Origin: Thermodesulfovibrionales bacterium
GTDB taxonomy: Bacteria; Nitrospirota; Thermodesulfovibrionia; Thermodesulfovibrionales; SM23-35
Direction of reading: 5' to 3'
Assembly: GCA_030019415.1 (NCBI GenBank)
Contig: JASEEX010000007.1
Location: 1-62,486, forward strand
Length of the DNA stretch: 62,486 bases
Positions within the stretch are counted from its first letter, which is position 1; every line of letters begins with the position of its first letter. Below, piece by piece: positions 1 to 62,486 of the stretch. The notes beneath the pieces were generated by a model, which saw nothing but the letters and a program-made list of their open reading frames with translations, did no database searches and was not told the DNA's origin. The translations under genes were made by a program, and so were the position numbers.

Positions 1-81
1 ATTTTTAAATGAGGCAACGATTCAGTTTTATATAGATTTTTGATGAGGCAATTCGAGTTATTATATCCTATTATCCTGTTG

Positions 82-90
82 TGATATAAT
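82..90 (+). promoter_or_regulatory. candidate extended -10 element TGATATAAT upstream of galT-glgA
   Basis: TGATATAAT read at 82-90. No convincing -35. The same nonamer recurs upstream of acyP at 23519-23527. Confidence 0.25.
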
Positions 91-101
91 AATCCAAAAT
101 C

Positions 102-162
102 CGTTAGGCGTTAAGCGTTAGGCGTAAGGGATTTTGAGACTCCTTGCGCCTGATGCCTTACG
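102..162. repeat. imperfect palindrome with arms built from 7-nt repeats (TARGCGT units)
   Basis: Left arm cgttaggcgttaagcgttaggcgtaagg, right arm ccttgcgcctgatgccttacg. gcgtaagg/ccttgcgc pair at 7 of 8 positions. Confidence 0.5.
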
Positions 163-185
163 TTTCACGATAGTTTGGAGGAAAT

Positions 186-1184
186 TTGTCCGAACTTAGA
201 AAGGACCCCGTGACTGGCCGCTGGGTTATCATCTCCGTGGAAAGAGGTAAAAGACCAACAGATTTTGTCTCTCCCTCCTCCCAGAGAAAAAAAGGTGGTT
301 TCTGCCCATTCTGCCCCGGTAATGAATATACAACACCGCCAGAGATACTGGCCTTTAGACCTCCTGATACAAAACCGAATTCACCGGGATGGGGATTGAG
401 GGTTATGCCTAATAAATTCCCTGCCCTCCAAGTCCATGGGGACTTGAATAAGATGGGAGAGGGAGTCTTTGATATGATGAATGGAATAGGCGCCCATGAG
501 GTAATTGTAGAGACACCTGAGCATTTTCAATCTCTCTCGACAATGCCATTAAAAGCGGTTGAGGATGTATTGTGGGCGTATTATTTCAGGCTTTCTGACC
601 TTAAGGGGGATGAGAGGTTTAAATATGTAATGATATTCAAGAATGAAGGAGAGGTGGCAGGTGCATCTCTTGAGCATACGCATTCCCAGTTGATAGCACT
701 CCCGATTATCCCCAGGCTTGTTAAAGAGGAGATAGATGCATCCAGGAGGTATTATGAATTTAAGGAAAGATGCATATTCTGTGATCTTATAAATCAAGAA
801 CTTGAAGACGGCAGGAGGGTAATATATCAAAACGGTGGTTACGTTGCCCTCGCACCCTTTGCATCGAGGTTGCCCTTTGAGACGTGGATTTTCCCAAAGG
901 CGCATGAACCCCATTTCTATCCACCTGAAGAGGATTTTTCGGGTCTTGCAGATATACTTCAAAAGGTCTTGAGACAGATGGACAGGATACTCGATATACC
1001 TCCTTATAATTTTGTAATCCATACATCCATTCTCCATGATGAGATAAATGAGTACTACCACTGGCATCTGGAACTTATCCCTAAGCTTACCAAGATTGCC
1101 GGTTTCGAGTGGGGCTCGGGATTTTATATTAATCCCACTCCTCCTGAGGAGGCAGCCAGGTTTATGAGAGAGGCAAAGATATGA
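186..1184 (+). CDS. galT: galactose-1-phosphate uridylyltransferase family protein (HIT superfamily)
   Basis: CPFCPGNE cysteine motif near the N-terminus and the HTHSQ (HxHxQ) active-site motif. GGAGG precedes the TTG start. ATGA overlap with glgA. Confidence 0.75.
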   Translation: MSELRKDPVTGRWVIISVERGKRPTDFVSPSSQRKKGGFCPFCPGNEYTTPPEILAFRPPDTKPNSPGWGLRVMPNKFPALQVHGDLNKMGEGVFDMMNGIGAHEVIVETPEHFQSLSTMPLKAVEDVLWAYYFRLSDLKGDERFKYVMIFKNEGEVAGASLEHTHSQLIALPIIPRLVKEEIDASRRYYEFKERCIFCDLINQELEDGRRVIYQNGGYVALAPFASRLPFETWIFPKAHEPHFYPPEEDFSGLADILQKVLRQMDRILDIPPYNFVIHTSILHDEINEYYHWHLELIPKLTKIAGFEWGSGFYINPTPPEEAARFMREAKI

Positions 1185-2629
1185 GAATACTGATTGCAAC
1201 TCCTGAGGCAGTACCTTATGCAAAGACCGGAGGCCTTGCAGATGTTGCAGGCGCGCTTATAAAAAAATACAGAGATATGAAAAAAGAGGCATATATTATC
1301 CTGCCTCTTTACAGAAAGATAAAGAAAGGAGATGTGCTTCTGAAAAATACGGGTTTAAAGATAAAAGTACCTATAGGAGATAGAGAAATAGAGGGGGGGA
1401 TATTCAGCGGCGAATCCTTAACCTACTTTATAGATTGTGATGAATTCTTTGATAGAGAGGAATTATATGGTACTCCTCAGGGAGATTATATTGATAATGC
1501 ATCTCGATTTATATTCTTCTCAAGGGGGGTACTCGAGACATGTAAGGCACTTAACTTCAAACCAGATGTAATTCACTGTAATGAGTGGCAGACAGGTCTT
1601 ATACCTTTATATCTCAAGACAATATACAGGTTAGATAAATTTTTCAAAGATACAGCTACAATGCTTACGATACATAACCTGGGATATCAGGGGCTTTTTC
1701 CAGCTTCTGAGATGCCCCTTACTGGTCTTGGATGGGAGCTTTTTAACCCTGAAGGTATAGAGTTTTATGGGAGGATAAATTTTCTCAAGGCAGGTCTCGT
1801 ATCTGCAGATGTACTGACAACGGTTAGTTACACCTATGCAAAAGAGATTCTAAAAAAGGAATCTGGTTTTGGCCTCGAAGGCGTTTTGCAGAGAAGAGAA
1901 AAAGACCTTTATGGTGTTATAAACGGTATAGATTATAAGGAGTGGGATCCATCTAAGGATAGGTTTCTACCCAAAAATTTTGATATCAAAAATCTTCAGG
2001 GTAAGAGAGAATGCAAGAGGCGGCTCGTAAAGGAAGTATCCCTCGACAAACTCGAAAGGCCCTTTATAGGTATGATCACCCGGCTCTCTGCTCAGAAAGG
2101 TTTAGACCTTGTTCTGCAATCTATTGAGGAACTCTTATCTTTAGGTGTAAACCTTATTCTCCTGGGCAAAGGGGAGGAGGCATTCCATATTGGTTTTTCA
2201 GAGGTTGCCAACAGATATAAGGGTAGGGTCTCTGTTACAATTGGATTTGAAGAGCCCCTTGCCCACAGGATTTATGCAGGTTCAGACTTCTTTCTCACCC
2301 CTTCGAGGTATGAACCATGCGGACTTGGCCAGCTTATTTCGATGAGGTATGGCAGTATTCCCATTGGGAGGAGAACTGGTGGGCTTGTAGATACTATACA
2401 GGATTATGACCCATTGACCTCAAAGGGAACGGGATTCCTTTTTTCTGACCATACCCCATCTGCAATGCTGGATGCTGTAAAGAGGGCACTCTGCGTTTAT
2501 ACTGATAAGGATAAAATGCAGAGGATAATCGTAAATGCTATGAAGATGGACTTTTCGTGGAAGAGATCAGCAGAAAGATACATTGAACTCTATGATTATG
2601 TTACTAAGAAGAGAAAGGGCATGGTTTAA
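1181..2629 (+). CDS. glgA: glycogen/starch synthase
   Basis: N-terminal KTGGLADV motif, 482 aa, GT5-like sequence throughout. Confidence 0.9.
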   Translation: MRILIATPEAVPYAKTGGLADVAGALIKKYRDMKKEAYIILPLYRKIKKGDVLLKNTGLKIKVPIGDREIEGGIFSGESLTYFIDCDEFFDREELYGTPQGDYIDNASRFIFFSRGVLETCKALNFKPDVIHCNEWQTGLIPLYLKTIYRLDKFFKDTATMLTIHNLGYQGLFPASEMPLTGLGWELFNPEGIEFYGRINFLKAGLVSADVLTTVSYTYAKEILKKESGFGLEGVLQRREKDLYGVINGIDYKEWDPSKDRFLPKNFDIKNLQGKRECKRRLVKEVSLDKLERPFIGMITRLSAQKGLDLVLQSIEELLSLGVNLILLGKGEEAFHIGFSEVANRYKGRVSVTIGFEEPLAHRIYAGSDFFLTPSRYEPCGLGQLISMRYGSIPIGRRTGGLVDTIQDYDPLTSKGTGFLFSDHTPSAMLDAVKRALCVYTDKDKMQRIIVNAMKMDFSWKRSAERYIELYDYVTKKRKGMV

Positions 2630-4690
2630 ATGGGGTTTGTGATGGATAAGGAGTACCTTCAAGGCATTATTGACAATTTTGCAGATGCTATCGTTATCTC
2701 TGACCTGAACGGTATTGTTACATCATGGAATATGGGTGCAGAGAAGATGTATGGCTTCACGAAGGAAGAGGTCATGGGGAGATTTTTGCCCTTTGTCCCG
2801 GAATTTCTTATCGGGGCTGAGAAGGAAAACATCGAGAGGATAAGAAATGGAGAGGTCCTGAAGGATCTCGATACTATCAGACAGAGGAAGGATGGCACGA
2901 TCACAGAGGTCAGCCTTACTCTCTCGCCAATAAGAGATGCAGAAGGAAGGATTGCAGGAGTTGCTTGCATCTCGAGGGATATCTCGGAGAAAAAGCGTGT
3001 GGAGAAGGAGCTGATAAGGAGAAACCAGGAGCTTTCAAGACTCTTCTTTATTAGTTCGGCAATGAGGGGAACACTTGAACTCGACAGACTTTTAAGGATG
3101 ATATTAACAGCGGTAACCATGAGTGATGGCCTCGGCTTTAACCGTGCAATCCTCTTTCTCGTTGACGAAAATAAAGGTTTGTTGAAAGGGACTATGGGAG
3201 TTGGACCTGCAAGCTATGAGGAGGCATGGCAGATATGGGAGAGGCTTTCCTTAGAGAAGAAAACGCTGTCTGATATGATTCATGAGATTGAGACAGGGCC
3301 GTTGAGAAAGGATTCATTTCTCGATAGGCTCAGCCTCGGTATAGAGATGTCTCTATCAGAGGAAACAATCCTTACAAAGACGGTTAAAGAGAAGAGGCCC
3401 TTTAATATTCAGAATGTAAAAGAGGAGTCACTCTCGGATGCTGTCCTCACACAGCAGTTAGGCACGCAGGCCTATGCCGTCGCACCTCTGATATCGAGAG
3501 ATAAGGTAATAGGTGTTATCTGGGTTGACAACCATTTTAACAGGAGACCTATCCTCGAGGAGGATATGAGGTTTTTGAGCGCCTTTTCGAACCACGTCGC
3601 AAGCGCTGTAGAGAGCGCAAAGCTCTTCGAGCAGGTTGTCCTCGCAGAACAGGAATTTGAAAACATATTTAAGTCAATATCAGATATGGTCTTTTTCACT
3701 AGTAAGGATTATGTGATCAGAAAGGTTAATAAGGCTGTCAGTGAAAGGTTGGGGAAACCGCCTGAAGAGATCATAGGAAAGAGGTGCTATGAGGTATTTC
3801 ATGGCAGGAGCGAACCATGGCCAGAGTGCCCTCATCAGAAAACTATCGAGACAAAAAAGCCCAATGTCGAGGAACTCGAAGAACCGAACCTTGGAGGGAC
3901 CTTCATTACCTCGAGCTCCCCAATATTTGATGGCACAGGGGAATTCATAGGTACGATCCATGTAGTCAGAGATATAACAGAGATTAAGAAACTAAAGGAG
4001 AAACTCGTTCTGGCGGAGAGGATGGTGGCACTCGGGGAGGTTGCGGCAAAGGTAGCGCATGATATAAGAAATCCTCTCGTTTCTATTGGTGGATTTGCAA
4101 GGAGACTCGAAAAGAATTTAGGGGGAAATCTTAAGGAATATGCAGGGATAATTGCTAAAGAGATTGCGAGACTCGAGGTTGTCCTCGGCGAGATTCTCGC
4201 CTTTGTCAGAGGGGTAAGTCTTGAAGAGCAGATGGCAGATGTTAACTCCCTTATAGATGAGGTTACTACTGTGATAGAGTCTGAGCTCGAAGAAAGGCAG
4301 ATAGTCCTTATTAAGGAACTTAACGCACCCTTCGAGGTGTATATGGATCCCGGTAATGTCAGAGAGGCCTTGCTCAATATCCTCACAAATGCTGTTCATG
4401 CTATCGGAAGCAACGGCACAATTGTTGTTAAGACATATGTGGAGAAAGACTCTGTCGTAGTCGAAATAAAAGACACCGGTCATGGCATATCAGAGGAGGT
4501 CATGCCGTTTATATTCGACCCGTTTTTTACTACGAAGGGTGCTGGCAGTACCGGCCTTGGACTTACGATCACACATAAGATTATAGAAAAACATAATGGA
4601 AGGATCGAGGTCGAAAGTAAACCTAACGTGGGAAGCACATTTAAGGTGTTTCTACCATTGAAAATTAGAGAAAAAGTAGGGGGGGAGTAA
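2630..4690 (+). CDS. sensor histidine kinase (PAS-GAF-PAS-HisKA-HATPase)
   Basis: H-box AHDIRNPL, N-box NILTNAVHA, G-boxes DTGHGI and GLGLTI. PAS-like and GAF-like N-terminal regions. An alternative start lies at 2642. Confidence 0.85.
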   Translation: MGFVMDKEYLQGIIDNFADAIVISDLNGIVTSWNMGAEKMYGFTKEEVMGRFLPFVPEFLIGAEKENIERIRNGEVLKDLDTIRQRKDGTITEVSLTLSPIRDAEGRIAGVACISRDISEKKRVEKELIRRNQELSRLFFISSAMRGTLELDRLLRMILTAVTMSDGLGFNRAILFLVDENKGLLKGTMGVGPASYEEAWQIWERLSLEKKTLSDMIHEIETGPLRKDSFLDRLSLGIEMSLSEETILTKTVKEKRPFNIQNVKEESLSDAVLTQQLGTQAYAVAPLISRDKVIGVIWVDNHFNRRPILEEDMRFLSAFSNHVASAVESAKLFEQVVLAEQEFENIFKSISDMVFFTSKDYVIRKVNKAVSERLGKPPEEIIGKRCYEVFHGRSEPWPECPHQKTIETKKPNVEELEEPNLGGTFITSSSPIFDGTGEFIGTIHVVRDITEIKKLKEKLVLAERMVALGEVAAKVAHDIRNPLVSIGGFARRLEKNLGGNLKEYAGIIAKEIARLEVVLGEILAFVRGVSLEEQMADVNSLIDEVTTVIESELEERQIVLIKELNAPFEVYMDPGNVREALLNILTNAVHAIGSNGTIVVKTYVEKDSVVVEIKDTGHGISEEVMPFIFDPFFTTKGAGSTGLGLTITHKIIEKHNGRIEVESKPNVGSTFKVFLPLKIREKVGGE

Positions 4691-4691
4691 C

Positions 4692-5042
4692 ATGAAAATA
4701 CTCGTTGTTGATGATGACCTGCATATCCAGAGGCTTTATAAAGAAGAGCTAACTGAGGAGGGCTATGAAGTTGTCGTAGCAGCTAATGGGGCTGAGGCAA
4801 TGGAAATGTTTGAGAGAGAGAGTCCCGACCTTGTTACGCTCGATATACGATTGCCTGACGCAGATGGTATCTATCTCCTGAGGCAGATGAAGGAGAAGAG
4901 ACCGAAGTTGCCCATTGTTATGTCTACGGCTTATGATTACAGGAATGATTTTTCTGTATGGGCCTCAGAGGCTTATATTGTTAAGTCATCAGACCTCGTT
5001 GAACTTAAGTCCATGATAAGAAAGTTGCTCGGCAGGGAATAA
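4692..5042 (+). CDS. stand-alone response regulator receiver
   Basis: 116 aa CheY-like protein with VVDDD acidic pocket, LDIRLPDADG phospho-acceptor context and no output domain. Confidence 0.85.
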   Translation: MKILVVDDDLHIQRLYKEELTEEGYEVVVAANGAEAMEMFERESPDLVTLDIRLPDADGIYLLRQMKEKRPKLPIVMSTAYDYRNDFSVWASEAYIVKSSDLVELKSMIRKLLGRE

Positions 5043-7018
5043 TGTCCCGAAAAATCTATCTTGAAGGCGCACCTTTAAATGAGGCGCTGACAAAGTGGTT
5101 TAGAAAGCTTGATTCTGAAGGGGTTGGAAGACCTCTTTCGGGTGAGACAATTAGGGTTGAGGATTCTCTCGGAAGGATTACTGCAAAGGCAGTTATCGCA
5201 AAAATCTCGTCTCCCTTCTATCACTCATCAGCAATGGACGGCTACGCCGTCAGGTTCGCTGATACATTCAGCGCCTCGGAAACTAATCCCAGGAGACTCA
5301 GGATAGGCGAGCAGGCGATGTATATTGATACAGGTGACCCCATGCCTGATGGGTTTAATGCAGTGATAATGATAGAGGATGTGAATATAGTTACCAGTCG
5401 GCAGTCAAAGAGTCAAGAGTCAATAGTCACTACTCAGAAGACTCACGACTCATTCATTGAAATAATTGCGCCTGTAACACCCTGGCAGAATGTGAGGGTA
5501 ATTGGTGAAGACATCGTGGCAACGGAGTTGATAATCCCTGAGAATCATAGGATAAGACCTGTTGATATAGGTGCAATGCTTGCAGGTGGGCATACGGAGA
5601 TTGTGGTCAGGAGGAGGCCAAGGGTAGTCATTATACCTACAGGAACGGAGATTGTAGAGCCGGGCACCGAATTAAAGAAGGGTGACATTATCGAATACAA
5701 CTCGAGAATTCTGAGTGGTCTTGTCTCTGAATGGGGTGGAGAGCCAGTGAGATTCAGGATAGTGCCTGACAGGCCTGATGAAATCAGAAAAGCGATACTT
5801 GAAGCCCTTGACATGGGAGATTTGATTGTTGTTAATGCCGGTGCATCTGCTGGTTCAGAGGATTTTACCGCAAAGGCTATGGAAGAGCTTGGAGAAATGA
5901 TGCTTCACGGGGTTAATATAAAGCCGGGCAAGCCTGTTATCCTCGGATGGGTGAAAGGAAAACCTGTGCTTGGAATCCCTGGCTATCCTGTATCTGCATA
6001 TATAACATTCCAGTTGTTTGCAAAGCCTCTTATCTACAGATGGCAGGGCCTTGAGGTTGAAGAACCGGAATTACTCAGGGCCAAGATTTCAAGGCAGGTT
6101 GCATCCACCCTTGGGCATGAGGAATTCCTGAGGGTAAAGGTAGGGAAGGTAGGAGATAATTTTATAGCAACTCCCGTTAGCCGCGGGGCAGGTGTGCTTA
6201 TGTCTCTGGTGCGCGCTGATGGCTTTGTCCGGATACCTGCCATGTCTGAAGGTATCGGGGCAGGCACAGAGGTGGATGTGGAGCTAATGAGATCTAAAGG
6301 TGATATTGAAAATACGATTGTCTGTATTGGAAGCCACGACAATGCCCTTGATCTGCTTGCCAATATATTGAAGAAGAGATATCCGAAGTTTTCCCTTTCA
6401 TCAGCCCATGTTGGCTCCATGGGTGGTCTTATGGCATTGAAAAAGGGCGAAGCACATTTAGCAGGAACGCACCTGCTTGATGGGGAGACAGGGGATTACA
6501 ATGTACCATTTATAAAAAGACTCCTTTCTAATAAAAGGATTATACTTGTAAATCTTGTCTATAGAGAGCAAGGCCTTCTTGTGCTAAAAGGCAATCCCAA
6601 AAACATAAAAGGATTTGAGGATTTAACAAGAGATGACGTTGTTTTCGTCAACAGACAGTCAGGTGCAGGGACGAGGCTTCTTACTGACAAATGCTTGAGG
6701 GAACTTGGTATAAACCCGAAAGATGTTAAAGGCTACGAAAGGGAAGAATACACGCACATGGGTGTAGCATCAGCAGTGCTTACTGGGATTGCAGACACAG
6801 GTCTTGCAATCCTTGCATCTGCGAGGGCCCTGGGGCTTGATTTTATCCCTGTTGCAAAAGAGAGGTATGACCTTGCTATATCTCATGAATTCTTCAAGAC
6901 TGAGATGCTACAGTATCTCCTGAAGATTATAAAAGAAGATGCTGAATTCAGGGAGATGGTGATAGGGCTTGGAGGATATGATATATCAGACATGGGAGAG
7001 GTGATGTGTGAAGCATGA
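5042..7018 (+). CDS. moeA: molybdopterin molybdotransferase MoeA fused to a C-terminal periplasmic-binding-protein-like domain
   Basis: MoeA-like N-terminal ~410 aa (SSAMDGYAV, GEDI, IPGYPVS), then a ~240 aa PBP-like tail. TAATG overlap with the receiver gene. Confidence 0.8.
   Translation: MSRKIYLEGAPLNEALTKWFRKLDSEGVGRPLSGETIRVEDSLGRITAKAVIAKISSPFYHSSAMDGYAVRFADTFSASETNPRRLRIGEQAMYIDTGDPMPDGFNAVIMIEDVNIVTSRQSKSQESIVTTQKTHDSFIEIIAPVTPWQNVRVIGEDIVATELIIPENHRIRPVDIGAMLAGGHTEIVVRRRPRVVIIPTGTEIVEPGTELKKGDIIEYNSRILSGLVSEWGGEPVRFRIVPDRPDEIRKAILEALDMGDLIVVNAGASAGSEDFTAKAMEELGEMMLHGVNIKPGKPVILGWVKGKPVLGIPGYPVSAYITFQLFAKPLIYRWQGLEVEEPELLRAKISRQVASTLGHEEFLRVKVGKVGDNFIATPVSRGAGVLMSLVRADGFVRIPAMSEGIGAGTEVDVELMRSKGDIENTIVCIGSHDNALDLLANILKKRYPKFSLSSAHVGSMGGLMALKKGEAHLAGTHLLDGETGDYNVPFIKRLLSNKRIILVNLVYREQGLLVLKGNPKNIKGFEDLTRDDVVFVNRQSGAGTRLLTDKCLRELGINPKDVKGYEREEYTHMGVASAVLTGIADTGLAILASARALGLDFIPVAKERYDLAISHEFFKTEMLQYLLKIIKEDAEFREMVIGLGGYDISDMGEVMCEA
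5395..5455. repeat. AGTCA/GAGTC-repeat imperfect palindrome inserted in-frame inside moeA
   Basis: cagtcggcagtcaaagagtcaagagtcaatagtcac...gactcacgactc. gagtcaagagtc pairs with gactcacgactc at 10 of 12. It encodes the low-complexity TSRQSKSQESIVTTQKTHDS. Confidence 0.55.
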
Positions 7019-7169
7019 AATCCGAAATCCTAATATCTAAATCCTAAGCAAATCCAAATGCTCAATTAAATCCAAATTTCAAAATCCAAATGACAAACTA
7101 CTTGAAATTTGAGCTTTGACATTTGAACTTTTATATTTTAGATATTGTTTAGAATTTAGGATTTCGAAT
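7019..7169. repeat. about 150-nt imperfect palindrome filling the gap between convergent moeA and nlpC-like genes
   Basis: tccgaaatcctaa/ttaggatttcgaa (12 of 13), atatctaaa/tttagatat (9 of 9), aaatttcaa/ttgaaattt (9 of 9). The left arm holds AAATCCAAAT-type repeats. Confidence 0.7.
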
Positions 7170-7898
7170 TTAGAATTTACTGTCTTCTTCTATAATTCTC
7201 TTCGCCCCTATAAATCTCTTGAGATAATAGGGAGTATTAAGGCTGTCTATAGTGACCTTTCTGCCCTTTTTTGAGGCATGTATAAACAGGTCATTTCCGA
7301 GATAAATACCTACATGCGAAGGGAAAGATGCGTATGTCCTGAAGAATACTAAGTCGCCGATGGAAAGGTCATCTTTTTCAACCATTTCTCCAACATGGAA
7401 CTGCTCTCTTGCTGATCGTGGCAAGTTAATTTCAAGAAGGCCATATACTTTCTGAACATATGCTGAACAGTCAATTCCCATGAGGCTGTTTCCACCAAAC
7501 CTGTAAGGAACATTTAATAATTTTTTTGCGAACAGGATAATTCTGTCCTGCAGCCCGATTTCGCTGAGTTCTTTAGATTCGGCTACCTTTTCTATCCCTT
7601 TATCTATGCGAGCCTGTGAGAGTATTGTCTCATATTTTTTTAGTTCACTCAATTCCTCTTCAGGTTTGAGAAGGAGTTTCTGTCCGGGTCTGAGTTTTAC
7701 TGATCTGAGGTTATTGATTTCCTTGAGTTCACTGACTGATATGGAATACCTTTTCGATATGGCTGATAGGGTATCACCTTTCTTTACAGTATGATATTTG
7801 GTCTCGTGTGTGGCTTCGGCTCTCTTCTCTGCGTGAGCATAGGCTGTAAGCAGAATAGAAAGGGTTAAGAGCAAGGTCAATAAATAAAATCTCTTCAT
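7170..7898 (-). CDS. LysM domain plus NlpC/P60 peptidoglycan endopeptidase
   Basis: Signal peptide, LysM (YHTVKKGDTLSAISKRY...), and NlpC/P60 catalytic context GIDCSAYV plus HVGIY. Confidence 0.85.
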   Translation of the reverse strand: MKRFYLLTLLLTLSILLTAYAHAEKRAEATHETKYHTVKKGDTLSAISKRYSISVSELKEINNLRSVKLRPGQKLLLKPEEELSELKKYETILSQARIDKGIEKVAESKELSEIGLQDRIILFAKKLLNVPYRFGGNSLMGIDCSAYVQKVYGLLEINLPRSAREQFHVGEMVEKDDLSIGDLVFFRTYASFPSHVGIYLGNDLFIHASKKGRKVTIDSLNTPYYLKRFIGAKRIIEEDSKF

Positions 7899-7912
7899 AA
7901 CACCTCCCGGGA

Positions 7913-8443
7913 TCAGGCTGCCTCTTCCCTCACGAGGTCTTTAAGGGTCGGCAGCTCTGTAAGGTCTTTTAAACCAAAACATTGCAAAAATTCCTTTGTT
8001 GTTCCATAAAGAAAGGGCCTGCCAGGTGCCTCTTTACGGCCTATTACCCTTATGAGTCTTCTATCGAGGAGGGTCCTGATAGCGCTGTCCGAATTAACAC
8101 CTCTTAGCTGTTCGATCTCGGCCCTGATTATGGGTTGTCTGTATGCTATTATGGCGAGGGTCTCGAGGGCAGGTATTGAGAGTCTGCTTGATAAATGGGC
8201 ACTTTTGAACTTCTTTACCCATTCCGAATACTCAGGATTTGTCACCATTTGGTAGCCATTTGCTATCTCAACTATCAGTAACCCTGTATTTCGCTCTTTA
8301 TACTGTGCCATCAACTCTTCCATAAGCCTTTTTATTTCAGACTCAGGGAGTTCTATCACATCCTTTATAGTGGAAGGCGTTATTGGTTCCCCTGAAAGAA
8401 ACAAGAGTGCTTCAAACACCGATATCTTTTCTCTGTCTTCCAT
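7913..8443 (-). CDS. scpB: segregation and condensation protein B
   Basis: EALLFLSGEPI N-terminus and 176 aa with tandem winged-helix-like sequence typical of ScpB. Confidence 0.85.
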   Translation of the reverse strand: MEDREKISVFEALLFLSGEPITPSTIKDVIELPESEIKRLMEELMAQYKERNTGLLIVEIANGYQMVTNPEYSEWVKKFKSAHLSSRLSIPALETLAIIAYRQPIIRAEIEQLRGVNSDSAIRTLLDRRLIRVIGRKEAPGRPFLYGTTKEFLQCFGLKDLTELPTLKDLVREEAA

Positions 8444-8492
8444 CGCAAAGCGATGGAAATATACCAGATAAAGGCAAAAAATTCAATCTTTT

Positions 8493-8660
8493 TTATTTAA
8501 TTTTTTCTTCTTCAATGATTTCCGTGGTTTGCTGCTTAATACGCCTTCTATCATATCCTTTCTCACCCTTTTTGGCTGTAACGGGATGGCTGCGGAGTTT
8601 CAAGGCTGCCTCGATAGGAAGGCGGGGTTTTGGTTTTTTCTTCTTTGTAGGTTTTTTCAT
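8493..8660 (-). CDS. small basic hypothetical protein (55 aa), absent from the ORF track
   Basis: Manual translation MKKPTKKKKPKPRLPIEAALKLRSHPVTAKKGEKGYDRRRIKQQTTEIIEEEKIK. Same strand as the flanking dapB and scpB. Confidence 0.3.
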   Translation of the reverse strand: MKKPTKKKKPKPRLPIEAALKLRSHPVTAKKGEKGYDRRRIKQQTTEIIEEEKIK

Positions 8661-8682
8661 TTAAATAAAAGATCCTGCTTTA

Positions 8683-8814
8683 CCCCGCACCCCATAAAGC
8701 CCCGCTCTTCCCCGGCCTCGCTCCGCGAAGCGGGGCGGGCAGAGCGGGGATGGAGGGGCGCATTAAGATCATCCTTTTTCAGAAAACCCCCGTGTTTTAG
8801 CACGGGGTGCGGGG
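8683..8814. repeat. MITE-like palindromic element (CCCCGCACC family)
   Basis: Terminal 11-bp perfect inverted repeat ccccgcacccc/ggggtgcgggg. Internal hairpins ccccgctct/agagcgggg and ccccgtg/cacgggg. It abuts the dapB stop. Confidence 0.65.
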
Positions 8815-8815
8815 T

Positions 8816-9619
8816 TTACTTCAGCCCAAGCACATCCTGCATATCATAAAGACCTGCTGGTTTACCATACACCCACATAGCCGCCTTTAATGCACCCCTT
8901 GCGAATGTGTCCCTGCTTGATGCCTTATGGGTAATCTCGATCCTTTCACCGAGGCCACCAAATATAACGGTATGTTCTCCCACAATGTCACCTGCACGTA
9001 CAGTCTGTATGCCAATTTCTCTCTTGGTTCTCTCGCCAATAAGCCCCTTTCTTGTGTATACAGCAACCTCATCAAGATTTCTGTTTATAGCATCCGCAAT
9101 TACCTGTGCCATCTTCATTGCCGTGCCACTGGGTGCATCCTTTTTCATCCTGTGGTGTGCCTCGATAATTTCTATATCGTATTCGTCACCCAAGACCTTT
9201 GCTGTCTTCTGCAACACCTTCAGTAGGAGATTTACGCCTGTGCTCATATTGGATGACATAACGCATGGTATATTTTTTATCGAAGTCTCTATCTCCTTCA
9301 CTTCGTCCCTTGAGAATCCGGTTGTTCCTATCACCATTGCCCTACCTTTCTTAGCTGAAAGCTTTACGTTTTCTTTTGTCGAGCTCGGAGTAGTAAAGTC
9401 GATAATTACATCTACATTGTCAATAATATCTTCAAGACGGTCTGCGAGTTTTATCCCTGTCTCACCTATTCCGACTACAAGTCCAATGTCCTTTCCCACC
9501 GCATCATGCCCCTTTTTTTCGAAGGCACCTGTGAGTTTCAATTCAGGATATTCCCTCGAAAGGGCAGTGATTCTGCTACCCATCCTTCCTGCTGCCCCTG
9601 CAACTGCTATCCTGACCAT
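8816..9619 (-). CDS. dapB: 4-hydroxy-tetrahydrodipicolinate reductase
   Basis: VAGAAGRMG Rossmann motif, EAHHRMKKDAPSGTA motif, 267 aa. Confidence 0.9.
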   Translation of the reverse strand: MVRIAVAGAAGRMGSRITALSREYPELKLTGAFEKKGHDAVGKDIGLVVGIGETGIKLADRLEDIIDNVDVIIDFTTPSSTKENVKLSAKKGRAMVIGTTGFSRDEVKEIETSIKNIPCVMSSNMSTGVNLLLKVLQKTAKVLGDEYDIEIIEAHHRMKKDAPSGTAMKMAQVIADAINRNLDEVAVYTRKGLIGERTKREIGIQTVRAGDIVGEHTVIFGGLGERIEITHKASSRDTFARGALKAAMWVYGKPAGLYDMQDVLGLK

Positions 9620-9634
9620 AAAGACCTCCTGTCT

Positions 9635-9805
9635 TTATTCTTTCTTTTCCTCTTTCTTCTCCTCTTGCTTTTCCCCTGCAATCCTGTATTCCTCTGATAC
9701 CCATTTGCCGAGGTCAATGAGTTTGCACCTCTCGGAACAAAATGGCCTCCAGGGATTTTCCTCCCACGTTGTTGTTTTTTTACATATAGGGCAGATAATC
9801 GTCAT
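9635..9805 (-). CDS. yacG: DNA gyrase inhibitor YacG (zinc finger), below the ORF-track length cutoff
   Basis: Manual translation [56 protein letters not shown]. CPxC...RPFCSxRCxLIDLGxW matches the YacG signature. The start ATG overlaps the uvrA TGA (ATGA). Confidence 0.8.
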
Positions 9806-12351
9806 GCTACTCTCGTATGACTTAGTCTTGACAGTTTATTTCTTAAGAATTTTCCTGTGTAGGAATTGGGGTTCATGCTGACCTCCTCTGGGGTGCCTTC
9901 TGCAACAACCCTTCCTCCTTCTTCTCCACCTTCAGGCCCGAGGTCTACAATGTAGTCGGCTGATTTTATCACATCTAAGTTGTGTTCTATTATGATGACC
10001 GTATTTCCTAAATCTATAAGTCTGTTTATTACATTGAGCAGCTTATGTATATCAACAGAATGGAGCCCTGTTGTGGGTTCATCTAATATATAGAGCGTGT
10101 TGCCTGTTGATTTTTTCCCGAGCTCTTTTGAGAGTCTCATCCTTTGTGCCTCACCCCCTGAAAGTGTTGCTGCAGGCTGTCCGAGCTGTAAATACCCAAG
10201 CCCGACATCTTCGAGGACCTCGAGTTTTTGCCTTATTAAAGGAATGAATGAGAAAAATTGAAGTGCCCCAGATACAGTCATATCAAGCACCTCAGCAATA
10301 TTTTTACCTTTATATCTGATATCGAGGGTCTCCTTATTATATCTTTTCCCCTTGCAGGTATCGCATGGTATATAAACATTAGGGAGAAAGTGCATCTCTA
10401 CCTTGATCAGTCCATCTCCGCGGCAGGATTCGCATCTTCCGCCAGACAGGTTGAAACTGAACCTTGAAGGGGTGTAGCCCCTTATCTTTGAATCAGGCAC
10501 ATGTGAGAATAACTCTCTAATAAATGAGAAGACCCCGGTATAGGTTGCTGGATTAGATCTGGGGGTCTTTCCGATAGGTGAATGGTCAACACATATCACA
10601 CGATCTATCTTATCTGCTCCTATTATCTCTTTATATCGGCCAGGTGTCATTTTGCTCCTGTAAATTTCCTTTGAGAGTGCCTTATAGAGTATCTCCAGCA
10701 CGAGTGTGCTTTTGCCTGAACCCGAAACCCCTGTTATACATGTGAAGGTTCCGAGGGGGATATTGACATTGATATCCTTGAGATTGAATTCCTGAGCACC
10801 TATTATCCTGATAAAGTCCTCTGGCTTTCTCCTTATAAGAGGAATATCTATTGATATCGAGCCACTGAGGTATTTTCCTGTTATTGACTTTTCGTTTTTC
10901 TCTATCTCTTTGGGTTTCCCTGAGGCTACAACCCAGCCACCATTCAGCCCTGCCCCAGGCCCCATATCCACAACATGGTCTGCCCACCTTATTGTCTCCT
11001 CATCGTGCTCGACAACGATAACGGTGTTTCCAGCATCCCTTATTGACGAAAGGCTTTTGAGGAGTTTTTTGCAGTCCCTCGGATGCACTCCTATTGTTGG
11101 CTCATCGAGTATATAGAGAACCCCTGTCAGGGAAGAGCCCAGTTGTGTTGCAAGCCTCATCCTCTGTGACTCTCCACCCGAGATCGTAAGGGATGACCTA
11201 TCAAGCGTGAGATAACCTAATCCTACCTTCTCGAGGAAATTAAGTCTGTCCTTGACCTCCTTAAGAACACGGGATGCAATTGTCTGCTCTCTCTCCGTGA
11301 GTTTTAGATTGTTGATAAAAAGCAGCGCATCCCTCACAGACATCCTCGCAAATTCACCTATGTTTATATCCTGTATTTTTATGTTTAATGCCTCCCTTCT
11401 CAACCTCAAACCATTACAGAGTCTGCAATATTTCTGGTCTTCTCGGAATCGAGTCGTACCGACAAGCTCGGTAGAGTCCTCCTCGAGGTTCTCAAAACCA
11501 AGGCCATTACATCTCGGGCAGGCACCCTGCTTGCTATTAAAGGAGAAGAGCATAGGGTTTATCTCGGGGTAGCTAATTCCGCATCTCGGGCAGGCAAGGG
11601 TCTTCGAAAACAGAATATCCCTGTTTTCATCAATCGAGTTTATTACTACAATATCCGAATAACTCAGGGCTGTTTCGATTGCATTCTTTATCTGGCGATC
11701 AATGCCCAGCTTTATAATCAGTCTGTCTATAACAATCTCTATGGTATGGCGTTTCTGTTTCTTGAGGGCAATATCCTCTGTCAGATCCATCATCCTGCCA
11801 TCTATCCTTGCCCTTATAAACCCTTCTCTTCTCATCTGCTGAAGCTCTTTCCTGTATTCGCCCTTTCTGTCCCTGACTATGGGTGCAAGGATTTGCAGAC
11901 GGCTGCCCCGGGGTAAAGACATAACGGAATTAATAATATCCTTAGATTCCTGTTTTGATATTAGAGAGTCGCAATTATAACAGTATGGCTTGCCTATCCT
12001 CGTGTAAAGGACGCGCATGTAGTTGTATATCTCGGTAATGGTGCCAACGGTCGAGCGAGGACTTCTTAAAGCGGTTTTCTGGTCTATAGCGATAGACGGA
12101 GACAGTCCCTCAATATAGTCCACATCGGGTTTACGGAGCTGCTCAAGGAATTGTCTTGCATAAACTGAAAGACTTTCGACATAGCGCCTCTGCCCCTCTG
12201 CATATATCGTATCGATAGCAAGGGATGATTTACCTGAACCTGATGGGCCTGTTATTACAGTTATTGTATCTCTGGGTATTGACAGGTCGATATTCTTGAG
12301 ATTATGCTCTCTTGCACCTTTTATTGTTATGTAGTTTTGCATATTATCCAT
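9802..12351 (-). CDS. uvrA: excinuclease ABC subunit A, short form (849 aa)
   Basis: Two ABC modules ([18 protein letters not shown]; [16 protein letters not shown]) and a UvrB-binding-like region. Only 27 residues separate CPRC from CRLC, where the insertion domain normally sits. Confidence 0.9.
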
Positions 12352-12537
12352 TAATATATCATAAAAGGAGATTTTACCCCCGCACCTTTGACTTATTTTT
12401 TAGTAATCTCCCCTTACCCCTCTTTAAAAAAGAGGGGAATAGAGTAAAGGGGGCTGGGGATTACTAATTTTCATTATCTTTGTGTCTTTTTAGACATGAA
12501 TGTTCCCTTTTTTAAAGGGCTTGTGTAATATGAATAT

Positions 12538-12909
12538 ATGAGGAAGATTTTTTTGCTATTGTTTTTACTCCTCTTCCCAGTGGTCTCCTATTCCCAGCCT
12601 TTAATATTGTTCGATACAGACAGATATGATTTTGGGACAATAAATGTAGGTGAAATGATCGAATATACATTTGAGTTTACAAATGCAGGTGATGAAGAGC
12701 TCGTCATAGAAAAACTGATTCCCTCCTGAGGGTGCACAGCGATGATGGCTAGTTTGAGCCGCCTGAAGCCTGGGGAAAAAGGAAAGATTATTGCAAAGAT
12801 TGATATAAAGGGCAGGGTGGGCTCTATCTCTAAAAGCGTACGGGTTTTCTCCAATGACCCTAAAAGGCCTGCGGTTACCCTTGGTCTAAAGGCACTGATA
12901 AGACAGTGA
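12538..12909 (+). CDS. DUF1573-family secreted protein with in-frame TGA (candidate selenocysteine) at 12727-12729
   Basis: Signal peptide. [28 protein letters not shown]...PS-TGA-GCT aligns with the family SCGCT motif. The frame stays open and family-like (KPGEKGKI...VRVFSNDP) to the TGA at 12907-12909. Confidence 0.6.
12744..12763 (+). promoter_or_regulatory. candidate SECIS-like stem-loop downstream of the in-frame TGA
   Basis: gatggct-agtttg-agccgcc. The core is 4 bp (ggct/agcc) extended by a G-U pair and a G-C pair across one mismatch. The apical loop contains GU and starts 24 nt after the U of UGA. The structure is weak. Confidence 0.3.
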
Positions 12910-13640
12910 ACCGTTCTATTTTGTTCATATGGATGTGGGTATTACTTACTATTTGCTGCTTGCTATTTGCAACTTGCCACTCATTAATGGCATCGGACCC
13001 TTATCTACAGAAGCGTCAGGCCATGGTAGAAAATGATATAAAGGGCAGAGGTATAAAAGATAAAAGGGTTCTTGAGGTAATGGGGAAGATTCCGAGGCAC
13101 CTTTTTGTGGATGAACATCTGAGGGACAGGGCATATGCAGATTATCCGCTACCGATAGGAGAGGGACAGACAATTTCTCAGCCCTATGTCGTTTCCCTTA
13201 TGACGGAGGCATTAATGTTAAGGCCCACTGACAGGGTGCTTGAAATAGGCACAGGCTCAGGTTACCAGGCAGCGGTACTGGCAGAAATAGTAAAAGAGGT
13301 TTATACGATAGAGATAAGGAAATCCCTTGCAGACATGGCGGCTAAGAGGCTTAAAGACCTCGGTTATAAGAATGTGAAGGTGAAACATGCTGACGGTTAT
13401 TCTGGATGGGAAGAATATGCTTCCTTCGATGCAATAATCATAACCGCCGCAGCAAACCATATCCCCCCGCCCTTGATTAAACAACTTAAGGAGGGGGGAA
13501 GACTCATAATCCCTCTTGGAAGCACAGTCTATTATCAGGTACTGACCCTCGTGGCAAAGAGGAAGGGTGAACTCGATGTCGAGCAGATAGGACCTGTGGC
13601 CTTCGTGCCAATGGTTGGAGAGGCACAAAGGAGAAAATGA
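12906..13640 (+). CDS. pcm: protein-L-isoaspartate O-methyltransferase with N-terminal hydrophobic extension
   Basis: QTISQPYVV and [17 protein letters not shown]-binding motifs. The GTG start overlaps the upstream stop (GTGA), and the true start may be internal. Confidence 0.85.
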
Positions 13641-13649
13641 GATATACTA

Positions 13650-13765
13650 TGACAGGAGACAACCCTTTCGCTTATTCTCGCCCCGCACTATGACATAGTG
13701 CGGGGCTCCGAGGTAAATTCTGTCTTCGACAGAATTTAAAGCCGCTCAAGGGTTGTCTCCTGTCA
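13650..13765. repeat. nested palindromic element (outer 18-bp stem enclosing two hairpins) between convergent genes
   Basis: Outer tgacaggagacaaccctt/aagggttgtctcctgtca is perfect. Inner gccccgcactatg-a-catagtgcggggc (13 bp) and aaattctgtc-ttc-gacagaattt (10 bp). Confidence 0.75.
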
Positions 13766-16168
13766 TTCTGATCTCTTTAAAAAACTCTGCAGTGTTATAA
13801 AAGCCATCATATATGTTAGTGCACCTATCCATAAGACCATTTTAAACCCTATGACCATTGCTGACATAATAGTAAGGATGGGTGCAATGACCGAGAAGCA
13901 ACCATTTATCGCCCATGCCCAGGGGATTAATGATTCATTCTTCTCACCGAGGATTTTCAGACCTGCGGGGAAGGGGATGCCCATGAGAAGGCCGAGCGGC
14001 ATGAGGATGAAGAGTACTAAAATAATCTTGACTGGAATTGAATACGGAGAAATTATATCCGAGACGGCTGGAAAAAGGATGCTGTAAACAATAATAAGAA
14101 AGGAGATTACAATGGCTACAGAGGGCCTCCTTAAACCTGAAACCCTGTGACTCAATAGACTCCCGATACCCGAACTTATGAGGATTGATGTGAGGACGGT
14201 AGCGACTGCATAGGATGGGTTTTCAAGGGGAAGGATGATCTTCTGGATCAGAGATATTTCCACAAACATAAATCCAATGCCGAGAAAGGCAAAGTAAGGA
14301 AGGAAGCTCCTTCCCCTGTCATTGCGAGCCCCGTATTTAATACGGGGCGAAGCAATCTCGTCTTTCTTTCTTGAAAAAGCGGGAAGAAGTACGAGGACAA
14401 GGCTTAAAAACATTACCTGCATGAAGATCACTGGAAGGATGTATCCTTCTTCTATAAAATACTGCCATTTTTCTCCCATAATTTTATAGATCTCCTTGAT
14501 GTTTTTGAGTTTGAGATAATAATGAAAAAATGGGCTGTCATCACGGACAGGGCTTATATCAAAGATATAATCATGTATAAACCCTGTACGTGTTTCGGGA
14601 TTCAGGATATTTTTAAAGGCAGTGAAATATTCATTTGAAGGCATTCGAATATAGACGTTCGCCTCCTCTTCTTTGATGCCCGGATAGTGTATTAAATCGA
14701 ACCGTCTGTCTTTTGAAAACTCCTTGATAGCCTCTATCTCATTAAGGGTAAAGGGTGATCTTTTTATGAGAATACATATACTTCCCCAACTTCGAATAGC
14801 TACAACCTGTTTTTCCATATCTTTTATCCCGAGCTCCTCCATAGCTGTAATAATGGTATTTATGAGTCTCAATTCTATTCGTGGAGGCGGTAATATAAAC
14901 AGGTTTATGCTCAAAAGCCCTTCTGGTTTTAGATGGCCTATATATTCCGTGAATGCCTCAACAGTAGACCCGTAGTCCTCTGATATTCCAAAAGAACCAG
15001 AGGGTGCTGAGCCCATCAATGAGATGTCGATAATATCGAATTTCTTGTAACCTGACTTGAGCCATGACCTTCCAAGCCCTGACCATGTATTGTCCCTGTA
15101 AATGTTGCCAGAGAAGTCTTTAAATTCATCCCTGATGATTTCTATCAAGAGAGGATTGGACTCGACCTTGTAGAGATTTTTTGAGCTGTAATAAGCTGCA
15201 ACGATGACTTGAAGACCTCCTTTTGGGTCGAGGATTAATACATCCTCCAAATTGCCTATTTCATAGGGGAGTGAAGATGGTAGAAATCTGATAAATCTCA
15301 GGGGGTCCGTGGGGGAAACAGAGTTTCCCCCACGCACTATAGCATTTATCTCGCTTCCATCTATTGAAAACCCTATCTGTTCAGGGAGTTTATCAAGATA
15401 CCTGAGGCTCAGACCAGGGGCAAAACGCACCGCAGGGCTCTTAAATGTGTCTATCCTTGAGAAGGGACTGAAATAGGTCTTTAAATGTTCTGCTTCAGGA
15501 TATCTCAGGGCTACCTGAAGCCCCTTGTATGGAGACATCCTGAGGTTAATAAATACAGGTTGAAAGAACAGAGCAGAAAGGTTAAGTAAGATTAATACCA
15601 GAGAGATTGCCTTCAGCCTTTTCTCACTGATAATAAATGATGTTATGAGTACGATTGAAGAGAGGATAAAAACAGCCTTATCAGGCCCTGTGATTGTCAT
15701 GAGATACAGGATTCCTATCGAGCCTATACCTGCACCGAGAAGGTCTGCACCATAAATCATACCTGATTTCTCGCTTATACAGGAGAATGCTGTAGCGATG
15801 ATCAATCCTGTAAAGAAAAATGGCATCGAGAGTGTTACGTAGTAGAGACCGATATAAAGCAACTGTATCCTTGACCAAGAAAGCCTCACTGGGTCAAAGG
15901 GTATCTGATTTGAAAGAAGATAACTCAGAGATATTCCGGTACCGAGCAACAGGCTATAAATACCGATATTGGATAGGCTTCTAAGTTTAGGATAGAGGGA
16001 CAGTAATGTCCCGCTTGCACCGATGCCAAGCATGGCAATACTTATTATCATAAAAGCAAAGTGGTACCAGAGGGAGACAGAAAATATCCTCGTGAGGGCT
16101 ATCTCATAGGCAAGGCTCGAAAAGGAGCACAGGAATATTACTAAGAATATCCTTGGGTCTCTATACAT
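13763..16168 (-). CDS. polytopic membrane protein fused to a spermidine-synthase-like methyltransferase-fold domain
   Basis: N- and C-terminal multi-TM blocks. The central region (DIIDISLMG...EAFTEYIGHLKPEGLLSI) resembles aminopropyltransferases. It contains two palindromic inserts. Confidence 0.55.
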   Translation of the reverse strand: MYRDPRIFLVIFLCSFSSLAYEIALTRIFSVSLWYHFAFMIISIAMLGIGASGTLLSLYPKLRSLSNIGIYSLLLGTGISLSYLLSNQIPFDPVRLSWSRIQLLYIGLYYVTLSMPFFFTGLIIATAFSCISEKSGMIYGADLLGAGIGSIGILYLMTITGPDKAVFILSSIVLITSFIISEKRLKAISLVLILLNLSALFFQPVFINLRMSPYKGLQVALRYPEAEHLKTYFSPFSRIDTFKSPAVRFAPGLSLRYLDKLPEQIGFSIDGSEINAIVRGGNSVSPTDPLRFIRFLPSSLPYEIGNLEDVLILDPKGGLQVIVAAYYSSKNLYKVESNPLLIEIIRDEFKDFSGNIYRDNTWSGLGRSWLKSGYKKFDIIDISLMGSAPSGSFGISEDYGSTVEAFTEYIGHLKPEGLLSINLFILPPPRIELRLINTIITAMEELGIKDMEKQVVAIRSWGSICILIKRSPFTLNEIEAIKEFSKDRRFDLIHYPGIKEEEANVYIRMPSNEYFTAFKNILNPETRTGFIHDYIFDISPVRDDSPFFHYYLKLKNIKEIYKIMGEKWQYFIEEGYILPVIFMQVMFLSLVLVLLPAFSRKKDEIASPRIKYGARNDRGRSFLPYFAFLGIGFMFVEISLIQKIILPLENPSYAVATVLTSILISSGIGSLLSHRVSGLRRPSVAIVISFLIIVYSILFPAVSDIISPYSIPVKIILVLFILMPLGLLMGIPFPAGLKILGEKNESLIPWAWAINGCFSVIAPILTIMSAMVIGFKMVLWIGALTYMMAFITLQSFLKRSE
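14318..14357. repeat. GTCATTGCGAG...GAAGCAATC hairpin element inside a CDS
   Basis: gtcattgcgagccccgtatttaatacggggcgaagcaatc. The inner stem ccccgta/tacgggg is perfect. It is translated as part of ...ASPRIKYGARNDRG... in the minus-strand gene. Confidence 0.6.
15308..15334. repeat. 12-bp-arm perfect palindrome CGTGGGGGAAAC-aga-GTTTCCCCCACG inside a CDS
   Basis: Read directly. A near-identical copy lies at 17146-17172 in a different gene, and both are followed by cact. Confidence 0.8.
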
Positions 16169-16361
16169 TATTTAAAAATTAGTTTCTTTTCCAAAAAGTT
16201 GCAAAAAGGGTTCAAGGATTCGGGGGTTCAGGGGTTCGCGTGCTTTCCACTTGAATCCTTTGTCCCTTATATCCTTACATTTATTCAAACCGTCATGAGC
16301 CTTTGGCTCACAAAGGGACATGAAAATTGTCCAGACGATATTTACATATGCTAAACCAGCT

Positions 16362-16419
16362 GTCATTCCCGCTTGTCGGGAATCTTTCTTCAGAAGGATT
16401 CTGGTCAAGCCAGAATGAC
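16362..16419. repeat. GTCATTCC...GGAATC / GATTC...GAATGAC double-hairpin element
   Basis: gtcattcccgcttgtcgggaatc tttcttcagaag gattctggtcaagccagaatgac. Confidence 0.6.
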
Positions 16420-16511
16420 ATTTTCGGGACAAAGACTAATATCTCACTCTATTATAGTGCAAATATCTTCCCCTTTCTTGACATCCCTTTGTTATAAATG
16501 CAGTCTATATT

Positions 16512-17390
16512 ATGGATTATTCATGGGTATTACTTTCATTAATATCTGCCTTTACACTTGCAACAAGCGATGCCCTTACCAAGAAGGCCCTTACCTCCAG
16601 TAATGAGTATATAGTTGCATGGCTAAGGCTCATCTTTTCACTGCCCCTGTTGTTCGTCATCTTTTTATTTATACCTGTGCCTGAGCTTGATAGGGCTTTT
16701 TATACTGCCTTTTTACTCGCCCTACCACTCGAGATACTTTCTATAGTCCTGTATATAAAGGCCTTAAGGCTTTCGCCGTTAAGCCTTACCCTTCCATTCC
16801 TTGCGCTTACGCCTGTATTTCTTATCTTTGTCTCTTATGCCATACTCGGAGAGAAGGTCTCCTTATGGGGTGGTGCAGGTATCCTTTTAATTGCAGCAGG
16901 AAGCTATACTCTGAATATTAGCAAAATAAAGGAGGGCATATTTGAGCCCCTCAGGGCAATAACAAAAGAGAAGGGCTCGGTCTTGATGATAGGCGTTGCA
17001 CTTATTTACAGTTTTACCTCATCCCTCGGCAAGATGGCTATAGAGCATTCTTCACCTCTGTTTTTCGGGGTTACATACTTTACGGTTCTGGCTTTCTTTT
17101 TCACCCCTGTTGCATTATCTAAAGGCAGAGAAGGGATAGGGGGCTCGTGGGGGAGACAAAGTCTCCCCCACGCACTCCTTCTGCCGGGTATCTTTTACTC
17201 TCTCATGGTAGTGTCCCATATGATTGCAATGAGCCTTGCAAAGGTCGCCTATGTGATATCTGTAAAAAGGATGAGCCTTATTATTGGAGTTTTATTTGGC
17301 TATCTCTTTTTCAAGGAAAAAAATATAAGGGAGAGACTTTTCGGTACAATGCTGATGTTTATCGGGTTTGTAATGGTTGTTACAGCATAA
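16512..17390 (+). CDS. EamA/DMT-family transporter
   Basis: 292 aa, about 10 TM segments in two EamA-like halves. It contains the 17146-17172 palindrome in-frame. Confidence 0.8.
   Translation: MDYSWVLLSLISAFTLATSDALTKKALTSSNEYIVAWLRLIFSLPLLFVIFLFIPVPELDRAFYTAFLLALPLEILSIVLYIKALRLSPLSLTLPFLALTPVFLIFVSYAILGEKVSLWGGAGILLIAAGSYTLNISKIKEGIFEPLRAITKEKGSVLMIGVALIYSFTSSLGKMAIEHSSPLFFGVTYFTVLAFFFTPVALSKGREGIGGSWGRQSLPHALLLPGIFYSLMVVSHMIAMSLAKVAYVISVKRMSLIIGVLFGYLFFKEKNIRERLFGTMLMFIGFVMVVTA
17146..17172. repeat. 12-bp-arm perfect palindrome CGTGGGGGAGAC-aaa-GTCTCCCCCACG inside a CDS
   Basis: Read directly. It encodes SWGRQSLPH in a loop of the EamA protein and is a sibling of 15308-15334. Confidence 0.8.
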
Positions 17391-17400
17391 AAAAACTTAG

Positions 17401-17506
17401 AGATTCTTCAGTCCCCTTCGCTCCGCTCAGGGTCCTTCAGAATGACATTAGAAATTATTGTTGTCATTCTGAGTCCGCCCGCCTGAGGCGGGCGGGCGAA
17501 GAATCT
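17401..17506. repeat. inverted pair of GTCATTCTGAG...GAAGAATCT-type hairpin elements
   Basis: agattcttc...ttcagaatgac then gtcattctga-gtccgcccgcctgaggcgggcgggc-gaagaatct. Confidence 0.6.
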
Positions 17507-17574
17507 CAAGATTTCGTAAATTTACCGTGAAACTAATTAGTTGTCTTTGTTTTTGTTCTGTTTTAAAATATACC

Positions 17575-18846
17575 ATGCTCAAAGTACTGGTTATCTCTGA
17601 TGAGGCAGAAAAACGCTCTCCTTTATTTGAGTCGAGTAAGTTCGGTTTTTATACACAGGATTCAAAACAAGAAGGGAATTTATATGATATTGCACTACTT
17701 GACCTTGATATTGAAGGCTGGCAGGGAAGACTCTTAGAGCTAAGAGGGCGGATGCCTGTTGTAGCCTTTTCAAAACCTGATATAAAAATTGCCGTTGATG
17801 CTATGAAGCTTGGTGCCTGCGATTTCTTAGAGAAGCCGTTAACGGTTGCGGCCTTAGACCATGCAATAAGCAAGCATAGAAAAAAAATACTAACCCATAA
17901 GCACGGCTTTGATGAGATTATAGGTACAAGCCCTGCGATGCAGGAGGTCTTTAGTTTAATAAAAAAGGCAGCAGTTAGTGAGAGCAACGTTTTAATAACA
18001 GGAGAGAGCGGGGTGGGTAAGGAGCCTGTTGCGAGGGCGATCCACAGATGGAGTCCGAGAAAAGAAAAATCATTTATGACTATCAATTGTAGTGCTATCC
18101 CTGACACCCTTCTTGAGTCAGAGCTCTTTGGTTTTGAAAAAGGTGCCTTTACAGGTGCAAATTATACAAAAAGGGGCATTTTAGAGTTGGCTGATGGCGG
18201 CACCGTATTCTTTGACGAGATTGGAGATGTATCCCCTTTATTCCAGACCAAGGTTCTGAGGGTAATTCAAGAAGGCGAGATTATGAGGATCGGAGGTATG
18301 CGTTATATAAAGGTTGATGTTAGGTTTATTGCAGCTACCAATAGAGACCTTAATGTGGCCTGTTTGCGAGGAACATTCAGATTGGACCTTTTTTACAGAC
18401 TCAATGTCATAAATATCCACCTTCTACCCCTCAGGGAGAGGATAGAGGATATACCGCTTTTAGTGAGGCATTTCATTAAAAAACATGCCCCGAAAAGAAA
18501 AGATATATTAATTAAAGGTATTTCTGATGATGCAATAAATATCCTGATGAACTATCCATACCCGGGCAATGTGAGGGAGCTCGAAAATATCGTTGAGCGC
18601 GCAGTATCATTAGCAAATAGCCCTGAGATATTGCCCTCTGATTTACCAGCATTCATGCTCGAGCAGCTACCCCAAAAAGGGATTACAACCCAAAAGTTCA
18701 GAGATGCAATCAGGGCCTTTGAAAAGGAAATAATACTTTCTGCCCTGAGTGACTCTGGAAGGAATATATCTAAGGCAGCCTCTGCCCTCGGCATACACCG
18801 CCAGCAGCTCCAGCGAAAGATAAAGGACCTGAAGATAGCAACATAA
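17575..18846 (+). CDS. sigma-54-dependent Fis-family response regulator (REC-AAA+-HTH)
   Basis: Receiver (LLDLDI), Walker A GESGVGKE, GAFTGA motif, ESELFG, and a C-terminal Fis-type HTH. The ATG at 17575 is preferred over the upstream GTG. Confidence 0.85.
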   Translation: MLKVLVISDEAEKRSPLFESSKFGFYTQDSKQEGNLYDIALLDLDIEGWQGRLLELRGRMPVVAFSKPDIKIAVDAMKLGACDFLEKPLTVAALDHAISKHRKKILTHKHGFDEIIGTSPAMQEVFSLIKKAAVSESNVLITGESGVGKEPVARAIHRWSPRKEKSFMTINCSAIPDTLLESELFGFEKGAFTGANYTKRGILELADGGTVFFDEIGDVSPLFQTKVLRVIQEGEIMRIGGMRYIKVDVRFIAATNRDLNVACLRGTFRLDLFYRLNVINIHLLPLRERIEDIPLLVRHFIKKHAPKRKDILIKGISDDAINILMNYPYPGNVRELENIVERAVSLANSPEILPSDLPAFMLEQLPQKGITTQKFRDAIRAFEKEIILSALSDSGRNISKAASALGIHRQQLQRKIKDLKIAT

Positions 18847-18950
18847 AATTTCACAGCAACAAATTTTTGCATTTACTAAATTATTTTTCCAGCTTATAAT
18901 TGTTCTACTTTTATTATAAGGTTATAAAGATATGAAAAAAACCTTACGAA

Positions 18951-19042
18951 GTCATTGCGAGGGACGAAGTCACGAAGCAATCTCTCTGAATCGGGCAGGC
19001 TCCGCGGTCTTACCCTTTGACAGGCTCAGGGTGTATGGTGAG
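18951..19042. repeat. GTCATTGCGAGG...GAAGCAATCT element plus adjacent GACAGGCTCAGGGTG-type repeat
   Basis: gtcattgcgagggacgaagtcacgaagcaatct followed by ...cctttgacaggctcagggtgtatggtgagc. Confidence 0.5.
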
Positions 19043-19163
19043 CTTTGAGGGTTTTTGTATCATGTTTGGTTATCGGTGTTTGGTTATTTTGGTATTGGAA
19101 AGGTGGTGATAGTTTAAGAAAGAGATATTGATAAAACAATGGAATTTGAAAGGAGGTTTAAAA

Positions 19164-20429
19164 ATGAGTTTTCCAAGAAGAGTTTATGAATTCCTGAAAG
19201 AAGGCAGTATTGCCTATGCGAAGTGGGACTACGAGACCTCGATGAATATCATCAGGAATCGAAAAAAGTTTCTTATTCTCTTTGTCTTGTTGCTACCGAT
19301 ACTACTGGTGATATTCGCTGAAGCAGCGGACATCATAGGAGGCAAAAAAGCATATGCCCCTGCATACTATTCGACTACGCTATTCTTTATTGCAACAGCC
19401 ATAGGTCTGATGGCGGGTCTCATCACTGGATGTATAGGTGCCGGAGGTGGTTTTATCATAACCCCTGCCCTTATGGCCGCCGGTGTGAAAGGTATCATGG
19501 CTGTCGGTACTGACCTGTTTCACATATTTGCAAAGGCGATTATGGGAACGACTGTTCATAAGAAACTTGGAAATGTATCTGTAGGTTTAGCTGTGGCATT
19601 CGTCGCGGGCTCTACCGTAATAGGGGCAACCATCGGAGGTTATATAAACAGGGCAGTCTATAACATAGACCCTTCACTGAGCGATGCCTTCATAAGTTCA
19701 GTCTATGTGGTGTTACTCGGTTTCCTGGGCTTTTATGCCCTCTATGATTTCCTTAAGTTAAGAAAGGCTGGTGCGGTTGTGAGTGCTCACGACGGGGGTG
19801 AACCTGTTAAAGGACCTGTTACTACGACTGGCCTGGCATTGAAACTGCAAGCCCTGAAGGTGCCACCACTTATTAAATTCGATGAGGACTATGTAGCAGG
19901 GGGAAGAAGGATATCAGCGTTCATCATGCTTGCAGGTGGAACCTTTGTAGGGTTTGTTGCAGCAATAATGGGAGTTGGAGGTGGATTTGTAACATTCCCT
20001 ATGTTTGTCTATGTCTTCGGAATATCTACCATGACAACAGTTGGGACAGATATCCTCCAGATAATCTTTACCGCGGGTTATGCCTCAATAGCACAGTATG
20101 CAATCTACGGTTTCATATTTTATACACTTGCAATGGGAATGCTCTTGGGTTCTCTTATTGGTATTCAGGTAGGTGCTCTTACAACAAAGATTGTGAAGGG
20201 ACTACACATAAGGGGATTCTATGCTATCACTATCCTTGCAGGCTTTGCAAACAGGGCAACTGCACTTCCCAAGAAGCTGGGAGAACTCGGGTATATCAAG
20301 ATATCGAAACCCCTGGCATCAGGCATAGAGACTGTTGGGTTCTGGTTGTTCTGGATAGCTGTTGCTGCTTTCGGAGTCTGGGTACTGAGTAAGTTTTTCG
20401 GAAACCTTAAGAGATTAAAGGAGGAATAA
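19164..20429 (+). CDS. TSUP (TauE/SafE) family membrane transporter, long form
   Basis: Two GAGGGFI / VGGGFV repeat motifs typical of TauE/SafE. AGGAGG RBS before the ATG at 19164. Confidence 0.75.
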   Translation: MSFPRRVYEFLKEGSIAYAKWDYETSMNIIRNRKKFLILFVLLLPILLVIFAEAADIIGGKKAYAPAYYSTTLFFIATAIGLMAGLITGCIGAGGGFIITPALMAAGVKGIMAVGTDLFHIFAKAIMGTTVHKKLGNVSVGLAVAFVAGSTVIGATIGGYINRAVYNIDPSLSDAFISSVYVVLLGFLGFYALYDFLKLRKAGAVVSAHDGGEPVKGPVTTTGLALKLQALKVPPLIKFDEDYVAGGRRISAFIMLAGGTFVGFVAAIMGVGGGFVTFPMFVYVFGISTMTTVGTDILQIIFTAGYASIAQYAIYGFIFYTLAMGMLLGSLIGIQVGALTTKIVKGLHIRGFYAITILAGFANRATALPKKLGELGYIKISKPLASGIETVGFWLFWIAVAAFGVWVLSKFFGNLKRLKEE

Positions 20430-20430
20430 A

Positions 20431-21159
20431 ATGGCAATAAAACATAAAGGACACTTTACCCTCGGTGTAATCCTGAGTCTTTCATTCCTCGTGCTTTTAG
20501 TACTGATATTTTTACCCATCTTCCCTGAAAGTCCAGAGGGGAAGCGTGAAAATGGATTAGAGTATGCTGACAGGATGTTTAACAGACTGTCGAAGGGTTC
20601 TTCCTATTTCATCCCGAAGTTGACGAAGGGCGTCGAAGACTTTGTCGGAGAAACGTTCTCTGTAAGCATAGAGGTGGATAAGCCTGAGGAGGCCGAAAAG
20701 GTAGCCAAACTTTTTACAACTGCAGGGGCAACAGTAAATATAGAAGGTGCAAGGCTCAAGACAGAGGGAGACCTCGGCAAGACACTCCAGGCCGTTCTTA
20801 AGGATGCAGATGCAATGTACCACAATGAGGGAGCAAAGGTGTCTGGATTGTACGGGTATGATGAGAAGAAGGTGATGAAAGACTGGTGGAAGGCCCTGGG
20901 TAAGATAGAAAAGGTATTCAAGAAAGAGAAAAAGGTGAAGGAGTTAAAGATCGTCTCAGATGTGAATAAGAAGGCTGTTGAAACCGCATATAACTACTAT
21001 GGAATAATGCCTCAGAAGGTTAAGGAGAGGGCTGGTCTCATGACATTTTTGCTCGTATTCTATGTGGTCTATACAATGTGGTGGGGATTTTCAGTATTCT
21101 TTCTGTTTGAGGGAATCGGTCTAAGTATGAAGAAGGCAAAGGTAAAGAAGGAGGTATAG
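20431..21159 (+). CDS. hypothetical membrane protein (N-terminal TM, charged middle, C-terminal TM pair)
   Basis: 242-aa ORF starting 1 nt after the TSUP stop. I recognise no family. Confidence 0.5.
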   Translation: MAIKHKGHFTLGVILSLSFLVLLVLIFLPIFPESPEGKRENGLEYADRMFNRLSKGSSYFIPKLTKGVEDFVGETFSVSIEVDKPEEAEKVAKLFTTAGATVNIEGARLKTEGDLGKTLQAVLKDADAMYHNEGAKVSGLYGYDEKKVMKDWWKALGKIEKVFKKEKKVKELKIVSDVNKKAVETAYNYYGIMPQKVKERAGLMTFLLVFYVVYTMWWGFSVFFLFEGIGLSMKKAKVKKEV

Positions 21160-21239
21160 TCCCCTCACCCTAACCCTTTCCCCCAATGAGAGAGGGGACT
21201 TCCATTTATTTCCCCTCCCTTGGGGGAGGGGTGAGGGGA
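21160..21239. repeat. CCCCTCACCC/GGGTGAGGGG palindromic element
   Basis: 11-bp inverted repeat tcccctcaccc/gggtgagggga with inner cccctccc/gggagggg. Confidence 0.6.
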
Positions 21240-21292
21240 GGTGTGAAAGATGTATTTTCGGATGAGATTTTAAATAAAGACAGGAGGCGAAA

Positions 21293-21730
21293 ATGAAGGT
21301 ATTAGTACCTGTAGATGGTTCAAAATATTCAATGGAAGGATTGAAGGTTGCATCAGATTATGCCAGGACAAAAGGGGCAGAGATATCTCTTATAACCGTG
21401 ACTCCTTATATTTCCGGTCTGGACCTTGAGCTTTCTGCAAAAGAGCTGCAGAGCCTTGAAGAAAGTATGAAACGACGGGGTGAAGCTATCCTTGAGGAGG
21501 CCTCTGGCATTTTAAAATCTGAGGGTGTATCTTCCCGTACTATTCTCTCTACCGCTGTCTCTGCGGCTGAGGAGATTGTTAGCTTTGCTGATAAAGAAAA
21601 GGTTGACCTTATAATTATTGGATATCGAGGCTTAGGAGGGGGTGCCACCAGATTCTTAATGGGAAGTGTGGCTTCAAAAGTAGCCACTCATGCACCCTGT
21701 TCTGTATATGTAGTTAAGGCGCCTGATTAG
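21293..21730 (+). CDS. universal stress protein
   Basis: 145 aa, KVLVPVDGS start and GYRGLGG...GSVA ATP-binding motif. Confidence 0.85.
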   Translation: MKVLVPVDGSKYSMEGLKVASDYARTKGAEISLITVTPYISGLDLELSAKELQSLEESMKRRGEAILEEASGILKSEGVSSRTILSTAVSAAEEIVSFADKEKVDLIIIGYRGLGGGATRFLMGSVASKVATHAPCSVYVVKAPD

Positions 21731-21776
21731 TCAAAGCCAGGTCAATCTAAAGATTTGCTACTTCCAGGTAAAAAAG

Positions 21777-21805
21777 TTGACTTTTAAAATGAATTGACTT
21801 AATAT
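21777..21805 (+). promoter_or_regulatory. candidate sigma-70 promoter TTGACT-N17-TAATAT upstream of the porin gene
   Basis: Hexamers and the 17-nt spacer counted directly, about 70 nt upstream of the ATG at 21873. Confidence 0.35.
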
Positions 21806-21872
21806 AACAGAGATTCTTGAGACCTCTATTAAAGAGTTTTATTTTAATTTAAATTAAAAGGGAGGGACTATC

Positions 21873-23417
21873 ATGAAAAAGGGAGGAGTGGGTTTTTTTG
21901 TTCTAATTTCCTTCTTATTGGTTATGACAATTCCTGCCATCGGTGGAGAACCTCAAAAAGACTCTTCTACTACTATCCTGGCTCAGGCAACGACGAGGGA
22001 TGAGTTGCAGCAGGAAATTGATGCACTGAAAAAGAAGTTAGAGGAGATACGGACGCTCGAGGAGAGAATTAAAACACTCGAAAAGAGACTCGAGGAGACG
22101 GAGAAGGTGACAACGAAGATAGAAAAAGAAGAAGCGGCACTGAAAGAGGAGAAGAAGCAAAGGGCTATTTCTTACTGGAAAGATGGCTGGAATATTGAGA
22201 CACCAGACAAAAGGTTCAGGCTTAATATGGCTGGCGTTCTGCATTTTGATACGCGGGTGTTTGAATCCGGGCGAAGCACAGGTGGTTTTGACATCCGTCG
22301 TGCCCGTTATGACATGAGAGGATATCTTTACAGGGGCGATATTGAGCACGTATTCCGTCTGCAGATCGAGATGGCTGATAGTCCTTACCTCAGGAACGCT
22401 TACTGGATGTTTAAATTCCGGCCGGAGTTAAATATCCAGATAGGTCAGTTCAAGATTCCATCTGGCGGTGCCGACTGGTTAACAGAAGAGGCACAGGTAA
22501 ACTTTGTAGAATATGCTACGGGTACACCGGTTAGCCCTTTCTTCGATCGAGGGGTTAACATTCATAGTCATTTCCTCGGCGGAAAGGTTCAGACCTGTCT
22601 TGGCGTTTTCACAGGCGCTGGCATAGATGCAGACACGTATAAAGGCGATCAGGATACTCACAGGGATTATGTTGGTCGACTTCTGCTTGTACCATTTAAA
22701 GACTCAGAGGATCCTTATTTAAAAGGATTACATTTCGCCGGGAGCTATCAACATGGGTATCAGTCTATCAAGACAAAACGAGGTGAAACGAGCAATCGCA
22801 CAGAAAACTATGAATCGAGGTGGTTCAGGTGGGTACAGGATTACGTGGATGTTGATGAGCGCACGCGATATGGAGGCGAATTCCACTGGCTTTTTGGACC
22901 TGCTACATTCAGCTATGAGTTTAACCGCGTAGAGTGGGAGGATATTACAGTATATAAAAAAGTAGATAAAGATCTCGTATTTCAAGGCAGGTATCCTGAT
23001 CGCTACCATGCAGATGTCCACCAGGTATGGGTAAGCTATTTCCTCACTGGGGAGGAGAAGAGACTTGCAGATGTCTTCTTTGCATGGAGACAGCCAAAGC
23101 CAAAGAAAAACTTCAGCCTTAAGGAAGGCACCTGGGGTGCATGGGAACTTCTCGCAAGGTACGCCTTTCATGACAGTTCAAGCGATTTATTTAGTGGAAC
23201 AAACGCACCTCTTCAAGGAAGCAGTGAAGGTTATTCCGTAACTGGTGGTATACGCTGGATATGGAATCCCAAAGTCAGGATTATGCTCGATGCCAATTAC
23301 TGTAAAAGTACAGAAGGAGACGGGTTAGTCATTGAGAGGTCGGAGAAAGGAGGCACCGCAAGACATTTTAAAGAGACAGAAACTGCTGTCCTGATGCGTC
23401 TAATTCTGACTCCATAA
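21873..23417 (+). CDS. OprO/OprP-like (phosphate-selective porin family) outer-membrane protein with N-terminal coiled coil
   Basis: Signal peptide, heptad-rich ELQQEIDALKKKLEEIRTLEERIKTLEKRLEE, then alternating beta-strand sequence (RFRLNMAGVLHFD...). Confidence 0.65.
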   Translation: MKKGGVGFFVLISFLLVMTIPAIGGEPQKDSSTTILAQATTRDELQQEIDALKKKLEEIRTLEERIKTLEKRLEETEKVTTKIEKEEAALKEEKKQRAISYWKDGWNIETPDKRFRLNMAGVLHFDTRVFESGRSTGGFDIRRARYDMRGYLYRGDIEHVFRLQIEMADSPYLRNAYWMFKFRPELNIQIGQFKIPSGGADWLTEEAQVNFVEYATGTPVSPFFDRGVNIHSHFLGGKVQTCLGVFTGAGIDADTYKGDQDTHRDYVGRLLLVPFKDSEDPYLKGLHFAGSYQHGYQSIKTKRGETSNRTENYESRWFRWVQDYVDVDERTRYGGEFHWLFGPATFSYEFNRVEWEDITVYKKVDKDLVFQGRYPDRYHADVHQVWVSYFLTGEEKRLADVFFAWRQPKPKKNFSLKEGTWGAWELLARYAFHDSSSDLFSGTNAPLQGSSEGYSVTGGIRWIWNPKVRIMLDANYCKSTEGDGLVIERSEKGGTARHFKETETAVLMRLILTP

Positions 23418-23436
23418 AATGTTTTTCCTGAGAAAA

Positions 23437-23475
23437 GGCCGCCCCGCCTGAGGCGGGCGGCCTTTTCTTTTTTTC
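23437..23475 (+). terminator. intrinsic terminator after the porin gene
   Basis: ggccgccccgcc-tga-ggcgggcggcc GC-rich hairpin followed by a T-rich run. Confidence 0.8.
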
Positions 23476-23518
23476 TTTAAACTCCTCCCTTATAAATATT
23501 CCTTTCACTCAGTCGGTA

Positions 23519-23527
23519 TGATATAAT
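23519..23527 (+). promoter_or_regulatory. candidate extended -10 (TGATATAAT) upstream of acyP-recN
   Basis: Read directly, 9 nt before the ATG at 23536, which is very close. The -35 is weak. Confidence 0.25.
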
Positions 23528-23535
23528 TTGAAAAT

Positions 23536-23814
23536 ATGGATGAGGCAAGAGCTCATTTATTCGTCGAGGGAAGGGTACAGGGTGTCTTTTACAGGGCCTT
23601 TGCCAGGGATATTGCATATACCTTCGGTCTGAAAGGCTGGGTAAGAAACCTCCACGATGGCAGGGTTGAAGCTGTATTTGAGGGCACGAAAGGGCTTATA
23701 GAGCGGGCTATTAGAGAGTGCTACATCGGCCCGCCTGGCGCAAGGGTTACGAATATAGAGGTGAAATGGGAACAACCCAAGGGTGACCTGAAAGGATTCA
23801 CCGTAAAATATTAG
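23536..23814 (+). CDS. acyP: acylphosphatase
   Basis: VQGVFYR and GWVRN signature motifs, 92 aa. Confidence 0.85.
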   Translation: MDEARAHLFVEGRVQGVFYRAFARDIAYTFGLKGWVRNLHDGRVEAVFEGTKGLIERAIRECYIGPPGARVTNIEVKWEQPKGDLKGFTVKY

Positions 23815-25455
23815 ATGCTAAAAGAACTAAGAATCAAAAATCTTGCTATCATTGATGACCTGAAGGTCAGGTTTGAGGGCGGACTCAATGTACTCACAGG
23901 TGAGACAGGCGACGGGAAGTCAATAATTGTGGATGCCCTTAGTCTTGCCCTCGGTAGCAGGGCCCAGTCAGATTTAGTCAGATCAGGTGAAAAGGAGGCA
24001 ATTGTTCAGGCATATTTTGAAGTAGAAGGGGACAATATCCCTGATCTTGGCATTGATATATCCGATGGCCTTATTCTGAGGAGATCTATTTCTTTCGCAG
24101 GCAAAAACCGGGCATACATAAGTGACACGATGGTAAACCTGCAGAGCCTTGTAGAGGTCGGAAGATACCTTGTTGATATATATGGACAGCACGAACATCA
24201 GAGCCTTACCTCAATTGAGAAACATAGAGCCCTTCTTGACTCATACGGCAAACTCCATGATGACAGAGAAACTGTAGAATCCCTTTATAGCGAGGTTCAG
24301 GCACTCAGAAGGGAAAAGGATGGTTTAAAACAAAAGGTGAAAGAGAGGGCACACAGGCTTGACCTTTTCAGGTTTCAAATTAATGAAATAGATGCAGCCT
24401 CTCTGAGGCATGGCGAGAAAGAGGCACTTACTGAAGAGAGGACGATTCTATCAAACCTGAGTAGGTTAAAGGAATTAACAGAGATGGCCTATTCAATACT
24501 CTATGGCTCTGAGGGCTCTTGTACGGAAAGGCTTTCTTCTGTAATAGCTAAAGTGAGAGAGATGTCCTCTATAGACCAGAGCGTATCTGAGACCCTGAAT
24601 TTACTTGAGTCAGCACTTCCCTTCCTTGAGGATGCAGCTATCTCCCTTAGAGGATTTAGGGACAAATATGACCTTGAACCTGAAAGGCTTGCTGAAATCG
24701 AAGAGAGGCTCGAATTAGTCAAGAGACTCGAAAGGAAATATGGCGAAGGTATCGAAACTATCCTCAGATACCGGGATGAGGCAGAGAAAGAACTTAAGGG
24801 ACTCGAGCTCTCAGATGAAAGGCTCGACTCTATAGAGGCTGAGCTCAACATGAAAGAAGATATGCTTCTAAGGGCTGCCCTTTCCCTTTCTGAAAAAAGG
24901 AGGAAGGTTGCTAAAAGAATAGAGGAGCTTGTCGAAAAGGAACTGGAAGAACTTGCCTTCCGTAACGCGGAATTCAGAATAGATATAAGGCAGGAATCTA
25001 TCACGTCTAACGGCCTCGATAGGGTTGAGTTTATGTTTTCTGCAAACCCCGGCGAGCCTCCAAAGCCACTTATAAAGATCGCATCAGGCGGTGAGCTCTC
25101 GAGGGTTATGCTTGCTCTGAAGGGCATCCTTGCAGATGTTGACAATATACCTATTCTCATTTTTGATGAGGTTGACGCAGGAATTGGAGGAAGGACTGCA
25201 GGGGTTGTAGGGAATAAACTAAAGGCAATATCCAATAGACACCAGGTGCTCTGCACGACCCACCTACCACAGATTGCCTCTCTCGGAGATTTCCATCTAA
25301 AAATTGATAAGAGACAGAGAGATGAAAGGGTATATGTTGAGGTAAAAGAGCTTACAGGTAGGGAAAGACTGGATGAGGTAGCACGCATGCTGAGTGGTAA
25401 GATTACAGAGGTCTCTTTAAGGCATGCGCAGGAATTGCTCGGGAGTGCTGCATGA
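23815..25455 (+). CDS. recN: DNA repair protein RecN
   Basis: N-terminal Walker A (GETGDGKS), long coiled-coil middle, C-terminal ASGGELSR and LIFDEVDAGIGG. Confidence 0.9.
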   Translation: MLKELRIKNLAIIDDLKVRFEGGLNVLTGETGDGKSIIVDALSLALGSRAQSDLVRSGEKEAIVQAYFEVEGDNIPDLGIDISDGLILRRSISFAGKNRAYISDTMVNLQSLVEVGRYLVDIYGQHEHQSLTSIEKHRALLDSYGKLHDDRETVESLYSEVQALRREKDGLKQKVKERAHRLDLFRFQINEIDAASLRHGEKEALTEERTILSNLSRLKELTEMAYSILYGSEGSCTERLSSVIAKVREMSSIDQSVSETLNLLESALPFLEDAAISLRGFRDKYDLEPERLAEIEERLELVKRLERKYGEGIETILRYRDEAEKELKGLELSDERLDSIEAELNMKEDMLLRAALSLSEKRRKVAKRIEELVEKELEELAFRNAEFRIDIRQESITSNGLDRVEFMFSANPGEPPKPLIKIASGGELSRVMLALKGILADVDNIPILIFDEVDAGIGGRTAGVVGNKLKAISNRHQVLCTTHLPQIASLGDFHLKIDKRQRDERVYVEVKELTGRERLDEVARMLSGKITEVSLRHAQELLGSAA

Positions 25456-25525
25456 AACATTTATGCTGATAAACCGATACAAAGGAGAATGAAGAAATCT
25501 CGTGTAAGTGATATACAGACCAAAC

Positions 25526-25650
25526 GTCATTCCAGCTTGCCCGCCCTGCTTCGCAGAGCGAGGCCAGGGTCTGGAATCTTTCTGGGAAAAGAAGGATTCC
25601 GAACAAGCCCCGTTAGAATTGAGCTTTCTAACGGGGCAAGTCGGAATGAC
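25526..25650. repeat. expanded GTCATTCC...GGAATGAC double-hairpin element
   Basis: Outer gtcattcc/ggaatgac, internal ctggaatc tttct...agaag gattcc core, and an 11-bp hairpin ccccgttagaa/ttctaacgggg. Confidence 0.6.
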
Positions 25651-25673
25651 AGAAAAAGAGAAAAGGTTTTTAA

Positions 25674-25886
25674 ATGAAGGGCATGATCGTAATAGACGAG
25701 GAGCTATGTAAGGGCTGCACCTATTGTGTGGATGCGTGCCCATTGGGGGTTATAATTATTTCAGATAGATTCAACGGGAAGGGCTTTTTCCCTGCACACC
25801 CTGAACATCAGGAGAAATGCACGGGCTGTGCCATATGTGCACAGATGTGCCCTGAGATAGCAATAGAGGTTTATAGAGAAGAGTAA
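25674..25886 (+). CDS. 2x[4Fe-4S] ferredoxin
   Basis: CKGCTYCVDACP and CTGCAICAQMCP motifs in 70 aa. Confidence 0.8.
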   Translation: MKGMIVIDEELCKGCTYCVDACPLGVIIISDRFNGKGFFPAHPEHQEKCTGCAICAQMCPEIAIEVYREE

Positions 25887-26825
25887 ATGAATAAAAAATA
25901 TGCGATAGGTATCGATCTCGGTGGCACAAATCTGAGGGTGGCATTGGTCACGAGGGATGGTGAGATTATCAGGAAGATGAAGGAGCCGACATCCGAAAAG
26001 ATACTTGACTCTATTTTCAGGATAGCAGGCAGCCTTTTTTCTGATGAGATTGCAGGAATCGGTCTCGGTGTAGCAGGGCTTGTTGACAGGGAAGGCGGCA
26101 GGATAGTAATCTCTCCGAACCTCCCTGCTGTAGAAGGGATTAATCTTGTAAATGAAATGAGAGAGAAATTCAGGGTGCCCGTGTTCATTGAGAATGATGC
26201 AAATGCCGCAGCACTTGGAGAAAAATGGATTGGTGCGGGAAAGGAATTCTCAAACCTTGTCCTTTTTACCCTCGGCACGGGCATAGGAGGTGGAATAATA
26301 CAGGACAAAAAACTTCTTAATGTGGCTGCAGAGATAGGGCACATGACCATAAATACAGATGGTGAAAAATGTTTCTGTGGTAATTATGGATGTCTTGAAT
26401 CCTACGCATCTGCGAGGGCGATGCTATCAAAATTAGTATCTGCACTGGAGAAGGGCAGAGAGAGTATACTGAAGGAACTCTGTGGTGGGAACTTTTACAA
26501 ACTCACGGCAGAGGATATCTACAGAGCAGCCCTCGGTGGAGACAGTCTCGCAAGGGAGACACTTAGGGAAGCTGGGAGGTATCTCGGCATCGGAATTGCA
26601 AATATTATTAACGTGATGAGTCCTGAGGCAATAATCCTCGCGGGTGGCCTTACAGGGGCATGGGATATATATATCCAGGAGGCTATAAAAGAGGCATCTA
26701 AAAGGGCCTTTAAGGAACTCTTTGGTGCAGTAGAGATAATCCCTTCTTTACTTGGAGAAGATGCAGGGATTATTGGCTCTGCAGGGCTTGTCTTTGAGAA
26801 TGACCCTTTCGAGGTTATATTCTGA
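25887..26825 (+). CDS. glk: ROK-family glucokinase
   Basis: GIDLGGTN N-terminus, ENDANAAALGE, and the Zn motif CFCGNYGCLE. Confidence 0.8.
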   Translation: MNKKYAIGIDLGGTNLRVALVTRDGEIIRKMKEPTSEKILDSIFRIAGSLFSDEIAGIGLGVAGLVDREGGRIVISPNLPAVEGINLVNEMREKFRVPVFIENDANAAALGEKWIGAGKEFSNLVLFTLGTGIGGGIIQDKKLLNVAAEIGHMTINTDGEKCFCGNYGCLESYASARAMLSKLVSALEKGRESILKELCGGNFYKLTAEDIYRAALGGDSLARETLREAGRYLGIGIANIINVMSPEAIILAGGLTGAWDIYIQEAIKEASKRAFKELFGAVEIIPSLLGEDAGIIGSAGLVFENDPFEVIF

Positions 26826-27440
26826 ATGAAAAAGGACAGAAAAAGACTTATAAGGGAATACGCAGAGGCTATACTCACGGCCCTGTTACTTGCACTCGTT
26901 ATAAGGGCCTATGTCATACAGGCCTTTAAGATCCCTTCTGGCTCAATGATTCCTACACTTCTTATTGGTGACCATATACTCGTCAATAAGTTTATATACG
27001 GAACAAAGATTCCCTTTTCTGATAGGCGGTTTTTGGTATTCAAGAGGCCGGAAAGAGGGGATATAATAGTTTTTAAATACCCTGAGAACCCTAAGAAGGA
27101 TTTTATAAAAAGGGTTATCGCCACCGAGGGTGATATTTTAGAGTCGAGGGACAAAACAGTTTATGTGAACAGAAAGGCAGTTATAGAACCCTATGCGCAT
27201 CATTCTGATAGCTATATCATACCAAAGGGAATTAACCCGAGAGACAATTTTGGGCCAATAACCGTGCCTGAGGATAAGGTCTTTGTTATGGGGGATAATC
27301 GAGACCAGAGTCATGATAGCAGATACTGGGGATTCGTTGATATAAAGGATATAAAGGGTGAGGCCCTTATTATTTATTGGTCCTGGGATTCCAAAAAAAA
27401 TTGGCTCAGGTTTAATAGAGTAGGGAGGTCAGTACAATGA
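26826..27440 (+). CDS. lepB: signal peptidase I
   Basis: SGSM catalytic Ser box, KR box (FIKRVIA) and GDNRDQSHDSRYWG. Confidence 0.85.
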   Translation: MKKDRKRLIREYAEAILTALLLALVIRAYVIQAFKIPSGSMIPTLLIGDHILVNKFIYGTKIPFSDRRFLVFKRPERGDIIVFKYPENPKKDFIKRVIATEGDILESRDKTVYVNRKAVIEPYAHHSDSYIIPKGINPRDNFGPITVPEDKVFVMGDNRDQSHDSRYWGFVDIKDIKGEALIIYWSWDSKKNWLRFNRVGRSVQ

Positions 27441-27757
27441 AAAAGGCAATTTTTTGGCTCCTACTTTTTGCCTTTCTTGCATATTCGGGTATTAAATTCG
27501 GCATGCCCTATTACCGATATTTAGCCTTTAAGGCTGATGCAAAAGAAATTTCGAGGGTTTCCCTCGAAAATGAGGAGGGAATCAGGGACAAGGTATTTGA
27601 AAGGGCAAAAGAGTTGAAGATACCCATAAGTAAAGGAGATATAGAGGTCTCCAGAACTGGTAGGATTATGAGGATTAGGACTTCGTGGTTCGAGGTAGTA
27701 GATATACTCGGTATATATCGAAAAACCCTCAAGTTTACTATTGACACAGAGAGGTAA
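27437..27757 (+). CDS. hypothetical membrane-anchored protein
   Basis: 106-aa ORF with an N-terminal TM segment. ATGA overlap with lepB. Confidence 0.45.
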   Translation: MKKAIFWLLLFAFLAYSGIKFGMPYYRYLAFKADAKEISRVSLENEEGIRDKVFERAKELKIPISKGDIEVSRTGRIMRIRTSWFEVVDILGIYRKTLKFTIDTER

Positions 27758-27758
27758 G

Positions 27759-28397
27759 ATGTTTACTGGTATTATTGTAGAGATGGGGGAAGTAACTTCG
27801 ATAGAGAAGAAGGGTATTGTCCACCTTTCCCTGAATTCAAGAGAGATCATAAAAGATGCAAGGATAGGCGACAGCATCTCGGTCAATGGTGTATGTCTTA
27901 CAGCAGTTGATATAAAAGGTGGCACCATAAGATTCGACCTTTCTGATGAGACCCTGAGGTCTACAAACCTTGGTCAGCTGAGACCTGGCGACCGTGTTAA
28001 CCTTGAGCCTTCCCTTCGGCCTGACTCAAAGCTCGGCGGGCATTTTGTTTCAGGACATGTGGATGGTATAGGCAGAATAAGGTCAAGGACAGATATAGGG
28101 GATGCCTTCAAGATAGAGATAGAGGCGCCTCCGGAAATCATTGATTTTCTTGTTGAGAAAGGCTCAGTTGCTGTAGATGGAATAAGCCTCACCGTTGTTG
28201 ATGTACTAAAAGGCAGTTTTACTGTAGTGATTATCCCACATACAGCAAGGCTCACAACGATGGGATTCAAAGGCCCTGGCGATACTGTGAATATCGAGGT
28301 GGATGTTATAGGAAAGTATGTTGCAAGATTTCTCAGGATGGAAAAAAAAGACTCAGGTCTCATGAAAACCCTGATAGAAGAGGGATACATCAAGTGA
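27759..28397 (+). CDS. ribE: riboflavin synthase
   Basis: MFTGII start and duplicated SVNGVCLT / AVDGISLT lumazine-binding repeats. Confidence 0.9.
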   Translation: MFTGIIVEMGEVTSIEKKGIVHLSLNSREIIKDARIGDSISVNGVCLTAVDIKGGTIRFDLSDETLRSTNLGQLRPGDRVNLEPSLRPDSKLGGHFVSGHVDGIGRIRSRTDIGDAFKIEIEAPPEIIDFLVEKGSVAVDGISLTVVDVLKGSFTVVIIPHTARLTTMGFKGPGDTVNIEVDVIGKYVARFLRMEKKDSGLMKTLIEEGYIK

Positions 28398-28399
28398 TA

Positions 28400-28486
28400 G
28401 GATTCAAGGGGTCAAGGAGTCAAGGGGTCGAGTGGATGTATTAGTAAAAAACTTGGACCCTCGAATCCTTGAATCCTCGAACCCTT
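28400..28486. repeat. imperfect palindrome with TCAAGGRG-repeat arms between ribE and ribBA
   Basis: ggattcaaggggtcaaggagtcaaggggtcgag ... cttggaccctcgaatccttgaatcctcgaaccctt. ggattcaagg/ccttgaatcc pairs at 10 of 10. Confidence 0.65.
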
Positions 28487-28501
28487 ATAGGGGGATTAAA
28501 A

Positions 28502-29716
28502 ATGGAAAAGTATAGATTCAATACAATTGACGAAGCCATAGAGGATATAGCAAAGGGCAAAATGGTTATCCTTGTTGACGATGAGGATAGGGAAAACGAG
28601 GGTGACCTGTGTGTGGCAGCAGAGATGGTAACACCGGAGGCGATCAACTTCATGGCAAGGTACGGAAGGGGTCTCATCTGCCTTTCCCTTACCGTAGAGC
28701 GAGTAGAAGAACTAAAGCTCCCGATGATGACGGCTGACAACACATCACCTTTTGGCACTGCCTTTACAGTCTCGATAGAGGCCAAAAAAGGCGTCACAAC
28801 AGGCATCTCAGCAGCAGACAGGGCAACGACGATACGGACTGCTATCGACCCGAAAACAAGACCGGAAGACCTTACAAGACCGGGTCATGTATTCCCCCTG
28901 AAGGCAAGGCCAGGTGGTGTGCTTCAAAGGGCAGGACAGACAGAGGGCTCTGTTGATTTAGCAAGGCTTTCAGGGCTTTATCCAGCAGGTGTTATCTGTG
29001 AAATAATGAATGATGATGGGACAATGGCAAGGGTCCCCGAGCTTATGGAATTTGCAAAAAAACATAATCTCAAGATAGTCACAATAAAGGACCTTATCGG
29101 ATACAGGATGAGGACAGAGTTATTTGTAAAAAGGTTCGTAACGGTAAAACTGCCAACGGAATATGGCGGCGAGTTTAATGCTATAGCTTATACCAATGAT
29201 ATTGACGACAATATTCATGTTGCCCTGGTTAAAGGTGAAATCAAACCAGAAGATGAGGTCCTCGTCAGGGTCCATTCTCAGTGCCTTACGGGAGAGGTCT
29301 TCGGTTCAAAGAGATGCGACTGTGGAGAACAGCTACACAGGGCAATGGAGATGGTTAAGAGAGAAGGCAAAGGGGTTATCCTCTATATAAGGCAGGAAGG
29401 CAGAGGCATTGGTTTGATAAACAAGCTGAAGGCATATGAGCTGCAGGATAAGGGTCTTGACACTGTTGAGGCTAATATCAAGCTCGGTTTCAGGCCTGAC
29501 CTCAGAGACTATGGCATTGGTGCGCAGATACTTGTTGACCTCGGTGTGAGGAAGATGAGACTTATGACAAACAATCCGAGGAAGATCATCGGACTCGAGG
29601 GGTATGGCCTTAAGGTGGTTGAAAGGGTCCCTATAGAGGTAAGGCCACATGAAAAAAATATTATCTACCTCAAAACAAAGAAGAAGAAGTTAGGGCATAT
29701 GCTTGATAATGTGTAA
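28502..29716 (+). CDS. ribBA: bifunctional 3,4-dihydroxy-2-butanone-4-phosphate synthase / GTP cyclohydrolase II
   Basis: [10 protein letters not shown] (DHBP synthase) and CDCG...GRGIGL (GCH II) motifs. The ATG at 28502 has an AGGGGG RBS. Confidence 0.9.
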
Positions 29717-29727
29717 GGGAGGTTTCT

Positions 29728-30189
29728 ATGAAGATCATTGAAGGTGAGCTTCAGGCCAAGGGGCTAAGATTTGGTATAGTTGTCAGCAGGTTTAATGATT
29801 TTATTACAAGCAGGTTGCTCGATGGTGCCCTTGATGCCCTGTTAAGGCACGGGGCAAAGGAAGAGGATATAGATATTATCAGGGTTCCGGGCTCTTTTGA
29901 GATCCCTATGTTAGTCAGAAAATTGGCATTGAAAGGGACATATAATGCAATCCTATGTCTCGGTACAATTATACGGGGTTCAACCCCACATTTCGAATAT
30001 GTTGCTGCAGAGGTGTCAAAAGGCATTGCATCAGCCTCGATAGAGACGGGTGTGCCTGTAGCCTTTGGAATCATAACTTCTGATACCATAGAGCAGGCTG
30101 TTGAAAGGGCTGGCACAAAGAGTGGTAATAAGGGATGGGATGCAGCAATGGTAGCTATTGAAATGGCACAACTCCTCAAAAAACTGTGA
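29728..30189 (+). CDS. ribH: 6,7-dimethyl-8-ribityllumazine synthase
   Basis: [17 protein letters not shown] and G(T)[12 protein letters not shown] motifs. Confidence 0.9.
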
Positions 30190-30275
30190 ACAGTGAATAG
30201 TGAACAGTGATTAATAAAGGCTATAAAACGGGTCTTTTTTCACTTTTCACTTTTCACTTTTCACTTTTCACTTTC
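30186..30275. repeat. heptamer-arm palindrome: GTGAAYA repeats facing (CACTTTT)x5
   Basis: gtgaacagtgaatagtgaacagtga at 30186-30210. Five tandem cactttt units at 30241-30275 end 2 nt before the nusB ATG. Confidence 0.7.
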
Positions 30276-30277
30276 AA

Positions 30278-30706
30278 ATGAAGCGTCGCAGGGCAAGAGA
30301 GTATGCACTACAGATACTATTCCAGATAGATTTTAAAGGGAAAGAGATTGATAGCAAAGACCTCGAAGCTTTCTGGTCTGACAAGGAAGAGAGCGAGGAC
30401 GTTAAGAGGTTCACAGAGGACCTTGTCAGGGGGACCATAAAAAGGCTGAATGAGATAGACTCGATGATTGAAAGGGTAGCAGAAAACTGGATACTAAAGA
30501 GGATGGCTGCAGTAGACAGGAATATACTGAGATTTGCTACATATGAAATACTCTACAGGAAAGATATTCCGTCTGCCGTTACGATAAATGAGGCAATAGA
30601 GATAGCAAAAAAATTCTCTTCTTCAGAGGCAGCTCCCTTCATCAATGGTATTCTTGACAGGCTTGCGAAAGAGGTTGGTAAGTCCGCCTCAGGCGGAGAA
30701 GCCTGA
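30278..30706 (+). CDS. nusB: transcription antitermination factor NusB
   Basis: RRRAREYALQILFQ start and INEAIEIAKKF...FINGILD motifs. Classic ribH-nusB linkage. Confidence 0.9.
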   Translation: MKRRRAREYALQILFQIDFKGKEIDSKDLEAFWSDKEESEDVKRFTEDLVRGTIKRLNEIDSMIERVAENWILKRMAAVDRNILRFATYEILYRKDIPSAVTINEAIEIAKKFSSSEAAPFINGILDRLAKEVGKSASGGEA

Positions 30707-31425
30707 TGCCCTATGCCGTGCTTTCTGATGTCCACTCAAATCTCGAGGCCCTCGAGACCGTTCTAAAAGATATGGATCAAAGGAAGATAGAGGATGTATT
30801 ATTTCTTGGAGATGCAGTAGGATACGGCCCTAACCCGAATGAATGCATTGAGCTTCTCACAAACAGATGTGAGATCATGCTTGCCGGCAACCACGATTGG
30901 GGGGTACTCGGACTAACAGATATCGCATACTTCAATGTATATGCAAGGGCAGCGATAGAGTGGACAAAGCGTGTGCTCACAGAAAAGAATCGCAAAACCC
31001 TTAGATCCTTCCCTGTTAAAAAAGAAATGGGAGATATACTTCTTGTGCATTCGACCCCGAAGGAGCCGGAGGAGTGGCATTATCTACTCACACTCTGGGA
31101 TGCAGAGATAAATTTCCATTATTTCGACAACAAATTCTGTTTCCTCGGGCATAGCCATCAGCCGTTTATTATAGAGAGGCTCCCGTCAGGAGAGCTTGTC
31201 ACATATAAGGAGGCAGCTTCTATAGGAAAAACGGAGAGATACATAATAAACGCTGGAAGTGTCGGTCAGCCCAGGGATGGGAACCCGGAGGCATGCTATG
31301 CGGCTGTTGATGATGAAAAGATGGAGATAGTAAGGGTTCCCTATGATGTAGGGTCAGTACAGAAGATGATGATAAAAGAGGGCCTACCTTCATTACTTAT
31401 AGAAAGACTTTCAAGCGGAAGATAA
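30706..31425 (+). CDS. metallophosphoesterase
   Basis: SDVHSN, GDAVGYGP, GNHD and GHSH metal-binding motifs. Confidence 0.75.
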   Translation: MPYAVLSDVHSNLEALETVLKDMDQRKIEDVLFLGDAVGYGPNPNECIELLTNRCEIMLAGNHDWGVLGLTDIAYFNVYARAAIEWTKRVLTEKNRKTLRSFPVKKEMGDILLVHSTPKEPEEWHYLLTLWDAEINFHYFDNKFCFLGHSHQPFIIERLPSGELVTYKEAASIGKTERYIINAGSVGQPRDGNPEACYAAVDDEKMEIVRVPYDVGSVQKMMIKEGLPSLLIERLSSGR

Positions 31426-31464
31426 ACCACGAGCAAGATAGATCAAAAAGGAGGAAAACAAACT

Positions 31465-32148
31465 ATGCAGGGTGCAATAATGAAAGGATCAAAAACAATA
31501 TTGTTAACTTTTATCTTTTTAGGGGTGATAGGAAGTTTTAGTGATGCCTATGCAATACAATTAGGAACAGCGGAATTAGAAATAGAGCCTTATCTAAGAG
31601 GAGGAACAATTGCATGGGACCAGCTTGGTGGTATAGGGGGTCATAAATCTTTAATTGCAGGTGGTTTAAATACTAATGTCAAATTTAATTCTTTTGGTTC
31701 AGGAATCAGTCTTGAAAAATGGTGGGTGGCTGAGGGATTAGACGATGATAAAGGAATTATACCCAGGGAAGGCTACAGTATTTATGGAGATATTAAATAT
31801 TACTTTAAGACTAATGGTATTTTGTTTTATCCCTATGCCGGTGTTGGTTTCGAAGAGTGGGAAAAAGGAGAAACATGGCAAACCTAGAAATCTCTGAAAT
31901 TTTATAATTTTGCAGTTGGGATGGGGATAGAAAATGAAAAAGGTTATATAAAAGCCGGGATAACAAGACCTTTTTCTGCAAGAACCCAGAATGATCTCAA
32001 GCCGAAATTTAGGTATGGTTTCTCTGCAGAAGGCGGAATAAAATTGAAAGCCTTTCTTATAGGTTTATTTTACAGATATTCGGGATTTGAAGACCCGGAT
32101 TCCAAAATGACCCAGAGCGGGTTATTTATAGGGTACAGATTTAAATAG
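31465..32148 (+). pseudogene. small outer-membrane beta-barrel protein gene interrupted by one in-frame TAG (31885-31887)
   Basis: ORFs 31465-31887 and 31921-32148 share a frame with no other stop between them. The joined product has a signal peptide, alternating beta-strand pattern and a C-terminal ...FIGYRFK. Confidence 0.5.
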
Positions 32149-32207
32149 GAGATGGAGTTATTTCTTGGAAGCTCCGCGATAAGGCCTTAAAGATATGATA
32201 TAGTATA

Positions 32208-32327
32208 GTTGTGAACTAAAAGATGTAGATAGTGAGGGTACCCAATGATGTTGAGAGTGTACAGAAGAAGATGAGAAAAGAGGGTTTGCCATCCTTACTG
32301 ATAGAGAGGCTTGCGATAGGTGGATAA
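32208..32327 (+). pseudogene. decayed duplicate of the 3' end of the metallophosphoesterase gene
   Basis: Translates as ..K M * I V R VPNDVESVQKKMRKEGLPSLLIERLAIGG*, against EKMEIVRVPYDVGSVQKMMIKEGLPSLLIERLSSGR* at 31306-31425. It has in-frame stops. Confidence 0.75.
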
Positions 32328-32374
32328 CCAATCAGTAATAATAACATTTGCTTCCTGCTATTTTGGGATAAATT

Positions 32375-33790
32375 ATGAAAAAGGTGCTTTATTTTGTTTG
32401 CCTTTTTGTAATTGATCTTTCCACCATTGCCCTCAGTCTTGAATTTGCAATACTCATAAGAAGAGAGATTCTTCCTTCTTTCATTAGATTTCCTGAATTC
32501 CTAGGAGGATATATATTAACCTACTGGTGGGTCTTCCCTATCTGGATCTCCTTCTTTGTATATGAAGGTCTCTTTACAAAGAGGTTTTCCTTCTGGGACG
32601 AGATAAAACAGTTATGGAAGGCGATTTTCTTTTCGACAATAGCCGTTTTCAGCATACTGTTTCTCGGAAAGATGGGAGAAAAATATTCAAGGACGGTAAT
32701 AATCTTAATGAGTCTTATCTCCTTCTTTGTCTTTCCGGCCTTAAGAATAAATGCAAAGAAGCTCCTCATGAACATGGGATTATTGAGAAGTAAGGTACTC
32801 ATTCTCGGTGCCGGAAAGACAGGCCAACTCGTAGCGAAGGCCTTGAAAGAAGAGCAGAACCTTGGTTATAAAGTTGCAGGATTTCTTGATGACGACCCTG
32901 AAAAGGCTGGAAAATTGATAGATGGTATCAAGGTTCATAGAGGTATAGATAGGGCAGAGAGATATATAGGCAGAAGCGGCATAAGCGCTATTATTATCGC
33001 AATGCCTGGAGCAGGTAAAGAAAGACTAAACGAGCTTATAAACAGGCTTCAGCATAAGGCTGAAAACATCCTGTTTGTACCGGATATTTTGGGTATTGCT
33101 GTCCTCGGGACAAAACTCCAGCACTTTTTCCGGGAACAGGCATTTGCCCTTGAGATTCAGAACAATCTTGCAAAACCATTAAATATATTCATAAAACGGT
33201 GTTTCGATTTTATCGTGGGTAGCCTTTTTATACTTTTCTTATTCTTTCCCGTTATAATTATATCCCTCCTTATAAAGTTTGATTCACCAGGCCCTGCTAT
33301 TTTTTCCCAGCTAAGAATAGGCAGAAAAGGAAAGCTTTTTAGATGTTATAAATTCAGAACAATGTATAAAGGTGCAGAAGAAAAATTGCAGGATCTTCTT
33401 GGTAACAATGAACATATACGCAGAGAATGGGAACAATCCTGGAAAATAAAAGACGACCCGAGAATCACAAAAGTCGGAAAGTTTCTTAGAAAAACATCCC
33501 TTGATGAACTGCCACAACTGATAAATGTTCTTCGGGGTAAGATGAGCATTGTAGGACCAAGGCCATATCTTCCAGATGAGGTAAACGCAGTTGGAGAAAA
33601 AATGCACATCTGTTTCAGCGTTACCCCCGGCATTACCGGCCTCTGGCAGGTTTCAGGTAGGAGCAATACCAGTTATGATTACAGAGTAGCTCTTGACTCA
33701 TGGTATGTGAGAAACTGGAATTTGTGGCTCGATGTTGTTATTCTATTTAAAACCGTAAAGACGGTACTGAAAAGGGAGGGAGCTTGCTAA
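32375..33790 (+). CDS. polyprenyl-phosphate glycosylphosphotransferase (WbaP-like initiating sugar transferase)
   Basis: N-terminal TM block, a Rossmann-like middle (ILGAGKTG) and a C-terminal bacterial sugar transferase domain (PGPAIFSQ.R.G..G..F...KFRTM, DELPQL.NVLRG.MS.VGPRP). Confidence 0.85.
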   Translation: MKKVLYFVCLFVIDLSTIALSLEFAILIRREILPSFIRFPEFLGGYILTYWWVFPIWISFFVYEGLFTKRFSFWDEIKQLWKAIFFSTIAVFSILFLGKMGEKYSRTVIILMSLISFFVFPALRINAKKLLMNMGLLRSKVLILGAGKTGQLVAKALKEEQNLGYKVAGFLDDDPEKAGKLIDGIKVHRGIDRAERYIGRSGISAIIIAMPGAGKERLNELINRLQHKAENILFVPDILGIAVLGTKLQHFFREQAFALEIQNNLAKPLNIFIKRCFDFIVGSLFILFLFFPVIIISLLIKFDSPGPAIFSQLRIGRKGKLFRCYKFRTMYKGAEEKLQDLLGNNEHIRREWEQSWKIKDDPRITKVGKFLRKTSLDELPQLINVLRGKMSIVGPRPYLPDEVNAVGEKMHICFSVTPGITGLWQVSGRSNTSYDYRVALDSWYVRNWNLWLDVVILFKTVKTVLKREGAC

Positions 33791-33796
33791 CAATTT

Positions 33797-34564
33797 ATGA
33801 ACTTAAAGATTCAGCATTACATTGATTTAATAACTGTTTTGACACAGAAGGAAATAAAAGTCAGATACAAGAATAGCTTCCTGGGCTATCTCTGGTCAAT
33901 AGGTCATCCTCTTGCCTTTGCCATGGTTTTTTTCATAGCCTTCAAGGTGGTTATGAGAATACAGATAGAGGATTATGCCCTCTTTCTTATCGCTGGGCTA
34001 TTCCCGTGGCAGTGGTTTAGCAATTCAGTGAATGCTGCTTCAATGGTCTTTCTTGGGAATGCATCAATAATAAAAAAGGTGAATTTTCCAAGAAATTTGA
34101 TTCCCTTTACACAGGTTCTTCAGGACATGATTCACTTTATCTTAGCTATCCCCGTTATAGTGCTTTTCCTTTTTATTTATCATAAATCACCCTCGCTTTC
34201 CTGGGTTTATGGCATCCCAGCATTGTTAGCCATACAGTTCCTGATGACTTATGGTTTCTGCCTTACTGTCTCATCAACAAATCTATTCTTTAGAGACCTT
34301 GAAAGATTGGCGGTTATATTTACGACACTCATGTTTTACTTTACCCCTATCATTTATCCTGAAAGCATGATACCAGAGAGATATAAATATTTAGTAAACA
34401 TTAATCCCCTTACCCCCTTGATGGTGAGCTGGAGAAACCTCTTCCTAAATGGCATATTAGACCCGTTATCTTTGATAATCAGTCTTACATATAGTATTTT
34501 TGCTTTTATGATAGGTTATCTGATATACAGAAGACTCTCTTGGAAGTTTGCAGAAGTCCTATGA
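33797..34564 (+). CDS. wzm: ABC-2 type polysaccharide export permease
   Basis: EIKVRYKNSFLGYLWS signature and 6 TM segments. Confidence 0.8.
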   Translation: MNLKIQHYIDLITVLTQKEIKVRYKNSFLGYLWSIGHPLAFAMVFFIAFKVVMRIQIEDYALFLIAGLFPWQWFSNSVNAASMVFLGNASIIKKVNFPRNLIPFTQVLQDMIHFILAIPVIVLFLFIYHKSPSLSWVYGIPALLAIQFLMTYGFCLTVSSTNLFFRDLERLAVIFTTLMFYFTPIIYPESMIPERYKYLVNINPLTPLMVSWRNLFLNGILDPLSLIISLTYSIFAFMIGYLIYRRLSWKFAEVL

Positions 34565-35304
34565 AAGAGCCTGTAATTATATTTAACGATGTAAGCAAAA
34601 GCTATCCTCTGTATCACCATCTCACAGGGGGGATTAAAAACTTTCTCTTCCACCTTCCAAGAGGGATAAACTCTTTAAAGAATTCAAGATTTGAAGCTCT
34701 CCGTGATATATCTTTTGAGGTCTGCAGAGGAGAAACCTTTGGCATAATAGGCAGAAATGGTGCTGGCAAGAGCACCACATTAGGACTTATTGCAGGTGTT
34801 TTAAAGCCAAGCAAAGGCAGAGTGATAGTAAAAGGCAGGATTTCACCTCTTCTTGAGCTTGGGGCAGGGTTTCATCACGAGCTTACAGGAAAGGAGAATA
34901 TCATGCTCAATGGTGTCCTTATGGGACTTACGAGGGCGGAGGTCTCAAGGAAAATGAATGAGATCATCGAGTTTTCCGAGCTTCGTGACTTTGTAGACCA
35001 GCCCATCAGGACGTATTCAAGTGGCATGCTTGCAAGGCTCGGATTTTCCATTGTGGCACACCTCGAACCCGAGATTTTGCTGATTGATGAGATTCTGGCT
35101 GTAGGAGATATGGGATTTCAAAAGAAGTGCATTGATAAGATGATGGGTTTTAAGAAGAGTGGCGTTACAATGGTTTTTGTATCGCACTCTATGGAGGATA
35201 TAGGAAGGATATGCGACAGAGTGATGTGGATAGAGAATCACACTGCCAGGATGCTGGGAGAGCCCAAGGCTGTTATTGCAGGTTATACGGGAAATAGTCA
35301 ATGA
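34561..35304 (+). CDS. wzt: polysaccharide export ABC transporter ATP-binding protein (no C-terminal carbohydrate-binding extension)
   Basis: Walker A GRNGAGKST, signature YSSGMLARL, Walker B LLIDE. ATGA overlap with wzm. Confidence 0.85.
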   Translation: MKEPVIIFNDVSKSYPLYHHLTGGIKNFLFHLPRGINSLKNSRFEALRDISFEVCRGETFGIIGRNGAGKSTTLGLIAGVLKPSKGRVIVKGRISPLLELGAGFHHELTGKENIMLNGVLMGLTRAEVSRKMNEIIEFSELRDFVDQPIRTYSSGMLARLGFSIVAHLEPEILLIDEILAVGDMGFQKKCIDKMMGFKKSGVTMVFVSHSMEDIGRICDRVMWIENHTARMLGEPKAVIAGYTGNSQ

Positions 35305-35415
35305 CAAATGAGGATGAGTGATTTGATATGATTCCTAAGGGAAGGATAAATAAAAACAGAAGAGATAAAATTTTTCGGATCATGCCATTATGAAAATAAA
35401 AAGAAGGACTGAGAA

Positions 35416-36297
35416 TTGACGGATATAAAGGAAAATATTATTGGAAAATTGAAAGCTTTACCCATTAAGGTGAAGGCTGCTGCTATTTATGGCTCTTGGG
35501 CAAAGGGTGCACAGAAGAAAGACTCAGACCTTGATATATTGTTGATTTCAGATGAGATTAATCCAAGAAGGCATAAAAGGGGTAGAAAAATTGCTGCCAT
35601 CAAAGAATGGCTTTTATTGGACTTTCCATTGGATATTTTGTTACTGACAACAAAAGAGTGTCTCTCAAATTTCAAAAATCATAATCCCCTCTTTCTGGAT
35701 ATTGCATGGGAGGGTATCATTCTGTTGGATGAGGATGATTTCTTGAAATCTTTGATTGAAGAAACGAGGGTGTACATATCCGAGAGAGGGATCAAGAAAC
35801 TTGACGATGGTTGGAAATTTCCCGTACTTGATAGAAAGGCAGTGTTACTTTCTAAGGTGAGTAATGAGGACTTCGCAATAGCAATGCTTATAGATGGAGA
35901 AAGGGATTTTAAGATTGGCACGAGCATTATGAATAATGGTTATTATGACAAAGCGGTATATCATTTTCAGCAGTCTGTAGAGAAAGCGGTAAAGGCTGTC
36001 TTGATATGTTTCGGGATATTCAAAAAGACTCATTTTGTTGGAGAGATACTGAATAAAGAACTTGGGGAAAGAAAACTCAATAAAGACTGGAGGGAAAAAC
36101 TCATGCAGATCGCAAGGGTGAGTTCTGAAGTAGAGCCAGAGGTAACCTGGAGCCGTTACCCAGGAATGGACGAAGGTACTTTATGGATTCCATATAAAGA
36201 ATATACTGTTGATGATGCAAACGAGGTTAAAGAGAAATGCGGGAAAGCAATCAGGGCAGCAAGGGAATTTATTGAATGGTGGTTCGGAGATAAGTAG
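35416..36297 (+). CDS. fused nucleotidyltransferase (MNT-like) plus HEPN domain protein
   Basis: N-terminal GSWAKG...DSDLDILL NTase motif. C-terminal HEPN-like helices (YYDKAVYHFQQSVEKAVKAVL ... SRYPG). TTG start with an AAGGA RBS. Confidence 0.7.
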   Translation: MTDIKENIIGKLKALPIKVKAAAIYGSWAKGAQKKDSDLDILLISDEINPRRHKRGRKIAAIKEWLLLDFPLDILLLTTKECLSNFKNHNPLFLDIAWEGIILLDEDDFLKSLIEETRVYISERGIKKLDDGWKFPVLDRKAVLLSKVSNEDFAIAMLIDGERDFKIGTSIMNNGYYDKAVYHFQQSVEKAVKAVLICFGIFKKTHFVGEILNKELGERKLNKDWREKLMQIARVSSEVEPEVTWSRYPGMDEGTLWIPYKEYTVDDANEVKEKCGKAIRAAREFIEWWFGDK

Positions 36298-36310
36298 ATG
36301 GTTGAGGATA

Positions 36311-36554
36311 GCACATTTGGCCTTGAAATCTTATTAATGACGAGATTCTGGCTGAAAGATATAGAGTTTCAGAAAAGTGCATTGATAAAATGATGGGATT
36401 TAAGAAAAGTGGGGTTACAATGGTTTTTGTATCGCACTCTATGGTTGATGTGGAGGGGATATGCGACAGGGTGATGTGGATAGAGTCGCATACCATAAAA
36501 ATGATAGGAGAGCCCAAGGTTGTTGTAGCGGGTTATAATAAAATTATAATATAA
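36311..36554 (+). pseudogene. wzt 3'-end remnant, copy 2
   Basis: Translates LINDEILAERYRVSEKCIDKMMGFKKSGVTMVFVSHSMVDVEGICDRVMWIESHTIKMIGEPKVVVAGYNKIII*, colinear with the Wzt C-terminus. I counted 4 mismatches in a 70-nt core against 35125-35194. Confidence 0.85.
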
Positions 36555-36746
36555 CATAGGGACAACGTTATTTTTCTTGACCCTATTGACTGGATGAAAA
36601 TGAACGAGAAGATTATGCTAAATTTCTCTAAAAATATGGGGGGCGTGTCCCTTTATTAATTATTCTGAGCTGTGAAACGACAGATTAAGTTAAATATATA
36701 GTGGGACTGCAGCCTTTAGCTTAAGAATAACAATAAGGAGGAGAAT

Positions 36747-37085
36747 ATGCCTTTTGATACCTCTTTATGGGAAAAGATTATCGAGAGGAAATATACTGAG
36801 AGGGAAAAGATAAGGATAGAGACCCTTGATACTTTGATCATGAAACTCAGGGATTATTTCACCCACAAAAAGGTGAAAGGGGTTTATATAATAGGCTCAG
36901 TTTTAAAAGAAGGGGCGTTTTATGATTTTTCAGATATAGATATTGCTGTAGATGGTTTTTCAGATGATTATTTCAGGGTTTCAGCAGAGCTTGAGGATCT
37001 TGTTAGTAGAGAAATAGAGTTGATTGAGCTTGAGAAATGTAAATTTAAAGAGAGTATTGAAAAATACGGCTTGAGGGTGTTATGA
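36747..37085 (+). CDS. MNT-type nucleotidyltransferase (antitoxin-like)
   Basis: GSVLKEG...FSDIDIAV NTase motif, 112 aa. It overlaps the next ORF (ATGA). Confidence 0.75.
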   Translation: MPFDTSLWEKIIERKYTEREKIRIETLDTLIMKLRDYFTHKKVKGVYIIGSVLKEGAFYDFSDIDIAVDGFSDDYFRVSAELEDLVSREIELIELEKCKFKESIEKYGLRVL

Positions 37086-37549
37086 AGATAGAAGCTATTG
37101 CATTGTTAATGGGCTATTTAGCAGATCAGAAAGAGGAGATAGGTAAACTCTTTGGAGAGATAAAAAACACCGAGCCTGCAGGCAATGTGAAAACAGTTTA
37201 CCTGGGCTATTTCCTGCATAACCTTTATTGTGCCTTTGAAGACTTATTTAAAGAGGTAGCAAGGACCTTTGAAAATCAGATAAATGACTCCTCCATATAC
37301 CACAGAGAACTTCTAAAGAGAATGACTCTTGAAGTTCCAGGAATAAGACCGCCATTTTTATCGAAAGAGAGTTATAAAATCCTTGATGAATTGAGAAGAT
37401 TTAGACACACCTTTAGACATGCTTACACATATGAACTTGACTCAACAAAGGTCAACGATCTAAAGCAGAAAACCCTCTTGGTCTGGGACAATATAGAATC
37501 AGATATAAGAAACTTTGAGCAGTTTTTAAAAGACAAAATGAAGGAGTAA
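37082..37549 (+). CDS. HEPN/HepT-like protein (toxin-like partner)
   Basis: LRRFRHTFRHAY contains RxxxxH-type motifs. It is all-helical, 155 aa, and translationally coupled to the MNT gene. Confidence 0.55.
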   Translation: MKIEAIALLMGYLADQKEEIGKLFGEIKNTEPAGNVKTVYLGYFLHNLYCAFEDLFKEVARTFENQINDSSIYHRELLKRMTLEVPGIRPPFLSKESYKILDELRRFRHTFRHAYTYELDSTKVNDLKQKTLLVWDNIESDIRNFEQFLKDKMKE

Positions 37550-37571
37550 TGTGTAGTTTTTGCGGTTATGT

Positions 37572-37757
37572 GAATTTCAGAAAAAGTGTATTGATAAAAT
37601 GATGGGCTTTAAAAAAAGCGGAGTTACAATGGTTTTTGTTTCACATTCTATGACGGATGTAAAGAGGATATGTGATAAGGTGATGTGGATAGAAAACCAT
37701 TCCATAAAAATGACTGGAGAACCCGAGGTTGTTATTAAAGCCTACAGTGGGCTATAA
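37572..37757 (+). pseudogene. wzt 3'-end remnant, copy 3
   Basis: EFQKKCIDKMMGFKKSGVTMVFVSHSMTDVKRICDKVMWIENHSIKMTGEPEVVIKAYSGL* is colinear with the Wzt C-terminus. It lacks the Walker A, signature and Walker B motifs. Confidence 0.85.
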
Positions 37758-37864
37758 TAAAAATCGACAAAGTTGCCTGATCCGGAAGGATCATCCACTC
37801 ATATTGAGAAGGTGCCGTTTGTCATGAGATATTTGAATAAGACATTAGAAGAGGTATCTTCCAG

Positions 37865-38263
37865 ATGAAAAGGTTAAAACAAAACAATCAAAGAGGGTTC
37901 ACACTTATAGAAATACTAATAGTGGTGGCAATAATCGGGCTTATAGCCTCTCTAATAGCTCCGAATCTTCTTGGACGGTTTGAAAAATCAAAGGAAGAGA
38001 TAACCAAGGCACAGGTAGAGATGCTCTCATCAAGTGTTCAATCTTTCATTCTTGATGTTGGTATGTGCCCCAATTCTCTTAACGAACTTATAACCTCCGA
38101 CGATCCTAAATGGCGAGGTCCTTACCTTTCAAAGAAAGAAATACCTCTTGATCCATGGGGTAAAGAATACCAGTATAAATGCCCCGGAGAACATGGCCCC
38201 TTTGACCTTTATTCACTTGGTCCCAATAACAGGCTCGATGAAAGGGCTATAAAGAACTGGTAG
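37865..38263 (+). CDS. gspG: type II secretion major pseudopilin
   Basis: Prepilin leader ...QRG/FTLIEILIVVAIIG with Glu at +5. C-terminal DPWG..Y.Y GspG-type motif. Confidence 0.85.
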   Translation: MKRLKQNNQRGFTLIEILIVVAIIGLIASLIAPNLLGRFEKSKEEITKAQVEMLSSSVQSFILDVGMCPNSLNELITSDDPKWRGPYLSKKEIPLDPWGKEYQYKCPGEHGPFDLYSLGPNNRLDERAIKNW

Positions 38264-38265
38264 CA

Positions 38266-39945
38266 ATGCTTATAGGTGAAATTCTGCTAAACCTCTTCGG
38301 AGTAAAGGCAGAAGATATAAACAAGGCATTAGATATCCAGAAGGAGGTCGGAGGTTATATAGGGCAAATTCTTATTCAGACAGGTACGATCACCGAAACG
38401 CAACTACTCCAAGCCCTTTCAGCACAGCTTAAGCTGCCTGTTTTAAATAGCGAAAATAGCAATTCATCCACAGAAGATATCTTATCTTTCGTAGAGGATA
38501 AGTTAGATATCAATTTTGTTGTTGAGAATGGATTTGTCCCCATTGGGATAGACCATCAATCCCGCATTTTGAGCTTCGTAACAAATGACCCACTAAAAAA
38601 TCCTATCATTAATTATGTTGCAAAGTCCATGGATTACGATATACATCTGATATTGGCCCCTGAAAAAACCATCAAGGATCTTTCAAAAAAATACATTCTG
38701 GATTCTATGGATGGTGTTGTTTCCTTAGGCGTTGAGGAGAGCGTTGAGAGACTGAAAGATATGGCATTTGAGGCACCGGTTATTAAGTACCTGAACAGCA
38801 TGTTGAGCCGTGCCGTAGAGCTGACTGCATCAGATGTCCATATAGAACCTTCTGAGAATAGATATAGGGTGAGGTTTAGAATAGACGGGGTACTGCATGA
38901 TATTGATTCACTGAAAGAGGAATTTTATCTTGCACTGGTATCAAGGATTAAGCTCCTTTCTGGTTTAGATATTGCTGAAAGGAGATTGCCCCAGGATGGG
39001 AAGTTTACCACAAAGATAGGCTCCACCTTCCTTGATTTAAGAATTTCAACAATACCAATCCTCAAAGGAGAAGATGTGGTAATAAGACTCCTATACAGAG
39101 GTAGACTCAGCTTTGACTTGAGGCATCTCGGGCAGATGGATGACCACTATACTATTATCAGGAATATGATCTCAAAGCCATACGGTATGATACTCGTAAC
39201 AGGGCCAACAGGTTCAGGAAAGACTACAACCCTTTACTCCATGCTCACATATCTAAATAACGATGAGAAAAAGATAGTAACCATAGAGGATCCCGTGGAA
39301 TACCAGCTTGGGGGTCTAAACCAACTACAGGTAAAGAGCGATGTAGGATTAACCTTTGCAAGTGCCCTCAGATCTATCCTGAGACATGACCCGGACATAA
39401 TAATGGTTGGTGAGATAAGGGACAAGGAAACAGCGAGGATATCCATCCAGTCTGCCCTTACAGGTCATCTTGTTCTTTCCACATTACACACCAACGATGC
39501 AGCAAGCAGCCTCTTCAGGCTCTTAGACATGGGAATCGAAGATTATTTGATTAATGCCTCTGTTATTGGTATTATTGCCCAGCGTATCATCAGATTGAAC
39601 TGCCCTCACTGTAGCACTGAAGACTATCTCTCAGAGGATATCATAAAACAATACAGGATATATGAGATCCATGATAAATACCGTGCACTTATTGGTAACA
39701 TAAATTTCAGGAGAGGTAAGGGATGTTCCAAATGCGTTGGCACTGGATACAGAGGCCGCACTGCCATATTTGAGCTATTTGAATATGAGGAGGATCTAAA
39801 GAAGATATTCATTAGAATGCATTCCCTTGAGGCTATAAGAGACTCCATTGTCTCTTACCCTTATTTCAGGACATTAAGAGATGATGGGATACTGAAGGTA
39901 ATAGACGGCCGCACAACAATTGAAGAGGTCTTGAGGGTTACTTGA
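38266..39945 (+). CDS. gspE: type II secretion / type IV pilus assembly ATPase
   Basis: Walker A GPTGSGKTTT, Asp box, Walker B, His box (LSTLHTNDA), tetracysteine CPHC...CSKC, and an N-terminal T2SSE_N-like repeat. Confidence 0.9.
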   Translation: MLIGEILLNLFGVKAEDINKALDIQKEVGGYIGQILIQTGTITETQLLQALSAQLKLPVLNSENSNSSTEDILSFVEDKLDINFVVENGFVPIGIDHQSRILSFVTNDPLKNPIINYVAKSMDYDIHLILAPEKTIKDLSKKYILDSMDGVVSLGVEESVERLKDMAFEAPVIKYLNSMLSRAVELTASDVHIEPSENRYRVRFRIDGVLHDIDSLKEEFYLALVSRIKLLSGLDIAERRLPQDGKFTTKIGSTFLDLRISTIPILKGEDVVIRLLYRGRLSFDLRHLGQMDDHYTIIRNMISKPYGMILVTGPTGSGKTTTLYSMLTYLNNDEKKIVTIEDPVEYQLGGLNQLQVKSDVGLTFASALRSILRHDPDIIMVGEIRDKETARISIQSALTGHLVLSTLHTNDAASSLFRLLDMGIEDYLINASVIGIIAQRIIRLNCPHCSTEDYLSEDIIKQYRIYEIHDKYRALIGNINFRRGKGCSKCVGTGYRGRTAIFELFEYEEDLKKIFIRMHSLEAIRDSIVSYPYFRTLRDDGILKVIDGRTTIEEVLRVT

Positions 39946-41144
39946 TGAATTTCCAATACAGGGGGGTGGATATTTCAGGCAAGGAACTGAAGGGGACATT
40001 ATCGGCTATTAACCCCGATGATGCTATGTCAAGGCTAAGGGGGATGGGGCTTACGATTATATATTTAGCCGAAAAGAAAGGCCTTTTAGAGAAGAGGCCC
40101 TTTGGCAAGAAAAGGATAACAGACACGGATCTGTATAATCTCTCGAAGGAATTAAGTGTCCTTCTAAATGCCGGCATAAATATAGATCATGCCCTGGACA
40201 TACTTTTAGGCTCTACCTCAAAAACATCTCTCAAGGATACACTGGCGCAGATTCTCAGGGACATAAAAGGTGGGAAGACCCTGTCGCAGGCGTTTGCAGA
40301 CACTCAAAAGTTTAACCCACTCATAAATGTGATGATAAAGGTTGGAGAGAATGTGGGTGACATCAGAGCTGCCTTTGAAAATATCGCACAGTATATACAT
40401 TTTCAGATACAGTTTAAAAACGAGATAAGAAACGCAATGGCATATCCTATCTTCCTTGTATTTGCAAGCATCGTAATTCTATTTGCTATATTCAAGTTAA
40501 TTATCCCGAGATTTTTCAGCATATTTGGTCAGGAAAGTGCCTCTTTACCCTTTGTCTCGAGGGTACTGTATTCCATCAGCAATTTCATAAACTCCACCAA
40601 TATATTCTTTTTCCTCTTGGGCATTGGCCTGATAGGCATATCTTTAAGATATATGAATCTGAAAAAAATACTTCAAGGGGTCTATTCATACCTCGTATAC
40701 ATCCCGTTTTTAAAAAACCTGATCATACACCTTGAGCTTTCGAAGTTTTCATACTCCATGTACACAATGCTGAAAAGTGGCGTTGAGTTTATAAATGCCC
40801 TGATATTGTCAAAGGATGTTATACAAAACACTATGATGAAGGTAGAAATCGAAAGAACTGAACAACAGATTAAAGAGGGAAAGGGCATTGCAGATGTATT
40901 CTCTTACGTAAGTTTCATGCCGCCCATGATGCATAGCATGCTCAGGGTTGGTGAAACAAGTGGTAATCTAAGGGATATATTCTTTGAATTTTATATGGTC
41001 TTTGATGAGAGGTTCAAGAATTCTATGAGAAGGATACTTGCGCTCGTGGAACCAATAGTTATTACTATAATGGGTGTTGTCGTTGGGATTATTGTTATAT
41101 CCTTGATACTCACGGTTATGAGTGTCAGCAACATAAAGTTGTGA
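39942..41144 (+). CDS. gspF: type II secretion inner-membrane platform protein
   Basis: 400 aa, duplicated GspF domain architecture with 3 TM segments. Confidence 0.9.
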   Translation: MMNFQYRGVDISGKELKGTLSAINPDDAMSRLRGMGLTIIYLAEKKGLLEKRPFGKKRITDTDLYNLSKELSVLLNAGINIDHALDILLGSTSKTSLKDTLAQILRDIKGGKTLSQAFADTQKFNPLINVMIKVGENVGDIRAAFENIAQYIHFQIQFKNEIRNAMAYPIFLVFASIVILFAIFKLIIPRFFSIFGQESASLPFVSRVLYSISNFINSTNIFFFLLGIGLIGISLRYMNLKKILQGVYSYLVYIPFLKNLIIHLELSKFSYSMYTMLKSGVEFINALILSKDVIQNTMMKVEIERTEQQIKEGKGIADVFSYVSFMPPMMHSMLRVGETSGNLRDIFFEFYMVFDERFKNSMRRILALVEPIVITIMGVVVGIIVISLILTVMSVSNIKL

Positions 41145-41150
41145 ACAGGG

Positions 41151-41309
41151 GATTTACCCCGCACCAGCAGAAAGCTACGGGTGTAAACCTGTGGATGAAA
41201 GGTAAAAATATCCCGAGTGGTGCGGGATTTACCCCGCACCAGCAGAAAGCTACGGGTGTAAACCTGTGGATGAAAGGTAAAAATATCCCGAGTGGTGCGG
41301 GATTTACCC
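41151..41309 (+). repeat. 75-bp tandem repeat, 2.1 copies, containing the pseudopilin start codon and leader
   Basis: Units 41151-41225 and 41226-41300 read as identical, and the third copy stops after gatttaccc. Each unit begins TTTACCCCGCACC and ends GGTGCGG (internal inverted repeat). Confidence 0.9.
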
Positions 41310-41683
41310 TCGTCGAGATCCTTATTGTTATCAGCATCGTTGGAATTATGTTGTCTGTTGTCATGCCCGTTTCTTATTCCATGTATAAGACTTATCAAGA
41401 ATCGCTTGAAGCAGAGAAGGTACTGATCTTCCTCTCATCTTTAAAAAGAGAGTCTTTTCTTTATAGCAAGGAGAGCCTTGTAGATACCAAAGACGGTAAG
41501 CTGGTAGTGGACGGTAGTGAAAAAAGGGAGTTTAAGGATATATTTATCCATGCAGAAAGACCCATACTATTTTATAAAAACGGCACGACCTCTGGCGGCA
41601 AATTACGCTTAAACATGAAGAGTAATATATTTCTCATTGGTATTGATCCCCCCTTAGGAGAGATGAGACTAACAAGACAGTGA
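41270..41683 (+). CDS. GspH-like minor pseudopilin
   Basis: MKGKNIPSGAG/FTLVEILIV prepilin signature. The ATG at 41270 is preferred over the GTG at 41141. Confidence 0.65.
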   Translation: MKGKNIPSGAGFTLVEILIVISIVGIMLSVVMPVSYSMYKTYQESLEAEKVLIFLSSLKRESFLYSKESLVDTKDGKLVVDGSEKREFKDIFIHAERPILFYKNGTTSGGKLRLNMKSNIFLIGIDPPLGEMRLTRQ

Positions 41684-42144
41684 TGATCACGATAAAAAGA
41701 AAAATGTTTAACAGTCCATTGCTTAGAGAAAACAAAGGCTTTCTTGTCATAGAGATACTTATAGCAGGACTCATCCTGACAGCAAGCATTGCTGCAACCA
41801 TGTATCTCTTCAGGGTCGGGTTTCAGCATCTGGGGAGGGCAGATGTTTCCAATATCCTTTCATCCAAACTCTCTCAGTCAATAAATCTCATAAAAACCTT
41901 TGACCTCGAGAAAAAGAGCGGAATAGAGGATATCGGAGACGGTGTAACCCTTGCGTGGGAGGCAAGGCTCTTAAACAGTACAAGGCCAGTGATGTATACA
42001 GCTGAAGGAAGTATCCCATCTCCCCATGAGCTTTATTTGTACAGGGTGAGTTTCCAGTTAATATATAAGGATGCTAAAAGGGATTATGAGACCAATATCT
42101 TCAGCTATAAGAGGCTGGTATCCGCTTCAGAGATGCTTTTCTAA
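41680..42144 (+). CDS. GspI-like minor pseudopilin
   Basis: ...ENKG/FLVIEILIAGLIL prepilin-like N-terminus with Glu at +5. Confidence 0.55.
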   Translation: MMITIKRKMFNSPLLRENKGFLVIEILIAGLILTASIAATMYLFRVGFQHLGRADVSNILSSKLSQSINLIKTFDLEKKSGIEDIGDGVTLAWEARLLNSTRPVMYTAEGSIPSPHELYLYRVSFQLIYKDAKRDYETNIFSYKRLVSASEMLF

Positions 42145-42805
42145 TAAGGGTTATACCATCCTGGAGGTTCTTATAGCCATTGCTATATTCACTGCGATGG
42201 TCACTATTGCCTCAATGGCATTGAATCAAGGATTAGGACAATACCATAGACTGATGGAGAGGGGTATTAATTTTTGGGACAATGCAAAATACCTCTGGAT
42301 AAACAAAAGCCTCAATTCAGCAGCAGATTATTATGTATATTCCCGGGATAGCGGGTGGTTTCCATACTTTCGTGGGAATCAGGAGCTTATCTCTTATGTC
42401 TCATCATCACCACTCGCTACAGGTGAACCTGTTGTTGTGTGGATAAGAAACGAGCGCGGGGACGACGGGAACCGCTCCATTGTTTATTATGAACTGCCTG
42501 TTTACGCAAAAAATATGCAAGAAATAGAGAGACAATACCTTTTTGGAGACTTTAAGAAGGGTAACTCCGTAACGCTCCTTAAGGGTATAGGGGATGTCAG
42601 CATTAAATTCTATGGCTATGACCTGCTCGAAAGGCAGTGGTCATGGACAGGGGACTTTGATGGAAGTAAAAGAAAAGTCCTCCCACAAGCGATCAGGATT
42701 GATTATAAAGATATGGGCACAGGGGAGAGAAAAACAGTAATCCTCGGTGTAAATACAAACTCCTTGAATAAGATGATTTACAATGAGATATACCCCCCTG
42801 AATAA
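42086..42805 (+). CDS. GspJ-like minor pseudopilin
   Basis: ...SNKG/YTILEVLIAIAIF prepilin-like N-terminus. 42086 is the nearest in-frame ATG. Confidence 0.55.
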   Translation: MRPISSAIRGWYPLQRCFSNKGYTILEVLIAIAIFTAMVTIASMALNQGLGQYHRLMERGINFWDNAKYLWINKSLNSAADYYVYSRDSGWFPYFRGNQELISYVSSSPLATGEPVVVWIRNERGDDGNRSIVYYELPVYAKNMQEIERQYLFGDFKKGNSVTLLKGIGDVSIKFYGYDLLERQWSWTGDFDGSKRKVLPQAIRIDYKDMGTGERKTVILGVNTNSLNKMIYNEIYPPE

Positions 42806-43703
42806 AGAAAATGGCTCCGCAACACTCCTGACAATCTTCATATCAGCCATTATGATAACCATCGGAATCGGCTTTAACTGGCTTGTCAAGGAGCATCTCA
42901 AGGCGGCAGAAGGGCTCAGGGTAAAATCAGAGGCGATGTTAAGTGCAAAATCCACATTTGATACCCTTGTTTATCTTCTCCTTTCGGGTAAAAAGACACA
43001 GAAGGAATACCTATTCCAGAACGGCGAGGAACTTTTGGGTATCAGAAGTATTCCATTAAATGGCAATGAGGTTACACTAAAAGATGTGAAGATAAGCACC
43101 AGAGACAGTAATGGCATGCTGTCATTGAGCGCTCTGAATGAGTCAGCAATGAAGAGGCTGGTAGAATTGTTTTCAGGAGAAGATGCAACTGGTATAATAG
43201 AAAGTTATCTTGACTGGATTGATAGAGACAGGCTTGTCAGGCTCAATGGGGCGGAAGAATTTTACTATAACTCAAAGGGGCTTCCTTATGTCCCGAGAGA
43301 TTATTTTATCCAATATAAGGAGGAATTCACACTTGTAAAGGGGATGAACAGAGAATTGTATGAAAAGATAGAACCCTATATCACAATTCTTCCATCATTT
43401 GGTTTTAACCCGAATACAGCATCAGAGGAAGTCTTAATGGCATATCTTGATATAGACAGAGATGTAGTTAAATTCCTCAAGGATTACGTTGCCCAGAAGC
43501 CGATCTCATCAGACATGGAATTATTTTCCCTGGTGGGGAAGAGGATTGTTTATGCGGAGGGTATTTATTTTTATCCTTCCCCCTTTATGGAAATAACAAT
43601 AAAAGCTGGCATTCCTGAGACTGTCTATACCATCAATGCAGGTATTGATACCCGTCAGAACCTCACCTTTCCATACAGTGTGATGTACTGGAAGGAAGAA
43701 TGA
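42783..43703 (+). CDS. GspK-like minor pseudopilin
   Basis: Hydrophobic N-terminus without Glu at +5. NPNTASEEVL helix-hairpin-helix-like motif typical of GspK. Confidence 0.6.
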   Translation: MRYTPLNKENGSATLLTIFISAIMITIGIGFNWLVKEHLKAAEGLRVKSEAMLSAKSTFDTLVYLLLSGKKTQKEYLFQNGEELLGIRSIPLNGNEVTLKDVKISTRDSNGMLSLSALNESAMKRLVELFSGEDATGIIESYLDWIDRDRLVRLNGAEEFYYNSKGLPYVPRDYFIQYKEEFTLVKGMNRELYEKIEPYITILPSFGFNPNTASEEVLMAYLDIDRDVVKFLKDYVAQKPISSDMELFSLVGKRIVYAEGIYFYPSPFMEITIKAGIPETVYTINAGIDTRQNLTFPYSVMYWKEE

Positions 43704-43707
43704 AGAT

Positions 43708-44874
43708 ATGCTTGTATCCTACTGGCATAAGAATGGTATAGAAGCTTACAGGGTGAAGAACTCTGAATTGATTAGGATCGCCTCAGGCAATTTAGATACA
43801 CTCAAGCCTTTCACCGGATTCGGTAAAAAGGTCATGATTGTTGCAAGGGAGCTCCTCCTGTATACAAGAAAGAGATACCCCCCTACTACACGGGAAAACA
43901 TAGCCAAAGCTATTTCTATAGAAATCAGGGATCTTTTCCCACTCGAAAGCCCTGCCTACTTTTTCAGGGTATCAGAACAGACTGCTACCTATAGCCTTGC
44001 GGATATATGGGCATGGGATTGTTCTCAATACGAAGGGGTAAGAAAGGTCTTTCCGTTTACCCATGTGCTGCCTGAGGACATGGCATTTATCTCTGATGAG
44101 CCAGAGATAAGCATCTTTGAACACGATGGGTTGAAACACTTGGTCGCATCTAACAAAAATGGATTTATTGGTGGATTATCTCTCAGGACCCTCAGAGATG
44201 ATGCAATAGAGATGTTTTTAAGGAGTCTTGGAAGACACTCCCTTGAGATCAAGAGGATAAGGTTGTATTGTGCCCTGGAAAATTTTTCTTCAGAAAATTT
44301 TTCGGGGACCCTTCCTGTGGTGAATGAGCAGCAAAAGGATTACCCGCTATGTCTGAAAAACATAAACAGATTAGTGCTAAAGGACTTCAGATATGCACGT
44401 GAAATTCCTTTTACCCCGAGCATAGAATTATTACTGAGGTTAATAATCTATCTCATGATTATCTACTCAATCTCTCTTTTTATTACCATCGAAAATTATG
44501 ACAGTGCTATCCTGGAGACATCAAAGAGGCTTGATAGTCTGACAAAGGAACTAGCGGGTGTAGGACAGATAAAAGGCAGCGACGAGCATTCTGATACAAT
44601 AAACGAACTTATTGAAAAACGGAAATCAAGGATAGGCCCCCTTACCGTAATGGATGCACTTGCGGAATTCATTCCGGAGGGCACATCTATAACGAGGATG
44701 ATATTGAACGAAAACAACCTTGAACTTTCTCTATCTTCAAAGGATCCCCTCAATGTTATAAGGAACCTTTCAGGTGCGAGGTGCGTCAAAACTGTGAAAC
44801 TCAAAGGTGCACCCTATAAGGCACAGGATTCATATAACTTTCTCCTGACACTGGAGCTGGTACCATGCGGCTGA
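43708..44874 (+). CDS. GspL-like assembly protein (cytoplasmic domain, one TM, periplasmic domain)
   Basis: 388 aa with a single central TM (LLLRLIIYLMIIYSISLFITI). Call based on position in the operon. Confidence 0.5.
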   Translation: MLVSYWHKNGIEAYRVKNSELIRIASGNLDTLKPFTGFGKKVMIVARELLLYTRKRYPPTTRENIAKAISIEIRDLFPLESPAYFFRVSEQTATYSLADIWAWDCSQYEGVRKVFPFTHVLPEDMAFISDEPEISIFEHDGLKHLVASNKNGFIGGLSLRTLRDDAIEMFLRSLGRHSLEIKRIRLYCALENFSSENFSGTLPVVNEQQKDYPLCLKNINRLVLKDFRYAREIPFTPSIELLLRLIIYLMIIYSISLFITIENYDSAILETSKRLDSLTKELAGVGQIKGSDEHSDTINELIEKRKSRIGPLTVMDALAEFIPEGTSITRMILNENNLELSLSSKDPLNVIRNLSGARCVKTVKLKGAPYKAQDSYNFLLTLELVPCG

Positions 44875-45416
44875 TGGGTCAACTTAAAAGGGAAAGATTG
44901 AAAACAGCGGGGATTTATCTGGTTATCATCCTATTTGTACTAAAATTTGTCCTGATCCCTTTAAGCCACTCTGCAAAGGACAAAAAAACCCTTTTGAATG
45001 AATATACTGAAACATACCGGACAAAGGCCTTAATAAAGGAAAGACAGCTCCATACAGATAAGACGAAAGATGAGTCTATCTCTGAGGAGAGAAAGAGACT
45101 CCTTGATCCTTTGTATACAAAGGATTCTGCTGCCTCTGTAATACAGTCAGAAATCCTCATGTCTGCTATAAAAAGTGCTGAAAAGAATGAAATGGGCATT
45201 CTTAACTTTGAACTCCCTGATACCATCTCAGGAAAGAACCTGAGCGAGATATCCGTCCTTGTGAGATTAAAAGGCATGCCTAAAGGATTGATAGGTCTCT
45301 TGAAGGAGATAGGTAATATGAAGAGACCTGTGGACATCAAGGGTCTTCAGATAGATAAAAGTAGGGACGAATTCGTCTATACCCTTACACTGACCACATA
45401 CAGGATCGAAAGATGA
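44865..45416 (+). CDS. GspM/PilO-like bitopic protein
   Basis: N-terminal TM then about 140 aa periplasmic. Call based on operon position. Confidence 0.45.
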   Translation: MRLMGQLKRERLKTAGIYLVIILFVLKFVLIPLSHSAKDKKTLLNEYTETYRTKALIKERQLHTDKTKDESISEERKRLLDPLYTKDSAASVIQSEILMSAIKSAEKNEMGILNFELPDTISGKNLSEISVLVRLKGMPKGLIGLLKEIGNMKRPVDIKGLQIDKSRDEFVYTLTLTTYRIER

Positions 45417-45892
45417 TGAAAAAATATCTGATGGACATTTTATGCATAGCTATATTTGGATTGTCTATTCCCCTGCTGGTGGTAGAGAAACCAGAGATAA
45501 GCTACAGTACACTAATTAGCAACGCCAGGACGGCAGAACCTGAAAAAAAGAAGGATATGACAGAAACTATTACACGGGTTGAAAAACAGAGGGTCAGGCA
45601 ATATAAGCATATAGAAGAACGCAACATCTTTTCTCCGGATGGTGTTTACAGGATTGTTAAAGGCGAAGCCCCTCCTCCTGAAAATCCATACCGCTTTATT
45701 GGTGTGCTTAGAGGAAAGGATAAAAGGGCTGTATTTATGGATTACACAGGGGAGATTATTACATTAAAACCTGGGGAAAAGCTTGGGGACGGATCTGTTA
45801 TAAGGGATATAGATATCCTTTCTGTAAAATTAAAGAAAGGGAAGAAGGAAACAGAGCTCAGGATATTCAATCTTGACAGGGAGAAGAAGTAA
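45413..45892 (+). CDS. GspC/PilP-like secretin-interacting protein
   Basis: N-terminal TM, RNIFSP motif and a C-terminal beta-rich domain. It lies directly upstream of the secretin. Confidence 0.45.
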   Translation: MMKKYLMDILCIAIFGLSIPLLVVEKPEISYSTLISNARTAEPEKKKDMTETITRVEKQRVRQYKHIEERNIFSPDGVYRIVKGEAPPPENPYRFIGVLRGKDKRAVFMDYTGEIITLKPGEKLGDGSVIRDIDILSVKLKKGKKETELRIFNLDREKK

Positions 45893-45896
45893 GGAC

Positions 45897-47954
45897 ATGA
45901 AGAGACTCTTATATTTTCTCTGCCTGGTGCTGCCTTTGATAGGCTTATTATCAGGATGCGCCACTGTCCCGAAATCCAGGACCCTTCCGAAAAGCGAGTC
46001 TGCTGGAGCATCAGTTGTAAGCAGACCCCCTGAAGGCCAGCCCATAACTATAGGGCAATCCACAGGGCAACCACCTTCAAGGACAGAGGAGTTGACCCTT
46101 CCCACCTATGAAAGACCACCAGAAAAGCCTCTTCCTAAGGCAGAGCCAATAGACCCAAAGCGGGTCGTCCATGCAGAAGTCCCTGTTATGCTCAATGTCG
46201 AAGACATGCCCCTTTCAGACTTCATAATCTATGCCCTTGGGGAGACCCTGAAGATAACATTCGTCATAGACGAGCCTGTCAAGAACATGAAAACCCCCAT
46301 AACCTTCAGGATGACTCAGGAGATGCCTGCAGAGAGGGTATTAGAGAACGTGATCGGTCTTCTCGAAAAGAACGACCTAATCGTAGAGGAGAAAGCAGGG
46401 GCATTATTCATCACCAAGTCAAGGCTTCAACCAAAAAGGCCTATGGATATTAGGATAGGCAGGGATGTCCCTGAAAGCCCTGCCGAGGTGCTACAGGTAG
46501 TTCCCCTCAGGTATATAAGGCCTTCTGATATCGACTCTATTATCAAGGAGGTTTACAAAACAGGCATAAATCTAAGAATATATCCAAAGGGAAATGCCCT
46601 CCTCCTTTCAGGGCCCGCAACGGATGTAAAAGAGATAGTGGAGTTCATAGGGTTATTTGATGTCCCCTATATCCAGAACAAAAGTCTCTCCATGCTTAAA
46701 CTAACCTACTGGCAGACCGATGAGTTCATAAACCAGCTCTCCACCATACTCGAAGGGCTTGGCTTTACCGTAGCAAGATCACCCAGAGATCCAGGGATTC
46801 TCTTTATTCCCATAAAGTTTTTAAACAACCTGATTGTAGTAGCACCTGACGAAGAGTCCCTGAAATATGTCCTTGATTGGTACCGGAAACTTGACACTGC
46901 TGAGTCAGCAGGTACTGAGGAGAAGGCATTCACTTACACCCCGAAGTATTCAAGGGCATCAGACCTTGTTGATGCATTAAGGAATCTTTACATGGTTGCA
47001 CCCCCTCCTGCAGCTCCAGTACAGCCCCCGACCGCACAAAGACCGTCACCACAACAGCCCACATTAACCATCAGTGGCCTTAAGATATCAGCCGATGACA
47101 AAAGGAATCTCATACTCATCCTCACTACACCTGCTCAGTACAGAAGCATCCTCAGTTATCTTGAAAGGCTCGATGTTCCACCACGGCAGGTGCTCATTGA
47201 GGCAACAATAGCTGAGCTGACCCTTAAGGAAGACCTCAAGTATGGTCTTGAGTGGTATATAAAAAACAAGATGGTGGAAGGGAAATATACACTTCAGACC
47301 TTAGGACAGCTCGGACTCACCACTGCTACAGGTCTCACATACCAATTTATCTCTGATACAGAGAAGTTTAAGGCCCTTATAAATGCCTTTGCAAAGGAAG
47401 ACAGGATAAATATCCTTTCAAGTCCAAGACTCGTGGTGCTTGATAACGAAGAGGCAACGATACAGATAGGAACAGAGGTTCCTATCGTAACAGGTGAGGT
47501 CTCTGCCCCTGATATAACTACTGGGAAGCCGAGCATCATGAGAAACATCCAGTACAGAACTACAGGTGTAATATTAAGGGTAAAACCCACAATAAATACA
47601 GAAGGTCTCCTCACATTGAATATATCTCAAGAGGTGAGTGAGGCACAAACAAATATAGCATCCGGGATTGATTCACCAATGATACTTTTAAGGAGGATAA
47701 ACACGATGGTTGTAGCAGCAACTGCTCAGTCCATCATCCTTGGGGGCATCATGTCTGAGACTACAAGCGAAACGGAAAATAAGGTTCCGCTTTTAGGTGA
47801 TATACCGGTACTCGGGCACCTCTTTAAGACTACATCCAGGGGGAAGCAAAAGACAGAACTGATTATTCTTCTCACCCCCTCAATTCTTACTAATATAGAT
47901 GACGCAGTAAGGGTCACAAATGAGTTTAAAGAAGGTTTGAAATGGCTAAAATGA
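45897..47954 (+). CDS. gspD: secretin (lipoprotein form)
   Basis: Lipobox LLSGC, Pro-rich linkers, N-domains, and a C-terminal secretin domain (VPLLGDIPVLGHLF). Confidence 0.85.
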   Translation: MKRLLYFLCLVLPLIGLLSGCATVPKSRTLPKSESAGASVVSRPPEGQPITIGQSTGQPPSRTEELTLPTYERPPEKPLPKAEPIDPKRVVHAEVPVMLNVEDMPLSDFIIYALGETLKITFVIDEPVKNMKTPITFRMTQEMPAERVLENVIGLLEKNDLIVEEKAGALFITKSRLQPKRPMDIRIGRDVPESPAEVLQVVPLRYIRPSDIDSIIKEVYKTGINLRIYPKGNALLLSGPATDVKEIVEFIGLFDVPYIQNKSLSMLKLTYWQTDEFINQLSTILEGLGFTVARSPRDPGILFIPIKFLNNLIVVAPDEESLKYVLDWYRKLDTAESAGTEEKAFTYTPKYSRASDLVDALRNLYMVAPPPAAPVQPPTAQRPSPQQPTLTISGLKISADDKRNLILILTTPAQYRSILSYLERLDVPPRQVLIEATIAELTLKEDLKYGLEWYIKNKMVEGKYTLQTLGQLGLTTATGLTYQFISDTEKFKALINAFAKEDRINILSSPRLVVLDNEEATIQIGTEVPIVTGEVSAPDITTGKPSIMRNIQYRTTGVILRVKPTINTEGLLTLNISQEVSEAQTNIASGIDSPMILLRRINTMVVAATAQSIILGGIMSETTSETENKVPLLGDIPVLGHLFKTTSRGKQKTELIILLTPSILTNIDDAVRVTNEFKEGLKWLK

Positions 47955-48058
47955 GAGTTTTACCCCGCACCATGCCAGAATGCCCTGACCTTTGGTCGGG
48001 GATGAATGGCATTATAGATTTTCCTTATTGCAAGGGTGGGGTTTAAAGCCCCACCCGC

Positions 48059-48103
48059 GTAGTCCCTGCAACATGCGTTAGCATGGTGCAGGGACTACTT
48101 TTT
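48059..48103 (+). terminator. candidate intrinsic terminator after the T2SS operon
   Basis: 18-bp stem gtagtccctgcaacatgc / gcatggtgcagggactac (17 of 18), loop gtta, then TTTTT. Confidence 0.6.
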
Positions 48104-48233
48104 AAAACCTGTTGACAGGCGTTGTTAGTTAATATAAGCTTTCATAAGAGGTCACACTTGTCCAAAATAAATTTTCTTTGACAGCATATGGAAATCAGAA
48201 GGGAAGATATAATAGCATGTTGTTTTTATGTCG

Positions 48234-48317
48234 TCATTCCTGCGGAGGCAGGAATCCAGTATTTTTAACAATTTCTCATTGCTGTGTTTCTGGATTCCCG
48301 CTTTCGCGGGAATGACC
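48234..48317. repeat. inverted pair of GTCATTCC-hairpin-GGAATCCAG units (MITE-like)
   Basis: gtcattcctgcggaggcaggaatccag ... ctggattcccgctttcgcgggaatgac. Same architecture as 56582-56651. Confidence 0.7.
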
Positions 48318-48478
48318 GGAATGGTGATTTGTTTTGGACAGCATTTGTAAATAAAGGTAACCTGATTTTAGAATCGGAGCAAGTCTGCCCAAAAAGCTAT
48401 AAATTTCAAGAGGTTATTATTAAATGAGTAGATTTTTCAGATTATTTTGGACAGCAATGATAAGAGGTATGAAAATAA

Positions 48479-48965
48479 ATGTCTGTTATAGAGGAAAGGG
48501 TTGATAGGCTGGAGAAGGTTCTCTCTGAATTTATCACCAGCGTTGGGATAGAGTTCAACAAGGTCTATAACTCCCAGATGCGTACAGATGCAGAACTCAG
48601 GCTATTCAAGGATGAGATGAAGGCATTCAAGGATGAGATGAAGCAGATTAACAGGGAGATGAATATCAAGTGGGGTGAAATGGCTAACAAGCTTGGAACA
48701 ATAGTAGAAGACCTCGTTGCACCGAGCATACCGGGGATAGTAAATGAGGAGTTTGGGCTTGAAGTCACAGACTTAATGGTAAGGAGAAAGAAAAGGCTTG
48801 AAGACGGCAGGGTGAGAGAAAAAACTCATAGGCATACTGGCAGGCCTTTATATAGATGAGGGTATGATAAGGCATGCGGAGAAGAAAGGCTTTTTAGTTC
48901 TTTCTGTGGGTGATAAGTTAATGGAGGTCAAGAATACCAAAGGATTCAGGCCAAAGGAATGGTAG
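48479..48965 (+). pseudogene. coiled-coil protein gene disrupted by frameshift and apparent internal deletion
   Basis: ORF 48479-48859 (coiled-coil N-terminus) continues in another frame from 48816 as EKKLIGILAGLYIDEGMIRHAEKKGFLVLSVGDKLMEVKNTKGFRPKEW*. The junction is at an A6 run. The family call (endonuclease-fold with coiled coil) is tentative. Confidence 0.45.
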
Positions 48966-49073
48966 CTAAAAAAACTATTGACAGGCATGGCGAGATTGTA
49001 TATCTTATTCCATCTGAGGGTCTTTAGACCATGGACAATAATAAACACTTAAGAAGTGTGATAAAGATTTCCC

Positions 49074-49102
49074 TTGACTTTTTAACCATTGCACGGTAGA
49101 CT
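49074..49102 (+). promoter_or_regulatory. candidate sigma-70 promoter TTGACT-N17-TAGACT upstream of the surface-protein gene
   Basis: Counted directly. It would give a 5' leader of about 245 nt containing a hairpin ttgctggt-ttta-ccagcaa. Confidence 0.3.
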
Positions 49103-49151
49103 TTCTGAAATTACTAAGGAGACCATGATTAAGAGCATGGCTTATATTTCT

Positions 49152-49206
49152 GTCATTCCCGCAGTCCTTAAGCGGGAATCCAGTTTTTTTGCTTTTCCCG
49201 GATTCC
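49152..49206. repeat. partial GTCATTCC...GGAATCCAG hairpin element
   Basis: gtcattcccgcagtccttaagcgggaatccag followed by a degenerate cccggattcc. Confidence 0.5.
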
Positions 49207-49352
49207 TTAGTAAGTATTAAAAAGAAAAGGGGGTGAGAAAGTATATTTAATAGGCAAATGGCAATAGTAATTCCTTCAGCCCTTTGCCAGAAGTTTTCTT
49301 GCTGGTTTTACCAGCAATGTGGTAACAGATTTTAAAAACAAAGGAGGTTTAG

Positions 49353-50813
49353 ATGAGTAGGTATTTTAAGGTTTTAGTGTTAGCCATCTTGGCAGTTGGC
49401 CTGATGGCAGGATCAGCATATGGTCTCAAAAATATTCAGCGCCAAGGAAATGTTGATACCACGACAATAGCCAAAGAGATTATCGACCCATCTGTAGGAT
49501 ACACACATGTTGGCGCAGGAGCTATTGAATTTGATATTAGCAGTGGCATTGCAAATGGCAAAAAGATAGTCTTTACCCTGACCAATGGGACCCTTACGAA
49601 TATCAACAGCCTGAAAATGTGTACTTCGGCTCATGCAGCAGTTACCGCAAATCTCACTTCTACCACAACGGACAAGAGAAGGGCAGAGTTTACAGCCACT
49701 GGTGCCATCGCAGCAGGTCCAGACTACTACCTCACAGATGTGGCTTGCGGAGCAGCCCAGGGGTTATCCATAGGAATCGATGCGAATGCCTCTGCTGTCA
49801 CTGTTACAATTGCAACCGACGATACGAATGAGGCAACTCCCCAATTATCAAATACCACTTTCTACAAGGCACAACAGCAGTTCGGATTAAATGATTGTGG
49901 CAGTATAATTGATACAATTGATGTGGAGGCAGATCTCCTTAAATTTCTCGCTGCTACCACAGCATCAGGGAGTGATACCGTTTCTCATTGGGAAGGTGGT
50001 AATGGACTAGCTACTGGCTTTAAAGCTGCGTCCTCAGGGCCTACTCTTGCTGCCGTCGCTTACCCGAATGTGAATGTCAACTTCAAAGTATCAGGCAATT
50101 TGGTGGGTTTAAGCAGTGTGATACTCGTCGACACCAAAGGAACACCAGGAACAGGTGATGATGTTGACATTGCTACGCTTTCGATCAATGCAGACAAAAC
50201 AGAAGCCACAGGGTCAATGAAGTTAATGGACCTGACTGCAAAGACTGTTGCTATCAAGTTAACAGTCGATGGATCAACAACACTTGAAGACAGAAAGCTC
50301 AGCATTGGAGCAACACTATCAACTGCTGACGATGTAAAGGTTTCAACAACACTGATTGACTCTACCGCTACGACCAACACTCTAATTTCGGGGGCTGTTT
50401 ATATTGTAGCAGGCAAGGAACGGGTCATATGGGACCTCAACGGCCTCCAGTTTGTTGCTCCTTATGTAAGGCAGGACAGCATTGTAACTTCAGTTATAAG
50501 GGCTGAAAATGCATCCAACAAGGACTCTAAGATATGGTGGTTTGTAAATAATGGTGGTATATGGAAACTGGTTAAAACCGATAACTTTACCAATGGCAGC
50601 GTTCTTCTTAAGACAGGTCAGGCGCTGATTGATGATGCTGCAGCAGCTGGTGTTACACTTGATGCGACAAAGGGTTTCTCGGTATGGGGCGTTGTAAAAA
50701 CTACTGACGAGGGGAACCGTAAAAACATAACCGTGTATGGAAGCCAGCAGTTATTAGGTGGTCCCTTCAGGCCCCTTCCGGTACAAGTAAAGTGGGCTGA
50801 CTGGCACGAATAA
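49353..50813 (+). CDS. secreted Thr/Ala/Gly/Asp-rich cell-surface protein (S-layer or T2SS-substrate candidate)
   Basis: Signal peptide ending AGSAYG, AAAGGAGG RBS and a strong terminator. 486 aa with few Cys. I recognise no family. Confidence 0.5.
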   Translation: MSRYFKVLVLAILAVGLMAGSAYGLKNIQRQGNVDTTTIAKEIIDPSVGYTHVGAGAIEFDISSGIANGKKIVFTLTNGTLTNINSLKMCTSAHAAVTANLTSTTTDKRRAEFTATGAIAAGPDYYLTDVACGAAQGLSIGIDANASAVTVTIATDDTNEATPQLSNTTFYKAQQQFGLNDCGSIIDTIDVEADLLKFLAATTASGSDTVSHWEGGNGLATGFKAASSGPTLAAVAYPNVNVNFKVSGNLVGLSSVILVDTKGTPGTGDDVDIATLSINADKTEATGSMKLMDLTAKTVAIKLTVDGSTTLEDRKLSIGATLSTADDVKVSTTLIDSTATTNTLISGAVYIVAGKERVIWDLNGLQFVAPYVRQDSIVTSVIRAENASNKDSKIWWFVNNGGIWKLVKTDNFTNGSVLLKTGQALIDDAAAAGVTLDATKGFSVWGVVKTTDEGNRKNITVYGSQQLLGGPFRPLPVQVKWADWHE

Positions 50814-50833
50814 AAATTAGTTTTCTTTTAAAA

Positions 50834-50865
50834 GGCGGGCGACCTAGTCGCCCGCCTTTTTTTTT
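50834..50865 (+). terminator. strong intrinsic terminator
   Basis: ggcgggcgac-cta-gtcgcccgcc perfect 10-bp GC stem followed by T9. Confidence 0.9.
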
Positions 50866-50944
50866 ATACCTAAAATATTGTTTAGCTGTGCTAAAATGTT
50901 TTATCTATTCACGATGTTTCGATGTTTTTTGAACCCAATTTAAA

Positions 50945-53900
50945 ATGAAAATTCTGATAATCACTGAAAATTTCAGAACAGGCGGTCTTGAGACCCAGAT
51001 AATGGGATTTTGTAGATATCTCAAAAACTCAGGACATGAGGTTTATCTCATCTCAGGTATTGGGAGCAGGACTTTTCCCCTCAAGGAGATTATTGATAAA
51101 AATATCCTTGAGGTGGATATGAGACCTGATTTACCCACAAAAGAGGCGATTGATTCAATAAACAGGACAGTCTCCTTTATCAAGGATATAGACCCTGATG
51201 TTCTTCATCTCCATCCATTTACAAGCATCATCTATGGAGGCATTGGAGCGGCAGTCCTTCAAAAACCCTATGTTATTACACTTCATGGGCCGTTGAGTCT
51301 CACCTATGGTTACAACCCCTCGTATCGTTTATATATCGACCTGATACTTAAAGATGCCTGGCGTGTGTTTTGTGTTTCAGAGGAGGTTGCCCAAAGGGTA
51401 AAGGACATTGTCCCTGATTGCAATTTAAGTATACTCCCCAATGGAGTTGATACAGAAAGATTTATACCGGTCCAGAGAGACCCTGATGGTCCAGTGGCCT
51501 TAGTTGCCAGGATCGATTCTGATAAGATTCCAGGAATAAAATCCTTTTTAACAGAGTGGTCAAAATTGCCACGTAGTCTTAGGCAGACTATTCATATCTT
51601 TGGAGAAGGCAATTCCGTTGAAGAACTTAAAAACTGGGTGAAGGCTAACTTAAACGGAGGAACATGGGTAACATTCATGGGGCATGAAGATAATCTCCAT
51701 GAACGACTTAAGAGAGGTTATTCTTTGGTAGCTGGGATGGGGAGGGTTGTGCTTGAGGCCGCAGCCATGAATCTGCCAGTGATTCTTGTTGGGTACAGTA
51801 GACCTAATGGCCCGGTTAGTGTGGATAATTGTAATCAACTCTTTTACAGGAATTTCTCCGGCCGATATACCTCTGTAATTAATAATGTAGAAAAACTTAA
51901 AGAGGAGCTATCAGAACTTGAAACTTCACCGGAACGGTTTTTACTCCGTTCGTGGGTTGTAGAAAATGCCGATGAGAAAAAGATTCATGCCGGATACCTA
52001 CAAGAGGTTAAAAATGCAAAACAGGTGAATTACAGATGGCGAGAGGCCTTTTTGTCATCTATCGGAGAAGCAGAGGATATATCATTATTTGGGGATAAAG
52101 TGTTTCATTGCCTCCTTAATAATCTCCCGCAAGATCAGGTAAATTCCAATTGGGTAAATCTTTTTCTCAGTGACAAGATAAACTGGGCAATTACAGAAAA
52201 GAATTCATTAGGTAGCCAGCTAAACCAGACAATTGCAGAAAAGGATAGCCTCCAACATCAATTTAACCAGATGTTAGTAGAGAAGGAGGCATTAGGTAGC
52301 CAGCTAAACCAGACAATTGCAGAAAAGGATAGCCTGTGGAATCAGCTAAACAACATATATACAAGTGATTTCTGGAAGGCGGCGAGTTGGTATTATAGGG
52401 TGAGAGACAAAAATCCAATTTTAAGGTTTTTCTATCTTAATGCAAAGAAATTTAAATCGACGATTAAGAATAAAAACTATCTTTTTTACCTTTCAAAATT
52501 TCAGAATTATTCGAAGCAATATGGCATAAGAAAAGCTTTGAAGATGACCTTCTGCAAGCTTACAAATAGTTCTTTTGTTACAGAATCGGAACGAGGCACA
52601 TTCAAGGAAAAAGACCGCAATACAGATAGGGTTTTTACGGATATAAAAAGACCTAAAGCAAAAACAGAACTAAAGAATATAATTGAAAGTCATAAACATG
52701 TTAAGGGAGTTATATTGTATAAATCTTTTCTTGACTGGAATTTTCCTCTTTTCCAGAGACCTCACCAGTTGAGCATTGCCTTTGCAAAAAATGGTTTTTT
52801 GGTCTTCTACTATTCCCCAAATTGGGAGTATGATAATTATACTGGTTTCAGTAAGATCATGGATAATCTTTTAGTATTTCATGAGGATCTTGATATATTT
52901 AATTCTATCGACAATTATATAGTCTTTCTAAATTGGAATGCCTTTGATGACCTTGCTCCATTTAAGAAACCGAAGATGATTATTTATGACTATCTTGATC
53001 ATATAGAATTACTGGATGTTTATAATGAAAAGATCTTACAGAATCATATTGAGACAATAAAAAAAGCTGATATTGTTACGGTTACGGCAGAAGACCTCTA
53101 TGATGAGGTGAAACAGTATAGGGATAAAGTCATTTTATGTCCTAACGCTGCAGATGTCGAGCACTTTAGAAATAGTAAAAAAGAAATCCCGCATGATATC
53201 AAAAGATTGGTGGAATCAAAAAAACCTATTATTGGTTATTATGGCGCCCTCGCCCGTTGGTTTGACTACGAGCTTCTTAAGTACTGTGCATCCCGTAAAC
53301 CTAATTATAACTTTCTCCTCATTGGTTATGATTACGATGGAAGTTATAAAAAGTCGGGTATTCATTTATATGAAAACGTAATCCGTATTGATCCAGTTCA
53401 TTATAGTGTTTTACCACAATACCTTCAATATTTTGATGTGGCAACGATATCTTTTGTTGTAGATGATATTACTTCTGCGACATCACCGATTAAACTCTTT
53501 GAATATGCAGCCCTACGGAAGCCGATTGTAACTACTGATTTGCCTGAGTGCAGGAAGTACAGAGCTGTTTTGATTTCGCATTCTTTCGAAGAATTCCTTA
53601 ATAATATTGACAGGGCGCTTAAACTTAAAGATGACCCTGATTATCTCAAGGAGCTAGATAAGTTAGCAGAAGATAATACATGGGATTCGAGAGTTAAGCT
53701 GATTATAGATGGAATCGAAAAGAAAGGACTGGATAGGCCATGGGAAACAGTACAATGCAGACAGAGTTCATATGATATCATCAACTTTCCTATTATGCCA
53801 TGGGATTCGAGGATACAAAGGTCACAACAGTTGATAAGACAATTTGCCAAAAAAGGGTCAAGGATTTTTCGCATAAATACAAATTTTTCCTCAAACACTT

Positions 53901-55618
53901 ATAGTCTGGTGAAGATCGATGCTAATGTATTCCACTTGACTTTAGATAAAGACATCAAATTGAATATCTTTACTGATGTGATCGACGATGTGAATCTTCT
54001 AAGGATGATTCATTCCCTTGACGTGTTTTTTAGAAATGAGTTTATTCCAGCCCCTCCAATTTGTATTGTTGAACTTCCCTTCTGGTCTTCTATCGCAGAA
54101 TATCTTAAAAAGAGATATAACTGCAAAATCATTTATGACTGTATGGACGAGCACTCAGGATTTTCTACCAATTCAGAAAAAATGTTGGAATTTGAAAAAG
54201 AATTGGCAAAACTCTCAGACGCTATCATTGTAAGTTCAAAAAAGCTTTTTGATAAGATGAAGGAGCTCAATAACCAAACCATTGTAATAAACAATGCAAC
54301 CGATTTTGATCATTTCCACCGGCTAAAGGAAAATGACCTCCTAAAAGACTACAAAAAACCGATCGTCGGCTACTTTGGCGCAATTTCTGACTGGTTCGAT
54401 ATAGAGACTATTGAGTATGCAGCAAAAAAGAAAGAGGATTGGACATTTATTCTTATTGGTAGTACATTCGGGGCTGATATAAGCCGAGCGACAAAACTCT
54501 CAAATATCCATTTCCTTGGTGAAAAGCCTTATTCCGAACTCTCTCAATATCTTTACTGGTTTGATGTTTGCCTGATACCAATGAAACTCAACAAACTCAC
54601 AGAAGCAACGAACCCTGTGAAGTTTTTTGAGTATATCAGTTCAGGCAAACCGGTAGTTTCTGCAAAACTTTTGGAGCTTGAACCATACGGAGACATACTC
54701 TATTTTTATAAAACAAAGGAAGATTTCGTTTTACAGACAGAAAAAGCTCTTGAAGAGAAAGACCTAAATTTGATAGAGAAAAGAATTGATATCGCCAGAC
54801 AGAACACATGGGAAAAACGTTTTGTGGAATTTGACCAATTGATAAGGAATATTTTTCCTAAGGTTAGCATTATTTTAATTACTTACAATTGTTTAGATTT
54901 CACAAAGTTATGTATTAACAGCATCTATACTAACTCTAAATACCCAAATTTCGAAATAATAATTGTAGACAATTGCTCAGGGGATGGCACAGTGGAATAC
55001 CTTAAGCATTTATTAAGCCAGAAGGACAACGTTAAGGTCATTTTCAACGAAAAAAATTATGGATTTGCATATGCTAACAACCAAGGCATAAAACTGGTAG
55101 AAGGTGAATATGTCATATTTCTTAATAACGACACTGTTGTAAGCCCAGGATGGATATATAGGCTGTTAAGACATTTAGAAAGTAAAAAGGTTGGTATGGT
55201 TGGTCCTGTCACAAACAGTAGCGGAAACAAAGCACAAATTACTGTTTCTTACAATGTTAAGACATTGGAAGGTTTCGATAAATTCACTGAAAAATATCTA
55301 AGAGACCATCCAGAGTCTGAGTTTTTTGAAATCAAGATGCTTGGCCTGTATTGTGTTGCTATGAGAAAAGGGGTGCTTGACGAAGTTGGGGTGCTTGATG
55401 AGCGTTTCAGTATAGGGAGCTTTGAAGATGACGACTTTGCAAACAGGGTAAAATTGAGAGGTTATAGGATTATTTGCGCCCGCGATATATTTATTCATCA
55501 TTTTGGAAGTGCAACTTTTGGCAAACTCGCTACACAGGAATTACAGAGTATCTACAATAGAAATAAACTTAAATTTGAAGAAAAATGGGGTTCTCGCTGG
55601 GAACCGGATCTGGATTAA
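50945..55618 (+). CDS. 1557-aa multidomain glycosyltransferase: GT4-like, coiled coil, two GT-B (group 1-like) modules, GT2
   Basis: N-terminal MKILIITENFRTGGLE GT4 start. Coiled coil at about aa 411-472. Paralogous modules with PIIGYYGALARWFD...KLFEY and PIVGYFGAISDWFD...KFFEY. C-terminal GT2 (VSIILITYN, DNCS.DGT, NND, FEDDDF). Confidence 0.8.
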   Translation: MKILIITENFRTGGLETQIMGFCRYLKNSGHEVYLISGIGSRTFPLKEIIDKNILEVDMRPDLPTKEAIDSINRTVSFIKDIDPDVLHLHPFTSIIYGGIGAAVLQKPYVITLHGPLSLTYGYNPSYRLYIDLILKDAWRVFCVSEEVAQRVKDIVPDCNLSILPNGVDTERFIPVQRDPDGPVALVARIDSDKIPGIKSFLTEWSKLPRSLRQTIHIFGEGNSVEELKNWVKANLNGGTWVTFMGHEDNLHERLKRGYSLVAGMGRVVLEAAAMNLPVILVGYSRPNGPVSVDNCNQLFYRNFSGRYTSVINNVEKLKEELSELETSPERFLLRSWVVENADEKKIHAGYLQEVKNAKQVNYRWREAFLSSIGEAEDISLFGDKVFHCLLNNLPQDQVNSNWVNLFLSDKINWAITEKNSLGSQLNQTIAEKDSLQHQFNQMLVEKEALGSQLNQTIAEKDSLWNQLNNIYTSDFWKAASWYYRVRDKNPILRFFYLNAKKFKSTIKNKNYLFYLSKFQNYSKQYGIRKALKMTFCKLTNSSFVTESERGTFKEKDRNTDRVFTDIKRPKAKTELKNIIESHKHVKGVILYKSFLDWNFPLFQRPHQLSIAFAKNGFLVFYYSPNWEYDNYTGFSKIMDNLLVFHEDLDIFNSIDNYIVFLNWNAFDDLAPFKKPKMIIYDYLDHIELLDVYNEKILQNHIETIKKADIVTVTAEDLYDEVKQYRDKVILCPNAADVEHFRNSKKEIPHDIKRLVESKKPIIGYYGALARWFDYELLKYCASRKPNYNFLLIGYDYDGSYKKSGIHLYENVIRIDPVHYSVLPQYLQYFDVATISFVVDDITSATSPIKLFEYAALRKPIVTTDLPECRKYRAVLISHSFEEFLNNIDRALKLKDDPDYLKELDKLAEDNTWDSRVKLIIDGIEKKGLDRPWETVQCRQSSYDIINFPIMPWDSRIQRSQQLIRQFAKKGSRIFRINTNFSSNTYSLVKIDANVFHLTLDKDIKLNIFTDVIDDVNLLRMIHSLDVFFRNEFIPAPPICIVELPFWSSIAEYLKKRYNCKIIYDCMDEHSGFSTNSEKMLEFEKELAKLSDAIIVSSKKLFDKMKELNNQTIVINNATDFDHFHRLKENDLLKDYKKPIVGYFGAISDWFDIETIEYAAKKKEDWTFILIGSTFGADISRATKLSNIHFLGEKPYSELSQYLYWFDVCLIPMKLNKLTEATNPVKFFEYISSGKPVVSAKLLELEPYGDILYFYKTKEDFVLQTEKALEEKDLNLIEKRIDIARQNTWEKRFVEFDQLIRNIFPKVSIILITYNCLDFTKLCINSIYTNSKYPNFEIIIVDNCSGDGTVEYLKHLLSQKDNVKVIFNEKNYGFAYANNQGIKLVEGEYVIFLNNDTVVSPGWIYRLLRHLESKKVGMVGPVTNSSGNKAQITVSYNVKTLEGFDKFTEKYLRDHPESEFFEIKMLGLYCVAMRKGVLDEVGVLDERFSIGSFEDDDFANRVKLRGYRIICARDIFIHHFGSATFGKLATQELQSIYNRNKLKFEEKWGSRWEPDLD
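52206..52335 (+). repeat. 46-bp perfect direct repeat with 84-bp period inside the coiled-coil segment of the giant GT
   Basis: cattaggtagccagctaaaccagacaattgcagaaaaggatagcct at 52206-52251 and 52290-52335. It encodes LGSQLNQTIAEKDSL twice, 28 aa apart. Confidence 0.9.
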
Positions 55619-55624
55619 CTTGAA

Positions 55625-55778
55625 ATGAATAAACTTTTTTCATTTTCGGTACTCGTCCTGAGGCCATAAAGATGGCTCCACTGATATTAAAGGCAAGTGC
55701 TAACGCCTCATTTAATGTCGGGCTCTGTGCTACAGGACATCACGATGAGATGCTCCAACAGGTTTTGGATTTCTCAGG
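55625..55778 (+). pseudogene. frameshifted remnant of the wecB 5' end
   Basis: atgaataaacttttttcattttcggtactcgtcctgaggccat... is colinear with 56758-56910 of intact wecB. One missing nt near the start gives an early TAA. Confidence 0.85.
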
Positions 55779-56014
55779 AAAGATGTCTGAGTTATGCTCT
55801 TTCAACTAAGAACTATTCGTTCCCCGAAATTTGGATAGGAGATTAAACGCATTAATTTACCTTGTCATTAGATTACTTGGAAGGTAAATGGCAACTTTCT
55901 ACCAACGGATCTGGGTACTCTGTTTAGGGAGATACACTAAAGCCATCTGTGATATAATATAATCTACTTTACGTATAAGTACTGAAATAAATCACAGAAC
56001 AATGAGGAAACCCT

Positions 56015-56350
56015 ATGTCAGGGGGTAAGAAGTCATATAGCGATACCATAGTTGAGAGATTTTTATCTATGATTTCACCTTTAGGGGAAAATATAAAGGA
56101 GATGTATCTATTTGGTTCAAGATGTCGGGATGATTGGCGACCTGATTCAGATTTCGATTTTTTAATTGTTGTTAATAGAAAGGACAGAGAGTTTACCAGT
56201 AAACTATATGATGCAGTCATGTACATACTCCTTGATACAGGCAGGTTAATATCCCTTAAGATTTTCACAGCCTCTGAGTTTAACCGCCTGAAGTCAATTC
56301 CTACCCCTTTCATGCATAGTGTCACTAAGGAGGGTATAAGGCTTATTTAA
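56015..56350 (+). CDS. MNT-type nucleotidyltransferase
   Basis: LFGSRCRDDWRPDSDFDFLIVV NTase motif, 111 aa. Confidence 0.75.
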   Translation: MSGGKKSYSDTIVERFLSMISPLGENIKEMYLFGSRCRDDWRPDSDFDFLIVVNRKDREFTSKLYDAVMYILLDTGRLISLKIFTASEFNRLKSIPTPFMHSVTKEGIRLI

Positions 56351-56351
56351 A

Positions 56352-56519
56352 AAGGATATCGGGAAATATCTTGCTAATCTGAAGGATGAAAGGGAGAGTG
56401 GAGATTATGAGGTATTTTCTTATATAGACAGAGAGACTGCAGAAACCGCAATAGAGGAAGCAAGAGAGTTTATTAGAGAAAGTAAGGCATATTTGAGAAA
56501 CATTACCTTAATAGATTAG
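56352..56519 (+). pseudogene. C-terminal fragment of a HEPN-domain gene (no start codon)
   Basis: Manual translation KDIGKYLANLKDERESGDYEVFSYIDRETAETAIEEAREFIRESKAYLRNITLID*. It looks like a HEPN C-terminal half (R..GDY ... EA..F). The frame is closed 4 codons upstream with no initiator. Confidence 0.6.
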
Positions 56520-56581
56520 TTCTGAACTTTTTAGATATTAATACAAAAGTATTAAGTAAATTGGCATAAACATATAGTGTT

Positions 56582-56651
56582 GTCATTCCCGCGCAGGCGG
56601 GAATCCAGTTTTATCAGTATTCTTCTGGATTCCTGCTTTTGCAGGAATGAC
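56582..56651. repeat. inverted pair of GTCATTCC-hairpin-GGAATCCAG units (MITE-like)
   Basis: gtcattcccgcgcaggcgggaatccag ... ctggattcctgcttttgcaggaatgac. Confidence 0.7.
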
Positions 56652-56754
56652 GAGAAATGTAATATTATTAATTAATTTCGTTTGTATTAAATATACAAAG
56701 GCCTTTTGCAAGGTCTTGTTTTTGTACCTGATTCGGGTTTAATATTGTAGAGAA

Positions 56755-57867
56755 ATGATGAAACTTCTCTTCATTTTCGGTACACGTCCAGAGGCCATTA
56801 AACTGGCTCCTGTGATACTAAAAGCACAAAAAGATGAATCCTTTGATGTCAGGATCTGTGTAACCGGTCAGCACAATGAGATGCTCCACCAGGTTTTAGA
56901 TTTCTTCAGGATAGAACCAGATTATGACCTGAATATTATGCAGCCTGACCAGTCTCTCTACGATGTTACAGCTAATACGATTAAATTCCTTGAAAATGTC
57001 ATTGCTTCAGAAAATCCATCGCTGGTTTTAGTGCAGGGTGACACTACCACTGCCTTTATAGGTGCGCTGGCCTCTTTTTACCAGAAGGTTCCTGTAGCAC
57101 ATATCGAAGCAGGCCTCAGGAGCCACAACAAGTATTCGCCATTCCCGGAAGAGATAAACAGGGTTTTAGTTGGACACCTCGCAGATTATCATTTTGCTCC
57201 AACTTTAAGGACAAAAGAAAATCTGATCAGAGAAGGTATAAACGAGGACAGGATTTATATTGTTGGTAATACAGTTATTGATGCCCTATTTTTGACCCTT
57301 GAGATTATAAAAAATCAAGAGGACAGGTTTTTGGAATATTTTGATTGGTTAAATATCGAAAAACCTATAATACTTGTGACATGCCATAGACGAGAGAGCT
57401 TCGGTGAGCCTTTCAAAAATATCTGTCTGGCTCTTAGGGATATTGCTGAAGAAAATAATGTTGAAATTGTTTATCCAGTACATCTAAACCCAAATGTGAG
57501 AGAACCTGTTTTTGAAATACTCAACGGGCTTAAAAATATACATCTTATTGAGCCATTGAGTTATCCATACCTCGTATGGCTTATGGAAAAATCTTCTCTG
57601 ATACTTACAGATTCTGGAGGGATACAGGAGGAGGCACCGAGCCTCGGAAAACCAGTTCTTGTAATGAGAGAGGTTACTGAAAGGGTAGAAGGAATTGAGG
57701 CAGGAACTTGTAAATTAGTTGGAACAGAAAAGGAAAAGATAGTGGATGAAACTATTCGCCTTTTAACTGATCTTGATGAATATGAGAGAATGGCAAAATC
57801 TGTAAATCCTTATGGTGATGGAAAATCCTCTAAAAAAATATTAAAGATTCTTTCTGATATGATCTAA
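56755..57867 (+). CDS. wecB: UDP-N-acetylglucosamine 2-epimerase (non-hydrolysing)
   Basis: FGTRPEAIKLAPV, VQGDTTT, HIEAGLRS and DSGGIQEEAPSLGKPVLVMR motifs. Confidence 0.9.
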   Translation: MMKLLFIFGTRPEAIKLAPVILKAQKDESFDVRICVTGQHNEMLHQVLDFFRIEPDYDLNIMQPDQSLYDVTANTIKFLENVIASENPSLVLVQGDTTTAFIGALASFYQKVPVAHIEAGLRSHNKYSPFPEEINRVLVGHLADYHFAPTLRTKENLIREGINEDRIYIVGNTVIDALFLTLEIIKNQEDRFLEYFDWLNIEKPIILVTCHRRESFGEPFKNICLALRDIAEENNVEIVYPVHLNPNVREPVFEILNGLKNIHLIEPLSYPYLVWLMEKSSLILTDSGGIQEEAPSLGKPVLVMREVTERVEGIEAGTCKLVGTEKEKIVDETIRLLTDLDEYERMAKSVNPYGDGKSSKKILKILSDMI

Positions 57868-59139
57868 ATGAAAATTCTGCTTATCGCCTATTCCTTTCCA
57901 CCATTTCAAGACGGTCAATCCCTTAGGTGGTATTATTTATCGAATGCACTAGCCGAATTGGGGGTACAAATAGATGTAATTACCATCAAGCATCCCTTAG
58001 AAGATAAAATCACATGGAATTTCCATAAAAATATAGAGATATTTAGAATCTATCCAGGACCCATTGAATTTTTTGCACTAAGGGCAAAGAAAAATATGGG
58101 AGTTGGTGACGGGGGAAATAAAGAGCTTAGAAAATCTTTAAAATTTAAGATGATGAAATCCTCATACTGGGGAATAAGAAATTTTGTTGGAAATCTTTTG
58201 CCAGGGGACATAAGGACAGAGTGGTTTCCTTTTACCATAAGATTTATTAAGGAAAATATTGACATAAGAAAGTATGATTATTTAATAACATCCCACGAGC
58301 CTTGGGTGGATAGTTTACTGGGTTTATATTTAAAAAAAAGAGATGCCAAAATAAAGTGGATAGCTGATTTCGGGGATCCATATATTGCTCCTTATACATC
58401 GAAACATAAATTGTGGTTTGAAAATTACTTTGAAAAATTGATATATAAAAATGCATCCGTTTTGATATTTACAAATGGCAAAGTAATAGAGCATCTGTCA
58501 AATAAATATCCTTTTTTAAAGAATAAAAAATTATTGGTGATTGAACAGGGCTTTAGCTACCGCTTAAGCGCTGAAATAAATGATGTACAATATAAGAATA
58601 AAATTTTCACCTTAATCTACACAGGAACATTTTACAGGAATTTTAGAGATCCTTCAAATCTGATCAAGGCCCTTTCTATGATCGATTTTGAATACAAGTT
58701 CTGTCTTGCTGGAAGAAATGAGAAATTTATAAAAGATTTCAGTATATTAGGAGATAATTTTGAATTTTTAGGAGTTGTAGATCACTTCAATATACTGAAG
58801 TTACAAAAAGCAAGCGATGTCTTAATTCATCTTGCAAATAAGAACACATCCATACAGATTCCCGGCAAATTTTATGAATATCTTGGAGCTTTAAAGCCTA
58901 TTTTAAGCATTCATTTTGATTGTGAAGATCCCACAAGGAAGCTTGTCAAAGAATTAAGATGCGGAATATCTTGTGAAGATAACCCAATCGAAATAAAGAA
59001 CGCGATAGAAAGCATTTATAAGAATTGGAAGAGAAATGAAAATAATTGTAAGGCAAGCCTTGAGGGTATATGCGATTTTTCATGGGAAAAGAAGGCAAAG
59101 ATAATTTATAAAAATCTTAAAGCAACCGTTGCTGTCTAA
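57868..59139 (+). CDS. glycosyltransferase (GT-B fold, divergent)
   Basis: MKILLIAYSFPP start and a C-terminal PGKFYEYLGALKPIL (E-x7-like) region. Very AT-rich. Confidence 0.6.
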   Translation: MKILLIAYSFPPFQDGQSLRWYYLSNALAELGVQIDVITIKHPLEDKITWNFHKNIEIFRIYPGPIEFFALRAKKNMGVGDGGNKELRKSLKFKMMKSSYWGIRNFVGNLLPGDIRTEWFPFTIRFIKENIDIRKYDYLITSHEPWVDSLLGLYLKKRDAKIKWIADFGDPYIAPYTSKHKLWFENYFEKLIYKNASVLIFTNGKVIEHLSNKYPFLKNKKLLVIEQGFSYRLSAEINDVQYKNKIFTLIYTGTFYRNFRDPSNLIKALSMIDFEYKFCLAGRNEKFIKDFSILGDNFEFLGVVDHFNILKLQKASDVLIHLANKNTSIQIPGKFYEYLGALKPILSIHFDCEDPTRKLVKELRCGISCEDNPIEIKNAIESIYKNWKRNENNCKASLEGICDFSWEKKAKIIYKNLKATVAV

Positions 59140-59261
59140 ATAATCTGAATTCATAAGCAATATAAAAAATATAAACATCATGACCTATAGAAAGAGCAAG
59201 GGTTTGGATACCATCTGTGACGGTATTTTGAAGGGTACCGATTTTATTTTTCCCTAAAAAT

Positions 59262-60332
59262 ATGATCGCTATAAATTCACGTTTTTTAACTCAAAAAGTC
59301 TCCGGCGTTCAACGATATGCTATAGAGATATCGAAACAACTCAAAAAATTGTATCCTGAAACAAGATTTGCTGCGCCTAAAAATATCATTCATAGAGAAC
59401 TGGCCGAGCGTTTAGAAGCTGTAGAGTATGGAACACTAACGGGGCATCTGTGGGAACAAATAGAGCTTCCAAAATATTTAAAGGAAAATAACAACCCATT
59501 GCTTATAAATTTGGCGAATACTGCCCCTTTGTCTTATAACAATCAGATAGTCACGATTTGTGACCTTTCTTTTTTGAGAAATCCAAAATGGTTCTCAAAG
59601 AAATTTTATTTTTACTATAAATTTCTGATACCACGAATAGCCAAAAACTCTTTAAAAATTATTACGATCAGTGAATTCTCAAAAAATGAGATAATAGAGT
59701 TACTTGATGCCCGTGAAAGTAAGATTAAAGTCATTCATTGCGGAGGTGCTGAAGAATTTGCCAATCTTATAGACAACGATTCAGTAATTGATTATAGAAC
59801 CAAAAAATACATATTATCAGTTTCCACATTAGGTCCAAGAAAAAATCTTGAAAGTCTAATTTTGGCCTTTCGAAAATTAAAGGTACCTGATATCCAATTG
59901 ATAATCGTCGGATCAAAAAATAACAATTTTGCAAACAATAACTTAAAAAATCTGATAAATGCTGACAAAAATATTATTTTTACTGGATATATTTCAGATA
60001 TAGAGTTAGTGTCTCTATATAGAAATGCCATGTTATTTGTTTACCCCTCTCTTTACGAAGGATTTGGTCTTCCGCCTTTGGAGGCCATGGGTTGCGGAGT
60101 GCCTGTTGTAGTTTCCAACGTTGCAAGCCTGCCTGAGATATGTGGTAATGCAGCGTATTATGTTGATCCATATAATGTGGAAAGTATAGCTGAAGGGATA
60201 TATAAAGTGTTGACTGATGAACCGCTTCGGCAAAGCCTGATCAAAAAAGGACTTGAGAGAGTTAAGCTTTTTAGCTGGGAAAAGTCGGCAAAAGAGCATA
60301 TTAAAGTTTTTGAAGAGGTTTTGAATAGTTGA
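59262..60332 (+). CDS. family 4 (group 1) glycosyltransferase
   Basis: YPSLYEGFGLPPLEAMGCGVPVVVSN E-x7-E motif. Confidence 0.85.
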   Translation: MIAINSRFLTQKVSGVQRYAIEISKQLKKLYPETRFAAPKNIIHRELAERLEAVEYGTLTGHLWEQIELPKYLKENNNPLLINLANTAPLSYNNQIVTICDLSFLRNPKWFSKKFYFYYKFLIPRIAKNSLKIITISEFSKNEIIELLDARESKIKVIHCGGAEEFANLIDNDSVIDYRTKKYILSVSTLGPRKNLESLILAFRKLKVPDIQLIIVGSKNNNFANNNLKNLINADKNIIFTGYISDIELVSLYRNAMLFVYPSLYEGFGLPPLEAMGCGVPVVVSNVASLPEICGNAAYYVDPYNVESIAEGIYKVLTDEPLRQSLIKKGLERVKLFSWEKSAKEHIKVFEEVLNS

Positions 60333-60428
60333 AGGTCGATAATTCAGCTTATAATCATCTTATCCATCTGATAAAACATGGTATACTATTTCACTTTGAG
60401 GCTCTCGTCAGGAGAGTTTAAGAACTAA

Positions 60429-60866
60429 ATGATTATGCGTAAAAGAAGATTATCCGGAGAAGAGAGAGGCTACCTGATTGAAAGGATTGCTGCTATCCTG
60501 AAAGAAAAGGAATATGTTCTCTTTGCCTATATCTTTGGCTCTTTTGCTTCAGGAGAAAGTTTTAATGATATAGATGTCGGCATCTTTATCTCTGGGGAAA
60601 GGCTTAACTCCCCGCTAAGGCTGGAATTGGAGATGGAAAGGGAGTTAGAGGATGCTGTCCGTATCCCCGTAGATATTAGGATCATCAACAATGCACCGCC
60701 GTCTTTTATCTATAATGTCTTAAAAAGCGGGCTTGTGATTGTGGATAACAATAAATCGCTTAGGGCTGACTTTGAAGGGTTGGTCTACAAAAAATATTTT
60801 GATTTTCAACATCTAAGAAATGAATATTTAAGAGAGATTATAAATGCCCCTCTTCAATCCAGATAA
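60429..60866 (+). CDS. mntA: MNT-type nucleotidyltransferase antitoxin
   Basis: FGSFASGESFNDIDVGIF NTase motif. It overlaps the downstream HepT-like ORF. Confidence 0.8.
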   Translation: MIMRKRRLSGEERGYLIERIAAILKEKEYVLFAYIFGSFASGESFNDIDVGIFISGERLNSPLRLELEMERELEDAVRIPVDIRIINNAPPSFIYNVLKSGLVIVDNNKSLRADFEGLVYKKYFDFQHLRNEYLREIINAPLQSR

Positions 60867-61278
60867 AATAGCGAGATTAGTTTCTGAGATGCGTAAGGCT
60901 ATAAGTCGTTTGAAGTCCCTCGGAACCATTGACAAAGAATCATTCTTAAATGATCCTGATAAAATAGACAGTGCAAAGTATAATTTTGTTATCGCAATAG
61001 AATCTTCCATTGATATCTGTAATCACATTATATCTCAGAATAGCTATAGAGCTCCTGAGGATTATGCAGATACCTTCCAGGTCTTAGGAGAACATGGAGC
61101 CTTTGACAAAGACTTTGTTAAAGATTTAAAGGAGATGGCGAGGTTCCGAAATAGATTAATCCATTTGTACTGGGAGGTGGACGATGAGCAGGTATATGAA
61201 ATTCTACAATCCGGACTTGAGGACTTTAAAACTTTTATGGACAGAATAGCGGCATTTTTGAAATTGGAGAAGCTTTAG
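60844..61278 (+). CDS. hepT: HepT/DUF86-type HEPN toxin
   Basis: RNRLIHLY (R-x4-H HEPN motif), 144 aa, classic two-gene MNT-HepT layout. Confidence 0.8.
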   Translation: MPLFNPDKIARLVSEMRKAISRLKSLGTIDKESFLNDPDKIDSAKYNFVIAIESSIDICNHIISQNSYRAPEDYADTFQVLGEHGAFDKDFVKDLKEMARFRNRLIHLYWEVDDEQVYEILQSGLEDFKTFMDRIAAFLKLEKL

Positions 61279-61337
61279 TTCTTAACCGAAACATAAAGAG
61301 TAATCGGTGGATAGAGCATTCTTAAATTTTCTTGCGA

Positions 61338-61424
61338 GAAGGTCTTGAAAGGGCAAAGCTTTTTAGCTGGGAAAAATCAGCTAAAGAGCATCTTAAGGTC
61401 TTTGAAGAAGTTTTAATGGTTTAA
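61338..61424 (+). pseudogene. remnant of the GT4 gene 3' end, copy 2
   Basis: Translates EGLERAKLFSWEKSAKEHLKVFEEVLMV*, against KGLERVKLFSWEKSAKEHIKVFEEVLNS* at the end of 59262-60332. Confidence 0.85.
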
Positions 61425-61540
61425 TTGGTTGGATTGATCAGAAAAATTGATAAATGGTCATTGCATCATGGTGAGGCAGTTAAAGTTATGTCTTGTAAAG
61501 ATTCTGAATGGTATAGTAAAATTCTCTATAGAGGCAGCAT

Positions 61541-61825
61541 ATGAAGACCGAAGAGCTAAAGATCAGATATCCAAGCGGGTTTGAACATTCTGTGCATATG
61601 ACGAAGGAAGAAATGGAACAACATATACGTTTAATGGCTGCACTTAAGATGTTTGAACTCGGCAAAATATCTTCAGGAAAGGCTGCTGAGCTTGCAGGTA
61701 TGTCACGGGTGGAATTCTTTGAGGTATGTGGGAGGTATCGCGTTGGTATTTTCAATTATCCGGCTGAGGAAGCCGAGAAAGAAATCAGAAAGGATTTAGA
61801 GACTGCAAGGAAAATCAGCAGTTAA
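61541..61825 (+). CDS. UPF0175-family antitoxin-like protein
   Basis: LKMFELGKISSGKAAELAGMSRVEFFEV HTH-like core typical of UPF0175. It abuts the DUF3368 gene. Confidence 0.7.
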   Translation: MKTEELKIRYPSGFEHSVHMTKEEMEQHIRLMAALKMFELGKISSGKAAELAGMSRVEFFEVCGRYRVGIFNYPAEEAEKEIRKDLETARKISS

Positions 61826-62316
61826 TGAAGATTATTTCTAACACGGGTCCAATTATTGGGCTGGCCAAGATAGATTCTCTTCCCATTCTTAAAGAAATTG
61901 CTTCAGAGGTATTAATTCCACCCATGGTTCATAGAGAATTACTGGGGAAAATCGGGATCGAATCTGAAAGGATAGACAAGGCATTGAATGATTTTATTCG
62001 TGTAGCCGAATTAAATCCTCTGGATTCAGTGACCATAGAGATATTGGCTGATTTGGACGAAGGTGAAAGGCAAACAATTGGACTTGCTTCAACGTTTTCT
62101 GAAGATGTGCTTTTATTGCTTGATGATCGCGTGGGGAGGTTGGCTGCTGAAAAATTGAATATACCAACAACAGGTTTAATCGGAATTTTATTGCTGGCAA
62201 AAGAAAAAGGCATTCTGGAAAATATTCGTTCACTTATAGATAATCTGAGAAAACAGGGATATTGGATTTCTGATGAAGTGGCGGATACTGCCAAACGTCT
62301 TGCAGAGGAGAAGTAA
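61825..62316 (+). CDS. DUF3368-family PIN-like protein (toxin-like partner)
   Basis: ISNTGPIIGLAKI N-terminus and TGLIGILLLAKEKGIL...LRKQGYWIS C-terminus typical of DUF3368. Confidence 0.7.
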   Translation: MKIISNTGPIIGLAKIDSLPILKEIASEVLIPPMVHRELLGKIGIESERIDKALNDFIRVAELNPLDSVTIEILADLDEGERQTIGLASTFSEDVLLLLDDRVGRLAAEKLNIPTTGLIGILLLAKEKGILENIRSLIDNLRKQGYWISDEVADTAKRLAEEK

Positions 62317-62344
62317 GATCAGGAATCTGCATTTAAACTCGTAG

Positions 62345-62486
62345 CCTGTTTCCTTTTTTATGTTTGTGGTCTCCAATGTCGCAGGTCTTTCCAAGGTTTG
62401 TGGTGATGTAGTGTATTATGTTGATCCATAAAATGTGGAAAGCATTGCCATAAGGTGCTCACGGATGACACTTTACGACAGAGTCT
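62345..62486 (+). pseudogene. remnant of the GT4 gene 3' region, copy 3 (runs off the window)
   Basis: Colinear with about 60100-60240 (...VVSNVA..CG.A.YYVDPYNVESIA...KVLTD..LRQSL). It has TAT>TAA at DP*NVES and an indel before KVLTDDTLRQS. Confidence 0.8.

Follow-up and report, generated by a model that had tools for sequence, protein, structure and literature searches.

OS_HP2 was reported as one of six new selenoprotein families from the metagenome of the Olavius algarvensis symbionts (Zhang & Gladyshev 2007, PMC1976440). The selenoprotein tables of two later reviews include a "DUF1573 domain-containing protein, PF07610, motif UGC" (PMC9312934, PMC13188914), and in both of them this entry sits where OS_HP2 sits in the original table. 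The family is modelled in NCBIfam as NF041425, "OS_HP2 family (seleno)protein". The capacity to use selenocysteine (Sec) is also documented for the lineage considered here. Thermodesulfovibrio genomes carry complete selA, selB, selC and selD sets plus selC*, a tRNA(Cys) (PMC5389517), selC has been found within selB in Nitrospirae (PMC13188914), and Thermodesulfovibrionia MAGs encode another SECIS-bearing selenoprotein, MccSep (PMC13510729).

The gene described here lies within a window of 62,486 nt, by which we mean the whole stretch of DNA that was analysed, from a Thermodesulfovibrionales bacterium. A reading frame beginning at ATG 12538 on the plus strand halts at a TGA (12727–12729) and is then open for another 59 codons, up to a second TGA (12907–12909). 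The initial annotation had noted the ORF at 12538–12729, the 59 further codons and the end at 12907–12909, all of which are present in the sequence. Taken as a single gene, 12538–12909 (+) has 123 codons plus the terminal TGA, with the internal TGA as codon 64. When Cys is written at this codon, the 123-aa joined product matches Pfam DUF1573 (PF07610) with 82.9 bits against a cut-off of 26.1, and residues 24–112 align to profile positions 2–90 of 98, so that both sides of the TGA are covered by a single DUF1573 (PapD-like/HYDIN-type Ig) domain. The open length past the stop is unremarkable when considered alone, as frames of at least 59 codons stay open past the stop in 7/43 genes of the window (P of about 0.02 from composition); the signal beyond chance is the continuity of the domain together with conservation in 80 loci, described below.

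The position of the TGA within the domain is specific. In an alignment with 11 Cys-type proteins, the S-U-G-C-T of the product matches S-C-G-C-T column for column, confirming the initial proposal, which had placed the TGA opposite the first motif Cys. The in-frame UGA (12727–12729, +), predicted to be read as Sec (U64), would therefore replace the first Cys of C-G-C, and the TGC at 12733–12735 (+) encodes Cys66, its partner residue in U-G-C, which is invariant in 15 orthologues. At the other end of the protein, sequence inspection identified a signal-peptide-like N-terminus (12538–12594, +) consisting of MRK, 13 hydrophobic residues and S-Y-S/Q-P, an arrangement that is conserved in the orthologues. 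It resembles a type I signal peptide, with cleavage likely after S-Y-S, directly before QP. The pattern FP[AV][VI][SC][YF][SA]QP is common to the orthologues, and was itself among the patterns used to retrieve them.

Considering these features together with the comparative evidence below, we assign a probability of roughly 0.88 to the reading of 12538–12909 as one gene for a small exported DUF1573 selenoprotein, whose UGA at 12727–12729 would be read as Sec by means of a downstream hairpin and SelB and whose role would be redox- or metal-related. That the UGA is recoded and the gene a real selenoprotein gene is held with at least this confidence, and the biochemical role with less. The initial annotation had left Sec and a nonsense pseudogene side by side and had favoured read-through; the invariant TGA, the coding pattern, the hairpin and the Cys homologues all support Sec.

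In comparison with OS_HP2, the present gene shares PF07610, the predicted Sec position (U-G-C where Cys-type proteins have C-G-C) and a SECIS-like hairpin shortly after the UGA, but it comes from a different background: OS_HP2 is from deltaproteobacterial Olavius symbionts, whereas the present clade belongs to Nitrospirota and is mostly Thermodesulfovibrionia. The window product scores 70.6 bits against NF041425, below the cut-off of 100. Members of the clade score 69–81 bits, which is no better than the 67–87 bits of ordinary Cys-type DUF1573 proteins from several phyla, and the Nitrospirota clade therefore falls outside the curated OS_HP2 subfamily. As no named OS_HP2 member appeared in the top 120 of 2,041 profile-search hits, the relationship to OS_HP2 rests on HMM scores. 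Judged on these scores, the Nitrospirota clade is a separate DUF1573 lineage with predicted Sec at the same position as OS_HP2. The initial annotation had doubted that DUF1573 is a known selenoprotein family, which was mistaken, since the family is already catalogued (OS_HP2, NF041425), though obscure. The gene thus adds a member, so far mis-annotated, to a known selenoprotein family.

Homologues of the gene are found in protein databases in a fragmented form. The protein search returned two full-length close homologues carrying W at the motif position (P0001 and P0002), two N-terminal fragments terminating exactly at ...EKLVPS (P0003 and P0004) and C-terminal fragments beginning a few residues past the motif (P0005–P0007 and P0009); more distant proteins from this search carry PSCGCT. 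The DNA was fetched for nine loci, and in all nine the identical codon, an in-frame TGA, is present with the frame open past it. A scan of genomes (one genome per species) and a separate scan of metagenomes, which contributed 70 loci, extended this observation to 80/80 close orthologous loci with TGA at codon 64, representing 57 distinct sequences (where distinct means differing over the TGA and the next 60 nt). In the genome scan, close relatives (60–89% identical) all have TGA and occur only in MAGs labelled Nitrospirota, Thermodesulfovibrionia/-ales or Nitrospiraceae; the closest MAG, JBFMDQ01, encodes a protein with 89% identity. Where one of the 80 loci comes from a named genome, that genome is Nitrospirota, in most cases a Thermodesulfovibrionia MAG. 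No close orthologue carrying Cys was found among the 80 loci. By contrast, TGC or TGT is present in 20/20 motif copies of homologues from other phyla; those in the genome scan (Bacteroidota, Ignavibacteriales, Nitrospinota, Verrucomicrobiota, Planctomycetota and others) are 29–41% identical. The initial annotation had suggested a search for TGA-containing orthologues and had raised the case in which close relatives have TGC and this copy alone carries TGA; with TGA in every one of the 80 close loci, that case does not apply.

There were two irregular loci. L091:868–1236 is a metagenomic orthologue with an additional Gly (VVPS-TGA-GGC-TGC), which would read U-G-G-C rather than U-G-C and does not fit the conserved hairpin core. 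L020:2401–2830, from the MAG MFD00709.bin.1.4, has two frame changes (0→1→2) with the TGA and the hairpin retained, and is either an assembly error or a decaying copy.

For a single sequence, an in-frame stop within a domain looks like a nonsense pseudogene or a sequencing error, in which the TGA would be a true stop and the downstream frame a decaying remnant, and long post-stop frames are indeed not rare (the 7/43 genes mentioned above). However, 80 independent loci, drawn from many samples and MAGs, share this TGA, and the sequence downstream of it evolves as coding sequence. For this, the codons of 15 gap-free orthologues were examined. Past the TGA, the first, second and third codon positions have entropies of 0.43, 0.34 and 0.96, versus 0.54, 0.32 and 1.08 ahead of it, and there are 1529/1754 pairwise synonymous/non-synonymous codon differences downstream and 1476/1865 upstream, with substitution dominated by third positions on both sides. 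The TGA itself is invariant in these 15 orthologues. The Gly at +1 is an invariant residue encoded by GGG, GGA or GGT, and the Cys at +2 is likewise invariant, encoded by TGC in 8 and TGT in 7. As Cys66 is kept through TGC/TGT variation, the codons right after the UGA are translated. Such retention of the residues directly past the stop through synonymous change is not what a decaying remnant would display, and the pseudogene reading, which we consider practically without credence, is refuted by the 80/80 conservation of the TGA and by the downstream coding pattern.

The same codons bear on the possibility of two small genes, the first stopping at 12729 and the second restarting at the ATG/GTG within 12742–12747 with help from GAGG at 12728–12731, the products being a secreted peptide of 63 aa and a cytoplasmic one of 55 aa. 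In favour of it, two ORFs are what gene callers predict, every orthologue has ATG or GTG at codon +6, and UGAGG is similar to a Shine-Dalgarno sequence. Nevertheless, the break would fall within a turn of a single beta-sandwich, whose second half would lack a signal peptide, and the residues of the four intervening codons (G-C-A/T/S-A) are kept through synonymous changes, so that these codons are translated. The alternation of ATG and GTG at +6 is accounted for by its pairing with hairpin column 36. Protein-level selection on the codons ahead of the candidate restart excludes stop-and-restart along with the pseudogene. The split-gene reading was rejected on this ground, and we regard two separate products as very improbable.

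An organism-wide reassignment of UGA to Trp or Gly would also keep the frame open, and the deposition of P0001 and P0002 with W at the motif position seems to speak for it. The stops of the 43 long ORFs of the window (TGA 21, TAA 20, TAG 2) show the opposite, as TGA is the commonest stop and the code is therefore not reassigned. ORFs of the window that end in TGA match Pfam full-length, and the DUF1573 gene itself also ends in TGA. The other TGA-split ORF pairs that were checked against Pfam (ROK/signal peptidase, recN, ribH) proved to be adjacent or complete ordinary genes, ROK and signal peptidase being separate full-length genes. In addition, homologues elsewhere have Cys at this residue and neither Trp nor Gly. 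With TGA serving as the ordinary stop of 21/43 window genes, reassignment is refuted and retains next to no probability in our assessment. As for the two deposited proteins (P0001, L003:82–456; P0002, L004:784–1137), they are JGI calls on two short contigs in which the Sec TGA was rendered as Trp, apparently through the choice of an alternative genetic code for both contigs. The Trp reading in P0001 and P0002 is an annotation artefact that hides selenoproteins.

We then considered the hairpin downstream of the UGA. The bacterial SECIS element, as in E. coli fdhF with its loop G23/U24, is a hairpin inside the coding sequence that starts about 15 nt past the UGA and has G-U in its apical loop. 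The SECIS-like hairpin of the present gene (12744–12763, +), identified from its fold, its consensus structure and covariation, has these same properties. Its stem is formed by 12744–12750 with 12757–12763, with an A.C mismatch at 12745/12762 in the window copy, and its 6-nt apical loop, AGUUUG, occupies 12751–12756, which places the loop G at position 26 when the U of UGA is counted as 1. The loop G-U at positions 26–27 lies one codon further out than G23/U24 of fdhF, and this position, together with a stem start about 15 nt after the UGA, would be within the range accepted by bSECISearch. Unlike the elements of fdhF and bSECISearch, the hairpin has a short stem (6–7 bp), a loop of 6 nt and no bulged U, and the window copy is thermodynamically weak. 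Alone it folds with −5.4 kcal/mol, and its 64-nt context is no more stable than shuffled sequences (z = +1.2). The copy in the closest relative, L010, is weaker still (−3.7 kcal/mol), and those of other relatives reach down to −11.5 kcal/mol. Rfam gave no match to a SECIS or any other family at either gathering or permissive thresholds. As folding energy was uninformative, comparative analysis was used for the SECIS instead.

Across 16 sequences, the apical helix (columns 20–24/31–35) is paired in 97.5% of cells and shows one compensatory double change, U-A to C-G in L014. Covariation was not significant in these 16 sequences, and significance was reached only with the 57 distinct sequences. 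In the larger set, the 7-bp helix (columns 18–24/31–37) is paired in 90% of cells, and covariation is seen at pairs 18–37, 19–36 and 24–31. In pair 19–36, which is G-C in 25 sequences, A-U in 19 and G-U in 6, the first position of a Val/Met codon is tied to the third, synonymous position of an Arg/His codon lying 17 nt away. There are 28 double-sided changes versus 11.8 ± 5.5 in shuffles, with 0/500 shuffles reaching 28, though the relatedness of the sequences inflates this statistic. When the 3' partners are slid, pairing falls from 87.5% to 15–50%. We take the covariation of the hairpin as support, not proof.

Codon choice within the hairpin points the same way. The loop follows the consensus A-G-U-U-Y-R, in which A, G and U never vary. 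In 57/57 sequences the loop G-U comes from the Ser codon AGU, and the Ala codon before it is only GCU or GCC, whereas Cys-type genes with this Ala-Ser peptide draw on all four Ala codons and on four Ser codons. The hairpin-forming synonymous codons are fixed in the TGA clade only, and local MFE averages −8.7 kcal/mol for TGA-type and −5.1 kcal/mol for Cys-type genes. The weak hairpin with GU in its loop that the initial annotation had pointed out at 12744–12763 therefore exists, and it is conserved and covaries in the orthologues. By the standard bacterial mechanism, this hairpin would display its conserved A-G-U-U loop inside the coding sequence about 20 nt past the UGA and recruit SelB with Sec-tRNA(Sec).

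A search of the 62-kb window (43 ORFs against Pfam, and a tRNA scan) found no selA, selB, selC or selD, no tRNA of any kind and no second selenoprotein gene, and a tRNA scan of 13 related loci found neither tRNA-Sec nor selC*. The presence of selC* in the lineage raises the alternative that the UGA is recoded through the SECIS and SelB with Cys, rather than Sec, being inserted by the selC* tRNA(Cys), either always or under selenium scarcity. Genes for selC* tRNA(Cys) have been found in Thermodesulfovibrio and in contigs assigned to Nitrospirae, and in an E. coli assay the form with a UCA anticodon reads opal codons as Cys (PMC5389517). Moreover, in all other phyla Cys serves at this site. We nonetheless consider this alternative improbable, as no selC* or other tRNA is present in the window or the 13 related loci, and every selC*-bearing genome in that study also had the full Sec apparatus (PMC5389517). 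Furthermore, the UGA and the hairpin are retained in 57 distinct sequences although a single change from UGA to UGC or UGU would give Cys, which argues that Sec itself is selected.

On the reading as an exported selenoprotein, the gene would encode a 123-residue precursor with a signal peptide and a mature Ig-like beta-sandwich domain of about 104 residues. Its structure was examined using an AlphaFold model made on the orthologue P0001, which is 62% identical to the full window product and has W at the Sec site. The model is one eight-strand beta-sandwich (pLDDT 89.5), with residues 1–20 at low pLDDT and outside the fold. In this model, the positions of S63, U64 and G65 form a 3-residue turn between strands 55–62 and 66–71, and C66 opens the next strand. 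U64-G65-C66 would hence occupy a tight inter-strand turn, which could bring Sec and Cys near enough for a selenylsulfide. Foldseek matched the model to PapD-like/ASH domains of HYDIN, the VesB Ig domain and 2qsv (TM 0.72), the last being a Porphyromonas gingivalis protein of unknown function. These fold neighbours are structural or without known function. A sequence search of the PDB gave no match, and we found no functional study or experiment on any DUF1573 protein in the literature.

Sec/Cys pairs generally mark redox-active sites, and several C-x-C motifs are redox motifs, such as C-G-C in Erv2, C-P-C in Mia40 and the CGC peptide that mimics PDI. As with U-G-C, these motifs place two chalcogen residues one apart on a flexible turn, where a strained redox-active bond is possible. 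Their proteins differ from the present one in fold and compartment and have no sequence relationship to it, so that the comparison is one of mechanism only. The proposed redox or metal role draws on the Sec/Cys rule and the C-x-C analogy. By this analogy, U-G-C is probably a periplasmic selenylsulfide redox site or a soft-metal/metalloid site. The likely job of the protein would be periplasmic thiol/selenol-disulfide exchange or the binding of soft metals or metalloids, and Cys-type relatives may do the same through C-G-C. The Cys-type DUF1573 proteins (e.g., 2qsv) share the fold, the invariant N-x-G ... S-C-G-C-T ... P-G motif set and export, but they are 29–46% identical and have Cys for Sec, often a lipobox-like signal or two or more domains, and neither the conserved hairpin nor the fixed codons. 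The Bacteroidota Cys-type homologues, for instance, have lipobox-like signals in place of the type I-like signal.

In the public records examined, the gene is always split into two fragments or given Trp and is never annotated as a selenoprotein. An NCBI MAG copy (L001), for example, is split into 75-aa and 62-aa genes, and no full-length NCBI record of the Nitrospirota clade appeared in either protein search (in the second, among the top 120 of 2,041 hits). NF041425 misses the whole Nitrospirota clade; a lower cut-off or a model of the clade would fix dozens of MAG annotations, and the corrected annotation would improve selenoproteome counts for Thermodesulfovibrionia. The clade adds a well-supported predicted exported selenoprotein (57 distinct sequences with a covarying SECIS) to the DUF1573 family. 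The strict retention of Sec also marks the C-G-C turn of DUF1573 as the functional site, which gives a concrete handle on a domain with thousands of members.

The next gene is pcm (protein-L-isoaspartate O-methyltransferase; 12906–13640, +; PF01135, 221.8 bits), whose start codon, GTG 12906, forms a GTGA overlap with the end of the selenoprotein gene, as the initial annotation had described. The surrounding order of genes is conserved: dapB, a minus-strand uvrA-like gene, the Sec-DUF1573 gene, a variable segment and then a sigma-54 activator. In about 23 loci, the window among them, the variable segment consists of pcm and a minus-strand 801-aa gene; in about 26 loci EamA comes directly after the Sec-DUF1573 gene. 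The coupling to pcm that had been put forward initially is hence frequent but neither universal nor a defining feature. An alternative view sees the gene as part of a Nitrospirota lineage that uses only Sec at this site, perhaps gained independently of OS_HP2, and that may form a repair/redox module with the overlapping, signal-peptide-bearing PCMT, the module being proposed for about half of the genomes. In a variant of it, the UGA would be read as Sec or Cys depending on selenium supply, through the selC* tRNA(Cys). We consider this combination unlikely.

Several other features of the window were noted. The PCMT (12906–13640, +) has a hydrophobic N-terminal extension of about 30 residues, with the Pfam domain starting at residue 36, which suggests from sequence an exported or membrane-anchored protein-repair methyltransferase. 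The 801-aa ORF beside it (13763–16168, −) is conserved next to pcm with 53–89% identity in 12 related loci and has no Pfam or NCBIfam match. Upstream of the selenoprotein gene, in the 186-nt divergent intergenic region between it and the uvrA-like gene, there is a perfect 9-bp inverted repeat at 12417–12437, CCCCTCTTT-AAA-AAAGAGGGG, which may be an operator or another regulatory hairpin. A fused nucleotidyltransferase-HEPN protein (35416–36297, +) lies near a separate HepT-like protein (37082–37549, +), and the two look like toxin-antitoxin-type modules. A type II secretion/type IV pilus-like operon at 38266–47954 (+) includes a GspE ATPase, GspF, a GspK-like protein and a secretin, and six of its ORFs have no Pfam match at E ≤ 1e-5. 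Further along, a 1557-aa protein (50945–55618, +) fuses several glycosyltransferase domains (GT4, GT2), and the glycosyltransferase cluster at 52000–60000 has a GC content of 34–36% versus 42–45% elsewhere, so it could be an acquired polysaccharide island. Lastly, the MoeA (molybdopterin molybdenumtransferase) encoded at 5042–7018 (+) is fused to a C-terminal PBP-like domain, PF12727.

What the first reader, a model, noticed from the sequence alone, without database searches (positions are those of the whole stretch)
35055..37757. Three copies of the wzt 3' end separated by MNT/HEPN cassettes: insertions that regenerate the gene end
Seen: intact wzt ends at 35304. Two diverged copies of its last ~190-245 nt follow, at 36311-36554 and 37572-37757. 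Both still read as Wzt C-termini (..CIDKMMGFKKSGVTMVFVSHSM..ICD.VMWIE.H...). Exactly one nucleotidyltransferase/HEPN cassette sits in each interval (35416-36297 fused; 36747-37549 two-gene). A 70-nt core differs at only 4 positions between the intact copy and copy 2 by my manual alignment. Copy 3 is more diverged. Established knowledge: Campbell-type single crossover of a circular molecule carrying a gene fragment leaves direct repeats of the gene end flanking the insert. Integrative elements that target a gene end and carry a replacement end do the same. Inference: these TA cassettes were added one after another at the end of wzt, each event restoring a functional wzt and pushing the old end downstream. 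No integrase or transposase is visible. The crossover points differ between copies, which suggests homology-driven capture, or excision as small circles, rather than a fixed att site. The same footprint recurs at three other loci in this window.
Basis: partly seen in the sequence, partly recalled or inferred. Interest (0 to 1): 0.8.

Follow-up and report, generated by a model that had tools for sequence, protein, structure and literature searches.

The report
Orphaned wzt ends between stacked toxin-antitoxin cassettes
Two small toxin-antitoxin cassettes sit behind a sugar-export gene, each followed by a leftover end of a different version of that gene, which marks repeated gene swapping by recombination rather than a new kind of mobile element.

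Summary
Intact wzt (34561-35304) is followed by two wzt 3'-end remnants, 36311-36554 and about 37572-37757. A fused MNT-HEPN gene lies in the first interval and an MNT/HepT pair in the second. Independent contigs from the same sample cover every junction.

The copies are not duplicates made on the spot. They are 74-82% identical, and most differences are synonymous (pN/pS 0.17-0.24; pooled window P = 8e-8 against in-situ duplication). They are therefore different wzt alleles that diverged while functional. The remnant left edges differ by about 50 nt, no integrase was found, and there are no attC-like sites.

The same footprint occurs at three other loci in the window, one with a non-TA insert. 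It also occurs in other uncultivated genomes, mostly around TA cassettes (MNT/HEPN, VapBC) but also around glycosyltransferase or methyltransferase genes.

Best reading: serial recombinational displacement in a hypervariable polysaccharide locus. Incoming DNA carrying a diverged allele plus a cassette joins through one homologous crossover and one illegitimate or repeat-borne crossover. TA addiction then probably protects the scars.

Closest known cases are Rhs/CDI/T6SS orphan arrays and restriction-modification "long target duplication". I rate it a new variant of a known kind. The circle/Campbell idea is untested.

The parts
33797..34564 (+). wzm, the ABC-2 permease of the polysaccharide exporter
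   Evidence: Pfam ABC2_membrane
34561..35304 (+). Intact wzt, a short-form ABC ATPase of 247 aa. An alternative TTG start lies at 34540.
   Evidence: Pfam ABC_tran, E = 1.3e-18. 80% aa identity to the wzt of a Nitrospirota MAG.
35055..35304 (+). Copy 1: the part of intact wzt that is repeated downstream
   Evidence: Alignment A1; repeat family D1
35305..35415 (+). Spacer 1. It has no homology to the other spacers.
35416..36297 (+). Cassette 1: a fused MNT-HEPN protein of 293 aa. The GS..DxD nucleotidyltransferase motif is present, but my regex found no canonical Rx4-6H motif.
   Evidence: Pfam NTP_transf_2 plus HEPN; motif scan; 505 homologues found
36311..36554 (+). Copy 2: an orphan wzt 3' end with its own stop codon, two frameshifts and an in-frame stop near its 5' edge. 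It starts about 14 nt after the cassette 1 stop codon.
   Evidence: 82% nt identity to copy 1 over 53 codons
36555..36746 (+). Spacer 2, with a terminator-like hairpin at 36636-36656
36747..37085 (+). Cassette 2: the MNT antitoxin-type nucleotidyltransferase (112 aa)
   Evidence: Pfam Polbeta/NTP_transf_2; GS..DxD motif
37082..37549 (+). Cassette 2: the HepT-like HEPN toxin-type protein (155 aa). It overlaps the MNT gene by 4 nt and carries the RFRHTFRH motif.
   Evidence: Pfam HepT-like_2, E = 1.5e-30; motif scan
37572..37757 (+). Copy 3: an orphan wzt 3' end that is still an open frame. It is 74% nt identical to copy 1, 79% to copy 2 and 79% to the wzt of another MAG.
37865..41144 (+). gspG/gspE/gspF-like type II secretion genes downstream of the array
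   Evidence: Precomputed Pfam families on the identical Logan contig: T2SSG, T2SSE, T2SSF
30706..31425 (+). Second locus: the intact metallophosphoesterase gene
   Evidence: Pfam Metallophos_2
31465..32148 (+). Second locus, the insert: a signal-peptide, OMP-like ORF split by one in-frame TAG. It is not a TA cassette.
   Evidence: no Pfam hit
32175..32325 (+). Second locus: an orphan metallophosphoesterase 3' end with three in-frame stops
55625..55780 (+). Third locus: an orphan wecB 5' end with a 1-nt deletion. It starts 6 nt after the stop codon of the upstream glycosyltransferase gene.
56015..56350 (+). Third locus, the insert: a lone MNT gene. No HEPN partner was detected.
   Evidence: Pfam; ORF list
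56755..57867 (+). Third locus: intact wecB (UDP-GlcNAc 2-epimerase)
   Evidence: Pfam Epimerase_2, E = 1e-123
59262..60332 (+). Fourth locus: the intact GT4 glycosyltransferase gene
   Evidence: Pfam Glycos_transf_1
60429..61278 (+). Fourth locus, insert 1: an MNT plus HepT pair
   Evidence: Pfam Polbeta and HepT-like, E = 7e-35
61329..61415 (+). Fourth locus: orphan glycosyltransferase 3' end 1 (29 codons)
61541..62316 (+). Fourth locus, insert 2: a UPF0175 plus DUF3368 two-gene cassette, TA-like by gene layout
   Evidence: Pfam
62364..62486 (+). Fourth locus: orphan glycosyltransferase 3' end 2, with an in-frame stop and a 10-nt deletion. It runs off the end of the window.

Best explanation
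The array records serial recombinational displacement in a hypervariable polysaccharide gene cluster.

Each unit (a wzt end, a spacer and a cassette) comes from a separate horizontal event. In each event, DNA from a lineage with a diverged wzt allele and a TA cassette beside it recombined into this locus. One side joined by homologous pairing in wzt or neighbouring genes. The other side joined illegitimately, as in homology-facilitated illegitimate recombination, inside or just beside the other allele's wzt end. The result is one intact wzt plus truncated 'orphan' ends of other alleles.

Shown:
- The copies are distinct alleles that diverged while under selection as coding sequence.
- The cassettes are unrelated to each other.
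- The edges of the remnants vary.
- No recombinase gene or att/attC site was found.
- The same scars occur at other genes and in other genomes, sometimes with passenger fragments of unrelated genes.

Inferred:
- The one-anchor recombination mechanism itself.
- That TA addiction (post-segregational killing) explains why TA cassettes dominate the surviving scars. It would do this by penalising replacements or repeat-mediated deletions that remove a resident cassette.

Unresolved: the direction of growth. The newest unit may be next to intact wzt, with the old ends being resident relics. Alternatively the remnants may be the ragged ends of incoming fragments.
For: 1. Synonymous-biased divergence. 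Over 53 shared codons the three wzt copies give pS 0.46-0.79 against pN 0.11-0.13. Pooled remnant-versus-intact comparisons in the window give pN/pS = 0.235, with P = 7.7e-8 against the >=0.5 expected if a remnant had decayed neutrally since an in-situ duplication. The two remnants compared with each other reject neutrality at P = 3e-7.

2. Copy 3 is as close to the wzt of another Nitrospirota MAG (79% nt) as it is to copy 2, and closer than to copy 1 (74%).

3. The cassette proteins share no BLAST-detectable similarity with each other.

4. The remnant left edges lie at about wzt nt 35055 and about 35105-35118. The longest block shared by all three copies is 17 nt.

5. No integrase or transposase was found in the Pfam scans. 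No conserved inverted repeats were found.

6. The three other window loci show the same signature, pN/pS 0.15-0.35. One of them has a non-TA insert.

7. Other genomes show the same scars:
- L061 has a wzt 5' remnant against an intact wzt, 84% nt identical, pN/pS 0.11, P = 1.5e-8.
- L061 and L063 share a 2.9-kb unit (ugd end, fused MNT-HEPN, AAA_14) at 94.6% identity in different contexts. In L063 a 112-nt passenger wzt 5' piece abuts a ugd-end remnant.
- L104, L101/L102, L129-131, L067, L065, L069, L080 and L098 carry comparable remnants.

8. The model has precedent in T6SS effector/immunity arrays and Rhs C-terminal displacement (PMC5361080).
Against: - In all five window cases the remnant starts only about 10-50 nt after the cassette's stop codon. 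That is tighter than random fragment ends would predict, and it hints at units with inherited boundaries.
- No empty-site or intermediate genome was found for this organism. It appears in only one sequencing run, so no event is polarised and no illegitimate joint in the window can be compared with its parents.
- Recombination between sequences 18-26% diverged is inefficient.
- The role of addiction is pure inference.
- Sample sizes per remnant are small (13-45 substitutions). The wecB and metallophosphoesterase remnants alone do not reject dN/dS = 0.5.
Confidence: 0.6

Rival explanations
1. The cassettes are integrase-free mobile units that ride on host homologous recombination. A cassette flanked by two copies of a gene end can loop out as a circle of about 1.1-1.25 kb (cassette plus one gene end). 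Alternatively it can be taken up as linear DNA whose two arms are the gene and the remnant. It then integrates into any genome with a homologous gene end, by a Campbell crossover or a double crossover, which recreates the diverged-repeat footprint.
For: - The outcome is indistinguishable from the observed structure. Both flanking copies would be alleles with a history of selection.
- Cassette-to-remnant junctions are tight, about 10-50 nt in the window and 18 nt in L067. Unit lengths are uniform at 1250, 1209, 1131 and 1092 nt. Both features fit inherited unit boundaries.
- A 2.9-kb unit of ugd end plus cassette is shared at 94.6% identity by two different contexts, and homology begins at the same left boundary in both.
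- The de Bruijn graph at the 31-mer shared by copies 1 and 2 can also be resolved as a linear chromosome plus a 1250-nt circle.
- Kobayashi's group proposed a comparable life cycle for restriction-modification units (PMC2853133).
Against: - There is no direct evidence for circles.
- The exact identity blocks are short (31 and 17 nt), which is poor substrate for RecA.
- The same footprint flanks non-selfish genes.
- Related loci show illegitimate joints with passenger fragments, which a purely homologous route does not produce.
- Homologous cassettes also sit cleanly between core genes with no repeats.
Confidence: 0.25
2. In-situ 'insertion with long target duplication'. Each cassette inserted with a staggered duplication of 190-245 nt of the wzt end, and the downstream copy has decayed since.
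For: - The geometry matches: a selfish two-gene unit, no mobility gene, and long direct repeats of variable length.
- This is a described mode for restriction-modification systems (PMC2853133).
Against: - The repeats are 74-82% identical rather than near-identical.
- The divergence is synonymous-biased, with pN/pS well below the 0.5 minimum that this model allows.
- Copy 3 is as close to another genome's wzt as to its neighbours.
Confidence: 0.04
3. Site-specific integration, by a tyrosine recombinase or an integron-like system acting in trans, at an att site inside the wzt end. The element would carry a replacement end.
For: - Elements that target gene 3' ends and carry a substitute end are well known (established knowledge).
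- Some homologous cassettes in other genomes lie in arrays separated by conserved non-coding repeats that could be recombination sites.
Against: - No integrase was found in the Pfam scans of the window.
- The remnants begin at different wzt positions.
- Four different genes, and both 5' and 3' ends, are targeted within one window.
- There is no conserved palindrome or attC-like sequence after the cassettes.
Confidence: 0.05
4. Assembly artefact. Strain variants with different cassettes behind wzt were concatenated by the assembler.
For: - The window looks metagenomic.
- The copies share a 31-mer at which a k=31 assembly breaks.
Against: - Each cassette-to-remnant junction lies inside a single contig of an independent assembly.
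- Copy 2 starts as a frameshifted pseudogene fused about 14 nt after the cassette 1 stop codon. That cannot come from an intact allele in another strain.
- The same architecture is seen in unrelated assemblies.
Confidence: 0.03

Closest known systems
C-terminal displacement and orphan-module arrays in Rhs, CDI and T6SS effector-immunity loci. HFIR is the proposed mechanism (Kirchberger et al. 2017, PMC5361080, which cites Jackson 2009 and Poole 2011).
   Same: - One intact gene is followed by a string of orphaned 3' fragments of other alleles, each with its own small downstream gene or genes.
- The array is built by successive horizontal replacements.
- No dedicated recombinase is involved.
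- Retention of the old downstream genes is favoured.
   Different: - In those systems the displaced 3' end encodes the variable toxin, and the retained gene is its cognate immunity.
- Here the displaced end is the ordinary C-terminus of an ABC ATPase (or of an epimerase, glycosyltransferase or phosphoesterase).
- Here the retained genes are autonomous TA cassettes with no functional tie to the host gene.
- 5' ends are displaced as well as 3' ends.
Insertion with long target duplication of restriction-modification gene units (Nobusato 2000; Furuta, Abe and Kobayashi 2010, PMC2853133)
   Same: - An addictive, selfish gene unit lacks its own mobility gene.
- It is flanked by long direct repeats of local sequence, of variable length (tens to hundreds of bp).
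- The insertions often lie at gene ends.
   Different: - There the repeats are near-identical (for example 417/423) and correspond to one target copy in empty-site genomes.
- Here they are 74-82% identical alleles with a purifying-selection signature.
- No empty site is available for this organism.
Homology-facilitated illegitimate recombination in transformable bacteria (de Vries and Wackernagel 2002; Prudhomme 2002; Meier and Wackernagel 2003, as cited in PMC5361080; also PMC3240628)
   Same: - One homologous anchor and one illegitimate joint bring in foreign DNA that has no homologue in the recipient.
- Passenger fragments and truncated resident genes are left at the joint.
   Different: - HFIR is a laboratory-defined mechanism.
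- Here it is only inferred from scars.
- The competence of this organism is unknown.
Type VII HepT/MntA and fused MNT-HEPN (FhepTA) toxin-antitoxin modules (PMC7641770; PMC13000451)
   Same: The cassette genes have the MNT and HEPN/HepT domains and the gene order of these modules. Cassette 1 has the fused MNT-then-HEPN order.
   Different: - Toxicity and AMPylation were not tested.
- The HEPN half of cassette 1 is of the PF05168 type, and my scan found no canonical Rx4-6H motif in it.
- Its relationship to the Shewanella FhepTA proteins was not examined.

Membership tests
Insertion with long target duplication (restriction-modification-type selfish gene insertion) | The insert is a selfish gene unit without its own transposase or integrase | tested here: met
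   Pfam shows only TA-type domains in the inserts and no mobility genes among the window ORFs scanned.
Insertion with long target duplication (restriction-modification-type selfish gene insertion) | The flanking direct repeats are duplicates of one target sequence, so they are near-identical at birth and the downstream copy then decays neutrally | tested here: not met
   The copies are 74-82% identical. pN/pS is 0.17-0.24 (dN/dS 0.08-0.17 where it could be computed), and the pooled test gives P = 8e-8 against dN/dS >= 0.5.
Insertion with long target duplication (restriction-modification-type selfish gene insertion) | An empty-site genome carries a single copy of the repeat | not testable with these tools
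   The organism was found in only one run, SRR23186780. The closest wzt elsewhere is 80-84% aa identical and lies in a different gene context.
Orphan-module arrays by C-terminal displacement (Rhs/CDI/T6SS type) | An intact gene is followed by orphan 3' fragments of diverged alleles, each followed by its own small gene or genes | tested here: met
   The same holds at the glycosyltransferase locus.
Orphan-module arrays by C-terminal displacement (Rhs/CDI/T6SS type) | The displaced 3' region encodes a polymorphic toxin domain and the downstream gene its cognate immunity | tested here: not met
   The displaced region is the conserved ABC ATPase C-terminus. The downstream genes are self-contained MNT/HEPN modules.
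Orphan-module arrays by C-terminal displacement (Rhs/CDI/T6SS type) | An illegitimate joint lies at the distal side of each incoming module | tested here: inconclusive
   The parental sequences of the window junctions are unknown. Related loci do show abrupt joints between unrelated gene fragments (L063 wzt 5' piece against ugd end; L104; L130).
Site-specific integrative element targeting a gene end | An integrase or recombinase gene lies in or beside the element | tested here: not met
   None was found in the Pfam scans of window ORFs.
Site-specific integrative element targeting a gene end | A fixed att core: the repeats start at the same position and share an identical core | tested here: not met
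   The left edges differ by about 50 nt. The longest block common to all three copies is 17 nt, inside conserved codons.
Integron cassette array | An attC imperfect palindrome follows each cassette ORF, and an intI gene is present | tested here: not met
   The remnants start 10-14 nt after the stop codons. There are no conserved inverted repeats or shared spacer sequence, and no intI was found.
HepT/MntA (type VII) toxin-antitoxin module | An MNT gene with the GS..DxD motif sits upstream of, and overlaps, a HEPN/HepT gene with the Rx4-6H motif | tested here: met
   Met for cassette 2 (36747-37549) and for 60429-61278. In cassette 1 the domains are fused, and no canonical Rx4-6H motif was found in it.
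HepT/MntA (type VII) toxin-antitoxin module | The toxin arrests growth and is neutralised by AMPylation | not tested
   This needs an experiment.
Wzm/Wzt polysaccharide ABC exporter | An ABC ATPase gene lies adjacent to an ABC-2 permease gene within a glycan gene cluster | tested here: met
   A WbaP-like initiating transferase gene lies upstream at 32375-33790.

The most novel reading that the evidence does not exclude
TA cassettes flanked by copies of a conserved host gene end are a general, integrase-free class of mobile unit. Host RecA would excise them as circles of about 1.1-1.25 kb, or carry them on transforming DNA, and would reinsert them at the homologous gene in a new genome. The carried gene end would serve as a built-in homology arm, and the toxin would enforce retention. 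This would give chromosomal TA modules (MNT/HEPN, VapBC) their own route of horizontal spread across phyla.
Probability: 0.2. Interest if true: 0.8.

Novelty: new variant of a known kind. Interest (0 to 1): 0.55.

Why it matters
How chromosomal TA modules move without transposases or integrases is poorly explained. This window, together with scars in other MAGs (labelled Nitrospirota/Nitrospirae, Thermodesulfovibrionales and Ignavibacteriae) and metagenome contigs, points to one route. TA cassettes travel with the ends of neighbouring conserved genes and are stacked by recombination between diverged alleles. This leaves datable orphan gene ends.

If that holds, the orphan ends are a searchable footprint for reconstructing the order and sources of TA acquisitions. 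The idea that addiction biases which recombinants survive in hypervariable surface-polysaccharide loci also becomes testable.

It also has a practical side. Short 'lipopolysaccharide transport ATP-binding protein' ORFs of 50-90 aa in metagenome annotations include such remnants.

Tried and rejected
- **Exact-protein look-ups.** Look-ups of Wzt with both possible starts found nothing. The organism is present in one run only, so no population or empty-site comparison was possible.
- **Single-protein scan for cassette 1.** A scan of GTDB genomes found no relatives. An alignment-based scan was needed.
- **Tandem duplication of end plus cassette.** Rejected, because the cassettes share no similarity.
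- **In-situ target duplication.** Rejected by the substitution pattern.
- **Crossover mapping inside the copies.** The 67-70-nt high-identity core between copies 1 and 2 coincides with invariant amino acids. Its synonymous divergence is not clearly lower than elsewhere, so it is not evidence for a crossover.
- **Spacer homology.** Spacers and junctions match nothing in 1.7 Mb of fetched loci, apart from one REP-like palindrome. No passenger fragments could therefore be named in the window.
- **Polarising the events.** The decay state of the remnants gives conflicting hints: wzt copy 2 is more broken than copy 3, while GT remnant 2 is more broken than remnant 1. Native-looking coupling of remnants to their outer neighbours (wecB remnant; L067) fits every model. 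The direction is left unresolved.
- **False positives.** L018 (high-GC paralogues), L072 (HicB-type paralogues) and the L060 small ORFs (a HEPN fragment and REP-like sequence) were not gene-end remnants.
- **Literature.** Searches for a direct precedent of TA cassettes with gene-end remnants found none. The searches were limited.

Full report
**Observation.**
The region lies in a polysaccharide gene cluster. A WbaP-like initiating transferase gene (32375-33790) is followed by wzm (33797-34564) and a short-form wzt (34561-35304). Downstream of the intact wzt there are two further wzt 3' ends.

- The repeat finder reports one three-member family of 174 nt at 35114, 36364 and 37573, at 81% and 75% identity.
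- tblastn of Wzt against the window hits 36312-36539 and 37575-37751, with E about 1e-28.
- MAFFT aligns all three copies through to their own stop codons, after which similarity stops.
- Copy 2 (36311-36554) has two frameshifts and an in-frame stop near its 5' edge but 58 clean codons thereafter. Copy 3 (about 37572-37757) is an open frame.

The intervals hold a fused MNT-HEPN gene (35416-36297) and an overlapping MNT/HepT-like pair (36747-37085 and 37082-37549). The nucleotidyltransferase GS..DxD motifs are intact. The Rx4-6H motif is present in the HepT gene but was not found in the fused protein.

Two contigs from an independent Logan assembly of run SRR23186780 are 100% identical to 35165-36443 and 36415-41178. 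Every cassette/remnant junction is therefore covered inside a contig. The only break is at the 31-nt block shared by copies 1 and 2.

**What the copies are.**
Over the 53 codons shared in frame, nucleotide identity is 82% (copies 1 and 2), 74% (1 and 3) and 79% (2 and 3). Nei-Gojobori counts give pS = 0.46, 0.79 and 0.65 against pN = 0.11, 0.13 and 0.11.

If a remnant had arisen by duplication in place and decayed neutrally, any comparison involving it should show dN/dS >= 0.5.

- A conditional binomial test, which is conservative because it is uncorrected for synonymous saturation, rejects that for copies 1-3 (P = 4e-4) and 2-3 (P = 1e-3).
- It also rejects it for the pooled remnant-versus-intact comparisons across the window (pN/pS = 0.235, P = 7.7e-8).
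- Copy 3 is as similar to the wzt of a different Nitrospirota MAG (79% nt, 81% aa) as it is to its neighbours.

The three copies are therefore three alleles that diverged while each was part of a working gene. They are not products of a target duplication. The two cassettes share no detectable similarity with each other or with the other cassettes in the window, so they are separate acquisitions.

**Surroundings.**
The first 30 kb of the window is ordinary core chromosome: glycogen synthase, UvrA, DapB, ScpB, RecN, the riboflavin operon and nusB. No integrase or transposase was found among the ORFs scanned.

All five TA-type cassettes of the window lie in the glycan region, and each sits beside a gene-end remnant.

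- The wzt pair described above.
- A lone MNT gene (56015-56350) between an orphan wecB 5' end (55625-55780) and intact wecB.
- An MNT/HepT pair (60429-61278) and a UPF0175/DUF3368 pair (61541-62316), each followed by an orphan end of the glycosyltransferase gene at 59262-60332.

A fourth locus has an orphan metallophosphoesterase end (32175-32325). Its insert is not a TA cassette but an OMP-like ORF broken by one TAG codon.

These remnants carry stops or indels, yet they still show pN/pS of 0.15-0.35. No conserved inverted repeat, attC-like site or shared spacer sequence accompanies the cassettes. The remnant edges fall at different positions of the host gene.

**Is it more than background?**
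The same terminal-remnant scan was run on several sets of loci.

| Set | Size | Result |
|---|---|---|
| 57 wzt loci from GTDB genomes | 763 kb | 2 genuine cases (L002, L021) |
| 80 JGI metagenome wzt loci | 533 kb | 2 distinct arrangements (L115; L129-131) |
| Loci chosen for a fused MNT-HEPN homologue | 350 kb | 8 hits |
| This window | 62 kb | 5-6 remnants |

The window is strongly enriched, and TA-rich neighbourhoods in general are richer in such scars.

**Related sequences.**
Close homologues (about 75%) of cassette 1 occur in other glycan loci with the same footprint.

- In L061 (GCA_040960995.1), wzm is followed by a 137-aa wzt 5' fragment, a UPF0175 gene, a ugd 3' fragment, the fused MNT-HEPN gene, an AAA_14 gene and then intact wzt. 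The wzt fragment is 84% nt identical to the intact gene, with pN/pS = 0.11 (P = 1.5e-8).
- L063 carries the same 2.9-kb unit (ugd end, MNT-HEPN, AAA_14) at 94.6% identity, but in another context. There it is followed by a 112-nt passenger piece of a wzt 5' region, joined abruptly to a second ugd-end remnant.
- L067 (a Nitrospirae MAG) has a DegT-family gene, then a TA cluster that includes a fused MNT-HEPN. It then has the last 22 codons of another DegT allele, which overlap the start of the next gene.

Searching with the copy 3 peptide returned only short (42-92 aa) 'LPS transport ATP-binding' ORFs, which look like orphan wzt ends. In the two whose contigs I examined, they are.

- L104: wzt, a DUF4258 cassette, a wzt-end remnant and a manC 5' remnant.
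- L101/L102: three wzt-end copies, a DUF7718/DUF5647 pair and a wbaP-end remnant.
- L129-131: wzt, an rfbA 5' fragment, a 319-aa gene and a wzt-end remnant.

Further cases in Ignavibacteriae, Thermodesulfovibrionales and Nitrospirae MAGs have VapBC-like or HepT inserts (4 of 6) or glycosyltransferase/methyltransferase inserts (2 of 6). Their inserts are 0.9-3 kb long and their pN/pS is 0.15-0.32.

Conversely, most of the 32 GTDB loci with a fused MNT-HEPN gene show no gene-end repeats. Homologues of cassette 2 sit cleanly between panD and lgt, or behind a phosphomutase-family gene, with no repeats. The footprint is therefore a property of the recombination history of the locus, not of a cassette-encoded mechanism.

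**Mechanism.**
The simplest account is serial displacement.

1. DNA from a lineage with a diverged allele and an adjacent cassette enters the cell.
2. It pairs homologously on one side.
3. It is joined illegitimately on the other side, inside or next to the other allele's gene end. This is homology-facilitated illegitimate recombination.
4. Repetition stacks the units.

This is the model proposed for T6SS effector-immunity arrays, and earlier for Rhs and CDI orphan 3' ends (PMC5361080). The abrupt joints and passenger fragments in L063, L104 and L130 are what such events leave behind.

I infer, but did not show, that TA addiction biases survival. Recombinants or repeat-mediated deletions that lose a resident cassette would be killed. 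TA cassettes and the scars beside them would then accumulate, while scars around ordinary genes would be rarer.

The direction of growth is unresolved. Either the copy next to intact wzt is the newest and the remnants are resident relics, or the remnants are the ragged ends of incoming fragments anchored in the downstream genes. Decay states give conflicting hints. Native-looking coupling of remnants to their outer neighbours fits both readings.

A GC3 step inside wzt, from about 0.35 before nt 34860 to about 0.52 after it, may mark a crossover. It is only suggestive.

**Rivals.**
It would better explain two features. The remnants start only 10-50 nt after the cassette stop codons. The unit lengths are uniform at 1.09-1.25 kb. 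However, identity blocks are short (31 and 17 nt), the footprint also flanks non-selfish genes, and illegitimate joints exist in related loci.
- *In-situ long target duplication*, as described for restriction-modification units (PMC2853133), is rejected by the substitution pattern.
- *Site-specific integration* is not supported. No recombinase or fixed core was found, and four different genes and both gene ends are involved.
- *Assembly artefact* is unlikely, given the independent contigs and the pseudogenised junction.

**Novelty and verdict.**
The architecture works like known orphan-module arrays and resembles restriction-modification insertions with long repeats, but it fails a defining feature of each.

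- The displaced ends are not toxin domains.
- The repeats are not duplicates.

I found no description of TA cassettes stacked between orphaned ends of housekeeping or glycan genes (the searches were limited). I rate it a new variant of a known kind and of moderate interest. It gives a concrete, searchable footprint for how chromosomal TA modules spread without mobility genes, and a testable role for addiction in shaping hypervariable surface-polysaccharide loci.

Noticed in passing
window 41149-41298: A perfect tandem duplication of a 75-nt unit (100% identity) lies at the start of the ORF 41141-41683. That ORF has a GspG-like N-terminal segment further in. It could be a recent duplication in a pseudopilin gene or an assembly stutter.
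   Followed up: no
window 52195-52356: An imperfect tandem repeat with an 84-nt period (82% identity) lies inside the 1557-aa multidomain glycosyltransferase. It encodes a repeated EKxSLGSQLNQTIAEKDSL segment.
   Followed up: no
window 48229-48316, 49143-49207, 56582-56660: A palindromic REP-like element of about 80 nt (core TTCCCGC..GCGGGAATGAC) occurs in intergenic DNA. The copy at 56582-56660 lies in the 400-nt gap between the lone MNT gene and wecB. Similar copies occur in unrelated MAG and metagenome loci (L069, L106, L108, L117).
   Followed up: partly
window 34561-35301: GC3 rises from about 0.35 in the first 100 codons of wzt to 0.47-0.60 in the rest. This may be a recombination breakpoint near 34860, but the significance is marginal.
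   Followed up: partly
window 35164-35194 and 36414-36444: The independent k=31 contigs end exactly at the 31-mer shared by copies 1 and 2. At that k the graph could equally be resolved as wzt-cassette 2 plus a 1250-nt circle made of cassette 1 and a hybrid wzt end. Reads are needed to tell.
   Followed up: no
window 31465-32148: The signal-peptide, OMP-like ORF is one 227-codon frame interrupted by a single TAG at 31885-31887. It has no Pfam match.
   Followed up: partly
window 56015-56754: The MNT gene at the wecB locus has no detectable HEPN partner. The 400 nt downstream hold only the REP-like element.
   Followed up: partly
L068 3301-3385, 4197-4292, 6045-6185: In a Nitrospiraceae MAG, three copies of a non-coding repeat rich in CTTTAC motifs separate a HEPN/MNT pair and a fused MNT-HEPN plus RelE-like pair. 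This is the same stacking geometry, but with intergenic rather than gene-end repeats.
   Followed up: partly
L078, L086, L096, L097, L100: In Atribacteria, Ignavibacteria and Bacteroidetes MAGs, TA-type cassettes, including fused MNT-HEPN homologues, lie in arrays separated by 50-350-nt direct repeats at 85-98% identity. These may be integron-like or CALIN arrays. They were not tested for attC structure.
   Followed up: no
P0121-P0136: A 60-aa Wzt C-terminal query returned only 42-92-aa proteins, several annotated as 'lipopolysaccharide transport system ATP-binding protein'. In the two whose contigs were examined they are orphan wzt ends, so annotation pipelines are calling some such remnants as genes.
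   Followed up: partly
P0002-P0120 contig lengths: Many Logan contigs carrying fused MNT-HEPN homologues are only 1.0-1.5 kb long, about cassette size. That is the pattern expected if flanking repeats break short-k assemblies, but short contigs are also typical of that collection.
   Followed up: no
L102 4017-5529 and 10377-11890: One metagenome contig carries two wzm-wzt pairs that are 97-99% identical at the protein level. In one pair wzt is frameshifted, and IS elements lie between the pairs.
   Followed up: no

Follow-up and report, generated by a model that had tools for sequence, protein, structure and literature searches.

Gene Organization of the Locus

The window analyzed here is a contiguous stretch of 62,486 nucleotides from a Thermodesulfovibrionales bacterium (phylum Nitrospirota), in which a forward-strand open reading frame (50945–55618) with an ATG start encodes a protein of 1557 amino acids that contains several glycosyltransferase (GT) modules (Table 1).

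Table 1. Features of the locus, with positions in the window
Feature	Position	Strand	Basis or remark
Initiating polyprenyl-phosphate sugar-phosphate transferase (Bac_transf + CoA_binding_3)	32375..33790	+	Domain scan
Wzm (ABC-2 permease)	33797..34564	+	Domain scan
Wzt, 254 aa, nucleotide-binding domain only	34540..35304	+	Domain scan, tblastn
Complete type II secretion system (T2SS; GspG, E, F, pseudopilins, K, ..., secretin D)	37865..47954	+	
486-aa secreted protein with signal peptide; candidate S-layer-like surface protein	49353..50813	+	
Strong hairpin resembling an intrinsic terminator (14-bp stem, T run), downstream of the 486-aa gene	50830..50860	+	
Whole ORF, multi-module glycan assembly enzyme	50945..55618	+	Pfam, NCBIfam
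N-terminal GT4 retaining GT-B domain (GT4N), aa 1–370; proposed chain-capping enzyme	50945..52054	+	Pfam, AF2, Foldseek, invariant residues
Conserved linker SIGEAEDISLFGDKVFHCLLNNLPQ, aa 371–399; marker upstream of spacer	52055..52141	+	Sequence comparison
Single 73-residue helix, aa 400–472; proposed coiled-coil spacer, ~11 nm	52142..52360	+	AF2, 14-mer consensus, heptad ladder in relatives
Perfect 46-bp repeat, copy 1	52206..52251	+	
Perfect 46-bp repeat, copy 2 (period 84 bp = 28 aa = 4 heptads)	52290..52335	+	
IYxSDFWKxAxxYYRxRD motif and basic, aromatic amphipathic helices, aa 473–541; proposed membrane-proximal anchor/docking region	52361..52567	+	
GT-B module 1 (TuaH-like), aa 586–915	52700..53689	+	Pfam, NCBIfam, AF2, Foldseek
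GT-B module 2, paralogue of module 1, aa 926–1298	53720..54838	+	Pfam, NCBIfam, module-vs-module comparison
GT2 (GT-A) module, aa 1301–1557	54845..55618	+	Pfam Glycos_transf_2, PDB sequence matches
UDP-GlcNAc 2-epimerase (makes UDP-ManNAc)	56755..57867	+	Neighbor of the large GT gene in relatives
GT4-type glycosyltransferase GT4a	57868..59139	+	Syntenic in L001, L002, L145
GT4 glycosyltransferase GT4b	59262..60332	+	

An initial sequence-only reading had placed this gene next to a Wzm/Wzt exporter. The genes for the initiating transferase, Wzm and Wzt (32375–35304) are in fact 15.6 kb upstream, and toxin–antitoxin genes, the complete T2SS and two other genes lie in between. The initiating phosphotransferase described in that reading is present, with both Bac_transf and CoA_binding_3 domains, and its account of missing components also stands: Wzx, Wzy, Wzz and WaaL families were not detected in any ORF scanned, and the 254-residue Wzt has no Wzt_C carbohydrate-binding extension, nor did tblastn find such a module anywhere in the window. 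The window likewise contains no ligase or oligosaccharyltransferase.

Judged from gene order, the large GT gene is genetically linked to wzm and wzt: they share the window, wzm–wzt homologues occur close downstream of the large GT gene in a related locus (L002, with one small methyltransferase gene between the large GT gene and wzm), and, among 32 assessable loci from many phyla, 23 have wzm–wzt immediately before the GT4N gene. Wzt is 396–534 residues long in 18–19 of the approximately 23–25 GT4N-family loci that encode one, and all eight of the long Wzt proteins tested from these loci contain Wzt_C. The corresponding carbohydrate-binding, cap-reading module of Wzt is present in all characterized terminator systems (PMC11231755).

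Modules of the 1557-Residue Protein

From the N to the C terminus, the protein consists of a GT4 domain, a 73-residue helix, a basic amphipathic segment, two GT-B modules and a GT2 module; Pfam, NCBIfam and AlphaFold2 (AF2) thus bear out the order that had been proposed earlier (GT4-like, heptad-rich segment, two paralogous GT-B modules, GT2). Pfam identifies Glyco_transf_4 at residues 13–172 (96.5 bits), Glycos_transf_1 at residues 184–283 (56.8 bits), three Glyco_trans_1_4 stretches, and Glycos_transf_2 at residues 1308–1481 (115 bits, E = 4e-33). The GT2 module matches chondroitin synthase, heparosan synthase and SpsA in a PDB sequence search, and its sequence contains the Asp-rich motifs IIVDNCSGDGT, NNDT and EDDD.

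The central GT-B modules are paralogous to each other (30% identity, E = 1e-43). Their two TuaH-like stretches score 177.6 bits in NCBIfam against an equivalog cut-off of 550, which makes the modules relatives of TuaH rather than equivalogs. GT-B module 1, modeled from an alignment of residues 465–930, has pLDDT values mostly of 81–98, with two lower blocks, and only generic GT4/GT5/GT20 folds are retrieved for it by Foldseek. An alignment of the whole C-terminal part was not used for structure prediction because single-module homologues were aligned to the wrong paralogue.

N-Terminal GT4 Domain and Its Replacements

GT4N is predicted by AF2 with pLDDT mostly above 90, and its fold corresponds in Foldseek to the retaining GT4 enzymes MshA, BshA and PglA (E = 1e-13 to 1e-15) and also to PimB'. 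Residues invariant in 16 family members are G13, G14 and E16, H88/H90/P91, H114-G115-P116, R189/D191/K194, G264-M265-R267...E271 and N303-R307. Both Pfam domains, the GT-B fold and invariant R189, K194 and E271 fit a retaining GT-B enzyme of the CAZy GT4 type, with the first Glu of the classical EX7E motif replaced (AGMGRVVLE) as read by eye from the sequence. The sequence-only reading had stated that an absence of catalytic residues would count against a terminating role; by the conservation of its active-site-type motifs, the domain is intact, and capping is its predicted role. A single N-terminal sequence used as the query against the genome contigs gave no matches, whereas a profile search did find homologues.

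The N-terminal slot is swappable among relatives, as far as their domain composition indicates. One relative (P0004) has the same GT-B/GT-B/GT2 trio (55–62% identity), but combines it with a PS_pyruv_trans domain and a helix of 1–2 units, and P0030 also has a pyruvyltransferase in the N-terminal slot. A methyltransferase occupies the N-terminal, distal slot in P0036, and P0008, P0009 and P0011 contain both a GT4 domain and a methyltransferase, the latter being distal. Both pyruvate and methyl groups are known to terminate glycan chains (PMC10629545, PMC11231755). The distal position does not always correspond to a cap, because P0006 and P0015 have a GT-B module also on the distal side of the helix, and P0005 has its methyltransferase on the proximal side.

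Proposed Helical Spacer and Membrane-Proximal Segment

Residues 400–472 form one uninterrupted helix in the AF2 monomer model, with block-mean pLDDT values of 67–92. Of the heptad-rich coil of about 60 residues that had been described at residues ~411–472, the long helix is retained, but its heptad pattern is non-canonical. The repeat unit comprises 14 residues (QLNQTIAEKDxLxN; about four units), and hydrophobic residues at positions 2, 6 and 12 (plus 5 and 13) of this unit form an a/d/e stripe. Hydrophobic periodicity at 3.5 residues is modest, being reached by 71 of 2000 shuffles. A crude a/d heptad scan, which gave false positives inside GT domains and was used for coarse trends only, did not flag the helix of the 1557-residue protein.

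The number of coil repeats, which the sequence-only reading had proposed to compare among related strains, is variable. In 11 of 12 relatives, the conserved flanking motifs lie 69, 76, 83, 90, 97, 104, 111 or 118 residues apart; each of these values equals 6 modulo 7, and the series corresponds to 9–16 heptads, odd and even counts both occurring. The helix of P0006 has about 9–10 repeat units. This restriction to whole heptads in 11 of the 12 relatives supports the idea that changes in spacer length behave like those of a ruler.

The segment that follows (residues 473–541) is predicted by AF2 to form four short helices, with a net charge of +4 to +6 per 18 residues and a hydrophobic moment of up to 0.55, and its IYxSDFWKxAxxYYRxRD motif is conserved in relatives. 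We propose that this segment, at the proximal end of the coil, is an amphipathic element that associates with the membrane. Using the helix and motif segment alone as the query, a homologue search gave no matches. In the related locus L143, a separate radical SAM/SPASM enzyme has the same QLNQ helix and an IYASDFW motif, with no distal enzyme.

The helix and motif of this enzyme look like a docking module, and raise an alternative reading, which we consider rather doubtful, that the helix is only an oligomerization or docking scaffold. Helix and motif would then bring together a multi-enzyme complex, the four GT domains would all take part in making the adaptor and repeat unit, and chain length would result from polymerization–export coupling, as in Klebsiella O2a. 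The short Wzt of the window, lacking Wzt_C, is consistent with such a role, as is the presence in P0006 and P0015 of GT-B modules both before and after the helix; the Klebsiella O1/O2 transporter is also devoid of the module, and chain length in that system depends on transporter-to-synthase stoichiometry (PMC11231755). However, a mere scaffold leaves unexplained the strict ladder of 9–16 whole heptads, the replacement of the N-terminal GT4 domain by classical capping enzymes, and the cap-reading Wzt module in most family loci.

The 84-bp Duplication

The DNA encoding the helix contains, as had been reported, a perfect, in-frame 46-bp direct repeat with a period of 84 bp. Two 14-residue units have been copied, with both the 14-residue and the heptad register kept, and the two 78-nt copies are 82% identical overall, differing in their flanks. 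The suggestion that the 28-residue duplication is a recent change is strengthened by comparison: the longest exact repeat identity is 46 bp here and at most 24 bp in relatives, so the duplication looks recent. In the mechanism proposed below, the four added heptads (~4 nm) should have lengthened the product. That the repeat instead arose during assembly, or by neutral slippage without any effect on function, appears very improbable: it is known from a single contig of an uncultured organism, and no public sequencing runs with the repeat region were found for verification, but the differing flanks argue against a simple assembly duplication, the frame and register are preserved, and relatives exhibit the same kind of spacer length change.

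T2SS and the 486-Residue Secreted Protein

The 486-residue protein is rich in Thr, Ser and Ala, and has no Pfam family and no PDB relative. Its homologues are encoded directly upstream of the GT4N gene in L143/L144, L145, L149 and L150/L151. In L146/L147 the homologue is also upstream, but at a distance of a few genes, separated from the GT4N gene by a radical SAM gene and an IS element. In L149 and L151, the T2SS secretin gene is in turn directly upstream of the homologue. Conservation of the order secretin, 486-residue protein and large GT in these two relatives is a new finding at the level of gene order. We therefore rejected a reading in which the T2SS block is a chance insertion that split an ancestral operon of initiating transferase, wzm, wzt and GT genes.

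The glycan had also been suggested to decorate the adjacent surface protein. The 486-residue protein and the T2SS are indeed conserved neighbors of the enzyme, but covalent decoration is not favored over non-covalent anchoring, which by analogy is at least as likely and is exemplified by Aeromonas VapA and Caulobacter RsaA. We regard it as unlikely that the glycan, made by the same enzyme action, is attached covalently to the 486-residue protein, as in the S-layer glycoprotein pathway of Geobacillus (WsaP, Wzm/Wzt and, for comparison with the present enzyme, WsaE). Conserved synteny, the Thr-, Ser- and Ala-rich composition, and an initiating enzyme of the Bac_transf (WbaP/WsaP) type rather than WecA would suit covalent attachment, and an Aeromonas review leaves both attachment options open (PMC3658858). 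However, neither the window nor related contigs contain a Wzy_C/PglL-type oligosaccharyltransferase, S-layers of diderm bacteria are typically anchored through LPS (PMC6978808), and the closest locus-level analogue, that of A. salmonicida, tethers VapA by LPS (PMC4483657).

In A. salmonicida, a wzm/wzt O-antigen cluster (wbsalmo) holds a T2SS, vapA, WbbB and WecB, and LPS molecules of homogeneous length hold the S-layer in place (PMC4483657, PMC3658858). The elements shared with the present locus are wzm/wzt, a dedicated T2SS, a secreted protein of ~50 kDa (here a candidate surface protein), a large multi-GT enzyme with a coil (predicted here), a UDP-GlcNAc 2-epimerase and further GTs (PMC4483657, PMC3658858). 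The components are not orthologous, and the 486-residue protein has no detectable match to any solved structure; moreover, the T2SS follows wzt here, whereas it lies between wzm and wzt in A. salmonicida, and the phylum differs. Because the synteny mirrors that of the A-layer/O-antigen locus, a fixed-length glycan serving as the tether of an S-layer-like 486-residue protein is plausible.

Proposed Mechanism

The Nitrospirota protein probably synthesizes a sugar chain for the cell surface and ends it with a cap at a length dictated by the helix. More specifically, we favor, with moderate confidence, the view that this one polypeptide assembles a surface glycan of an ABC-transporter-dependent pathway, that it follows the design of WbbB with unrelated modules, and that the helix sets the distance to the cap. 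The phosphotransferase encoded at 32375 would prime undecaprenyl phosphate, and GT4a and GT4b, with UDP-ManNAc supplied by the epimerase, would add the adaptor. The three C-terminal GT modules would then extend the chain while the amphipathic segment (residues 473–541) keeps them at the membrane, and the helix, probably as an oligomeric coiled coil with an a/d/e core, would place the N-terminal GT4 domain ~11 nm from the membrane. Only chains reaching ~11 nm would receive a terminal residue from this domain, at which point growth would stop and Wzm/Wzt would export the finished chain. The fixed-length glycan would serve the 486-residue protein, presumably secreted by the T2SS, and would most likely anchor it in the manner of Aeromonas A-layer loci.

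The capping strategy is marked by a terminator placed at the distal end of an extended coiled-coil protein (PMC11231755). The earlier proposal of polymerizing GTs and a terminating GT4 spaced by a coil holds insofar as GT modules, a cap-type enzyme and a helix are combined in one polypeptide. It does not hold for the adjacency of Wzm/Wzt, and the interpretation as cap, spacer and polymerase is weakened by both the missing Wzt_C and the non-canonical a/d/e stripe.

A broader reading, which we put forward only tentatively, is that Nitrospirota and their relatives share a three-part module consisting of a dedicated T2SS, an S-layer-like protein of ~480 residues (whose family has no relatives known so far) and a glycan with a repeat-built helical ruler that sets its length. 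GT4N would found a widespread class of sugar-adding terminators, and its conserved association with the 2-epimerase suggests that the donor may be of the ManNAc type. In this reading, the helix and motif would also be a shared docking element for separate tailoring enzymes such as the L143 radical SAM protein, and variation heptad by heptad would tune the glycan to the surface layer.

To our knowledge, a coiled-coil ruler that sets glycan length has been demonstrated experimentally in only a few enterobacterial examples. The present family provides a natural series of putative rulers, with 9–16 heptads between fixed flanking motifs and one fresh four-heptad duplication, on which the ruler model could be examined with no engineered constructs. 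In many phyla, moreover, the family indicates a widespread and so far unstudied putative terminator of the GT4 type beside cap-reading ABC transporters. Its conserved link with both a T2SS and a novel secreted protein hints at a reason for exact length, namely to hold a surface layer at a fixed distance. The picture from Aeromonas and Caulobacter would thereby be extended to a deep-branching environmental phylum.

Comparison with Characterized Systems

Comparisons among relatives support, for this enzyme, a cap-enzyme/spacer/polymerase design of the WbbB and WbdD kind. Neither sequence similarity nor specific fold similarity to the domains of WbbB (GT99/GT102/GT103) or WbdD (kinase-methyltransferase) was found, the PDB sequence search returning GT2 enzymes only and Foldseek returning generic GT4, GT5 and GT20 folds.

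WbbB (Klebsiella pneumoniae O12/Raoultella terrigena; A. salmonicida) has an N-terminal chain-terminating GT, a coiled-coil spacer and C-terminal polymerizing GTs in one polypeptide, roles that are predicted for the corresponding parts here, and is likewise part of a wzm/wzt pathway (PMC11231755); in A. salmonicida, its neighbors are WecB, a dedicated T2SS and the gene for the S-layer protein (PMC4483657). However, the proposed cap enzyme is an ordinary retaining GT4 here, and that of WbbB is a GT99 β-Kdo transferase, the polymerase here has three modules (two TuaH-like GT-B and GT2), which is not the case in WbbB, and the carbohydrate-binding module of Wzt, present in WbbB systems, is absent from the window.

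In WbdD/WbdA (E. coli O9a, K. pneumoniae O3/O5) and K. pneumoniae O7 ORF6, the terminator lies distally, and an extended coil, an arrangement predicted here too, keeps it apart from an amphipathic region near the membrane by which the polymerase is held or recruited; chain length in these systems is set by the length of the coil (PMC11231755, PMC3482155). Distal methyltransferases are shared with the WbdD type by P0036 and P0008/P0009/P0011. The proposed terminator of the window protein is a glycosyltransferase and not a kinase or methyltransferase, its polymerase is fused and not recruited, and its helix is short (73 residues) and built of 14-residue QLNQTIAEKD repeats, unlike that of the WbdD type.

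Capping by the pyruvyltransferase WbbZ (K. pneumoniae O1b) shortens the polymer in vitro, and the transporter of that system has no carbohydrate-binding module; WbbZ is a separate protein, and its fusion to a helical spacer is not described in the portions of these sources consulted (PMC10629545, PMC11231755). The window protein itself has no pyruvyltransferase, whereas in its relatives P0004 and P0030 a pyruvyltransferase, as in WbbZ, takes the slot that is held by GT4 in the window protein.

Domain Organization of the Large Glycosyltransferase

The 1557-residue glycosyltransferase (big GT) is encoded by an intact ORF (see table). Pfam matches and comparison of its two central GT-B modules, which are paralogues (30% identity, E = 1e-43), bear out the sequence-only reading of a GT4 domain, two related GT-B modules and a C-terminal GT2 in one polypeptide. 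Sequence comparison detects no similarity between the N-terminal GT4 and the central modules. NCBIfam profiles recognize a TuaG-like GT2 in addition to two TuaH-like stretches, with every score far under the equivalog cut-off, and a PDB sequence search with big GT gives matches solely via the GT2 module.

An AlphaFold2 model of aa 1–585 (16-sequence alignment, mean pLDDT 83.5) begins with a GT-B domain, continues as a single unbroken helix at aa 400–472 (block-mean pLDDT 67–92) and ends in four short helices (aa 475–541) with disorder beyond. The Foldseek neighbours of the N-terminal domain are the retaining GT4 enzymes MshA, BshA, PglA, PimB′ and WbnH. The family alignment shows no variation at residues of active-site type (G13 G14 E16, H88/H90/P91, H114-G115-P116, R189/D191/K194, G264-M265-R267...E271, N303-R307), so the domain proposed earlier to cap the chain does not lack catalytic residues. 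In a second model (aa 465–930, mean pLDDT 81.9), a GT-B domain comes after the helical segment; the PDB fold neighbours of this domain are generic and do not include WbbB. Per 18 residues, the segment at aa 486–530 has a net charge between +4 and +6, and its hydrophobic moment reaches 0.55, properties that would fit a membrane-surface anchor.

Features of big GT and its surroundings in the window
Feature	Position	Strand	Remarks
801-aa ORF	13763–16168	−	no Pfam family at E ≤ 0.01
Bac_transf phosphotransferase	32375–33790		
wzm	33797–34564		
wzt	34540–35304		254 aa, without Wzt_C
Two MNT/HEPN-type toxin–antitoxin genes	35416–37549		
T2SS	37865–47954		complete
126-aa ORF	48479–48859		
486-aa secreted protein	49353–50813		no Pfam family
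big GT	50945–55618	+	intact, 1557 aa
Glyco_transf_4	aa 13–172 of big GT		Pfam, N-terminal GT4 pair
Glycos_transf_1	aa 184–283 of big GT		Pfam, N-terminal GT4 pair
Glyco_trans_1_4	three stretches in big GT		Pfam
Glycos_transf_2	aa 1308–1481 of big GT		Pfam, C-terminal
UDP-GlcNAc 2-epimerase	56755–57867		
Two GT4 genes	57868–60332		
DUF3368 (PIN-like) gene	61825–62316		

The Proposed Helical Spacer

Relatives of big GT share conserved motifs on either side of the helix (LFGDKV...IYxSDFW). In 11 of 12 relatives, the distance between these motifs is 69, 76, 83, 90 (the value in the window), 97, 104, 111 or 118 residues, in every case 6 modulo 7, and each heptad count from 9 to 16 is represented; the sole exception is P0012 (82 residues). 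The comparison of repeat number called for by the sequence-only reading reveals a spacer that varies and, in these 11, does so by whole heptads. Odd and even counts both occur, so the variation is not merely a change in copy number of a 14-aa unit; constraint on the heptad phase between the flanks follows from this ladder, as expected of a supercoiled bundle, and the ladder is the strongest argument for a coiled coil.

The perfect 46-bp repeat reported earlier is real (52206–52251 and 52290–52335, 84-bp period, in frame). The true repeat unit, according to Tandem Repeats Finder and the translation, is 14 aa (QLNQTIAEKDxLxN; about four units), and the 84-bp event copied one pair of units. This 28-aa duplication is probably recent, as had been supposed, because the longest in-register exact repeat is 46 bp in the window vs 15–24 bp in three related genes. 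Without the duplicate, the distance between the motifs would be 62 residues (8 heptads), below that of every relative seen. With a rise of about 0.15 nm per residue, the helix would be about 11 nm long, of which the duplicate would contribute about 4 nm.

Evidence from the helix itself for a coiled coil is mixed. Hydrophobic residues occupy repeat positions 2, 6 and 12, with a partial contribution of 5 and 13, which corresponds to an a/d/e stripe in heptad notation. Periods 7 and 14/3 show strong spectral power, and power at 3.5 is modest (aa 411–472; matched by 71 of 2000 shuffles); the 3.5-residue period is clearer in P0003, P0006 and P0012. A crude a/d score over big GT does not flag the segment.

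Interchangeable N-terminal Domains

The slot ahead of the helix is modular. In P0004, the GT-B/GT-B/GT2 trio is retained (55–62% identity to big GT), the protein starts with a polysaccharide pyruvyltransferase (aa 13–306), and there are only one or two repeat units. P0030 combines a pyruvyltransferase with a helix and a GT-B module, P0036 a methyltransferase, helix, motif and GT modules, and P0008, P0009 and P0011 carry a GT4 plus a methyltransferase ahead of the helix. Exceptions are P0006 and P0015, which have a GT-B module distal to the helix, and P0005, with a methyltransferase proximal to it. Chains are known to be terminated by pyruvate, methyl and phosphomethyl groups (PMC10629545, PMC11231755).

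Linkage of the N-terminal GT4 Family to ABC Exporters

An exhaustive profile-free search with aa 1–540 (E < 1e-30) yields 143 cluster representatives, in which the GT4 domain almost always begins at residue 1 and is mostly followed by a coil-like helical stretch of very variable length. With one genome scanned per species, 58 loci are found in many phyla, including Bacillota, Chloroflexota, Pseudomonadota, Myxococcota and Bacteroidota; ORFs were mapped in 34 of these, and upstream genes were assessable in 32. The wzm-wzt pair lies directly upstream of the GT4 gene in 23 of the 32 and elsewhere within 10 kb in three more, and UDP-GlcNAc 2-epimerase is a frequent neighbour. Wzt is 396–534 aa long in 18–19 loci and 239–267 aa in 6; its cap-reading carbohydrate-binding module, Wzt_C, is present in all eight long proteins tested and in neither of the two short ones. 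It is just such linkage to cap-reading transporters that one would expect under the terminator model (PMC11231755).

Wzt_C is missing from the window and from its close relative L002, both of which fall in the minority of loci: in the window, Wzt lacks the extension, as first noted, and tblastn finds no similar module anywhere in the window. The exporter, formerly placed next to big GT, actually lies 15.6 kb away. No Wzx, Wzy, Wzz (their absence had been noted before), WaaL or oligosaccharyltransferase family is present in any window ORF scanned. In L002 (ERZ25039602 contig_17993), wzm, wzt, the epimerase gene and GT4a are among many genes split into fragments, which is consistent with assembly frameshift errors rather than true pseudogenes.

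A Probable Terminator, Ruler, and Polymerase in One Protein

In the proposed design, an N-terminal terminator would be separated by a helical ruler from a C-terminal polymerase within one protein. The heptad ladder, the swappable slot and the frequent linkage of the family to wzm-wzt and Wzt_C make this, on balance, probably the best explanation, so the polymerase-plus-ruler reading has partial support, but it is weakened by the missing Wzt module in the window and the atypical heptads. Big GT is predicted to work in the manner of WbbB, although it is no homologue of that protein.

Locus L143 also encodes a separate radical SAM/SPASM enzyme (L143:7089–8621) that shares the helix and anchor module of big GT: at its start are QLNQ-type 14-aa repeats (about four) and the IYASDFWKVASSYYKVRD motif (IYASDFW). 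This sharing suggests that helix and motif are also a docking element for tailoring enzymes, a role that fits a multi-enzyme bundle, and it keeps alive the alternative that the helix is a docking scaffold without any ruler role.

A Conserved Neighbourhood with T2SS and a Candidate Surface Protein

The 486-aa protein carries a signal peptide; its family comprises ten proteins, every one hypothetical, and no PDB relative was found. A promoter-like site (10/12 matches) lies about 350 nt 5′ of the gene start (region 48978–50860), and a strong terminator-like hairpin (50830–50860, 14-bp stem) follows the stop; together they would be appropriate for a gene transcribed alone and at a high level, as S-layer genes are.

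Homologues (29–56% identity) lie upstream of the GT4 gene in L143/L144, L145, L146/L147, L149 and L150/L151, adjacent to it in all except L146/L147, where a radical SAM gene and an IS element intervene. A T2SS secretin (45–56% identity) is directly upstream of the homologue in L149 and L151, as in the window; this retained order makes the T2SS block one element of a conserved unit rather than a chance insertion. L149 (GCA_038884095.1, JAVZKV010000042.1) is labelled Candidatus Hadarchaeum, an archaeon, while bearing a bacterial T2SS secretin, the homologue and a GT with the N-terminal GT4-type domain; the contig is probably mis-binned.

The Aeromonas salmonicida locus follows the same logic (wzm/wzt, T2SS, surface protein, large GT): its wzm/wzt O-antigen cluster occurs with the Sps T2SS, vapA, WbbB (1122 aa), WecB and further GT genes, the O-antigen contains ManNAc, and the A-layer is tethered by LPS running as a homogeneous band (PMC4483657). 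O-antigen chain length is homogeneous in all S-layer-bearing Aeromonas strains (PMC3658858), and the Caulobacter S-layer also binds O-antigen (PMC6978808). From these parallels and the conserved neighbourhood, we propose that a ruler-sized glycan may serve the co-encoded 486-aa protein. Covalent attachment of the glycan to this protein is possible, although no oligosaccharyltransferase was found in the ORFs scanned. The natural heptad ladder of the relatives and the conserved link among T2SS, surface protein and glycan genes raise the interest of the system.

Host and Mobile Elements

The host is a Nitrospirota bacterium, since a UvrA-like protein encoded in the window shares 86% identity with one from a Nitrospirota MAG and 70–74% with those of Thermodesulfovibrionales and Nitrospiraceae MAGs. 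G+C content is 41.5% overall, 0.35–0.40 in the glycan genes (32375–35304, 50945–60332) vs 0.42–0.435 elsewhere in the window, T2SS block included; low G+C is usual in surface-polysaccharide clusters.

At least four MNT/HEPN (HepT)-type toxin–antitoxin genes or pairs are scattered across the glycan/T2SS locus (35416–36297, 37082–37549, 56015–56350, 60429–61278). Between big GT and the epimerase gene (gap 55619–56754) lie a duplicate of the 5′ part of the latter (55622–55783, 77% identical to 56752–56915), the small MNT-type nucleotidyltransferase ORF (56015–56350) and a putative HEPN-like remnant; this junction seems to have received a toxin–antitoxin cassette. The GT gene has the epimerase gene close behind it in L001 and L142. 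A palindromic element (GTCATTCCCGCGCAGGCGGGAATCCAG...) that looks REP- or MITE-like occurs at 56578–56653 and 48229–48316, both intergenic.
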